From IMG/VR virus record IMGVR_UViG_3300044608_001664: a stretch of DNA of 20,000 bases; one strand, 5' to 3'. Below are positions 1 through 20,000 of the stretch, piece by piece. Made by a program: the position numbers and the translations under genes. The DNA comes from an uncultured virus (IMG/VR IMGVR_UViG_3300044608_001664) (lineage: Duplodnaviria > Heunggongvirae > Uroviricota > Caudoviricetes > Schitoviridae). Position 1 is the stretch's first letter. Every line of letters starts with the position of its first letter. A model generated the notes under the pieces. It was not told where the DNA came from. It ran no database searches and saw only the letters and a list, made by a program, of their open reading frames with translations.

Positions 1-318
1 GGCTTGCTCCTTTGGGTTACTTTCTTCATTACCCTTGGCTTCAATAGCCGCCGAACCTTCGGTGGAAGCATCAGCAGCGGGAGTTTGCTCCTCACTCTGA
101 TTCTCTTCGTTCTGTGCACTTTCGCCTGAGCTGCCAGCTCCATTCTGCTGACCTTCCGGTGCAGCTTCACCTTCCCAGGCTTGCGGGTTATCCGATTCCG
201 ATGCCTCTTGTTCCTGCTCTTGTTCAGGAGGGGTTTCAGCTTCCTGAGTGAACGTGCTCGGATCAAGAGCCAAAAGCTCCTCATCCGACATATCCAGGAT
301 ATTGCGTTCTTCAGCCAT
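1..318 (-). CDS. N4 gp57-like acidic virion morphogenesis protein (5' part; runs off window start)
   Basis: ATG at 318, just after the stop of the 321..662 ORF. Open frame MAEKNAILDMSDEELLALDPSTF... is very E/Q-rich. Position two genes downstream of the portal matches N4 synteny. Confidence 0.7.
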   Translation of the reverse strand, partial: MAEERNILDMSDEELLALDPSTFTQEAETPPEQEQEQEASESDNPQAWEGEAAPEGQQNGAGSSGESAQNEENQSEEQTPAADASTEGSAAIEAKGNEESNPKEQA

Positions 319-320
319 GA

Positions 321-662
321 TTACTTGACCTCTTCAGCCAGAATCTCATCACGGGTAGCTTCATCAGCTTCCACCGAACGACGGGCCATACCAACACGAG
401 TTTCGAGGGTATCCAGATAATCACGGAAACCACCCACAGCAATCATTTGCTTGTGAATGGAAGTTTGGATTTCCGGTGCCTGCATATTCGAATCGGAAAG
501 CAGATGCACAAGACGAATGGCTTCTTGTTCGAAATACCCTTCTTGAATGACTTTCTTGAAGTCACGGTTATTCTTCAGACGTTCCAAAGCAGAACCAAGA
601 TCCACAATCTTTTGGGCTTGTTTGATGTTGTTTTCCAGTTGGTGTAGTTCGTTAGTATTCAT
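321..662 (-). CDS. N4 gp58-like conserved protein
   Basis: 113 aa helical ORF (LERLKNNRDFKKVIQEGYF) directly downstream of the portal, as in N4-like phages. Confidence 0.75.
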   Translation of the reverse strand: MNTNELHQLENNIKQAQKIVDLGSALERLKNNRDFKKVIQEGYFEQEAIRLVHLLSDSNMQAPEIQTSIHKQMIAVGGFRDYLDTLETRVGMARRSVEADEATRDEILAEEVK

Positions 663-685
663 TTTCTATCAGTGCTCTCAAAGTT

Positions 686-713
686 AATAGAACGGGGGTT
701 GTGAAAACCCCCG
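686..713 (-). terminator. Putative intrinsic terminator/hairpin after portal
   Basis: 8 bp stem CGGGGGTT/AACCCCCG (693-713), followed on the minus strand by TTCTATT. Confidence 0.5.
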
Positions 714-726
714 CAATATAAATCAA

Positions 727-2892
727 TTATTCCCTTCTGTTCAATAGAAACTCTTTAATAATGTCTTTATTTTTTTCCTCTGATTTAAATTGATGATCAA
801 TCTTTTTCAATTTAGCCTGACTTTCAGCTTGCTGACTGATGCGCTGAAGCTCACGCTCTTGATGTACCCCAGATTCTTGTTCAACAAAATCTAGGTTCTT
901 CAAGTCAGTATCAGATTGCATCTGTGCTTGTTTGGCTTGCTCAGTAGATACCTTAGCAGTATCGAGATTCGCATTAGCTCGGTAATACGTTGCTTGAGCA
1001 ATTTCAGTATCCAGCTTGGCTTCAAGCAACCGTACTTCCAATTCTCGTTGCTTTTGTACCAAGGGATCGGGTTGAGGTTGATACGCCTCAATCCGTTTAG
1101 CCAGGTCAGGCATTTTACGAAGGCGTGCAATATCAGCCAGGATCATTTGAGACATACCTTGATCCATGTTATTACCCATGGTCTGCAGCATGAAAGAAAG
1201 CTCGCTGGCTTTGTTGTGGTCCTCTTCCGCTGTGGAGATGGATAGCTTCAAATCAAAGTTACCCGGAAGATCATCACGACGAATCTGCACGAATTCATCA
1301 TTGGTGATTCGAACCACTTCTACATCACTCAGGAACTCTGCATTCATTGCAATGATCTTGCGACCGATCTCAATGATGCCTGCCGAGAGGCGACGGAGAA
1401 TGCCAAGCTCCCGCTTAGACGAGGCATCAAGGGCACCACGCACACCGGCTGCAACATCTCCGAGTGCTTGGCCCGAAATACCTTGGCTAAACGACTTGAC
1501 GCCAGAAAGGGACTCCGCTTCCATGTTCTGCAGTTGCAGCATGAATTGAGCAGAGGCAGGGATTTCCGGATACGTGTGCATGTGGATACCTACACGGGGG
1601 TCCACATTCATATTGAATTCGTAATCCTGCCCTCTTTCAAACTTGCGTCGATTGGTGGCATCGAGCATGTCTTTTCTCATGCCGGTCTGCCCGTTGGCAG
1701 ACTTACCCATGATGTCAATCATGCCTCGGGTTACTGCACCGACAACTTTCTGGTTATCTTCCAGTAGTGCCCCATCAGGCTCACCGTAGGTAGACTTCCG
1801 TACCGGGAGGTATTGAGCCACGACAAAAGGAAGTTGCTTATCCGGGAAGGGGTTCTCTTCCATACGGATTAGCGTATCCCCTACCCAAGCTGCAACAATT
1901 GGGTGCAGGGTGCCATCACCATGGATATCCCAAAATCCCCAGTATTCCCGTACTACAAACTTCTTACGTGGTTTGTCGTTGAACTTGAAATTGTGCAGAT
2001 TATCTGCCGGGGTATGGTCAGGAGAAGCCAAAGGCGAGTTGCCTTCAATATTGATTCGCTCAATATTTTTGTACCGCTTATCCTTACGCAGATCGGCAGA
2101 ACAGGACTCGAAACTATAGATGGCAAATCGAGCCTTCTTGATATCTCCCATACAGCTAGGATCAATGAGCACATTCCGATAATCACATATTTCCAGAGTG
2201 GGTCGGTTGTGCACTACCTGCACAACATCCTGCATCTCATACCTAACGATGACCGGCTCAATAGGTTCCCCATGTTCCAGGGTCATCTCATGTGCCGTCT
2301 TCAGTTCATCTGGGATATCTGAAGCGTACTGGCTAGGAGACTCATTTTGGAGCTGATCCAGTTGCGCGTGTAATGGCCCTAGCGTTGGGTTGATTCGGTA
2401 TTCCACAACCGGCATACGCTTCTGGATTGTGGTTTCTTTGTAGTCCCACCCTACCCGAACAATGACCGTCCCTTCATCTACTGCAGTACGCACGTACTCA
2501 TCAATGAAAGCGGTCTTGTTCAGTTGGGTATTGAACTGATGATTCAAAACCAGTTGATTCTGGATTGCAGCTTCCCGGTCTTCCCAGGTTACTGGGGTAA
2601 CATTGAACACATCATCTGTGCTCAGAAATGGCTCACTCAAAGCAGGGTATCGCCATTCAGCTTGTTTACGAATTAGCTTAGGGACAATCTTGGAGTTTCC
2701 TGCCGGAACATCCACTTGTGCCTTGTTTCGAATAAACAGATTGTCCAGCCACAAACCGATTTTGGTTTTTTGAGAATCAAATGAGGGGCGTGCCTCATCG
2801 AAATCCCCTTTCAACGCTTCCAGTTTAGGGGCGTTTTTCCAGTTGGTTAGTGGCTTAACCTCTACTACTTCAACTTCATCAATTGATTCCAT
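727..2892 (-). CDS. Portal protein (N4 gp59-like)
   Basis: 721 aa; motifs PKLIRKQAEWRYPALSEPF, EYWGFWDI, ENPFPD, LEDNQK..GA..RG..D, characteristic of N4-like portals; lies in the packaging block. Confidence 0.93.
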   Translation of the reverse strand: MESIDEVEVVEVKPLTNWKNAPKLEALKGDFDEARPSFDSQKTKIGLWLDNLFIRNKAQVDVPAGNSKIVPKLIRKQAEWRYPALSEPFLSTDDVFNVTPVTWEDREAAIQNQLVLNHQFNTQLNKTAFIDEYVRTAVDEGTVIVRVGWDYKETTIQKRMPVVEYRINPTLGPLHAQLDQLQNESPSQYASDIPDELKTAHEMTLEHGEPIEPVIVRYEMQDVVQVVHNRPTLEICDYRNVLIDPSCMGDIKKARFAIYSFESCSADLRKDKRYKNIERINIEGNSPLASPDHTPADNLHNFKFNDKPRKKFVVREYWGFWDIHGDGTLHPIVAAWVGDTLIRMEENPFPDKQLPFVVAQYLPVRKSTYGEPDGALLEDNQKVVGAVTRGMIDIMGKSANGQTGMRKDMLDATNRRKFERGQDYEFNMNVDPRVGIHMHTYPEIPASAQFMLQLQNMEAESLSGVKSFSQGISGQALGDVAAGVRGALDASSKRELGILRRLSAGIIEIGRKIIAMNAEFLSDVEVVRITNDEFVQIRRDDLPGNFDLKLSISTAEEDHNKASELSFMLQTMGNNMDQGMSQMILADIARLRKMPDLAKRIEAYQPQPDPLVQKQRELEVRLLEAKLDTEIAQATYYRANANLDTAKVSTEQAKQAQMQSDTDLKNLDFVEQESGVHQERELQRISQQAESQAKLKKIDHQFKSEEKNKDIIKEFLLNRRE

Positions 2893-2953
2893 TCAAAATC
2901 CTTTGTGTGGATACAATACTACTTTCTTACTTCAACTTAATCAGGAGTTACCT

Positions 2954-3376
2954 ATGCGTATTAAATCTCTTCACCCGAATTTCAAGATGCCTGCCAAATC
3001 AACCAAGGGTGCCGGTGCTTTCGACATTTACATGCCGACATCCGGTATTGCCTTTGGTGACAGCCCCACTGTAGTACCTCTCGGCTTTGCTGCTGAAGTC
3101 CCTGAAAATCATGTTGCCTTGATTTTCCCTCGCTCTGGTGTAGGTGCTAATCAAGGTGTTGAGTTGAATAATACCTGTGGTGTTATCGATTCAGATTTCC
3201 GTGGTGAATGGAAAGCGTTTATTCGAACTAAAAGTGGCAATCATTTTAGCTGGAATTCTGGCGATCGAGTTCTTCAGTTTTTAATTGTCCCGGTAGCTGA
3301 TGTTGAATTGGAGTTGGTAGATTATTTAAATGAGACTGAGCGCGACTCTAGAGGCTTCGGTTCTTCCGGTAAATAA
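2954..3376 (+). CDS. dut: Trimeric dUTPase
   Basis: Motifs AGAFDI, PRSG, GVIDSDFRGE, GDRVLQ and C-terminal RDSRGFGSSG. RBS AGGAG precedes ATG 2954; the ORF-track start at 2843 overlaps the portal and is unlikely. Confidence 0.95.
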   Translation: MRIKSLHPNFKMPAKSTKGAGAFDIYMPTSGIAFGDSPTVVPLGFAAEVPENHVALIFPRSGVGANQGVELNNTCGVIDSDFRGEWKAFIRTKSGNHFSWNSGDRVLQFLIVPVADVELELVDYLNETERDSRGFGSSGK

Positions 3377-3388
3377 CAAGGACAAAAG

Positions 3389-3414
3389 AAAAGCCCCCAG
3401 TTACGGGGGCTTTT
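3389..3414. terminator. Bidirectional intrinsic terminator
   Basis: AAAAGCCCCC-AGTTAC-GGGGGCTTTT between the convergent dUTPase and 3433..4104 genes. Confidence 0.85.
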
Positions 3415-3432
3415 AATTGGGGATGATTTTCG

Positions 3433-4104
3433 TTACACCCACCCATTTGCGTGCAACCGGGTGTGCTCGTGATTCTCGGGATCTAGTTCCATCCCGGATT
3501 CTTTCAATCGCAGACACTCAGCCTCGTACTTCGCTGCCCAGTTATTACCAGCGTTGAATTCATTGACCATCCCAATAGGGGTATGTGCACGTGACGCAAC
3601 GAAGTACAGCAAGGCTTCCAGATGACTATAGGGAAGCTCCAGCTCCACAGCATCAGGATCAAATGGTTCGGTGTACACCAACTGAGGGTGGTTAGCTCGG
3701 TACACCGCGACAATCCCATTAGTCTTCAGGCTCTCAGGGAGTTCCTGGCTTTTAGCCGCAATAGCCTGTGGTACACGAAGAGTATCCATGCTGACCATGA
3801 AGCAACTGTAAGGGTCAGAGTAATCATTCAAGCCCAGATCAGCATCTTCTGCCGTGGTTACTCGTTCAACCTTGTGGAGGTCAGTGACTTGTAGCTTGTA
3901 CAACGTACTCCCCTCAACAAGAGGAATAGTTGCTCGTCCTTCCTTGAGATTGAATCGCTTGTACAACGCAGTCAATCCTAACGAAACATGGGAAACAAGC
4001 GCAGGGTAATTGGCTGCGTCTAATTCCCCATTCGTATGTGCACCAAGCGCCAACTGGGAGAATTCTCCATAAGCCAGTTGAGTAAATACTTCTGATAATT
4101 TCAT
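3433..4104 (-). CDS. N4 gp67-like virion protein (probable head-tail adaptor)
   Basis: 223 aa directly downstream of terminase. N-terminal L.YGE.SQL, GLTALYKRF.L and C-terminal ALLYFVASR...KYEAEC..L, ..NGWV pattern. Confidence 0.75.
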   Translation of the reverse strand: MKLSEVFTQLAYGEFSQLALGAHTNGELDAANYPALVSHVSLGLTALYKRFNLKEGRATIPLVEGSTLYKLQVTDLHKVERVTTAEDADLGLNDYSDPYSCFMVSMDTLRVPQAIAAKSQELPESLKTNGIVAVYRANHPQLVYTEPFDPDAVELELPYSHLEALLYFVASRAHTPIGMVNEFNAGNNWAAKYEAECLRLKESGMELDPENHEHTRLHANGWV

Positions 4105-4113
4105 ACTGTTTCC

Positions 4114-5724
4114 TTAAACGATATAAGAAGCCATACGGTCAACTGCTTCATTAGGAGAGTCGATATCCCACATCCCATCTTGGGATGACGATTCACGTAG
4201 GGGCGATTCCTCCGATGGTTTCCATGGGGTTAAGGATGACAACATAGAGATTGTATCTGCAAAGTCATCATGCTTACTCTTGAATCCCCCCGGTGTAACC
4301 AAGCTCAATTCAGTGACAGCTTCAGCCAATTCAGGGGAGGTCTTCTTTTCAATCGGGAAAAAGACCTTCCGTGCTTTGAACAAAGGAACCACGGTATTGA
4401 AGCGAACCAGCTTGTTGGTATTTGGACGGATACCTGGCTTGGACTCATTACCATCTGAAGCCAAGGGGAAATAGATATTGCGATTCATCATCTCCCCCAT
4501 GATCCAAGGAATGAATCCACCCTGCTGTCCAGATACCTCGATACCTACTTGCTGGGGGCGGTACATCTGAGCCAGCCTAAACAGGTCATCCACAGTTTTA
4601 TCCATGAGCTGCCGCTTACAGATTCCGTCCACCCACAACCAATCACCCACATTGTTATAGGCCCAGACGCTGATTACTGAGAAGTCAGACTTCTGTTTCT
4701 CCGAGGTTGCAAAGTCGGTGGTGATATAAAAGTTGAATCGTCCCTTGTTACGGATCACCGCATCAATCTTGTACCACGCGATATCGTGATCTTGGATCAT
4801 CCGATCTTCATCGGACATAATCCGGAGCATCAATTCCTGGTTGAAGGTGTCCACCTTCCCCAGCTTCACAGCGTTGTCGTACTGCTCCTTCACATAGTCA
4901 TAGGTGAATCGATCTGGCCAGCTACCCCGGAACTCCTCACGAGTACAGGGAAACTGCTCACACACCGGGAATACGTTGACACTCCAAGCTCCAGATTCCA
5001 CTGCCTTGTACAGAGGATCTTTCGCATTGAAAGGCGTACCCGACCAAATGATCATGTTCTTGGTGGGGTGCAGTGCGTAGTTCACTGCCTTGTACACCGT
5101 GTCCTCTACCGCAGCAATCACGGTAGCCGAGCGTGCATCCTCGTCGCTAATCAGGTCATCGAGCACCGCCAATTGAGGGCGCTTACCCATTTCCTTGGCA
5201 CCACGAACACCTGTCTTGGCACCATACCCTTTGACGATGAACACCTTTCCATCGGCGTTCTCAAACTCCCATCTGATATCCGTGAAGTGAATCCGGGGGA
5301 TGTACTGCTTCAGGAAATCAGAGTTCTCCCATCGAAACTCCAGGTTCTTCCGCATGTTCTTGACGCCATTCTCGATGGAGTCTGAAACATACAAAGCCAG
5401 GTCAACCCGACCGAAGCCAGGAAGCTCACCATACGTAGCGATGTAAAGGAACAGGTATTCCCCCATCACAGTGGTTTTAGCGATACCCCGGTGGCACAGA
5501 TTGAGAATGCGTCGGCCACCATCAGTGATGGTATCCAACATGAAATAGTGAACCAGGGGAGTCTTATGCTCCTCGCCCGAGGAACCATTCACCAACTTGA
5601 TGAAGGTCACAAACTCCAGAGCAAAGTCGCTTGGAACATAGTTCACCGGGATTCGGTAGTCTGCGTGGTTAAGGTAATCCTCTACCTTCCATGGCATCCC
5701 GTCAGGATGTAACTTACGGGACAT
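4114..5724 (-). CDS. terL: Terminase large subunit (N4 gp68-like)
   Basis: 536 aa; variant Walker A CHRGIAKT, Walker B LAVLDD, coupling motif SGTP, RNase H-like nuclease residues TTDFA and HDDFAD. Confidence 0.95.
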   Translation of the reverse strand: MSRKLHPDGMPWKVEDYLNHADYRIPVNYVPSDFALEFVTFIKLVNGSSGEEHKTPLVHYFMLDTITDGGRRILNLCHRGIAKTTVMGEYLFLYIATYGELPGFGRVDLALYVSDSIENGVKNMRKNLEFRWENSDFLKQYIPRIHFTDIRWEFENADGKVFIVKGYGAKTGVRGAKEMGKRPQLAVLDDLISDEDARSATVIAAVEDTVYKAVNYALHPTKNMIIWSGTPFNAKDPLYKAVESGAWSVNVFPVCEQFPCTREEFRGSWPDRFTYDYVKEQYDNAVKLGKVDTFNQELMLRIMSDEDRMIQDHDIAWYKIDAVIRNKGRFNFYITTDFATSEKQKSDFSVISVWAYNNVGDWLWVDGICKRQLMDKTVDDLFRLAQMYRPQQVGIEVSGQQGGFIPWIMGEMMNRNIYFPLASDGNESKPGIRPNTNKLVRFNTVVPLFKARKVFFPIEKKTSPELAEAVTELSLVTPGGFKSKHDDFADTISMLSSLTPWKPSEESPLRESSSQDGMWDIDSPNEAVDRMASYIV

Positions 5725-5882
5725 CAGTTCACCGAAGCCAGGATTACACGGACATCCGGAATCTCATCCCGAACCAAGGCCATCACCTGCTCATAGTTCT
5801 GCACCGATTCATGTTGAATGCGGAACAGCTTGGCCACGCCTTCCTTGTCCCGGACTGCTACTACGAAACGGGGCGTACTCAT
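5724..5882 (-). CDS. Small hypothetical protein (52 aa, MSTPRFVVAVRDKEG...ILASVN)
   Basis: Below the ORF-track cutoff; translated by hand. Fills the gap exactly, with an ATGA overlap to the upstream gene and a TGATG overlap to terL. Confidence 0.75.
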   Translation of the reverse strand: MSTPRFVVAVRDKEGVAKLFRIQHESVQNYEQVMALVRDEIPDVRVILASVN

Positions 5883-6229
5883 TGCGCCCCCTCAATCACG
5901 AACCAGTCTTCAGCCAGCATATCGGCTTGCGAAGCCAGCCAACCCATCTGGATATCCCCTGCTGCCGTCTTCATCGTGATGCACGGGAGTACGTTGGCCG
6001 AACCATCAATGGTTTGGGCAGCATACTCAGCATTCCTCTTGCTCCAGAAGGCAGACGATGGGATTCGCTTACCACCCATGGGTCCAGACAAAGCCAGCCA
6101 CATACCCTGGCCATACCATCCTTCCCGAGCAACTCGGTGACCATCCTTCAAGGCATGGAGTGCCTCACCAAAATCCAAGCCAACAGAATTACATCCCGCT
6201 ACCTGCACAGCATCATTCACTTGGTTCAT
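5879..6229 (-). CDS. DUF2829-family protein (Tad2-like, putative anti-Thoeris signal sponge)
   Basis: Signature FGEAL.ALK.G.RVAR.GW.G.GMWL ... GWLASQ.DMLAEDW; ATGA overlap with the upstream gene. Confidence 0.85.
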   Translation of the reverse strand: MNQVNDAVQVAGCNSVGLDFGEALHALKDGHRVAREGWYGQGMWLALSGPMGGKRIPSSAFWSKRNAEYAAQTIDGSANVLPCITMKTAAGDIQMGWLASQADMLAEDWFVIEGAQ

Positions 6230-6921
6230 TCAACAACCTCCGCAGTACCTTCAATAATCAATTTCCCATGGGCAACTTCCTGAGCGTTCATTGCCCCACT
6301 TTCCAACATCAACCGTTGCTGACGAGCCAGTTCCATCGTCGTAGTCCTCAACGCGGCGATAGATGAATCCTCCTTCACCCCGATATCAAGCTCGACCTTC
6401 TTCACCTCGGGAGCCTTCAACTGGGTCAACAGGGAATTGGCAGCGTCACACCGCACCTTCTCGCTCTTGGCATTCACCATCAGATCGGCCTGCACATTCA
6501 GCGCCCTCTGATAGAGATCCTGGTTCAACACATGGCTGGGGATCAGCGTCTGTTCGAAGATCAGATTGACCAGCTTGGATTTGTTGTACGCAGTGACGTA
6601 GGAAGCAATGTCCTTGGCTTGAATACCCTGTTGAACAAACCGCTGATACTTATCGGGGAATGTCTTGGTATATGCCTCGATATTGGTACAGCCCATCAGT
6701 TTGAAACTGACATAACGTACCGCATCAATATAACTAGATACCTTGAACTTCCCATCAGCCATTACCTTTGTATAGCTGATCAGGTTATCCCGGTAATTCT
6801 CAAACATCTCTGGATCAGAGAGCGTGTTGTTAATCTGGTCAATCAACTCCTGGTTGATAGACTTCTTTACCTTATCGGGTAAAGCCAACTTGAATTGTTC
6901 AAGTGTCAGCATATAAATCAC
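6226..6921 (-). CDS. N4 gp69-like protein (possible terminase small subunit)
   Basis: Last gene before the genome end, upstream of terL; motifs Y.DAV.YVS.KLMG, AY.KTFP..Y, SEKVR.DAA. The start may be ATG 6912 rather than GTG 6921. Confidence 0.75.
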   Translation of the reverse strand: MIYMLTLEQFKLALPDKVKKSINQELIDQINNTLSDPEMFENYRDNLISYTKVMADGKFKVSSYIDAVRYVSFKLMGCTNIEAYTKTFPDKYQRFVQQGIQAKDIASYVTAYNKSKLVNLIFEQTLIPSHVLNQDLYQRALNVQADLMVNAKSEKVRCDAANSLLTQLKAPEVKKVELDIGVKEDSSIAALRTTTMELARQQRLMLESGAMNAQEVAHGKLIIEGTAEVVE

Positions 6922-7220
6922 TAATCATGGTTACTGTATCGGATGTATATAGTATCCAATTACTAATTTAAAGGGAAATTAGTATTGATTAGTAAATCAA
7001 ACCCGAAGGGTATTAGAAAAATATTGCCTAAAAAATAGGCGAAGGGTTATGGGGAAATTTATAAAATGGGTACGGTAGTAGCGAGATATTGACCCTCGCC
7101 TTTTGGCAATTTTTTCAAAATGGGTACGGTGTCAGGGTACTGACAGACCACGTTCAAAAACAAAACACCCCCCCCCCTCCTTAATAAAAAATATTTCTGG
7201 GGCACCCTACCCCTTATATG
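6922..7220. other. Non-coding genome-end junction / probable collapsed terminal-repeat region
   Basis: Strand switch between the packaging block and the first early promoter. AT-rich, with short repeats and a C10 tract (7168-7177). N4-like genomes end after gp69 and start before the first hairpin promoter. Confidence 0.6.
7063..7130 (+). repeat. 14 bp direct repeat AAAATGGGTACGGT x2
   Basis: Exact copies at 7063-7076 and 7117-7130. Confidence 0.85.
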
Positions 7221-7241
7221 GCGCTCCGCGCATGGTCTGGA
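7221..7241 (+). promoter_or_regulatory. Virion RNAP hairpin promoter P1
   Basis: GCGC-TCC-GCGC-ATGGTC-TGGA. The template strand forms a hairpin with a C-GGA-G loop, like N4 vRNAP promoters, and lies upstream of the first early gene. Confidence 0.85.
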
Positions 7242-7276
7242 TATCCATCCCTTATTCAACCTATAGGAGTAACACC

Positions 7277-7492
7277 ATGTTCGCAATGTTCAAGCAACTG
7301 TTCATCGCTATCACCACCTACTTCACTGCACTGGAGAAGACGGCCAAGGCTGTCAACCATCTCGCTGATTGGGCAGAAGAAACCTCAGCAGCATTCGCAG
7401 ATGAAGCACGCATCGAACGCCAAAAGAAACTGGCCCTACTCAAGGCCGATCTGAAAGCAGTCGAAGCAAAGCAGCCCAAAGCAGTAGCGTAA
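7277..7492 (+). CDS. First early protein (71 aa, coiled-coil)
   Basis: RBS AGGAG before ATG 7277; bounded by P1 and a terminator. Confidence 0.85.
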   Translation: MFAMFKQLFIAITTYFTALEKTAKAVNHLADWAEETSAAFADEARIERQKKLALLKADLKAVEAKQPKAVA

Positions 7493-7494
7493 CA

Positions 7495-7528
7495 AGGAGG
7501 GACTCTTCGGAGTCCTTCCTATTCTTTT
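7495..7528 (+). terminator. Intrinsic terminator with UUCG loop
   Basis: AGGAGGGACTC-TTCG-GAGTCCTTCCT followed by ATTCTTTT. Confidence 0.85.
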
Positions 7529-7635
7529 ACACACAACAACTACACACATACACACTCCAGAGATAGTCCATCCAATAGGGATATCTCCATCTACTGAATC
7601 TCCTCCATTACTCCACAGTATTAACCTCAGTTGAA

Positions 7636-7656
7636 TCGCTCCGCGAATGGTGTGGA
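7636..7656 (+). promoter_or_regulatory. Virion RNAP hairpin promoter P2
   Basis: TCGC-TCC-GCGA-ATGGTG-TGGA; compensatory outer base pair relative to P1. Confidence 0.8.
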
Positions 7657-7821
7657 TAACCAATCAATTGATCTTAATTAATTGAAGGGTTATGGGAGAG
7701 ATAGTTTAAATAGGAGTCAACTCAGAATTACTTGAGGTTACTTGATATCTCAATCATCCCTTTCCCTATCATTTCCTCATTCCGATACTCACCCGATAAC
7801 CTATTCAATCAGGAGCATTCA

Positions 7822-7968
7822 ATGGATGATCTATTCAAGTTTGTCAGTGCAATAGTTGTAGGTATCTGGTTAGGACTTCTCCTATTCACCTTCGATTACA
7901 ACCTACCTGATTGGTGTGCTCATCCTGCACGCCCAGGTAACAACCTCATTCAACCATTCTGTCGTTAA
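7822..7968 (+). CDS. Small membrane protein (48 aa)
   Basis: RBS AGGAG, ATG 7822, one hydrophobic segment FVSAIVVGIWLGLLLFTF. Confidence 0.7.
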   Translation: MDDLFKFVSAIVVGIWLGLLLFTFDYNLPDWCAHPARPGNNLIQPFCR

Positions 7969-7978
7969 GGAGTTTCAA

Positions 7979-8137
7979 ATGCCTATCACTCTGCTCAACC
8001 TGTACGTTGAATTCATCGAAGGTTCTACGCTTCGTCATCAAGACTTGGTTGAACCTATTCGTGCCCATGCTGCTACCTTGGGTGTCTCTGCATCTGTGGT
8101 GCTGACTAACCTCCAGTCCATGTATTTCTATCTCTAG
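7979..8137 (+). CDS. Small hypothetical protein (52 aa)
   Basis: RBS AAGGAG, ATG 7979 (MPITLLNLYVEF...). Confidence 0.75.
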   Translation: MPITLLNLYVEFIEGSTLRHQDLVEPIRAHAATLGVSASVVLTNLQSMYFYL

Positions 8138-8145
8138 GAATCATC

Positions 8146-8286
8146 ATGAAAGTCATCTCTTTCTGTTTCTGCAAGGACTGTGATGGCCATGTTGGTCTGG
8201 TCAAGTCCTTTGCCAAGGGATACCTCACTGTCCTCTTCGATGATGGACAGCGGGATGTCCGTCCTACTGATGTCACCTTCCTCTAA
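8146..8286 (+). CDS. Small hypothetical protein (46 aa, MKVISFCFCKDCDGHVG...VTFL)
   Basis: Hand-translated; AGGA RBS; tiles between neighbouring ORFs. Confidence 0.65.
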   Translation: MKVISFCFCKDCDGHVGLVKSFAKGYLTVLFDDGQRDVRPTDVTFL

Positions 8287-8290
8287 CCCC

Positions 8291-8440
8291 ATGTTCTCCC
8301 CCAATCGGAACTGGCATCGCCTGATCCCATCTGCTCAAGGATTGGAACGTGAGTACATCGAAGCCTCTGCTGAGAATCACTTCTCTAGCAGGGCTTCATG
8401 GAATTCACTCACCTCCGAACTCTGGCAGTTCACTCACTAA
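8291..8440 (+). CDS. Small hypothetical protein (49 aa)
   Basis: ATG 8291 is 4 nt after the previous stop and tiles the operon; weak RBS. Confidence 0.55.
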   Translation: MFSPNRNWHRLIPSAQGLEREYIEASAENHFSSRASWNSLTSELWQFTH

Positions 8441-8450
8441 AGGAATACTC

Positions 8451-8585
8451 ATGCCCTACGTCATCCCCGCAGATCAGCTTAATCGTGCTTACCGTATTGC
8501 GTGTGGTCGTGCTCGCTTGGATAGCCTTGGAGATATTACCCCGTGTGATTTCTCCAATATGTACGATGGCTGTGCCTTCGAGTAA
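8451..8585 (+). CDS. Small hypothetical protein (44 aa)
   Basis: RBS AAGGA, ATG 8451 (MPYVIPADQLNRAY...). Confidence 0.65.
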   Translation: MPYVIPADQLNRAYRIACGRARLDSLGDITPCDFSNMYDGCAFE

Positions 8586-8588
8586 TCA

Positions 8589-8849
8589 ATGAATGCCTGC
8601 GTTAGTAGGTACTTTGTTGACCTATATCAAGTAAATGTGCCGACCTATTACCTTGGTCATTCATAGGGTATTTCCTAATCAAATCAATGGGGTTTACTCC
8701 CATTCGGTATATTAGAAAATGACCTCTTCCTGCCCTGAAAAAGCGTGAAATATTTCACACTTTTTACTTGGTGTTCTTAGGTAACATGCGCCCCGAAATT
8801 CGGGTGTGGTTACCAAAGATAGCGTCCTTGAACCAACAAAAATAAGGAC
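8589..8849. other. Multi-hairpin non-coding element (candidate ncRNA or structured DNA)
   Basis: Five consecutive inverted repeats at 8589-8664, 8667-8724, 8738-8765, 8775-8819 and 8824-8849; no ORF of 60 aa or more. Confidence 0.5.
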
Positions 8850-8858
8850 TTAACCCCT

Positions 8859-8880
8859 TGCGCTCCGCGCATGGAATGGC
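8859..8880 (+). promoter_or_regulatory. Virion RNAP hairpin promoter P3
   Basis: TGCGC-TCC-GCGCA-TGGAA-TGGC; same spacing as P1. Confidence 0.85.
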
Positions 8881-8924
8881 AAATTCTGCCCCTATCCCTC
8901 ACCTCTTATTACTGGAGAAATATC

Positions 8925-9200
8925 ATGGCTTTCAATTCCTCTTCTGCTGCCGCTGCCACACCAGCTACCCAATCCGAAAACTGGAAGGCTCAAGGCTTCC
9001 TGAACCTGTATCTGCCGTCCAAGGGTGGCCAACGCCGTAAGCTGGGTGCTATCCCGCTCAAGGATGCCAAGGTCAACGAGAAACAACTTCGTGCTTGGCT
9101 GGAAGAAGATCCGTCCCGTGTGACGCAGCTTCTCGCCAAGCTGGAAATCGAGTATCAATCCGCTGCTTCGAATGACGAAAACGCCTTCGCTCTCGATTGA
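8925..9200 (+). CDS. Early protein, possibly N4 gp2-like ssDNA-binding RNAPII cofactor (91 aa)
   Basis: RBS GGAG; has its own promoter and terminator. Flexible N-terminus then KAQGFLNL..GAIPL, reminiscent of N4 gp2, with an acidic tail. Function is inferred. Confidence 0.6.
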   Translation: MAFNSSSAAAATPATQSENWKAQGFLNLYLPSKGGQRRKLGAIPLKDAKVNEKQLRAWLEEDPSRVTQLLAKLEIEYQSAASNDENAFALD

Positions 9201-9217
9201 CCCTGTGTTTCTCCCTG

Positions 9218-9258
9218 TAACCGTCTGTCCCTTAACTGGGACAGGCGGTTATTTTTTT
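9218..9258 (+). terminator. Intrinsic terminator
   Basis: TAACCGTCTGTCCC-TTAACT-GGGACAGGCGGTTA followed by T7. Confidence 0.9.
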
Positions 9259-9303
9259 GTCTGTTGTCCCTTTACACAAAACCAAGACAGTTGAATCAGC
9301 ATA

Positions 9304-9324
9304 GCCCTTCGGGCATGTGTTGGA
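9304..9324 (+). promoter_or_regulatory. Virion RNAP hairpin promoter P4 (GAA-loop variant)
   Basis: GCCC-TTC-GGGC-ATGTGT-TGGA; same architecture as P1-P3, placed after a terminator and before a new operon. Confidence 0.75.
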
Positions 9325-9353
9325 ATGTCTAACTTTTATTTAAGGGGATACTC

Positions 9354-9458
9354 ATGATCCAGATTATTCAAACCATCCGAGATACTGCAATGCTCGGTGC
9401 TTTCTTGATAGTGCAGGGTATTGCCCTGCTTATCGGTCTTAACCCATTCAAGGAGTAA
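9354..9458 (+). CDS. Small hydrophobic peptide (34 aa)
   Basis: RBS AAGGGG; MIQIIQTIRDTAMLGAFLIVQGIALLIGLNPFKE. Confidence 0.6.
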   Translation: MIQIIQTIRDTAMLGAFLIVQGIALLIGLNPFKE

Positions 9459-9461
9459 GCC

Positions 9462-9494
9462 ATGTCTATCTTTGTATTTGGGGGTACACTCTAG
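9462..9494 (+). pseudogene. Orphaned 5' end of the 10158..10514 gene (MSIFVFGGTL*)
   Basis: Strong RBS AAGGAG; IFVFG matches IFCFG at 10176-10190 on the far side of the HNH gene. Confidence 0.75.
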
Positions 9495-9517
9495 GTATTC
9501 ATTCAAAGGAAAAGCAA

Positions 9518-10174
9518 ATGAAACCTATCGTATATACCCTTGGGCAGCACATGCCTAATACCCGTCTTATCTTTATTCAAGAGGTGCCACGAACCAATCC
9601 AAAAGTGCGTCGTGCTACTTTTCAGTGTGCATGTGGAAATGTGGTTGATTTAGATATTGCATGGGTGGTTCACCTAAACACCACCTCCTGTGGGTGTTAC
9701 CGCAGTGAGGTAGTCGCAGAGAAAAACACCAAACATTCTCACGCAGTAAGGGAAAACACCTCTGGGGCATACCGTTCATGGCAAGCCATGCACCAAAGAG
9801 TAAAAGCAAATCCGTTATACGCCCACGTAAATGTGTGTGATCGGTGGTCCGGTGATGATGGCTTTGCCAATTTCATTGCTGACATGGGAGATCGTCCGGA
9901 GCAATTCAGTATTGAGCGACGAGACAACTCCAAAGGATATGAGCCATCCAACTGTGAATGGGCAGATAGAATTACCCAAGCCACCAACACCAGTAATACT
10001 GTTTTAGTAAGTATTGGGGATGAAACACACTCCATAAATGAATGGTGCCGTATCAAGGGAATTGTGTACCACATTATTAAGCAACGTCGCAGGCGTGGGA
10101 TGAGCATCGAAGATGCCATTACCACACCCCTTAATGAATCAAAGAGAGGACGTAAAAATGGACAAAAATCCTAA
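9518..10174 (+). CDS. Free-standing HNH homing endonuclease 1
   Basis: C.CG...TTSCGC zinc-type N-domain, YRSWQAM..R, VCDRW, F..DMG.RP...SIERRDNSKGYEPSNCEW nuclease motif, C-terminal HTH-like SINEWCR. Confidence 0.88.
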   Translation: MKPIVYTLGQHMPNTRLIFIQEVPRTNPKVRRATFQCACGNVVDLDIAWVVHLNTTSCGCYRSEVVAEKNTKHSHAVRENTSGAYRSWQAMHQRVKANPLYAHVNVCDRWSGDDGFANFIADMGDRPEQFSIERRDNSKGYEPSNCEWADRITQATNTSNTVLVSIGDETHSINEWCRIKGIVYHIIKQRRRRGMSIEDAITTPLNESKRGRKNGQKS

Positions 10175-10514
10175 AATATTTTGCTTTGGATCGAATTTGG
10201 CAGGGATTCATGGTGCAGGTGCAGCACGCTTTGCTGTAGAGAATCATGGTGCTCGCTACCGCCAAGGTATCGGGCTTCAGGGTAATAGTTATGCCATTCC
10301 CACCAAGGATCGAAACATCAACACGCTGCCCTTGGATGATATTCAAGAGCATGTGGATGTGTTCATCATCTTTGCTCAAGAACACCCTGAACTGTCCTTC
10401 GAAGTAACCCGAATCGGGTGTGGTTTAGCTGGTTATACCGATTCAGACATCGCACCCATGTTCAAGGGTGCTCCCTCAAATTGCATTCTTCCTGAAGGAT
10501 GGAGAAACCAATGA
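10158..10514 (+). CDS. Conserved phage protein, macro-domain-like (FGSN..G.HG.GAA family)
   Basis: Motifs IFCFGSNLAGIHGAGAA, G.GLQGNSYAIPT, F.VTRIGCGLAGY; AGAGGA RBS before ATG 10158. Confidence 0.75.
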   Translation: MDKNPKIFCFGSNLAGIHGAGAARFAVENHGARYRQGIGLQGNSYAIPTKDRNINTLPLDDIQEHVDVFIIFAQEHPELSFEVTRIGCGLAGYTDSDIAPMFKGAPSNCILPEGWRNQ

Positions 10515-10735
10515 ACCGAGCAGACCGTAGAGCTATCGCCCGAGGTGAGGGGCGACATGAATCCATGATCGAGATCGTCGATCATGACTCTTTGGCTGAA
10601 TACGCCTTTGCACTCTATGACTGGGATGTAGGCAGACGCATCCTTGATAACCAGTACTGCCTGTTTATCAGCCATCAACTCAGTTACTTGGATATTCGTG
10701 ATGAGTTCATGGAAGACCCATACCTACTTCACTAG
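10511..10735 (+). CDS. Hypothetical protein (74 aa, MNRADRRA...)
   Basis: GGAG RBS; ATGA overlap with the upstream gene. Confidence 0.7.
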   Translation: MNRADRRAIARGEGRHESMIEIVDHDSLAEYAFALYDWDVGRRILDNQYCLFISHQLSYLDIRDEFMEDPYLLH

Positions 10736-10744
10736 GAGATCCTC

Positions 10745-11653
10745 ATGGACACGCTTGAACAGATTCAACGGCAGGAAAACATCGAGATGCAATACAACCG
10801 TAAGCACATCGATGATCGTATTCGTAGTGAGATTGAATCCAATCTGATCATGCAGGAGAAGATCGAGCAAGGTATTCAACTGATCACTGAGTACATGGGC
10901 AAGACCTACTATGACTCCAAGAACGCACGCATTGCCCAACTTCAAGGGATGTGCCTGCGTACCTTGGTAACTGAAATCTTCGTAGGTGTGGCCTATTGTC
11001 AGATCGAAGAGTTGTTCACTTCGGTCACTGCCATGATGGCTGGACGCTTGAGGTTCTCCGATAAGCTGGATGCCATCAAGACTGTGGCTGAATTGATGGC
11101 TGTGCTCTGTCTGACTGATGCCTTCGATATCTTGAAGACTTCCAAGACATCCAGCCTGATGGTGGTATCTCGCATTCCCTTGAGTGCCAGTACCCTACGC
11201 TTCATCGAGAACAGCCAGTACCTGCCTCCGATGGTGTGTGAGCCTCTGGAATTGGTGAATAACTACTCCAGTGGTTACCTCACCCACAACGACTCGCTTA
11301 TTCTGGGGAAGGGAAACCATCACCAAGGGGATCTCTGTCTGGATGTACTCAACCTGATGAATCGGGTTCCCTTGGCACTGGCTACAGACTTCCTCAGTAG
11401 TGTTGAGGAAGATCCTACCTTCGTCACTGATACCCCTGAGAAAGCCCAGCAATGGGACAACTTCAAGCGTCAGAGCTATGAGTTTTACCTACTCATTGCT
11501 CAGTATGGCAATCGCTTTTGGTTAACACATAAAGTGGATAAACGTGGTAGAATATATTCCTGTGGATACCATATAAACACTCAGGGAACCTCATTCAAAA
11601 AAGCCTGCGTTGAGTTAGCAACCCAGGAAATTGTTACGGGAGTACCTACTTAA
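10745..11653 (+). CDS. RNA polymerase II subunit 1 (N4 gp15-like)
   Basis: 302 aa; T7-family motifs LPPMVCEP, SGYL and DKRGRIY; RBS AGGAG. Confidence 0.92.
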   Translation: MDTLEQIQRQENIEMQYNRKHIDDRIRSEIESNLIMQEKIEQGIQLITEYMGKTYYDSKNARIAQLQGMCLRTLVTEIFVGVAYCQIEELFTSVTAMMAGRLRFSDKLDAIKTVAELMAVLCLTDAFDILKTSKTSSLMVVSRIPLSASTLRFIENSQYLPPMVCEPLELVNNYSSGYLTHNDSLILGKGNHHQGDLCLDVLNLMNRVPLALATDFLSSVEEDPTFVTDTPEKAQQWDNFKRQSYEFYLLIAQYGNRFWLTHKVDKRGRIYSCGYHINTQGTSFKKACVELATQEIVTGVPT

Positions 11654-11666
11654 TTAAGGAATACAA

Positions 11667-12344
11667 ATGGCGAAACCAAAGAAGGACGTTACCGGAGAAA
11701 TCTATGGAAGACTTACCATTACAGGTGATGCACCCTATCGGTCGAAAGACCGTCGGGTGTTCGTTACCTGTGAGTGTGGAAATACAAAAGATGTTCTTCT
11801 CAATAGCCTGCGTAGGAGGGAAACCACCTCCTGCGGCTGTTACCTTCAGGAACAGATAACCAAACATGGGGATGCCCACGCACGGTTGTACAAGATATTC
11901 AACTCTGTGCACAACCGGTGCTACTTAACTTCATCAGAACGGTATTCAGATTATGGAGGAAGGGGTATTACGGTGTGTGCCCAGTGGTTGAATAACTACG
12001 AAGCCTTTCGCGTATGGGCATTGAAGTCTGGATATTCCGAGGATCTCACCATAGATCGAATCGACAATAACAAGGGGTATTCCCCTGAAAACTGTCGATG
12101 GACTACCCGAAATATCCAGCAAAGGAACAAACGTGCTTTTGTTGGGGGAACCTCTGCATACCGTGGTGTAAGCCACTGCAAGCAAACAGGTAAATGGATT
12201 GCCATGATTAAGGTAAATGGCAAACAGAAAAACCTAGGAAGGTATCCCACAGAAATAGAAGCAGCCCAAGCACGGGACACCTACATCAAAGACAACATCT
12301 TAAAGGGCTTCACACTCAATTTTGAGAAAGGAATAATCCCATGA
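11667..12344 (+). CDS. Free-standing HNH-AP2 homing endonuclease 2
   Basis: YGRLT, CECG, TTSCGC, YGGRGITVC..W, LTIDRIDNNKGYSPENCRW, and C-terminal AP2 domain (YRGVS....KWIA.I....K.LG.Y....AAQARD). Confidence 0.92.
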   Translation: MAKPKKDVTGEIYGRLTITGDAPYRSKDRRVFVTCECGNTKDVLLNSLRRRETTSCGCYLQEQITKHGDAHARLYKIFNSVHNRCYLTSSERYSDYGGRGITVCAQWLNNYEAFRVWALKSGYSEDLTIDRIDNNKGYSPENCRWTTRNIQQRNKRAFVGGTSAYRGVSHCKQTGKWIAMIKVNGKQKNLGRYPTEIEAAQARDTYIKDNILKGFTLNFEKGIIP

Positions 12345-12397
12345 AAGCCATGGTTGAGCTGGCCACACCAGAGGTTGTCACCGGTGTCCCGGCATGA
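12341..12397 (+). pseudogene. Duplicated/orphaned 3' end of RNAP subunit 1 (MKAMVELATPEVVTGVPA*)
   Basis: Aligns codon-for-codon to KACVELATQEIVTGVPT* at 11600-11653, with the stop in the same position. Confidence 0.88.
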
Positions 12398-12422
12398 CTT
12401 CTACGATGCCATCAGTTATGTC

Positions 12423-12653
12423 ATGAGTGCTATGAGCAAGGGCACTCACTTCGTCTTCTATGGGCAGCAGTTGTATGGGGAATACGGGATAGCCACCGTA
12501 CCTCCTGCCAGCCATCTACCAGATGGTGCCTTCATGCTGGCCCCAAGAGGACGTTGGTACCTCGTCTTGAGTGGTGGACTAACTCCAATCAACTATTCAG
12601 ACATTCCTCCTGAAGTACGTCTGAACTGCCTGCTCATGGGCATCTCCATCTGA
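12423..12653 (+). CDS. Hypothetical protein (~76 aa)
   Basis: Open frame 12354..12653; ATG 12423 is the first in-frame ATG; true start uncertain. Confidence 0.6.
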   Translation: MSAMSKGTHFVFYGQQLYGEYGIATVPPASHLPDGAFMLAPRGRWYLVLSGGLTPINYSDIPPEVRLNCLLMGISI

Positions 12654-12701
12654 TCTAGCTATTCACAATCCTATTCATTTATCTATTCAAGGAGTATCCC
12701 A

Positions 12702-13961
12702 ATGACCCCATTTACCGGGTGGCAGTACCTGCTTATCGATGTGGCCAATCAGTTTGGGCTGGATAAGCTGCTCTTTGAGGAGCGTATCAAATGGGCTGAA
12801 GAGAATCTGGATCGACTGGAATCTCTGGTTGATCAGGCTGAAACCAAACCTTTGTACATGAAAGGTGTACAAGCTATTCGCAAGGCCCAGAAGGGTATCC
12901 CGACTGGTCATCTGATCGGCTTCGATGCTTGTTGTAGTGGTGTGCAGATCATGTCTGCCATCACTGGCTGTATCGCTGGTGCTACCGCTACTGGCTTGGT
13001 TGATCCCAATGTCCGTGCCGATGCCTATGCTGCCGTGACGGCCTCCATGAACGAACTGTTGCACAGCCAAGGAATCTCCGTGGATGTGTCTCGGGCTGAC
13101 GCGAAATTGGCGACGATGACATCATTTTACGGAAGCAAGGCCAAGCCTATCGAAATCTTCGGTGAGAAGACTCCTGAATTGGCTGCGTTCTACCAAGCTG
13201 CCAACATCGTTGCTCCGGGTGCATGGGAGCTGCTCCAGGATCTTCTGGCTTCATGGCAACCGTATCACCTGTACCACGCATGGAAGCTGCCTGATGGCTA
13301 CGATGCACGAATCAAGGTCATGGAGAAGAAGGAGTCTCGTATCGAGGTGGATGAGTTGGACCATGCCACCTTCACCTACGAGTACTACGTCAACGAGGGA
13401 ACCAAGAAAGGACTGAGCAATGTGGCTAATGTGGTGCACAGCATTGATGCCTATGTGCTCCGCTCTATCCATCGTCGTTGCAACTACGATGCGCCGATGG
13501 TCAAGCGTGCTTGCATGGCCTTGCTGGAGGAGATGGATCTGCGTAACGCCGGTATCACCGAGCAGGTGCCTCGGATACAAGATGAAAACTGCAAGATCGA
13601 CTACTACGTGAGCCAGTATGAGCGTAGTGGGATGGCTGATGTGGTGATCCTCCCGTATCTCAAGGATGGTAACCAGACCCAGTTCCTGTCGGATACGCAC
13701 ATCATGCAGTTGCTGGATATTGGTGAATCCATGATCGGATACGAACCCTTCGAAGTCATCACGATTCACGATGAATTCAAGTGCCATCCGAACCACATGA
13801 ATCACTTGCGTCAGCAGTACATCAACATCTTCGCAGAGTTGGCAGAGAGCAACATCCTCTCCGATATCCTGTCCCAGATCCATGGATGCAAGGGAGCATT
13901 CCCGAAGCTATCCGACAACCTAGGAGAAATCATCCGTGGCAGCAACTACGCGCTTAGTTAA
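12702..13961 (+). CDS. RNA polymerase II subunit 2 (N4 gp16-like)
   Basis: 419 aa; motif A FDACCSGVQ, motif B R..AK..TMT.FYG, ANVVHSIDA, motif C IHDEF; RBS AAGGAG. Confidence 0.95.
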   Translation: MTPFTGWQYLLIDVANQFGLDKLLFEERIKWAEENLDRLESLVDQAETKPLYMKGVQAIRKAQKGIPTGHLIGFDACCSGVQIMSAITGCIAGATATGLVDPNVRADAYAAVTASMNELLHSQGISVDVSRADAKLATMTSFYGSKAKPIEIFGEKTPELAAFYQAANIVAPGAWELLQDLLASWQPYHLYHAWKLPDGYDARIKVMEKKESRIEVDELDHATFTYEYYVNEGTKKGLSNVANVVHSIDAYVLRSIHRRCNYDAPMVKRACMALLEEMDLRNAGITEQVPRIQDENCKIDYYVSQYERSGMADVVILPYLKDGNQTQFLSDTHIMQLLDIGESMIGYEPFEVITIHDEFKCHPNHMNHLRQQYINIFAELAESNILSDILSQIHGCKGAFPKLSDNLGEIIRGSNYALS

Positions 13962-14004
13962 TGCCAGCACATTCAAGGGGATCAATCCTGCTTTATGGAA
14001 GGAG

Positions 14005-14172
14005 TTGATCCCCTGTAAGTGTGGGTACAACAAACTACATCTGATCAATCAAACCATGGGGGATACCCCTACGTTGAAGGTCAAATGTATCCGCTGTCGT
14101 CAATCTGGCCCCATAGCAGAGTCTGTTATAGACGCAGTAAGTAGGTGGAACATGCTGCACTTGATCATTTAA
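14005..14172 (+). CDS. Lar-like (restriction-alleviation family) zinc-ribbon protein
   Basis: PCKCG...VKCIRC...A...WN pattern; probable TTG start at 14005, start uncertain. Confidence 0.55.
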   Translation: MIPCKCGYNKLHLINQTMGDTPTLKVKCIRCRQSGPIAESVIDAVSRWNMLHLII

Positions 14173-14210
14173 GCAGGTGCCCTCTCGGGCACTTGGCGAG
14201 CTGGAAATTG

Positions 14211-14247
14211 AAGGGACATCTCCGAAAGGGGATGTCCCTTATTTTTT
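14211..14247 (+). terminator. Intrinsic terminator with GAAA loop
   Basis: AAGGGACATCTCC-GAAA-GGGGATGTCCCTT followed by ATTTTTT. Confidence 0.9.
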
Positions 14248-14267
14248 ACCCCATTCAAGGAGATCCC

Positions 14268-14387
14268 GTGTCTGCCGAACAATACCTTCAGATGCTGATC
14301 GATGGTCAGAAGATCAGCAGCATTCCCGTCCAACTGACTGAGCTGCTGTTCCTTCAGGGACTGATGAAACAGACCCCAAAGCAGTAG
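14268..14387 (+). CDS. Small hypothetical protein (39 aa)
   Basis: RBS AAGGAG and GTG start at 14268. Confidence 0.6.
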   Translation: MSAEQYLQMLIDGQKISSIPVQLTELLFLQGLMKQTPKQ

Positions 14388-14505
14388 CCATTCAGACAGT
14401 CGAGAGAAGTCCTTCAGAACTTCTCTTAGAAGTCTGACCGATATTCTAAATTTCGAAATCAACCAATTTTGGCTATATACAGCCGATAGTCTAAGGAGCC
14501 TCACC

Positions 14506-14772
14506 ATGCCCGTTAAATGCCTCACCGAAGCCCAGAAGAATTTCATCGAACTGGCGTACAAGAACAAGCACAAGACCCAGAAAGAGCTGGCTGTGTATCT
14601 CAAGACCTCCGAGCGCACCGTCAATCGTGTGCTGGAAGAACGTGGCCTGGCCACCCCCATCGCTCGCATCAAGGGTGAGGCGTATCAGGTCATGCAACTG
14701 CTGAAGAAGTATGGAGTTGATTACGACATGCTGAAGCGTGTCCTCCAGGACAAGTTCAATGCAGTTGCCTGA
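14506..14772 (+). CDS. Helix-turn-helix DNA-binding protein
   Basis: TQKELAVYLKTSERTVNRVL HTH; RBS AAGGAG. Confidence 0.8.
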   Translation: MPVKCLTEAQKNFIELAYKNKHKTQKELAVYLKTSERTVNRVLEERGLATPIARIKGEAYQVMQLLKKYGVDYDMLKRVLQDKFNAVA

Positions 14773-14992
14773 TAACCCTATTGGACAGTCTCGAATTGCC
14801 AACAGGAACCAAGAGTCTCTACGAGCACATCCATTGAATGTGTTCCCTACTCTTGGTTCATTGCAAGAAGTTATTGACCTTGCTGAATCCAAGATGCCCA
14901 TCACTGACAAGAACGAGATGCGTAGCTTGTTAATGACGTACCACAACAGTCTTTTGAAGGTATTGAATGACGAGAAAAACCAAAAGCCTTGA
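14759..14992 (+). CDS. Conserved hypothetical protein (77 aa)
   Basis: AGGA RBS, ATG 14759, overlapping both neighbours; ends ...LLMTYHNSLLKVLNDEKNQKP. Confidence 0.7.
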   Translation: MQLPDNPIGQSRIANRNQESLRAHPLNVFPTLGSLQEVIDLAESKMPITDKNEMRSLLMTYHNSLLKVLNDEKNQKP

Positions 14993-15419
14993 AGAACGGC
15001 TTTGGGGATTAATCGATAAGAAAGCAGAAAATGAATGTTGGCCTTGGCTAGGTGGGACCGTACCTAAAGGATACGGAACTATTAAGGTACTCATTGATGG
15101 TAAGTGGAAAACATCATATGCCCATCGAGAAATCCTTAAATTGAGTAAAGGGGTGCCCATAACCCCCAGAACACATGCTCTTCATTCTTGTGATAACCCA
15201 AGGTGTTGTAACCCACAACATCTACATTGGGGAACTAACTCCAAAAATAGAAGGGAAGCACGGGACCGCTTGCATAACCAAGGGAATCAAAAACTAACTC
15301 CTCAACAAGTTGACGTAATTAGAAACGACTCCCGTACTTATCAGGAAATTGCTAATGATTATTTTCTTCACCGAGATACCATTGCTCGCATCAAACAGAA
15401 GCGTGGATGGTTACCTTAA
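14967..15419 (+). CDS. Free-standing HNH endonuclease 3 (zinc-binding loop type) with C-terminal HTH
   Basis: ECWPWLG, GYG, AHR, HSCDNPRCCNPQHL..GT...N, KLT..QV..IR...YQEIA..Y. Confidence 0.92.
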   Translation: MTRKTKSLEERLWGLIDKKAENECWPWLGGTVPKGYGTIKVLIDGKWKTSYAHREILKLSKGVPITPRTHALHSCDNPRCCNPQHLHWGTNSKNRREARDRLHNQGNQKLTPQQVDVIRNDSRTYQEIANDYFLHRDTIARIKQKRGWLP

Positions 15420-15420
15420 T

Positions 15421-15462
15421 CACAACACACTACTGAAAGTGATCTATGGCCCAGTCACATGA
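15421..15462 (+). pseudogene. Orphaned 3' end of the 14759..14992 gene (HNTLLKVIYGPVT*)
   Basis: HNTLLKVI matches HNSLLKVL at 14942-14965 on the other side of HNH 3. Confidence 0.75.
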
Positions 15463-15631
15463 TAAGTGGGCACAGCTGCCCACTGAAGATATCCACCGTT
15501 ACGTTGAGAAGTACGAGAGCAGTGGTGCTCCTGGTAAGTGTTCTGCTCGTCGGCGTAAGAAGATCAAATTCTTTCAGAATGTACTGAATAAACGTAGGCA
15601 AGCAGAACGTCTGCTCACCCAATTCAACTAG
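15446..15631 (+). CDS. Small basic hypothetical protein (61 aa)
   Basis: ORF tiles between HNH 3 and the ATPase. Confidence 0.65.
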   Translation: MAQSHDKWAQLPTEDIHRYVEKYESSGAPGKCSARRRKKIKFFQNVLNKRRQAERLLTQFN

Positions 15632-15639
15632 GAGTAACC

Positions 15640-16653
15640 ATGCAAGTCAAAGTCAGTCAAGCCGTGGCAATGATCACGGCTTTCATTCGTGCCCATCTGG
15701 TGCCGATGTTGGTGGGCAGTCCGGGTTCCGGTAAGTCCCAGATCGTTCACCAGATCGCTGCTGAATACAAACTCAAGGTCATTGACCTGCGTTTGAGTCA
15801 GTGTGATCCCACTGATCTGTTGGGATTCCCTTCCATCAAGGGGGATCGTTCCGGTTACGTGCCCATGGAAACCTTTCCTGTGGAAGGGGACAAGATTCCA
15901 GAAGGCTACAACGGTTGGCTACTGTTCCTCGACGAGTTCAACAGTGCTTCACCGGCAGTTCAAGCAGCAGCTTACAAGCTGGTGCTTGATCGTATGGTCG
16001 GCAGCCATCAACTCCACAAGAATGTGGCTGTCGTCTGTGCCGGTAACCTGGAAACGGACAACGCTATCGTTCAGCCGATGAGTACTGCACTGCAGTCTCG
16101 TCTGGTGCACATGGAGTTGGTGGTTGATGCCAATGAATGGGTTGATTGGGCTACGTCCAACAACATCGATCACCGGATTACCAGCTACATCAACTTCAAG
16201 CCAGGGAACCTGTACACCTTCAAGGCTGATCACACGGACAACACTTACGCTTCACCGCGTACCTGGGAGTTCGCAGATCGTGTCCTGAAAGTCATGGACC
16301 TGGGATCTCCCCACATGCTGCCCATGCTGGCCGGTACGATCTCCGAGGGCGTATCCCGAGAGTTCCTGAACTTCTGCCGCAACTTCGCTTCGCTGCCGAA
16401 GATCAGTGAAATCGTCCAATCCCCGGATGCCATCACCGTCCCGTATGAACCCAGCCTGCTCTATGCACTGACCGGATCACTCAGTCACCACGCATCCATG
16501 GACAACTTCGATCAGTTGATGAAGTTCATCTCCCGGATGCCCCTGGAGTTCCAGGTGGTGTGTCTGCGTGAAACCGTCCGTCGCAACAAGGGCATGTTGG
16601 CTCACAAGGCAGTCCAGTCCTGGATTGCCAAGAACGCCACCGAGCTGTTCTAA
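15640..16653 (+). CDS. MoxR-like AAA+ ATPase (N4 gp24-like)
   Basis: Walker A GSPGSGKS, Walker B LLFLDE, AGN sensor, ALQSRL, SPRTWE. Confidence 0.92.
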   Translation: MQVKVSQAVAMITAFIRAHLVPMLVGSPGSGKSQIVHQIAAEYKLKVIDLRLSQCDPTDLLGFPSIKGDRSGYVPMETFPVEGDKIPEGYNGWLLFLDEFNSASPAVQAAAYKLVLDRMVGSHQLHKNVAVVCAGNLETDNAIVQPMSTALQSRLVHMELVVDANEWVDWATSNNIDHRITSYINFKPGNLYTFKADHTDNTYASPRTWEFADRVLKVMDLGSPHMLPMLAGTISEGVSREFLNFCRNFASLPKISEIVQSPDAITVPYEPSLLYALTGSLSHHASMDNFDQLMKFISRMPLEFQVVCLRETVRRNKGMLAHKAVQSWIAKNATELF

Positions 16654-16731
16654 CTCCCTCCTCCGAGCCTGAAGTAGTCCGTATGTCATGGCTGTGTGCC
16701 AGGACCAGGCTCGCCTTTTATTTGGATTCAA

Positions 16732-16974
16732 ATGTTTTCTAAAGATTTAATCTGGTTTTATCTCCCAATCGGTTTATTGATACTGCTGATTCTTTTTGGA
16801 CTTTCTCTTTTGTTATTTGTTATTCACAAAGAGAATATTCAAAATCAGGAATATCAAAGCCCGGTTTTCAAATATTCGAACTGCTACCCGGTTAATCAAA
16901 TCAACCCGGGTATTCGTATTAACCTTCAACAAGGAATTAAATATGAAACTGATGCAAATCTTCAAAACCCCTGA
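16732..16974 (+). CDS. Putative membrane protein (80 aa)
   Basis: Long hydrophobic N-terminal segment; AT-rich; weak RBS; overlaps the next gene by 32 nt. Confidence 0.45.
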   Translation: MFSKDLIWFYLPIGLLILLILFGLSLLLFVIHKENIQNQEYQSPVFKYSNCYPVNQINPGIRINLQQGIKYETDANLQNP

Positions 16975-17134
16975 TGCCACCACACTGGCTTCCCGTGATT
17001 TGGAAGAAGCCAAGCGTCAACTGCTGGTTACTCAATCGGCTGCAGAACACGCTGCCAAAATGGTGGAGTATTACCAGGGCGTGGTGAATCGTCTGTCGTC
17101 TTATGTACAGACGGAAGTTTCTCAAAACCGTTAG
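16943..17134 (+). CDS. Hypothetical coiled-coil protein (63 aa)
   Basis: RBS AAGGA, ATG 16943 (MKLMQIFKTPDA...). Confidence 0.75.
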   Translation: MKLMQIFKTPDATTLASRDLEEAKRQLLVTQSAAEHAAKMVEYYQGVVNRLSSYVQTEVSQNR

Positions 17135-17221
17135 AATCTTCAGTAGATTCTCAGGCGCATTCCCTGCGCCATACGAATAGGAGGCCCATGCCTCCTTTTT
17201 CTTTTTTTGAAAGGAAATAGC

Positions 17222-18352
17222 ATGGGCGCTGCTCACCCTATTCAAACCCGGGAAATAACTCCCGAGATTCAAAAGGCTTATGATAAAGCCAAAATCGGAT
17301 TAATGGCAAAGCAAGATACTGCCTTTTTCACCACCATCGTATTCAGTCTCAAATTGATTTGGGACTGGCTCACTCCCACAGCGGCTACCGATGGTTCTTC
17401 CATTCGGGTTAGCCCAGAATTCTTCATGTCCCTCGATCCAGAGGAACGTATTTTCCTGCTGGTTCATGAGTCCATGCACGTTGCCTTACTGCACATGACT
17501 CGCCTGGCTGGACGTAACCACCAGAAATGGAACATCGCCTGCGATCACTACATCAACCTGATGCTGACCGAACGTGGCTTCCGAATGCCCAGGAATGGCC
17601 TGGCAGACCCGCAGTACAAGGGACTCAGCTCGGACGAGATTTACCCTTTGCTACCTGATCAGCCCCAGTCTTCCACCTTCCAGATGGATCTGGAACTGCC
17701 TACGGAACCAGTGGAAGAACTAACCCAAGAGGTTGAAGACATCCTGATCCGGGCTGCCATGCAGTCCAAGATGCAGAACGACAAGCCAGGGAGTATTCCT
17801 GGTGATATCGAAATCTTCCTGAATAAGCTGTTGAATCCTAAATTGCCTTGGCAAAGGATTCTCCAGAAATATATTCAGAATCTCTCAAAACATGATTATT
17901 CATGGAGAAAACCGAATAGGAGATTCTTCCCGAATCATTATCTCCCGAGTATGTTCAGCGAAAAGCTGATGGATATCGCCATTGCTGTCGATGCCTCTGG
18001 ATCGGTTAGCGATGATGATTTCAAGGTATTCGTTTCAGAAACCCACGGTATTCTGAAAATGATGAAACCGGACAAAATAACCCTGATTCAATTCGACCGG
18101 AATATCAAATCGGTAGACCGGATTAATAATATCCGGGATTTAATGAACGTTAAATTCATTGGCCGAGGTGGTACTTCTATTGAGCCAGTCATGGATTGGG
18201 CAGCAGAAAACAAACCGAAACTTCTGCTGATATTCACCGATGGTGGATTTTATTTCCATACGGATGAATATAAAACCAATACCGTGTTTCTTATTCACAA
18301 TAACCCTGGATTTACTTCGCCATATGGCAAGGTGATTCACTACGAGATTTAG
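17222..18352 (+). CDS. HEXXH metallopeptidase-like + vWA domain protein (DUF2201 type, N4 gp25-like)
   Basis: TAATDG, HESMH, WNIACD..IN, MIDAS motif VDASGS, GRGGT, IFTDG; the usual partner of the MoxR ATPase. Confidence 0.9.
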   Translation: MGAAHPIQTREITPEIQKAYDKAKIGLMAKQDTAFFTTIVFSLKLIWDWLTPTAATDGSSIRVSPEFFMSLDPEERIFLLVHESMHVALLHMTRLAGRNHQKWNIACDHYINLMLTERGFRMPRNGLADPQYKGLSSDEIYPLLPDQPQSSTFQMDLELPTEPVEELTQEVEDILIRAAMQSKMQNDKPGSIPGDIEIFLNKLLNPKLPWQRILQKYIQNLSKHDYSWRKPNRRFFPNHYLPSMFSEKLMDIAIAVDASGSVSDDDFKVFVSETHGILKMMKPDKITLIQFDRNIKSVDRINNIRDLMNVKFIGRGGTSIEPVMDWAAENKPKLLLIFTDGGFYFHTDEYKTNTVFLIHNNPGFTSPYGKVIHYEI

Positions 18353-18361
18353 GGGGTATTC

Positions 18362-18676
18362 ATGGATTTGGAGAAATACCAATCCGCAGCCAAACAAGTC
18401 AAAGCCAAGAAACCTCCTGAGAATTACATAGTGGTTAACCTGAGCTACGACACCAAGCTGATCCTGCCCCATAAGGCGGGATTGGCTTTTATGGCTGCTA
18501 TAGAGAATGCCGAGGTATTCAAGGACAGTTACTCCGATAAATGCCGAATTATTCCTTTGGAACGGGATTCCATTAACAACTCATTCATGTCTGATACCGA
18601 GTATCAGCAAATCAAAATCGCCAATCTAATGGATGTTTCCTTATCTGATATTCAAAAGATTCATTCATCGGCATAA
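18362..18676 (+). CDS. Hypothetical protein (104 aa)
   Basis: G-rich RBS; tiles the operon. Confidence 0.75.
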   Translation: MDLEKYQSAAKQVKAKKPPENYIVVNLSYDTKLILPHKAGLAFMAAIENAEVFKDSYSDKCRIIPLERDSINNSFMSDTEYQQIKIANLMDVSLSDIQKIHSSA

Positions 18677-18688
18677 TCGAGGATTCAA

Positions 18689-19936
18689 ATGTCAGCCATT
18701 ACCCTTACCCACGATCAACAGAATGCCCTGGAGAAATTCACCCAGTTTCTCACCGATCCCTCCGAGCAGGTTTTTGTTCTGGAAGGGTATAGCGGGACAG
18801 GCAAGACCACCCTAGTCAAAACCCTGTTGGATCAACTCCCGTCCCTCATGAAAACCGCCAAGCTGATCAATCCCCAGGTTCGCCGCTACGATGTGGAGCT
18901 GACAGCTACCACCAACAAGGCAGCCGAGAACTTCGGGATGATCACCGGCATGGGTGTTTCCACCATCCATTCCTATCTGGGCCTGCGTGTCAGCACGGAT
19001 TACCAGAACAACACGACCAAGCTGGTGCCCTCCAAGAATCAACCCAAGGAAGGGCATCTCCTGTTCATCGACGAAGCCAGCTACATCGATAAGGATCTCC
19101 TTGGCTGGATTTTCAAGCTCACCCGCAACTGCAAGATCGTCTTCATGGGCGATCCGGCTCAACTGACTCCGGTGAAGTCTTCAGCGACCCCGGTGTTCAA
19201 AACCTCGCACTTCATGAAAGCCCAGCTCAGTCAGGTAGTTCGCCAAGCAGAAGGCAATCCCATTGTGGATCTGTCCACCAAATTCCGGGAAACCGTAACC
19301 AGTGGGGAGTTCTTCCAGTTCAAACCGGATGGGCATTTCATTCAGTACATGGATCGGGACACCTTCAATAAAGCCGTCGAGGCAGAATTCTGCCGTCCGG
19401 ATTGGCGATACAAGGATTCGAAATTCCTGGCTTGGACCAATAAGCGGGTAATCGATTACAACCACCATATCCGGGATCGTGCTCTGGGAAATCCCCATTT
19501 TCAAATTGGGGATTACGCAGTCTGTAACAGGTACGTCTGCGCTAACAAAAAGACAATAAAGACCGATCAGTTGGTGTGCATCACTGGTATCGGGAGAGAT
19601 ATTGAGATTTATGGTGTTCCCGGCAACATGATGACCTTGGATTCCCAAATCGAACTGTTCTTTCCCAAATCTCTGGAAGCCAAGAAAGATGCACTCAAGA
19701 TGGCCCGAGTTGTGGAGGAATACCACATTGTTGGGGAAATCGAAAATCAATGGGTAGACCTACGGGCAGCGTATGCCCAGACCATCAACAAATCCCAGGG
19801 GAGCACATATGATCGTGTGTTTGTCGATCTGGACGATATTGCTAAATGCAATAGCGGTGATCAGATTGCTCGCATGTTATATGTGGGTGTATCCCGTGCT
19901 CGTGAACAGGTGTATCTCACAGGAGATTTAGTATGA
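18689..19936 (+). CDS. SF1 DNA helicase, Dda/RecD-like (N4 gp37-like)
   Basis: GYSGTGKT, ATTNKAA, FIDEAS, GDPAQL, VRQ, YAQTINKSQGST, YVGVSRAR. Confidence 0.95.
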   Translation: MSAITLTHDQQNALEKFTQFLTDPSEQVFVLEGYSGTGKTTLVKTLLDQLPSLMKTAKLINPQVRRYDVELTATTNKAAENFGMITGMGVSTIHSYLGLRVSTDYQNNTTKLVPSKNQPKEGHLLFIDEASYIDKDLLGWIFKLTRNCKIVFMGDPAQLTPVKSSATPVFKTSHFMKAQLSQVVRQAEGNPIVDLSTKFRETVTSGEFFQFKPDGHFIQYMDRDTFNKAVEAEFCRPDWRYKDSKFLAWTNKRVIDYNHHIRDRALGNPHFQIGDYAVCNRYVCANKKTIKTDQLVCITGIGRDIEIYGVPGNMMTLDSQIELFFPKSLEAKKDALKMARVVEEYHIVGEIENQWVDLRAAYAQTINKSQGSTYDRVFVDLDDIAKCNSGDQIARMLYVGVSRAREQVYLTGDLV

Positions 19937-20000
19937 AAGTTTACGTCTGCACCAATTGCGGAAGCGCCAATGTGCTCGCTGATGCCTTCGTACATGCGAA
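19933..20000 (+). CDS. Partial CxxC zinc-ribbon-like protein (runs off window)
   Basis: RBS AGGAG, ATGA overlap, MKVYVCTNCGSANV... Confidence 0.6.
   Translation, partial: MKVYVCTNCGSANVLADAFVHA

Follow-up and report, generated by a model that had tools for sequence, protein, structure and literature searches.

Genes and features of the locus

The window, which is the whole 20,000-nucleotide stretch of DNA that we analysed, comes from an N4-like phage. All the features described here are on the + strand, and the coordinates in an earlier note on this DNA were reproduced for every feature listed there. The locus opens with an upstream ORF of 34 codons (9354-9458, called from the sequence), whose last two sense codons form the motif AAGGAG (9450-9455). 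This motif doubles as a ribosome-binding site, graded as strong, for an ATG at 9462 that opens an 11-codon mini-ORF ending at 9494. Its first seven codons, MSIFVFG (9462-9482), resemble the start of a gp14-like gene and are called the stub hereafter; they are followed by a left junction (9483-9494) made of the unrelated codons GTL and an in-frame TAG. Next come the leader of the HNH gene (9495-9517), which reads AAAGGAAAA ahead of the ATG, and the HNH gene itself (HNH 1, 9518-10174), encoding the 218-aa protein P0001. A second ribosome-binding site, GAGAGGA (10144-10150), coincides with K-R-G codons in the tail of the HNH gene and lies 7 nt before an ATG at 10158. This ATG and the first five codons fall within the final 17 nt of the HNH ORF and are read in a different frame, and the KIFCFG codons follow the HNH stop. 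Together they form a replacement N-terminus, MDKNPKIFCFG (10158-10190), which runs into the rest of a gp14-like macrodomain gene of the A1S_2505 family (10191-10514). From its ATG, which opens MDKNPKIFCFGSNLAGIHGAGAA..., to its end at 10514, the whole gene (10158-10514) encodes the 118-aa protein P0002 and reads MDKNPKIFCFGSN. The codon at 10191 is the Ser of FG|SN, and joining 9482 to 10191 keeps the frame. Regarding composition, we found no foreign G+C signal in the HNH gene (0.454, against 0.478 for the window), and a promoter scan returned none on the + strand. The nearest record, G001, is the same virus at 100% identity and carries the HNH gene, so that it contains no empty site.

The HNH gene was classified as a putative HNH-type homing endonuclease gene from PHROG profiles, a family alignment and a structural model. 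P0001 matched phrog_374 (1.5e-38) and phrog_3377 (1.9e-34), both labelled HNH endonuclease, with no family in Pfam-A at E <= 0.1 or in NCBIfam at E <= 1 and no match among PDB sequences at E <= 1. In the family alignment the protein is full length and has every invariant residue (E133, R134, Y141, N145 and C146, with Q154 and N157 near-invariant). The residues assigned from this alignment make up the motif (S/T)-I-E-R-x-(D/N)-N..GY.P.NC.W....Q..N, in which the canonical first His of HNH enzymes is not at the expected place and appears to be replaced (I-E-R-R-D-N). P0001 is laid out as an N-terminal Cys-rich small barrel, a central nuclease-like core and a C-terminal helical, DNA-binding-like tail. 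A Foldseek search of the PDB with its model (pLDDT 83.6) gave nothing at E <= 0.001, and the top VIA-align match was the HNH restriction enzyme PacI (3m7k_A), covering residues 73-161 of the model (79 residues, rmsd 2.8) with a Z of 6.2, below the value of about 8 advised as safe for this program. The family has a conserved SK(R/Q)GRK tail, whose codons form the purine-rich stretch that serves as a ribosome-binding site. It also includes short versions of 160-167 aa, a 37-residue remnant in locus L232 and a scar in L044, which are stages of decay typical of homing genes.

P0002 matched the A1S_2505 family profile NF049995 (3.6e-47, 159.1 bits, cut-off 45) over its full length, with residues 7-115 on profile positions 1-109 of 109, and phrog_2072 (4e-46); the records of Pectobacterium phage CB1 and of CB4 name their homologues 'similar to gp14 [Escherichia phage N4]'. 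Its model (pLDDT 93.7, pTM 0.87) has the three-layer alpha/beta/alpha arrangement with a Gly-rich ADP-ribose loop after strand 1 that characterizes macrodomains. Nearly all the matches named by Foldseek are macrodomains: those of TARG1 (4j5q, E 1.5e-3, TM 0.61), DarG (5m3e, TM 0.67) and Poa1p, with E values from 9e-4 to 1e-2 and TM scores of 0.6-0.67, and that of viral nsP3. The exceptions include the top match, 2fg1, whose function is unknown, and designed hydrolases (OSH55). We thus predict a macrodomain fold for the gp14-like product, which looks intact judging from the full-length family match and the confident model. Natural N-terminal extensions of 1 to 28 residues occur in the gp14 family. 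The first beta-strand and the next loop, FVFGSN..G.HG.GAA, are encoded by the most conserved codons of the family, which are also those presumably targeted by the endonuclease; the first two positions of the F, V, F, G and N codons show 96-100% conservation over 78 distinct HNH-less sites.

The stub as the native gene start

The two copies of the gene start in the window, in the stub and in the gene, agree at just 4 of 5 residues and 10 of 15 nt, and because of the former figure the earlier note had left chance open. Homologues of P0002 are more informative. As the note had anticipated, its closest homologues begin with MSIFVFGSN: among those listed, P0006, P0009, P0010, P0011 and P0013, five of the best 10, have this start, to which the stub is identical at 7 of 7 residues (Met included), and 11 of 119 homologues share it among the matches listed. 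Of the best 10, the DNA context was available for P0011 (locus L002), where a ribosome-binding site directly precedes MSIFVFGSN, with neither an HNH gene nor an upstream mini-ORF. The same holds for L040 and L041, which carry a more distant MSIFVFGSN allele directly behind a ribosome-binding site. The case that would have spoken against the note, HNH-less homologues with an MDKNPK-like start that keep the mini-ORF, was absent from these three loci. Since homologues begin with MSIFVFGSN and the HNH-less relatives with visible DNA lack the mini-ORF, the stub is, by sequence comparison, the native start of the gp14-like gene.

To contextualize the resemblance, we counted the motif [IVLMC]F[VCL]FG. 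It occurs twice in the six frames of the 20-kb window, in the stub and in the gene, compared with a mean of 0.185 matches in 200 mononucleotide shuffles. Across 1.02 million six-frame positions from 128 distinct related loci, we obtained 13 matches beyond 91 recognised gene starts: five are variant gp14 genes, five lie beside an HNH gene or scar (the window copy, two in L120, and one each in RiverRider and L044), and the remaining three rows, from two distinct sequences, look fortuitous. Both junctions are spanned without any difference by contigs of two further lake-water runs (X7 at 9401-9559 and 9999-10448, X8 at 10042-10287), and the arrangement is present in cultured, fully sequenced phages as well. 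Hence, it is no assembly artefact, the motif counts and homologue starts now exclude the chance that the note had allowed for, and we give a fortuitous resemblance or a chimera next to no credence.

Our searches for an empty counterpart of the window were negative. A megablast of positions 8800-11200 against the phage collection gave no match, and runs X7-X10 contained fragmentary assemblies of the same HNH-bearing phage with no contig joining across the HNH gene. Using the next upstream gene (8871-9200) as a left-flank query, we matched eight loci: L144 is the contig of L002 itself, with an HNH-less gp14; L146, L148 and L149 have no gp14; L145 and L147 stop short of the region; and L150 and L151 were left out. 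A pattern scan of viral contigs for DNA coding for MSIFVFGSNLAGIHGAGAA returned nothing beyond two contigs already in the set. As no near-identical HNH-less allele with the same left flank was found in the phage collection, G001, the left-flank loci or the runs, the proposed borders of the insertion were drawn from protein comparison.

Recurrence in other phages and exchange at the target site

Close relatives of P0001 (51-63% identity) have a visible DNA context in seven distinct cases, the window included, and six of these HNH genes sit immediately before a gp14-type gene: those of the window, L120, L153, Pectobacterium phage CB1, Stenotrophomonas phage C121 and Xanthomonas phage RiverRider. 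An identical stretch on a second contig (L121) and the contig of L120 recovered again (L152) were not counted apart from L120. In the seventh case, GADU21, the HNH gene lies about 1 kb downstream of gp14. The start of gp14 overlaps the 3' end of the HNH gene by 17 nt in the window and by 4 to 11 nt in four other loci, and in L153 it follows the HNH stop by 3 nt without overlap. None of 78 more distant HNH relatives (identity of 41% or less) had a gp14 gene within 1.5 kb. According to these results, the association with gp14 is specific to the close lineage, and the arrangement is shared by a number of unrelated phages.

Stubs recur as well. They read MSIFVFG| in the window, MLVFVFG| in RiverRider and MIFVFG| in L153; L120 has two copies, and in L044 the stub MKQIFVFG| is followed by 183 nt of filler with no HNH gene. 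Resemblance to the gene breaks off immediately behind the Gly codon in five of these six, and the remaining one, in L120, ends 7 nt later. An in-frame stop lies 0 to 8 codons past the break in RiverRider, L120 and L153 too. CB1 and C121 have the HNH gene and no stub. On the gene side, the copies in L120, RiverRider, L153 and CB1 keep the FVFGSN core of uncut alleles, and the leaders between break and HNH start in four cassettes aligned without convincing homology. The HNH gene is also sporadic: 119 gp14-bearing loci lack a close HNH gene in the DNA examined, and among named phages gp14 is present in 457 records, but a close HNH gene in only four phages.

The comparison of CB1, which has the HNH gene, with CB4, which does not, places a recombination boundary at the target site. 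The two are 96.8% identical over 1466 nt, with 13 of the 47 mismatches concentrated in the first 39 nt, across the FVFGSN..HGAG codons, and all the sequence upstream of this tract is replaced. In the window, P0002 is a mosaic in its protein sequence. At residues 6, 9, 28 and 38, where P0005 (start MDQKSKVFCFGSN) and P0004 differ, it follows P0005, while 10 of the 11 differing sites in residues 40-104 follow P0004, its closest homologue overall. The switch lies near residue 39, with 11 of 3003 orderings by hand count in a post hoc test. Protein comparison thus delimits a probable donor-derived conversion tract from codon 1 to about codon 38 (10158-10274). Rather than being purpose-built, the replacement start probably derives from the donor phage, whose own gene start would have been copied with the HNH gene within a longer tract, of about 38 codons in the window and of 39 nt in CB1. 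Sporadic presence at one fixed locus among close relatives and a conversion tract or recombination boundary at the target site are both what is expected of a homing gene.

Origin of the arrangement and known homing elements

The earlier note had proposed that HNH 1 is inserted in the 5' end of a gene and carries the replacement N-terminus in its own tail, and the anatomy, the homologues and the recurrence all agree with this. It had also described the arrangement as a mirror image of other cassettes in the window, which is borne out as to HNH 2: residues 286-302 of RNAP1 are duplicated at 12344-12394, just after the HNH 2 gene, which is of the 3' type, replacing a gene end. By sequence, HNH 1 would be a free-standing homing endonuclease gene from a lineage that targets the FVFGSN..G.HG.GAA codons of the gp14 / A1S_2505 gene. 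We consider it fairly probable that the locus is the product of homing by break repair, with the HNH gene and the gene start of the donor being acquired jointly after a predicted cleavage. The ancestor would have been a phage with a native allele starting with MSIFVFGSN; with the same left flank, such an allele is expected to read ...AAGGAGTAAGCC-ATG directly into the gene. During co-infection with an HNH-bearing phage, this allele would have suffered a cut between the Gly and Ser codons or beside that point. On the right side of the break, repair by homologous recombination inside gp14 may then have copied from the donor the HNH gene together with the ribosome-binding site, the ATG, the MDKNPKIFCFG start and about 38 codons of the gene in all. 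The left end would have been joined non-homologously because the genes upstream of gp14 differ between phages and offer no usable homology; it is from this absence of conserved upstream genes that we infer such a join. As a consequence of such a join, the recipient would have kept its ribosome-binding site, its ATG and seven codons, now a stub running into a stop. The insertion would be harmless to the phage because a full-length macrodomain would be translated from the new start, with its ribosome-binding site in the HNH tail. Wobble positions that diverge in the copied tract probably shield the HNH-bearing allele from recutting, although the gene-side copies in L120, RiverRider, L153 and CB1 keep the FVFGSN core. 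Against the homing reading, CB1 and C121 have no stub, one L120 stub ends later than the rest, and neither Pfam nor NCBIfam recognises P0001.

One could argue instead that the leader, the HNH gene, the new start and xFxFG form a dedicated cassette that invariably enters between the Gly and Ser codons, the resident ...FVFG acting as the left homology arm so that the stub is regenerated in each homing event. The ribosome-binding site and start of the targeted gene would then have evolved within the HNH tail. The same break codon in five of the six stubs, the gp14 start overlapping the HNH stop or following it by 3 nt at all six loci, the ribosome-binding stretch encoded by the SK(R/Q)GRK tail and the in-frame stop within 0 to 8 codons of each break would all fit this idea. 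Yet CB1 and C121 have the HNH gene and the new start with no stub, the sequences after the break are not convincingly homologous between cassettes, a left arm of 15-20 nt is very short for homologous repair, and donor-type sequence extends well beyond the duplicated codons, as in ordinary co-conversion from an HNH gene placed before gp14, so we regard a dedicated cassette as rather unlikely. A bolder version, to which we give a similarly modest chance, is that the HNH lineage is a self-contained 'gene-start replacement module' whose C-terminal codons have been shaped as the target's ribosome-binding site, start and first beta-strand, and which borrows the orphaned native ribosome-binding site and mini-ORF to feed the HNH gene.

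The stub could also be maintained as a short upstream ORF: ribosomes would load at its strong native ribosome-binding site, terminate at the stop past the break and re-initiate on the HNH gene, and the element would in this manner exploit the translation signals of its target. This concerns its maintenance and not its origin, and is compatible with either the homing product or the dedicated cassette. Its AAGGAG and ATG are intact, and its stop is close to the HNH ATG in the window (23 nt), RiverRider (10 nt) and L153 (8 nt), but the distance is about 60 nt in L120, CB1 and C121 manage without a stub and the HNH gene has its own purine-rich leader, which makes such a role improbable. Finally, the HNH gene could be part of a self-splicing intron, or be otherwise removed from the RNA, with the stub as exon 1 spliced to 10191; the in-frame join would indeed restore the start seen in the closest homologues. 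We hold this to be very improbable: no Rfam family, group I and II introns included, matched either strand of 9200-10500 at E <= 1, CB1 and C121 lack any exon 1, and an intron would have no reason to end, as all six loci do, with a second xFxFG copy preceded by a ribosome-binding site and an in-frame ATG.

A homing product of this kind has counterparts in fungi. In the mitochondria of fungi, mORFs provide a substitute gene end, as described in PMC3630166 for atp6 of Allomyces macrogynus (cited therein as ref. 48) and for atp6, atp9, cox2 and nad3 of Glomus sp. As in our locus, the endonuclease ORF is mobile together with a duplicate of the neighbouring end of the gene that it targets, and leaves the hybrid gene whole, while the native end stays behind as an unused remnant closer to the relatives than the inserted copy (PMC3630166). 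In those mitochondrial cases it is the 3' end, i.e. the C-terminus, that is replaced, by LAGLIDADG or GIY-YIG elements, whereas here it is the 5' end, by an HNH-like one in a lytic phage. Because the 5' end is replaced, the element must also bring a start codon and a site for ribosome binding. In Torulaspora and Lachancea yeasts, WHO elements home into a conserved protein gene with allele-specific cleavage, and likewise replace one gene end without an intron or intein, with cleavage being a prediction in our case; they act on the 3' end of FBA1, are derived from inteins and form clusters downstream of the target (PMC7282813), in contrast to the 5' end here. Our locus shares with both systems an endonuclease ORF between two copies of one gene end and a remnant closer to the relatives, the stub being like the closest homologues at every residue and the copy in use differing by IFCFG and a 6-residue extension. 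It departs from them in the end that is replaced. The element works like mORF and WHO elements and is a variant that falls outside the described families.

Free-standing endonucleases of the T4 type sit between intact genes and are not known to leave a duplicated gene start. Like HNH 1, SegB (PMC2330249) and MobE (PMC2790892; reviewed in PMC2988022) are encoded by sporadic, stand-alone genes adjoining the gene that is cut, and spread by break repair and co-conversion in co-infection; the consulted parts of PMC2330249 and PMC2790892 do not describe a stub with a replacement start. Homing endonuclease genes also occur in or close to important genes, at the edges of blocks exchanged between phages (Barth, Dunham & Seed 2023, PMC10448857), and the CB1/CB4 boundary is an example of a nuclease gene at such an edge. 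The cases in the consulted part of that study are intron-borne or intergenic, with one split ribonucleotide reductase, and none replaces a gene start. Keyword searches of open-access papers and preprints gave no description of a gene-start-replacing homing endonuclease in phages.

Such loci would represent the 5' counterpart of the C-terminus-replacing elements of fungal mitochondria and yeasts, and would provide several independent natural examples of a homing endonuclease placed at the very start of a protein-coding gene without harm. From the stub, the probable cut position can be placed within a few bases, and this suggests a target for an HNH-like family that Pfam does not recognise. In practical terms, gene callers will list a meaningless mini-ORF at the stub, and the foreign first codons will confound phylogenies of gp14-type genes. 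Should the self-contained module exist, it would colonise 5' ends with no need for an intron, an intein or homology in the left flank, and could thus pass between phages that are unrelated (N4-like ones and a 178-kb phage); the part coding for the active site of a likely counter-defence gene would then be shuffled between phages, because the target looks like a DarG/TARG1-type ADP-ribose hydrolase by prediction. On the homing reading that we favour, the conserved loop-coding region of a widespread phage macrodomain (457 phage records) would be exchanged between phages by an HNH element.

Layout of the locus and the native gene start

The window belongs to an N4-like podovirus of Schitoviridae type. 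PHROG searches recognise portal, large terminase, both N4-type RNA polymerase II subunits, an ATPase and a helicase similar to Dda, and for the gene downstream of HNH 1 the best-matching proteins are those of N4-like phages with many different hosts. On the plus strand, a 34-codon ORF (9354-9458) terminates in AAGGAG-TAA, and 3 bases past it an ATG opens a mini-ORF, the stub, which reads MSIFVFG, then GTL and TAG (9462-9494). A 23-nt leader separates this TAG from the 218-codon HNH 1 ORF (9518-10174, product P0001). The 118-codon gp14-type gene (product P0002) starts at ATG 10158, preceded by GAGAGGA, 17 nt within the 3' end of the HNH ORF and in a different frame, with the N-terminus MDKNPKIFCFGSNLAGIHGAGAA. 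Re-reading the sequence confirmed all the coordinates that an earlier note had claimed for the stub, HNH 1 and the new ATG. About 100 nt ahead of the 34-codon ORF there is a strong terminator-like hairpin (9217-9252, 15-bp stem with 8 G-C pairs, then a T run), followed by a small GC hairpin, GCCC-TTCG-GGC, at about 9304-9314.

Comparison with homologues identifies the stub as the native start of the gene. Five of the ten best P0002 homologues (82-90% identity) start MSIFVFGSN, the beginning that the earlier note had proposed to search for; the others start MAVFVFGSN, MNIFVFGSN (two), MSKIFVFGSN and MDQKSKVFCFGSN. Just 1-3 residues lie ahead of the motif in 80 of the 117 homologues in which it is recognisable. 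Where the DNA could be seen (loci L002, L040 and L041), MSIFVFGSN stands directly behind a ribosome-binding site, with HNH and mini-ORF absent, and L002 shares with the window the RNA polymerase subunit gene that comes after gp14. The note had left open that the match, 4 of 5 residues, was due to chance. This is now excluded: a six-frame count of the motif gives only two for the window where 0.185 would be expected, and about a million six-frame positions in related loci gave just 2 distinct chance matches. Both junctions are spanned without difference by contigs of two other lake-water runs. In X9, a lake-water run also containing the window's phage, a contig runs at 10278-10334 into HNH-less gp14 sequence of the L002 type (about 21 bases comparable), a faint hint, therefore, that empty and occupied alleles may co-occur in one sample.

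The putative target gene and the HNH-type protein

P0002 matches NCBIfam NF049995 ('A1S_2505 family phage non-structural protein') over its full length, scoring 159 bits where the cut-off is 45; by the records of phages CB1 and CB4, N4 gp14 belongs to this family. Its structural model is confident (pLDDT 93.7). The fold search gave a protein of unknown function as best match, and designed hydrolases also appeared; the named matches were nearly all macrodomains (TARG1, DarG, Poa1p and viral nsP3; E about 1e-3 to 1e-2, TM 0.6-0.67). The gp14/A1S_2505 protein is predicted to be a small macrodomain, nearest to TARG1 and DarG. DarT-DarG systems carry out DNA ADP-ribosylation and act against phages, and given the predicted fold this widespread phage gene could therefore serve in counter-defence. 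FVFGSN..G.HG.GAA, the most conserved part of P0002, forms strand 1 and the next loop, and among 78 distinct empty sites the first two codon positions of F, V, F, G and N are 96-100% conserved. Homing targets are usually conserved codons.

Regarding P0001, it matches phrog_374 (1.5e-38) and phrog_3377 (1.9e-34), both labelled HNH endonuclease, with zero matches in Pfam and NCBIfam and zero PDB sequence matches. Metagenomes contain at least 120 relatives; some are long (~210-225 aa), others short (~160-167 aa) and without the helical C-terminal part. In the model (pLDDT 83.6), a small barrel with CxC...CGC cysteines forms the N-terminal part, followed by a central core and, at the end, a helical tail; Foldseek gave no relative among solved structures. 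An exhaustive structural scan was topped by the HNH restriction enzyme PacI (Z 6.2, rmsd 2.8 over 79 residues, model 73-161), a match compatible with an HNH core; since it lies below the safe level of the tool, we name P0001 'HNH-type' with reservation.

The window holds other such genes. HNH 2 (11667-12344; phrog_374 at 1e-67) lies between two RNA polymerase II subunit genes, and right behind it, at 12344-12394, residues 286-302 of one subunit (RNAP1) are duplicated, with 88% identity to the L002 protein; the stretch 11667-12394 is built as an mORF-type cassette, one that replaces a 3' end. Two more matches to endonuclease-labelled PHROGs are HNH 3 (14967-15419; phrog_1872 and phrog_3593) and a 381-aa ORF (17207-18352; phrog_1314 at 4e-127, likewise labelled HNH).

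Recurrence in other phages

For six other phages, the surroundings of a close P0001 relative (51-63% identity) could be read at the DNA level, and in five of these the HNH lies immediately 5' of a gp14-type gene: a 178-kb contig (L120, the same contig as L152, with an identical stretch in the 132-kb contig L121), a 65.5-kb contig (L153), Pectobacterium phage CB1, Stenotrophomonas phage C121 and Xanthomonas phage RiverRider. HNH stop and gp14 start overlap by 4 to 11 nt in L120, CB1, C121 and RiverRider; in L153 the gp14 start falls 3 nt past the stop. In Klebsiella phage GADU21, the sixth, the HNH lies downstream of gp14, about 1 kb away. Among 78 more distant relatives (<=41% identity) none has gp14 within 1.5 kb, and in 119 gp14-bearing loci such an HNH was absent from the DNA examined, upstream flanks being short in some.

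A stub stands just 5' of the HNH in three of the five gp14-linked phages, namely RiverRider (ATG-MLVFVFG, then Y and a stop), L153 (ATG-MIFVFG, then eight codons and a stop) and L120; CB1 and C121 have no stub ahead of the HNH. In 5 of 6 stubs the similarity to the gene ends right after the Gly codon, and one L120 stub extends 7 nt more. The FVFGSN core of the empty alleles is retained in the HNH-bearing alleles of L120, RiverRider, L153 and CB1. Metagenome locus L044 (2546-2760) carries a native-looking start, ATG-MKQIFVFG, which 183 nt of unrelated filler separate from the gp14 gene (...VRQIFVFGSN); no HNH was detected there, and the arrangement may be the scar of a lost endonuclease gene. 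In L232 (1356-1466, reverse strand), a 37-residue HNH remnant (residues 125-160, 54% identity) lies directly 5' of a gp14 starting MSKMIFCFGSN. L233 has an FCF-type gp14 start and no HNH.

L120 bears two FVFG-coding stubs in tandem ahead of the HNH (853-961), in different frames: ATG853...DRIFVFGSN-stop, and SRCFLFVFG (941-961), which is more like the replacement start MTSRCFVFG than a native one. They may be the trace of serial events. Behind gp14, the same contig (L120/L152) has a second, distantly related HNH-like ORF (2013-2654) and after it a duplicate of the gp14 C-terminus (2660-2740; residues 90-116, 70% identity), and both ends of this gp14 appear to be replaced by endonuclease cassettes. 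In C121 (L139, 1489-2055), the tblastn match to P0001 (1501-2055) exceeds the annotated HNH end (1998) by about 57 nt and reaches into the annotated gp14 start, and the endonuclease gene may have a premature stop.

Origin of the stub

From the first Phe codon of the motif on, the HNH-bearing CB1 and the HNH-less CB4 are 96.8% identical over 1466 nt, while upstream of the motif everything is replaced: CB1 has one small gene and the HNH, CB4 three other genes. The first 39 nt, which cover the FVFGSN..HGAG codons, take 13 of the 47 mismatches, and identity then jumps to background level; such a cluster is the mark that a short donor tract leaves around a break. For the window's phage, the phage collection, left-flank relatives and lake-water runs gave no near-identical empty allele, and recombination was assessed by protein comparison only. 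P0002 sides with the homologue P0005 (start MDQKSKVFCFGSN) against P0004, its closest homologue overall, at residues 6, 9, 28 and 38, and then with P0004 at 10 of the next 11 differing sites; by a hand count in this post hoc test, 11 of 3003 orderings group the first four sites.

We consider it fairly probable that the arrangement arose by break repair with one-sided copying from a donor. HNH 1 would be a homing endonuclease gene living ahead of gp14 and cutting empty alleles in the FVFG|SN region; occupied alleles would escape the cut. The right end of the cut would invade a donor gp14, and copying would run leftwards through the donor's first codons, its start and ribosome-binding site (both within the tail of the HNH) and the endonuclease gene itself. 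Genes upstream of gp14 vary (a 123-codon gene in L002, the 34-codon ORF in the window, CB1 unlike CB4), and some relatives have no gp14; the left end, often lacking homology, would therefore be joined non-homologously, so that the recipient's start, as far as the break, is frozen as the stub. Phages with homology on the left, or with a later deletion, would lack a stub (CB1, C121). Three distant relatives sharing the gene at 8871-9200 (L146, L148, L149) have no gp14 at all, and in L148 and L149 a 'MNEFKLIVAG...' gene is directly followed by RNAP1; what lies between these genes is a variable region.

A fixed cassette that always enters at the Gly|Ser boundary, with the resident start as its left arm, would account for the constant break point equally well, but less well for stub-less phages and long donor tracts, and we think it rather unlikely. 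Under either course, the note's description of HNH 1 as replacing the gene start is correct. Splicing, with the HNH in an intron and the stub as exon 1, is very unlikely: the region has zero Rfam family matches, gp14 has its own in-frame start at every locus, and 'exon 1' is missing in two. Whatever its origin, the stub may now aid translation of the HNH gene, as its stop lies 8-23 nt ahead of the HNH ATG in three loci, although this distance is about 60 nt in L120.

The arrangement around HNH 1 is a real, recurrent and well-explained feature. Break repair of this kind would share co-infection and co-conversion biology with T4-type free-standing endonucleases (PMC2330249, PMC2790892), and nuclease genes at exchange boundaries were described by Barth et al. 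(PMC10448857). Keyword searches of open-access papers and preprints returned no description of a stub with a replacement start, and in the main text of the paper on CB1 (PMC6027278), CB1_11 is not counted among the phage's homing endonucleases and gp14 goes unmentioned. The logic is that of fungal mitochondrial mORFs, which bring a substitute C-terminus for atp6, atp9, cox2 or nad3, the native one persisting as a remnant (PMC3630166), and of yeast WHO elements, which replace the FBA1 3' end at each homing event (PMC7282813). In contrast to both, HNH 1 replaces a 5' end, so that ribosome-binding site and start codon must also come with the element, and enzyme type and host differ as well. Hence, the kind of selfish element is already known, and what is new is the 5' end, the phage host and the HNH-type enzyme.

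Follow-up and report, generated by a model that had tools for sequence, protein, structure and literature searches.

Free-standing HNH genes of an N4-like phage lie between a diverged working gene tip and a stranded copy of that tip

Results

Three HNH genes, each between two copies of a gene tip

Three intact, free-standing HNH ORFs in a 20,000-nucleotide stretch of viral DNA (hereafter the window) each lie at the tip of a conserved early or middle gene, where a diverged tip keeps the host gene whole and the other copy of the tip is stranded across the HNH ORF. The phage behind this window is N4-like (Schitoviridae) and from lake water; the three sites are the 5' end of the N4 gp14-like A1S_2505 gene (site 1), the 3' end of RNAP1 (site 2), and the 3' end of the DUF6833 gene (site 3). 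We judge that HNH homing, in which an imported gene tip rebuilds the target and the native tip is left stranded, explains the window best, with a probability of roughly 0.78.

An earlier note on this DNA had proposed that each HNH gene is flanked by two copies of its neighbor's end, and this proves correct: all six peptide motifs are found on the + strand (Table 1), with one copy of each pair in an intact ORF and the other orphaned as a short, stop-terminated fragment beyond the HNH ORF. The copies of a pair are 450 to 750 nt apart in the same orientation, and the orphans adjoin the HNH ORFs within 0 to 25 nt. Two of the working ends overlap the nuclease genes, the last 17 nt of HNH#1 forming part of the rebuilt gp14-like gene start and the last 26 nt of the DUF6833 gene covering the HNH#3 start. 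The replacement ends in the window include an IFCFG start and an end reading KACVELATQEIVTGVPT before the stop codon.

Table 1. Features at the three HNH sites of the window, with the duplicated-end motifs
Feature	Position	Strand	Motif (position)	Basis
Orphan 1, native start of N4 gp14-like gene (MSIFVFGGTL, stop)	9462..9494	+	IFVFG (9468-9482)	ATG 9462, TAG 9494
HNH#1, 218 aa, free-standing putative endonuclease gene	9518..10174	+		phrog_374, E 1.5e-38
Rebuilt gp14-like gene (A1S_2505 family)	10158..10514	+	IFCFG (10176-10190)	NF049995, E 3.6e-47; phrog_2072
RNA polymerase II small subunit (N4 gp15-like, RNAP1)	10745..11653	+	KACVELATQEIVTGVP (11600-11647)	phrog_2166, E 3.8e-103
HNH#2, 225 aa, putative endonuclease with C-terminal AP2 domain	11667..12344	+		phrog_374, E 1e-67
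Orphan 2, native last 17 codons of RNAP1 and stop (MKAMVELATPEVVTGVPA, stop)	12341..12397	+	KAMVELATPEVVTGVP (12344-12391)	43/54 nt to L001 RNAP1 end
DUF6833 gene, probable start ATG 14759	14738..14992	+	HNSLLKVL (14942-14965)	PF20749, E 3.1e-5 (below Pfam cutoff); phrog_18415, E 2.6e-13
HNH#3, 150 aa, HNH_3-type endonuclease	14967..15419	+		PF13392, 25.9 bits; phrog_1872, E 3.4e-24
Orphan 3, stranded DUF6833 end (N HNTLLKVIYGPVT, two stops)	15418..15462	+	HNTLLKVI (15421-15444)	15/18 nt to L001 end

Each HNH ORF has a reading frame and a start of its own and lies outside any detected intron or intein. An Rfam search of the window matched no family and thus detected no group I intron there, in keeping with the claim that these elements need none; the same search finds a group I intron in the RNAP2 gene of a relative, L087 (RF00028, 65.5 bits), and a group I intron carrying a homing endonuclease is ruled against for the window. 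Another relative, L085, has an HNH ORF at the same RNAP2 site as the L087 intron. Contigs from four other lake-water runs span both the orphan 1, HNH#1, and gp14-like gene junctions and the RNAP1, HNH#2, and orphan 2 junctions with no differences, so the layout is no assembly artifact.

Eight relatives were compared with the window (L001 and L085 to L091), of which L001, from IMG/VR, has an RNAP1 identity of 85%. We refer to genomes as HEG-less where they are without the HNH homing-endonuclease genes. Sites 1 and 2 are free of HNH genes in all eight, none of which carries a relative of HNH#3, and in L001 the third site lacks an HNH gene as well; L088 and L090 carry an HNH#2-like gene just beyond DUF6833, near site 3. 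The presence of HNH genes is patchy among close relatives elsewhere also, as in Cbunavirus, where phiA41 and Possum have one between RNAP1 and RNAP2 and CB4 has none. The expectation that in HEG-less relatives the orphan-type ends run on into the gene body, and that the duplications are missing, is borne out: MSIFVFGSNLAG begins the gp14-like gene in all three relatives that carry this gene, the RNAP1 C-terminus in close relatives is KAMVELAKQEVV.G.P, and none of the eight has a second copy of the RNAP1 end.

An apparently imported tract at the 3' end of RNAP1

The rebuilt RNAP1 is full length (residues 4-301 match phrog_2166), and orphan 2, which overlaps the stop codon of HNH#2, is the native end of this gene. 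The L001 protein ends KAMVELAKQEVVTGVPA before its stop codon, and orphan 2 agrees with this end at 43/54 nt, equal to the gene-wide identity of 79%, compared with 35/54 nt for the working end. Over 48 nt, orphan 2 is likewise nearer to L001, L085, L086, L087, and L088 (32-37 identities versus 24-32 for the working end). Compared with each other, the two copies share 13/17 residues and 35/54 nt, and nine of the 13 codons for identical residues differ synonymously, as had been claimed of copies similar in protein and diverged at synonymous positions.

Upstream of the duplicated stretch RNAP1 switches in ancestry to another lineage, and an imported tract runs from about 11480 to 11653. The 102 nt before this stretch match the more distant L090 at 86/102 positions and the other seven relatives at 61-68/102. 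From position 11501 the four close relatives tabulated drop from 43-56/60 identities to 36-41/60 and L090 climbs to 53/60, whereas the control pair L001 and L088 shows no drop across this region (49-54/60). The switch ends exactly at the HNH#2 gene, and by these identities the tract is best described as a co-conversion tract. The final 48 nt of the working RNAP1 have 24-32/48 identities to every relative, and no donor of them was found; this counts against the best explanation.

The gp14-like and DUF6833 sites

Orphan 1 is the native start of the gp14-like gene. It is preceded by an AAGGAG ribosome-binding site at 9450-9455, and its MSIFVFG is identical to the first seven residues of the gp14-like gene in L001, L085, and L086. 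The 21-nt gene start of L001 finds a match of at least 16/21 in the window only at 9462 (17/21), and the stranded copy is closer to the relatives than the working copy (17/21 nt versus 14/27). The 5' end of the rebuilt gene, MDKNPKIFCFGSN (about 10158-10235), looks foreign: counted from the I codon, its initial 60 nt match L001 and L085 at 38-40/60 compared with 53/60 for the L001-L085 control, and beyond these 60 nt identity to the relatives equals that control. The rebuilt protein is full length, with residues 2-117 matching phrog_2072 and residues 7-115 spanning all 109 positions of NF049995. Judged by identity to relatives, foreign ancestry is thus evident for both the RNAP1 tract and the opening ~60 nt of the gp14-like gene, which supports the proposal that the target gene is rebuilt with an incoming end.

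At site 3 the working DUF6833 gene ends HNSLLKVLNDEKNQKP before its stop codon. Orphan 3 begins at the second base of the HNH#3 stop codon, ends in TGA TAA at 15457-15462, and overlaps the next native gene, which starts at 15446. The 18-nt DUF6833 end of L001 finds a match of at least 14/18 in the window at 15418 alone (15/18), and orphan 3 has the T found in all six of six relatives where the working copy has S. The duplication is therefore real; a 21-nt comparison does not separate the native from the foreign copy, however (identities of the working end versus the orphan are 13 versus 15 to L001, 15 versus 13 to L085, 13 versus 13 to L088, and 18 versus 17 to L090), and this too is counted against the best explanation.

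To gauge chance similarity, we took the top-scoring ungapped translated match between the 150-nt flanks on either side of each HNH gene and compared its score with those of equal-length sham genes along the window. Site 2 scores 68, which none of 188 shams reaches (maximum 40), site 3 scores 34 (reached by 9/191), and site 1 scores 25 (reached by 99/188), so of the three pairs that of RNAP1 alone is significant on its own; the other two results weigh against the best explanation. It is conceivable, then, that the pairs at sites 1 and 3 (IFVFG/IFCFG and HNTLLKVI/HNSLLKVL) are coincidental and the RNAP1 pair alone is real, as these sham counts would allow. We regard this as highly improbable, given that the gene start and the gene end of L001 each have a single match in the window, exactly where the orphans lie, that orphan 1 retains a start codon and ribosome-binding site, and that the same kind of fragment is found in the same place in RiverRider and L099 (see below). 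In 200 shuffled windows, the thresholds used gave 0 matches per window for the L001 gene start and 0.005 for the DUF6833 end. The two pairs, below significance within the window, are on this comparison settled by the gene ends of the HEG-less L001.

The HNH proteins

HNH#3 harbors an HNH domain by Pfam (PF13392, above the cutoff of 24.8 bits). For HNH#1 and HNH#2, Pfam yields no HNH model even with E values up to 1 and NCBIfam no match; these two match only PHROG families labeled HNH endonuclease (phrog_374), and the AP2 domain of HNH#2 (E 1.3e-5) is below the Pfam cutoff. Both align weakly with I-HmuI (E 0.075 for HNH#2), with Arg in place of the first His of the I-HmuI motif, and their nuclease activity is therefore putative, a point against the best explanation. 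HNH#2 is 58% identical to an HNH protein of phiA41 and 48% identical to one of Possum, both encoded at the same RNAP1-RNAP2 junction. In the phage collection, relatives of HNH#3 do not exceed 42% identity, and IMG/VR adds a single weak locus.

Recurrence in other phages

In four further lineages, C121, RiverRider, CB1, and L099, a relative of HNH#1 (51-63% identity) directly precedes a gp14-like gene. Related HNH genes occupy the same gene tips across different genera. Xanthomonas phage RiverRider has an orphan, MLVFVFGY followed by a stop, with the same break after FVFG as the window, and L099 has two stacked orphan-like fragments, RIFVFGSN followed by a stop and CFLFVFG; all of these fragments are broken at or just after FVFG. 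In L090, a diverged working AAA ATPase start lies on one side of an HNH#2-like gene and an orphan start (MQVKVSQAIS and stop; 23/30 nt to L001, L085, and L091) on the other. Among 75 unrelated HNH loci the layout is clear in two, L067 and L053, both of the 3'-end type with an orphan beginning at the HNH stop. The layout thus recurs in L090, RiverRider, L099, L067, and L053 but is not universal. In C121, CB1, and L088, no orphan is visible beside related HNH genes that occupy the same or similar sites, which counts against the best explanation, and the phiA41 and Possum sites have an orphan of at most four codons. To call gene-end replacement a "general strategy," as the note did, is too strong.

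Discussion

Mechanism and alternative readings

In the mechanism we propose, the enzyme would cut a HEG-less allele at or near the first base of the later orphan, and a co-infecting carrier phage would serve as the repair template for the break. The copied tract would comprise the carrier's gene tip, resistant to the enzyme, and the HNH gene; were the far join to fall at the break, the recipient's own tip would survive as a scar. We infer the cutting, the resistance of the rebuilt allele, and the route of repair. Purely homologous repair yields an orphan only from a donor with its own, so the far join needs an extra assumption.

That same property of homologous repair may speak for an alternative in which the orphan is an inherited part of a mobile unit (new tip, HNH gene, and old tip), with the old tip serving as the far homology arm. 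Such a unit could home whatever lies downstream and would resemble the yeast WHO elements. The DNA past the target genes varies among relatives, the RNAP1-RNAP2 spacer being about 50 nt in the native context of the window and up to 1600 nt in L090, so that a built-in arm would help; the break after FVFG common to the window, RiverRider, and L099 and the stacked fragments of L099 also fit. We nevertheless consider this reading rather unlikely, because the identity of orphan 2 to L001 at the gene-wide level fits a purely native origin and because the absence of orphans in C121, CB1, and L088 indicates that an orphan is dispensable; a second carrier of the same cassette, with which the orphans could be compared, was not found.

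The proximity and common orientation of the copies would also be expected from a local tandem duplication at HNH insertion, followed by drift without any import. Site 2 leaves this very little room: the copies are less similar to each other than orphan 2 is to L001, the synonymous differences point to long selection on both, and the working tract resembles a different lineage, that of L090. Nor do we give much weight to the idea that the HNH genes are not or never were mobile, being domesticated DNA-binding or nuclease genes, and that the mosaic tips reflect ordinary phage recombination that happened to end nearby. The lack of a Pfam HNH match to HNH#1 and HNH#2, the Arg at the first motif His, and the mosaic nature of phage early regions in general would suit it, but it is improbable in light of three intact ORFs, none with a relative at its window site in the eight relatives, related genes at the same tips in different genera, an RNAP1 ancestry switch that stops exactly at the HNH gene, and orphans placed so close to the HNH ORFs.

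Homing with an imported tip may extend further. We tentatively raise the possibility, which we hold at below even odds, that an HNH gene with a spare 5' or 3' gene tip represents a widespread third class of phage homing beside the intron-borne and plain intergenic ones, in which the stranded tip is kept as the far homology arm and, at 5' sites, also as a short leader ORF through which ribosomes recruited by the start signals of the host gene reach the nuclease gene. If so, these elements would parallel, in nature, the engineered "cut and rescue" gene drives, and the orphan boundary would be a direct read-out of the cut site of each enzyme.

Relation to known systems

The idea of gene-end replacement is not new, as it matches the mORFs of fungal mitochondria and the WHO elements of yeasts; we found no description of such a layout in phages in the literature, where it is apparently not yet published. 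The mORFs are described as creating "gene hybrids" in atp6, atp9, cox2, and nad3 of Glomus sp. and, as cited in the same paper, in atp6 of Allomyces macrogynus (PMC3630166). As in the window, the endonuclease gene lies between a foreign end that completes the host gene and a displaced native end, the native ends there being 91-98% and the inserted ends 64-81% identical to relatives, a pattern like that of site 2 (80% versus 65%) (PMC3630166). The cases described in that account are 3' (C-terminal) replacements only and its endonuclease family goes unnamed (PMC3630166), whereas the window genes are HNH-type and the phage layout affects a 5' end in one of three window cases and in L090, RiverRider, and L099. 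The mORFs reside in organelle genomes and the window genes in a phage, whose orphans (7-17 codons) are much shorter than the displaced ends of mORFs. The mORF endonucleases are of the GIY-YIG and LAGLIDADG families.

The WHO elements of Torulaspora and Lachancea yeasts (PMC7282813; 10.64898/2026.08.13.744650) home into FBA1 and replace its 3' end at each integration, and as described they share with the window a conserved target gene, 3'-end replacement, and independence of intron or intein splicing (PMC7282813). Their allele-specific cutting has been shown experimentally (PMC7282813), whereas in the window cutting is suggested by sequence. WHO proteins are reported as intein-like nucleases of a nuclear genome rather than HNH-type phage proteins, and repeated homing builds clusters of old WHO copies (PMC7282813), in contrast to the single orphans of the window and the two stacked fragments of L099 alone. 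The window elements work like the mORF and WHO class and, with HNH-type nucleases, are not members by descent.

Free-standing homing endonucleases of T4-like phages (SegB, MobE, and others) adjoin their target genes, as in the window, and are described as spreading in mixed infection by break repair that carries flanking DNA along, an "intronless homing" in which flanking markers are co-converted (PMC2330249, PMC2790892). These accounts describe no stranded duplicate of the target end, and the main text of a review contains none of "duplicat," "remnant," or "pseudogene" (PMC2988022). The T4-like genes lie between genes, whereas the insertion point in the window is inside a gene tip. Intron-borne homing endonucleases are represented by the RNAP2 intron of L087 and the HNH ORF at its site in L085, in the same clade and polymerase operon as the window; there too an HNH gene enters a conserved gene and leaves it whole. 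RNAP2 of L087 is kept whole by RNA splicing, and the window genes by a spare DNA copy of the tip.

Three HNH genes between duplicated gene ends

The early and middle genes of this N4-like phage (Schitoviridae) run on the + strand from about position 7100 onward and include three HNH genes. As the earlier note had claimed, each of these lies between two copies of one gene terminus: a working end in the intact gene and an orphan, the duplicate tip stranded on the other side of the HNH gene. The termini are the 5′ end of a gp14-like gene (site 1, HNH#1), the 3′ end of RNAP1 (site 2, HNH#2), and the 3′ end of a DUF6833 gene (site 3, HNH#3). The arrangement is confirmed by the map, by the gene ends of relatives, and by a sequence check in which all six peptide motifs were found where the note had placed them.

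Features of the three cassettes and neighboring genes (window coordinates, except where a locus is named)
Feature	Position	Strand	Remarks
Orphan 1	9462-9494	+	MSIFVFGGTL, stop; behind AAGGAG
HNH#1	9518-10174	+	ORF
gp14-like gene	10158-10514	+	starts MDKNPKIFCFGSN
RNAP1 (RNA polymerase II subunit)	10745-11653	+	phrog_2166, E 3.8e-103
RNAP1 working end	stop at 11653	+	ends KACVELATQEIVTGVPT, stop
HNH#2	11667-12344	+	ORF
Orphan 2	12341-12397	+	MKAMVELATPEVVTGVPA, stop
RNAP2 (RNA polymerase II subunit)	12702-13961	+	phrog_2051, E 5.4e-153; Pfam RNA_pol
DUF6833 gene working end	stop at 14992	+	ends HNSLLKVLNDEKNQKP, stop
HNH#3	14967-15419	+	ORF
Orphan 3	15418-15462	+	NHNTLLKVIYGPVT, two stops
AAA ATPase	15640-16653	+	gene
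Cbunavirus shared end	L082 3140-3170, L083 3120-3150, L084 3920-3950		shared 12 nt plus spacer

Each pair was scored as the best ungapped translated match between the 150-nt flanks of the HNH gene and compared with same-length mock genes (shams) along the window. The RNAP1 pair scores 68, a value reached by none of 188 shams, while the site 3 pair (score 34) is equaled or exceeded by 9 of 191 and the site 1 pair (score 25) by 99 of 188. This chance test within the window supports only the RNAP1 pair, and outside evidence is therefore needed for the short pairs at sites 1 and 3.

Relatives without the HNH genes carry the orphan-type ends

Because a megablast of positions 9000-16000 against the phage collection gave no match, relatives were sought by protein. 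The RNAP1 search returned 469 phage records, mostly Schitoviridae and all below 60% identity; in the same collection, 368 records have a gp14-like gene. The nearest record of the window, G001, was rejected as a comparator, being the same phage with 100% identity over the region. The comparisons below use IMG/VR contig L001 (85% RNAP1 identity) and seven metagenome contigs, L085-L091 (66-84%). In tblastn searches, sites 1 and 2 are free of HNH genes in all eight, and no relative of HNH#3 turned up in any of them; they are thus HEG-less, that is, without the HNH homing-endonuclease gene, at these sites.

In all three relatives that carry the gp14-like gene, it starts MSIFVFGSNLAG, which equals orphan 1, and RNAP1 of L001 ends KAMVELAKQEVVTGVPA followed by a stop, with similar ends in L085, L086, and L088. 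The only match in the window to the L001 gp14-like gene start is at 9462 (17/21 nt) and to the L001 DUF6833 end at 15418 (15/18); the L001 RNAP1 end has two, the better at 12344 (43/54) and a weaker one at 11600 (35/54). In shuffled windows, matches as good as these came to 0, 0, and 0.005 for the gene start, RNAP1 end, and DUF6833 end, respectively. A second copy of the relative's own RNAP1 end was found in none of the eight. Since L001-type ends fit the orphans and these relatives lack the RNAP1 duplication, the main prediction of the earlier note, that orphan-type ends would be contiguous with the gene body where the HNH gene is missing, is borne out by the gp14-like start (3/3) and the L001 RNAP1 end.

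Origin of the working ends

Up to about 11471, RNAP1 of the window matches the four close relatives tabulated at 43-56 of 60 nt; from 11501 on this drops to 36-41/60 and the match to L090, otherwise more distant, rises to 53/60, with the control pair L001-L088 constant at 49-54/60. The 102 nt ahead of the duplicated stretch match L090 at 86/102 and the other seven relatives at 61-68/102. The last 48 nt of working RNAP1 are close to no relative (24-32/48), and no donor for them was found among the eight; for the five nearest relatives over 48 nt, orphan 2 is closer (32-37) than the working end (24-32). The two site 2 copies have 13 of 17 residues in common but only 35 of 54 nt, and 9 of the 13 identical-residue codons differ synonymously, in agreement with the earlier description of protein-similar copies that differ at many synonymous positions. 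Given this divergence, the copies have evidently had long, separate histories as functional gene ends in different lineages, and a local duplication with later drift is ruled out.

At site 1, unusual divergence is confined to the 60 nt that follow the start of the gp14-like gene (38-40/60 to relatives versus 53/60 for the control); beyond them, identity equals that of the control. At site 3, where the working end and the HNH#3 start share 26 nt, a 21-nt comparison does not tell the working copy and the orphan apart; the orphan has T, as in six of six relatives, and the working copy S. A donor search for HNH#3 and its gene end gave phage matches of at most 42%, none adjoining DUF6833, and one weak IMG/VR locus. 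Taken together, these alignments show that orphans 1 and 2 are the native ends and that the adjoining working tips are of foreign ancestry.

A Cys codon lies inside or just before FVFG in HNH#1-type-linked alleles of four of five lineages (window, L093, L094, and L099; not CB1), in the forms IFCFG (window 10182-10184), VFCFG, KCFVFG, and RCFVFG, and at that place in none of five HEG-less gp14-like starts seen. The working RNAP1 end likewise has Cys (11606-11608) where orphan 2 and close relatives have Met. These residues may have come down with the cassette tip from a common ancestor, or they may be a change that confers resistance. Directly after orphan 2, and overlapping its stop as ATGA, is a 10-codon frame (12394-12426) starting MTST, which resembles the start (MSTT...) of an ~84-residue gene that L088 has after its RNAP1; L085 and L086 have related starts, and the remainder of that gene is absent from the window, whose next gene (~12434-12653) matches L001 7157-7375.

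Recurrence of the layout in other phages

HNH#2 is 58% identical to an HNH protein of Pectobacterium phage phiA41 and 48% to one of phage Possum, both encoded at the same RNAP1-RNAP2 junction; CB4, of the same genus, is without the gene. The phiA41 and Possum HNH ORFs end ...NFRK, and their DNA from TTCAGGAAATGA onward (12 nt and the following spacer) equals the RNAP1 end (...KFRK) of HEG-less CB4; RNAP1 itself ends EEFKRK in phiA41 and DKFKIE in Possum. This shared stretch is ambiguous: it is either an orphan of at most four codons read onto the nuclease, or microhomology for insertion or loss.

Stenotrophomonas phage C121, Xanthomonas phage RiverRider, Pectobacterium phage CB1, and IMG/VR contig L099 each have a relative of HNH#1 (51-63% identity) immediately ahead of a gp14-like gene. 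In RiverRider, a fragment reading MLVFVFGY and a stop (L094 1455-1481) is found 10 nt ahead of the HNH start; in Pokken and PB119, two RiverRider relatives that are HEG-less, the gene starts MKKTIFVFGSN and MCKPVFVFGSN, respectively. L099 has two orphan-like fragments, RIFVFGSN with a stop and CFLFVFG, and no orphan was seen beside the HNH#1 relative in C121 or CB1. That the window, RiverRider, and L099 are all broken at FVFG or directly after it suggests a single site of insertion for the HNH#1 clade. In L099 (identical to L100), the two fragments are adjacent (~904-936 and 938-961), without an intervening HNH gene, and the gp14-like gene (region 900-2654) stands between the upstream HNH#1 relative and an HNH#2-like gene that begins at the gp14-like stop.

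At a further gene, the AAA ATPase, L090 has an HNH#2-like gene (46% identity) between an orphan start, MQVKVSQAIS and a stop (9661-9693; 23/30 nt to L001, L085, and L091), and a diverged working start, MQVTPVQATS; L088, with the same HNH gene, has no visible orphan. The RNAP1-RNAP2 spacer of L090 is 1600 nt long and looks like an insertion hot spot. Another homing gene of L090 is probably the 228-residue ORF at 6109-6795, which has zinc-ribbon-like cysteines and an AP2-like stretch and ends 4 nt short of the RNAP2 start.

The flanks of HNH#2-like genes were surveyed in 75 of 80 IMG/VR loci, several of them near-duplicates of each other; five were dropped as too near a locus end. Three of the 75 (L067, L053, and L066) reach at least 44 and exceed every sham of their own locus. 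In L067, a polymerase-like 489-residue ORF ends EVGDSWATKAPYHKN and an orphan, KVNRSWAAKQPYSKT, begins at the HNH stop, both closed by stop codons; L053 has the same layout. L066, the top match, was rejected as a gene-end pair, since the 16 residues repeated there are nearly identical and lie in short frames. As the flank score is blind to orphans below about 10 codons (RiverRider and L090 were not flagged), 3/75 is a floor. Although the layout is thus seen again in other loci, C121, CB1, and L088 have no visible orphan and only L067 and L053 among the 75 loci show it clearly, so that the "general strategy" of the earlier note is overstated.

Nuclease family and introns

HNH#3 passes Pfam HNH_3, and HNH#1 and HNH#2 match PHROG HNH families only, with no hit to a Pfam HNH model; NCBIfam gave no match for any of the three proteins. 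HNH#2 aligns weakly to I-HmuI (E 0.075), with Arg in place of the first motif His. By inspection, this D/E-R pair (D-H in I-HmuI) is also present in HNH#1 and all HNH#1 and HNH#2 relatives examined, which puts the catalytic chemistry of this widespread AP2-linked family in doubt. Nuclease activity of the putative enzymes HNH#1 and HNH#2 is plausible from their patchy, site-specific distribution.

No intron is detectable in the window with Rfam, consistent with the claim that none is needed. RNAP2 of L087 and L085 is interrupted between ...VITIH and DEFKCHPN, within the HDEF motif, by a 292-nt group I intron in L087 (8488-8726; RF00028, 65.5 bits) and by 825 nt at the same site in L085 (~3877-4700), with an ORF carrying a classic IDHID...NNSLSNL HNH motif. 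Set beside the window cassettes, these interruptions indicate that one phage clade uses both an intron route and a spare-gene-tip route.

Proposed mechanism and known counterparts

By analogy with what is established for free-standing phage homing endonucleases, we infer that the enzyme would cut the HEG-less allele and that the break would be repaired from a carrier phage in a mixed infection. The copied tract would comprise the HNH gene and the carrier's uncuttable gene tip, with the far join at the break, inside the gene tip, as marked by the orphan. With homologous repair alone, the recipient's tip would be lost, except where the donor already has an orphan; the far join is therefore non-homologous, or else the orphan travels along. 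We slightly favor a non-homologous far join that leaves the recipient's tip behind as the orphan. The alternative, an orphan carried along by the element to act as the far homology arm, we consider the less likely of the two. The structural interpretation of the earlier note is supported. For the gp14-like gene, the orphan boundary predicts a cut after FVFG, and for RNAP1 one before KAMVELA, which makes three uncharacterized nucleases directly testable.

The nearest known counterparts are the mobile endonuclease ORFs of fungal mitochondria, described as an inserted foreign C-terminus plus endonuclease ORF followed by the displaced native C-terminus, in Allomyces atp6 and four Glomus genes, with native ends 91-98% and inserted ends 64-81% identical to a relative (PMC3630166). 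Relative to these, the phage cassettes have another nuclease family, very short orphans, and replacement at 5′ as well as 3′ ends. Term searches of the open literature turned up no account of a stranded copy of a gene end lying next to a phage homing endonuclease gene; the layout is not mentioned in the term-matched passages of Barth et al. 2023 (PMC10448857), a Skunavirus HNH paper, or two Pectobacterium phage papers, and the words duplicat, remnant, and pseudogene are absent from the main text of a T4 mobile-element review (PMC2988022). The cassettes link phage HNH genes to an element class so far found described only in fungal mitochondria and yeasts. They also explain how a selfish nuclease gene can land in the tip of an essential gene, here an RNA polymerase subunit, without intron or intein. 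The window is a clean and unusually dense example, with three cassettes in 6 kb, HEG-less comparators, a traceable foreign tract, and a cross-genus break point. Short foreign patches in core genes can mislead phylogenies, and orphan mini-ORFs, odd N-terminal extensions, and overlapping genes can mislead gene calling.

Genomic setting and authenticity

The sequencing runs containing the window DNA are lake-water metagenomes, with no RNA run listed among them. Independent contigs bridge the junctions at sites 1 and 2, which are real DNA. Contigs of run X4 joining 11517 to 12810 were rejected as a HEG-less allele of this phage, their source being a diverged, L001-like relative; the piece at 12810 has 34 differences in 219 letters in the tables shown. 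A promoter and terminator scan of 9200-15800 gave three promoter-like sites versus 9.4 expected, none usable for the cassettes. A strong terminator-like hairpin (9217-9252; 15 pairs, then a T run) follows the ORF 8871-9200, and the small membrane-protein ORF ahead of orphan 1 starts ~100 nt further downstream. Minus-strand late genes (portal, large terminase, and virion protein; 1-6921) abut the + strand early genes, and the window seems to span a genome-end junction or to be a circularly permuted assembly. Finally, ORF 17207-18352, labeled "HNH endonuclease" by PHROG (phrog_1314), was rejected as a fourth homing gene because that label is misleading: it encodes a Pfam DUF2201_N metallopeptidase and a VWA-like domain and is conserved in L087 and L001.

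Follow-up and report, generated by a model that had tools for sequence, protein, structure and literature searches.

In fungal mitochondria, endonuclease ORFs known as mORFs make 'gene hybrids', which the available part of PMC3630166 reports for atp6 of Allomyces macrogynus and for atp6, atp9, cox2 and nad3 of Glomus. We analysed a 20,000-nucleotide stretch of DNA from an uncultured virus (the window) in which a locus has a similar layout: an essential gene holds an endonuclease ORF in its 3' part, and this ORF is preceded by a foreign C-terminal piece in phase and followed by the native C-terminus. In both cases the native piece is nearer to relatives than the inserted one (91-98% versus 64-81% for the mORFs, 43/54 versus 35/54 nt in the window). 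In the same source, however, mORFs are LAGLIDADG or GIY-YIG endonucleases of mitochondrial genomes, whereas the window, a phage, carries an atypical HNH-like protein with an AP2 domain. Unlike the mORFs, the window endonuclease has an ORF and a ribosome site of its own, and foreign sequence already begins 84 nt 5' of the duplicate.

Intron-less homing by free-standing endonucleases has been described in T-even phages for SegF, SegG and MobE (PMC2988022, sections available). Features shared with the window, or predicted for it, are a promoter-less cassette beside an essential gene, a cut separate from the insertion site, co-conversion of flanking markers, protection of the carrier by sequence differences, and a start codon near or overlapping the upstream stop. 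The T4 endonuclease genes nevertheless lie between genes, those sections mention no duplicated gene end, and cutting and homing, demonstrated there, are predictions for the window. By architecture, the window enzyme resembles IPA-HNH, the ICP1-like phage AP2-associated HNH homing endonucleases (Barth et al. 2023, PMC10448857, available text), which combine an N-terminal HNH-like domain too divergent for Pfam HNH_3 with a C-terminal AP2 domain; the window enzyme has both. IPA-HNH are free-standing and adjoin essential phage genes, and the nuclease genes mark boundaries of genetic exchange. In the available text 'RNA polymerase' and 'N4-like' have 0 occurrences each and no duplicated gene end appears.

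The same niche, in the same phage group, was described by Amgarten et al. 2017 (PMC5418858, parts available): HNH genes lie between RNAP1 and RNAP2 in the N4-like phages G7C and EE36P1, and inside RNAP2 in ZC08, and an insertion of this kind is suggested there to have divided an ancestral single-subunit polymerase. There the gene is intergenic or disrupts RNAP2, and the parts available hold no replaced or duplicated RNAP1 end, recoded tract or target prediction. As far as we found in the literature, the layout seen in the window is documented for fungal mitochondria only; we found no phage paper that describes a homing endonuclease next to a gene whose end is duplicated or replaced, subscription-only literature aside. 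Our reading is that a free-standing, atypical HNH plus AP2 homing-endonuclease cassette very probably invaded the rnap1 3' end of an N4-like lake phage.

The rnap1 locus and its duplicated gene end

The features of the locus are as follows.

10745-11653, + strand: rnap1, 302 aa, a hybrid gene for the N4 gp15-like small subunit of a two-subunit T7-type RNA polymerase (phrog_2166 'N4-like RNA polymerase', E 3.8e-103)
10745-11515, + strand: rnap1 body, native lineage (nucleotide identity 82% to L003, 70% to L090)
11516-11653, + strand: rnap1 3' end, a foreign recoded replacement (changepoints; L090-like), about 46 codons plus stop, with the KVDKRGRIY (T/DxxGR) motif inside
11600-11653, + strand: first copy, inside the gene, of the duplicated segment (17 codons and stop; KACVELATQEIVTGVPT*)
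11654-11666, + strand: spacer with a Shine-Dalgarno-like AAGGA ahead of the endonuclease start codon (sequence reading; L090 is the same at all but one position)
11667-12344, + strand: free-standing endonuclease ORF, 225 aa (phrog_374 'HNH endonuclease', E 1e-67; AP2)
12344-12397, + strand: stranded native rnap1 3' end (KAMVELATPEVVTGVPA*)
12394-12426, + strand: 10-codon mini-ORF whose ATG overlaps the remnant stop (GCATGA) and whose own stop overlaps the next ATG
12423-12653, + strand: orfS, a conserved small gene of 76 aa, 5' of rnap2 in relatives (tblastn identity 85% to L089, 55-62% to L003, L086, L087 and L088)
12702-13961, + strand: rnap2, N4 gp16-like large subunit, 419 aa (phrog_2051, E 5.4e-153; Pfam RNA_pol PF00940, E 7.8e-15)

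In profile matches to the single-subunit RNAP family phrog_414, rnap1 residues 253-297 corresponded to positions 377-423, and rnap2 residues 5-147 to positions 426-596, abutting the end of rnap1 at 423. Judged by these matches, rnap1 can be assigned as the small subunit (gp15) of an N4-type two-subunit RNAPII, with the large subunit nearby, and the window as an N4-like phage. None of the three proteins was matched by NCBIfam, and a PHROG search gave no match for orfS. When 10745-13961 was compared with the phage collection, megablast found no close relative and a distant search gave matches of 60-80% only; IMG/VR scans for rnap1 relatives gave 1 and 6 loci.

The rnap1 product ends in ...FKKACVELATQEIVTGVPT* (translation of 10745-11653). 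Directly 3' of the endonuclease stop lies a second copy of this end, identical to the in-gene tail at 13/17 residues and 35/54 nt, with the stop in register. An earlier note on this DNA had reported such a second end at 12344-12397, and all its elements were found where it had placed them. The duplication is not a chance resemblance, because the downstream copy has its own blastn match to the rnap1 tail of L003, an endonuclease-free relative (58 nt, 79%, E 3.6e-8 in a small search). Nor is it an assembly artefact, because contigs of identical sequence from three other runs (11017-11839, 11389-11898 and 12288-12518) span both junctions, and the virus record G001, which shares 3217 bases at 100%, has the same sequence.

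The note had further described a shift to A/T-ending codons in the in-gene tail from about 11510, with codons typical of the gene body retained in the downstream copy. Both statements held: the 255 codons of the body have a GC3 of 0.62, the 47 codons of 11510-11650 one of 0.32, and the 17 codons of the downstream copy one of 0.59. Changepoint analysis placed the breakpoints at 11495-11518, which we take as the approximate left edge of the replacement tract; across a break near 11516, GC3 drops from 0.62 to 0.33. The best GC3 changepoint was nt 11495 (reached by 4/2000 permutations), while identity to L003 fell from 0.82 to 0.62 at nt 11518, and third-position identity from 0.66 to 0.24 at 11516 (0/2000 permutations each). 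Within the tract 34/45 codons differ from L003, 24 of them synonymously. The tract begins at about 11516, 84 nt before the duplicated part at 11600, and a Met-to-Cys change in the in-gene copy sits exactly at the junction.

Origin of the two gene ends

The stranded copy agrees with the L003 tail at 43/54 nt, equalling the level of the gene body (79-82%), and with the tails of L089 and L090 at 38 and 34 nt; similarity to L003 around it begins at 12340. The in-gene copy agrees with L003 at just 35/54 nt and with L090, a locus carrying the endonuclease, at 42/54, and the whole tract 11516-11653 is 62% identical to L003. Among informative sites of the gene body, the window sided with L003 at 143 and with L090 at 50; in the tail the counts were 6 and 35 (Fisher test of incongruence, p = 1.3e-12). 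These comparisons show that the remnant is the lineage's own rnap1 end, as the note had supposed in calling it ancestral, and that the tail now inside the gene came from elsewhere and is linked to the endonuclease. The recoded tract, which it had regarded as a co-conversion zone, is indeed shared with L090 along with the endonuclease.

In L090 the rnap1 body is 70% identical to the window but the tail 83% (81-83%), and the first 140 nt past the rnap1 stop reach 92%; all 42/42 compared endonuclease residues are the same as in the window. L090 is a different backbone that shares the start of the endonuclease. When the window is compared with L090, the best changepoint in identity nevertheless falls at 11198, not 11516, and with a tail at 81-83% versus an endonuclease start at 92%, the sequences point to a history other than one clean transfer. 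In addition, ELAT contains a Thr in both the in-gene tail and the remnant, against Lys in L003 and Glu in L090, which hints at some exchange between the two tail copies.

Presence of the endonuclease is polymorphic among relatives. A homologue adjoins rnap1 in 7/84 loci (the window, L001, L084, L090, L100, L101 and L124), with an intact ORF in the window and the six others, and none lies between rnap1 and rnap2 in L003 or L086-L089, whose rnap1 products are 80-85% identical in amino acids. Among cultured Cbunavirus phages, phiA41 and Possum have endonucleases at the same site, 58% and 48% identical to that of the window, and CB4 is without one; Nepra, CB1, CB3, EK8 and Kc283 match too, without the endonuclease stretch. 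The rnap1 genes of phiA41 and Possum are 90-100% identical to that of CB4 over nt 1-840, then fall to 0.53-0.68 over the last ~145 nt. Similarly, L100 and L101 (endonuclease 60% identical) compare with L098, which has none, at 97-100% identity in 16/18 bins covering 540 nt; the last two bins (60 nt) are at 0.93 and 0.80, and identity past them is 0.53-0.73. Outside rnap1, L100 and L098 are 81-84% identical, so that L100 appears to be a mosaic and the pair should not be taken as isogenic. Both a co-conversion signature and presence or absence among close relatives are therefore found at this endonuclease locus. In contigs of four runs (depth 2-5), neither a splice joint nor an endonuclease-free allele was found.

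A recurrent left edge and the predicted target

We compared the left edge of the divergent tract in four pairs, window/L003, phiA41/CB4, Possum/CB4 and L100/L098, phiA41 and Possum being cultured Pectobacterium phages. Taken over the four pairs, the left edge precedes the D codon of DKRGR by 21, 19, 9 or 1 nt. The right junction varies, falling 17 codons short of the stop in some lineages and 3-4 codons short in others, with none seen in others again, and the 17-codon duplicate was not seen in the phiA41/CB4, Possum/CB4 and L100/L098 pairs. L124, with an endonuclease 53% identical, has the same junction CCATGAARGCCATG as the window and an intact stranded tail (14/17 aa).

The layout most likely reflects intron-less homing with a co-converted immunity tract. 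The architecture, the foreign tail, the native remnant, the presence/absence polymorphism and the recurring left edge are observed directly, and from them we infer cleavage, target and immunity as follows. The mobile unit extends from ~11516 to 12343 and combines the endonuclease gene and a ribosome-binding site with a substitute rnap1 end (~46 codons that include a stop of their own), meeting recipient DNA 17 codons before the original stop. During co-infection, the enzyme would cut endonuclease-free rnap1 alleles, and repair of the double-strand break would copy the cassette from the endonuclease-bearing genome, using the rnap1 body as left homology arm and the stranded tail with the DNA beyond it as right arm. 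The respelled tract would make the carrier allele immune, and would be co-converted each time. Because the cassette brings an in-frame substitute end, the polymerase subunit would be full-length without splicing, and the original 17 codons and stop would be left stranded and untranslated in frame.

We place the cut at or near the DKRGR stretch, ~110-145 bp from the endonuclease gene, because in each of four independent pairs divergence sets in just 1-21 nt before the DKRGR codons; our confidence in this position is evenly divided. The cut of a free-standing phage endonuclease lies at a distance from the endonuclease gene itself, and resection into flanking homology is needed (PMC2988022, sections available).

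Alternatively, the same element may cut at the insertion junction itself (FKK/AM codons), like intron-encoded HNH enzymes, the ~140-nt divergent tract being inherited baggage: in a donor that already has a diverged tract, recombination could begin only to the left of it, and the entire tract would go along each time. This is possible, but we consider it rather doubtful. The right junction CCATGAARGCCATG is indeed the same in the window and L124 despite endonucleases of 53% identity, the Met-to-Cys change falls exactly at that junction, and intron-encoded endonucleases cut <=25 bp from their insertion site (PMC2988022, same sections). Yet the four tracts, mutually diverged, start within 21 nt of each other, just upstream of DKRGR, where a ratchet would leave scattered, ever longer tracts, and it is the left edge, not the right junction, that is conserved in the Cbunavirus phages and L100.

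The four closer-type carriers (window, L090, phiA41 and L100) all spell Gly-Arg-Ile/Met as GGTAGAAT, and the endonuclease-free L003, CB4 and L098 do not. We did not adopt this spelling as the immunity determinant, the sample of 4 carriers and 3 free alleles being too small.

The endonuclease protein and the remaining alternatives

The protein is built of N-terminal Cys-rich strands, a beta-beta-alpha nuclease-like core with an invariant Asp130-Arg131, and a C-terminal AP2 DNA-binding domain. The phrog_374 match covers residues 2-210. Pfam yields AP2 alone (residues 164-204, E 1.3e-5, under the gathering score), its HNH models giving no match. A weak match to I-HmuI (1u3e, E 0.075) aligns the core VVDHKDGNK...NLRWVTQKIN to residues 120-189. 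In the AF2 model (pLDDT 91.7), strands 128-131 and 143-146 and helix 148-154 form the predicted beta-beta-alpha unit (128-154). Fold comparison of the model gave AP2 folds at Z 8.1, 8.0 and 7.2 and, as best nuclease match, PacI (3m7k) at Z 6.1, rmsd 2.6 over 77 residues, which is under the reliable range of the tool; Foldseek against PDB matched the AP2 domain only. I-HmuI, the product of an intron, and PacI, a restriction enzyme, are both beta-beta-alpha-metal nucleases with solved structures, and the window enzyme is weakly matched to each. With tblastn, 105 Vibrio phage records were among the matches of the endonuclease.

For the family alignment of 43 sequences, and for that purpose only, we also used IMG/VR relatives of <=49% identity. 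Arg131, which aligns to the His of the I-HmuI DH, replaces the canonical first HNH His in 43/43 members; D130, Y96, Y138 and N142 are invariant, and N154 nearly so. The weak I-HmuI alignment sets D130 and N154 against the Asp and the last Asn of its core, which are metal ligands of I-HmuI. A large 'HNH' family in which the catalytic His is uniformly Arg is thereby flagged.

Nuclease activity of this HNH-like protein is assumed in our homing scheme. It might instead have lost that activity, or be a DNA-binding regulator, the layout then recording a past invasion or ordinary recombination. The Asp-Arg in place of Asp-His in all 43 members, the lack of matches to Pfam and NCBIfam nuclease models, and a confident fold match confined to the AP2 domain would fit this reading, which we nevertheless judge unlikely: an Arg found family-wide, next to invariant D130, Y96, Y138 and N142 and a nearly invariant N154, fits a working variant site rather than decay, and PacI also has no His general base and is reported to use Tyr (PMC3384342, part available). 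Moreover, the ORF is intact in the window and six other loci, and its presence or absence differs between near-identical rnap1 genes. Going further, this endonuclease lineage might be a long-term specialist on the polymerase stretch encoding T/DxxGR, beside the N4 two-subunit break, with a His-less, PacI-like nuclease site of Asp-Arg and invariant Tyr, and might descend from, or re-enact, the split of a T7-like single-subunit ancestor; we offer this as speculation, and think it improbable.

It is very improbable, in our view, that the 17 codons were simply copied in place, for example with a small-ORF unit, the endonuclease landing between the copies and the in-gene tail being a native, AT-drifted end. 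L143 does have a decayed rnap1-tail duplicate after a small ORF and no endonuclease, relatives have one to three tandem repeats of small ORFs between rnap1 and rnap2 (tblastn), and both window copies share the ELAT Thr. However, the divergent tract begins 84 nt 5' of the duplicated part, the tail groups with L090 at 35 sites and with L003 at 6, which contradicts a native tail, and the same tract occurs in three other pairs without a visible 17-codon duplicate. Finally, a group I intron or other spliced element, joining rnap1 exon 1 to the 12344 fragment by removal of 11600-12343, can be practically dismissed: although endonuclease genes are frequent in phage group I introns and the downstream copy has the right frame to extend the protein, Rfam gave no match at E<=1 on either strand of 10500-13000, and the in-gene copy already provides a complete conserved C-terminus and stop, so that splicing gains nothing. 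One RNA-library run gave two unjoined 151-nt contigs (12193-12343 and 12496-12646), from which neither transcription nor ends nor splicing can be read.

If the homing scheme is right, a cassette carrying its own gene end would show by what route an endonuclease gets into the coding part of a polymerase gene and leaves the polymerase working, and the window would be a clean natural phage example of entry into essential coding sequence by way of a substitute gene end, with neither intron nor intein. The recurrent left edge leads to a precise target prediction, the KVDKRGR codons of rnap1, and phages with the endonuclease (phiA41, Possum) and without it (CB4, Nepra) are in culture. A further point concerns annotation, since phylogenies of a marker gene can be misled by mosaic boundaries, by a hybrid gene end and by a stranded pseudo-end.

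A second HNH-like ORF of the window (9518-10174) was inspected for a duplicated end of a neighbouring gene, and none was seen. We also considered whether the last codons of the endonuclease (GAGAAAGGAATAATCCCATG) derive from a stop, a ribosome site and an rnap2 ATG arranged as in Cbunavirus phages, and rejected this, the alignment being too weak. An ATG at 12341 overlaps the endonuclease stop, opening a possible 18-codon mini-ORF over the stranded tail. In L003, an ATGA overlap likewise links the rnap1 stop (GCATGA) to its next ORF.

The duplicated end of rnap1

The window, a fragment of an N4-like podovirus, encodes a portal protein, a large terminase, a Dda-like helicase and a two-gene T7-type RNA polymerase, the latter being typical of N4. 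Because the matches to the single-subunit profile phrog_414 end at position 423 for rnap1 and start at position 426 for rnap2, the two genes are abutting parts of one polymerase.

Layout of the rnap1-rnap2 interval
10745-11653, + strand: rnap1, 302 aa, phrog_2166 ("N4-like RNA polymerase", E 3.8e-103)
Between the rnap1 stop and the endonuclease ORF: spacer of 13 nt with an AAGGA ribosome site
11667-12344: endonuclease ORF, 225 aa
12344-12397: duplicate of the final 17 codons of rnap1, stop in register
12423-12653, + strand: orfS, a small conserved gene
12702-13961, + strand: rnap2, 419 aa, phrog_2051 (E 5.4e-153) and Pfam RNA_pol

Both translated tails, KACVELATQEIVTGVPT in the gene and KAMVELATPEVVTGVPA downstream, bear out the in-register duplication described in the earlier note, with 13/17 residues and 35/54 nt identical. 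The codon shift that it reported for the in-gene tail, and the body-like codons of the downstream copy, are equally visible in GC3, which drops from 0.62 in the body of rnap1 to 0.32 across 11510-11650 and returns to 0.59 for the downstream copy (0.48 in the endonuclease ORF, 0.63 in rnap2). The break expected in sliding GC3 was found at nt 11495 by a likelihood changepoint scan, and was matched by only 4/2000 permutations. This duplicated-end layout is not an assembly artefact. In the matching virus record G001, 3217 bases are the window's sequence, and sequence-identical contigs from three other lake-water runs cover 11017-11839, 11389-11898 and 12288-12518.

Native and foreign gene ends

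One IMG/VR scan and one metagenome-contig scan yielded 81 rnap1-relative loci. In the five closest (L003 and L086-L089, 80-85% aa identity), the rnap1-rnap2 interval is devoid of endonuclease. The rnap1 genes of the window and L003 align without gaps, their identity dropping from 0.82 to 0.62 past nt 11518 (0/2000 permutations); at third positions, identity falls from 0.66 to 0.24 at 11516. Codons differing from L003 amount to 34/45 past the break (24 synonymous), compared to 108/257 in the body. The stranded copy gave its own separate blastn match to the tail of L003, to which it is identical at 43/54 nt, the level of the gene body, whereas the in-gene tail reaches only 35/54. We concluded that the downstream copy is the native gene end of the window's lineage.

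The in-gene tail is foreign, as seen with L090, a contig of 1363 nt on a different backbone (rnap1 body 70% identical to the window). The start of its endonuclease is that of the window (42/42 residues), the 140 nt past the stop are 92% identical, and its rnap1 tail reads KACVELAEQEIVTGVPT*. Informative sites, at which the window agrees with just one of L003 and L090, favoured L003 over L090 by 143 to 50 in the body, and L090 over L003 by 35 to 6 in the tail (Fisher p = 1.3e-12). This switch is a recombination breakpoint, and the endonuclease lies on its foreign side. The identity break near the gene end, the ancestral nature of the downstream copy and the replacement of the RNAP1 C-terminus, all put forward in the earlier note, were therefore recovered. 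The in-gene tail was not acquired in one tidy transfer: it is 81-83% identical between the window and L090, compared to 92% for the endonuclease start, and the best single changepoint in their identity lies at 11198.

The interval of relatives also contains between one and three small paralogous ORFs that end in ...LLLMGI/V.. and are joined by ATGA overlaps (L003:3906-4375, L086:2072-2789, L089:2613-3312; window 12423-12653). The window retains the last one only, orfS, which is 85% identical to that of L089 and had no PHROG match. Stop/ATG overlaps lead towards orfS at 12341 (endonuclease), 12394 (remnant) and 12423 (mini-ORF).

Recurrence of the insertion

Presence of the endonuclease is polymorphic, a homologue adjoining rnap1 in 7/84 loci examined. 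Among cultured Cbunavirus phages, phiA41 (58% identical) and Possum (48%) have it at this site; in CB4, rnap2 directly follows rnap1, and the matches of Nepra, CB1, CB3, EK8 and Kc283 likewise lack the endonuclease stretch. Compared to CB4, rnap1 of phiA41 or Possum is 90-100% identical across nt 1-840, dropping to 0.53-0.68 in the final ~145 nt. The same left edge recurs between two loci, L100 and L101, whose endonuclease is 60% identical to the window's, and L098, which has none: 18 bins across 540 nt are 97-100% identical except the last two, followed by 0.53-0.73. Beyond rnap1, L100 and L098 are only 81-84% identical, so that L100 is itself a mosaic. Their common block (L100:1466-2290, L098:2605-3430) has a body at 97-100% between flanks at 81-84%. 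It stops at the predicted endonuclease target, and appears to be an example of a nuclease site bounding genetic exchange.

In an activated-sludge contig, L124 (endonuclease 53% identical), the right junction is as in the window, CCATGAARGCCATG, with an intact stranded tail, KAMLELAHEEVVQGVP, and an in-gene tail KGMLELAHEELVQGVPT. A scan of the 79 loci in which the rnap1 end is complete and followed by 150 nt or more revealed an intact tail duplicate in just two, the window and L124. The Cbunavirus right junction lies only 3-4 codons ahead of the native stop, the endonuclease ORF ending within native TTCAGGAAATGA; no remnant of the native tail was seen in L100. Locus L143, which lacks the endonuclease, has a decayed duplicate (1560-1880; 10/17 residues, two stops) behind a small "LLLMGV" ORF and ahead of its paralogue. 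This looks like a tandem duplication in which the repeated unit comprised the rnap1 tail, with its ribosome site, and a small ORF.

The endonuclease and its predicted target

The 225-aa product matches phrog_374 (HNH endonuclease, E 1e-67); Pfam gave only an AP2 domain, under its gathering score. A confident AlphaFold model built with 43 sequences (pLDDT 91.7) contains a beta-beta-alpha unit at residues 128-154. Fold searches confirmed the AP2 domain (Z 8.1, 8.0, 7.2), and, among nucleases, PacI, an HNH restriction enzyme, matched best (Z 6.1, rmsd 2.6, 77 residues), under the reliable range of the tool. A weak alignment with I-HmuI (E 0.075) places its catalytic Asp-His at Asp130-Arg131. The predicted active site is odd. 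As Asp130, Arg131, Tyr96, Tyr138 and Asn142 are invariant in 43/43 sequences, the absent histidine is a family trait rather than decay. A precedent is PacI, which reportedly swapped its histidine base for tyrosine (PMC3384342), and by architecture the protein fits the IPA-HNH family described in Barth et al. 2023 (PMC10448857).

We propose that the endonuclease would cut rnap1 of endonuclease-free alleles, and that repair of the break would copy the cassette into the cut allele, with homology arms provided by the rnap1 body on the left and by the stranded tail and the DNA downstream on the right. The carrier allele would be protected by its respelled tract. Published free-standing endonucleases of phages follow this pattern, with cut sites at a distance from their own genes (PMC2988022). 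The element offers a testable target prediction: four mutually diverged tracts start 21 (window), 19 (phiA41), 9 (L100) and 1 nt (Possum) upstream of the DKRGR Asp codon, and the cut was therefore placed near the KVDKRGR codons. A cut at the FKK/AM junction, the divergent tract being inherited baggage, is a serious, if less likely, alternative. The intact remnant may be young, in use as right homology arm, or part of the ATGA-overlap chain feeding orfS. A spliced intron is improbable, as the Rfam search of both strands of 10500-13000 returned no family at E<=1, and the in-gene tail by itself provides a stop and all conserved residues of the C-terminus.

For window 10700-13000, lake-water run X8 also has contigs of a relative ~87-89% identical in rnap1 and rnap2. 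Related phages therefore co-occur, the setting required for homing.

The element is real and well supported, and is the phage counterpart of a known design. Nearest in design is the mORF "gene hybrid" of mitochondria (Allomyces atp6; Glomus atp6, atp9, cox2, nad3; PMC3630166), and nearest in mechanism the intron-less homing of T-even phages. Endonuclease genes separating RNAP1 from RNAP2 have already been published for N4-like phages, and an insertion of this kind has been proposed to have split the polymerase (PMC5418858); full-text literature searching found no phage paper on a replaced and duplicated gene end.

Endonuclease-like genes are dense in the window.

Other endonuclease-like and neighbouring genes
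8871-9200, + strand: small ORF, phrog_6271, labelled "toxin" (E 7.9e-12)
9518-10174, + strand: second endonuclease ORF, phrog_374 (E 1.5e-38), with 29% identity to the ORF at 11667-12344
14967-15419, + strand: HNH endonuclease match, phrog_1872/3593
17207-18352, + strand: HNH endonuclease match, phrog_1314

The ORF at 9518-10174 had no AP2 match, and its core, ERRDN, indicates that it too lacks the histidine. It also looks like an insertion, since it lies within 919 nt compared to only 463 nt in L003; no duplicated neighbour-gene end was seen there. Possum has a second annotated HNH endonuclease immediately past rnap2 (L084:4475-5008), and a gene annotated as "toxin" lies upstream of rnap1 in both phiA41 and Possum, at the place corresponding to window 8871-9200.
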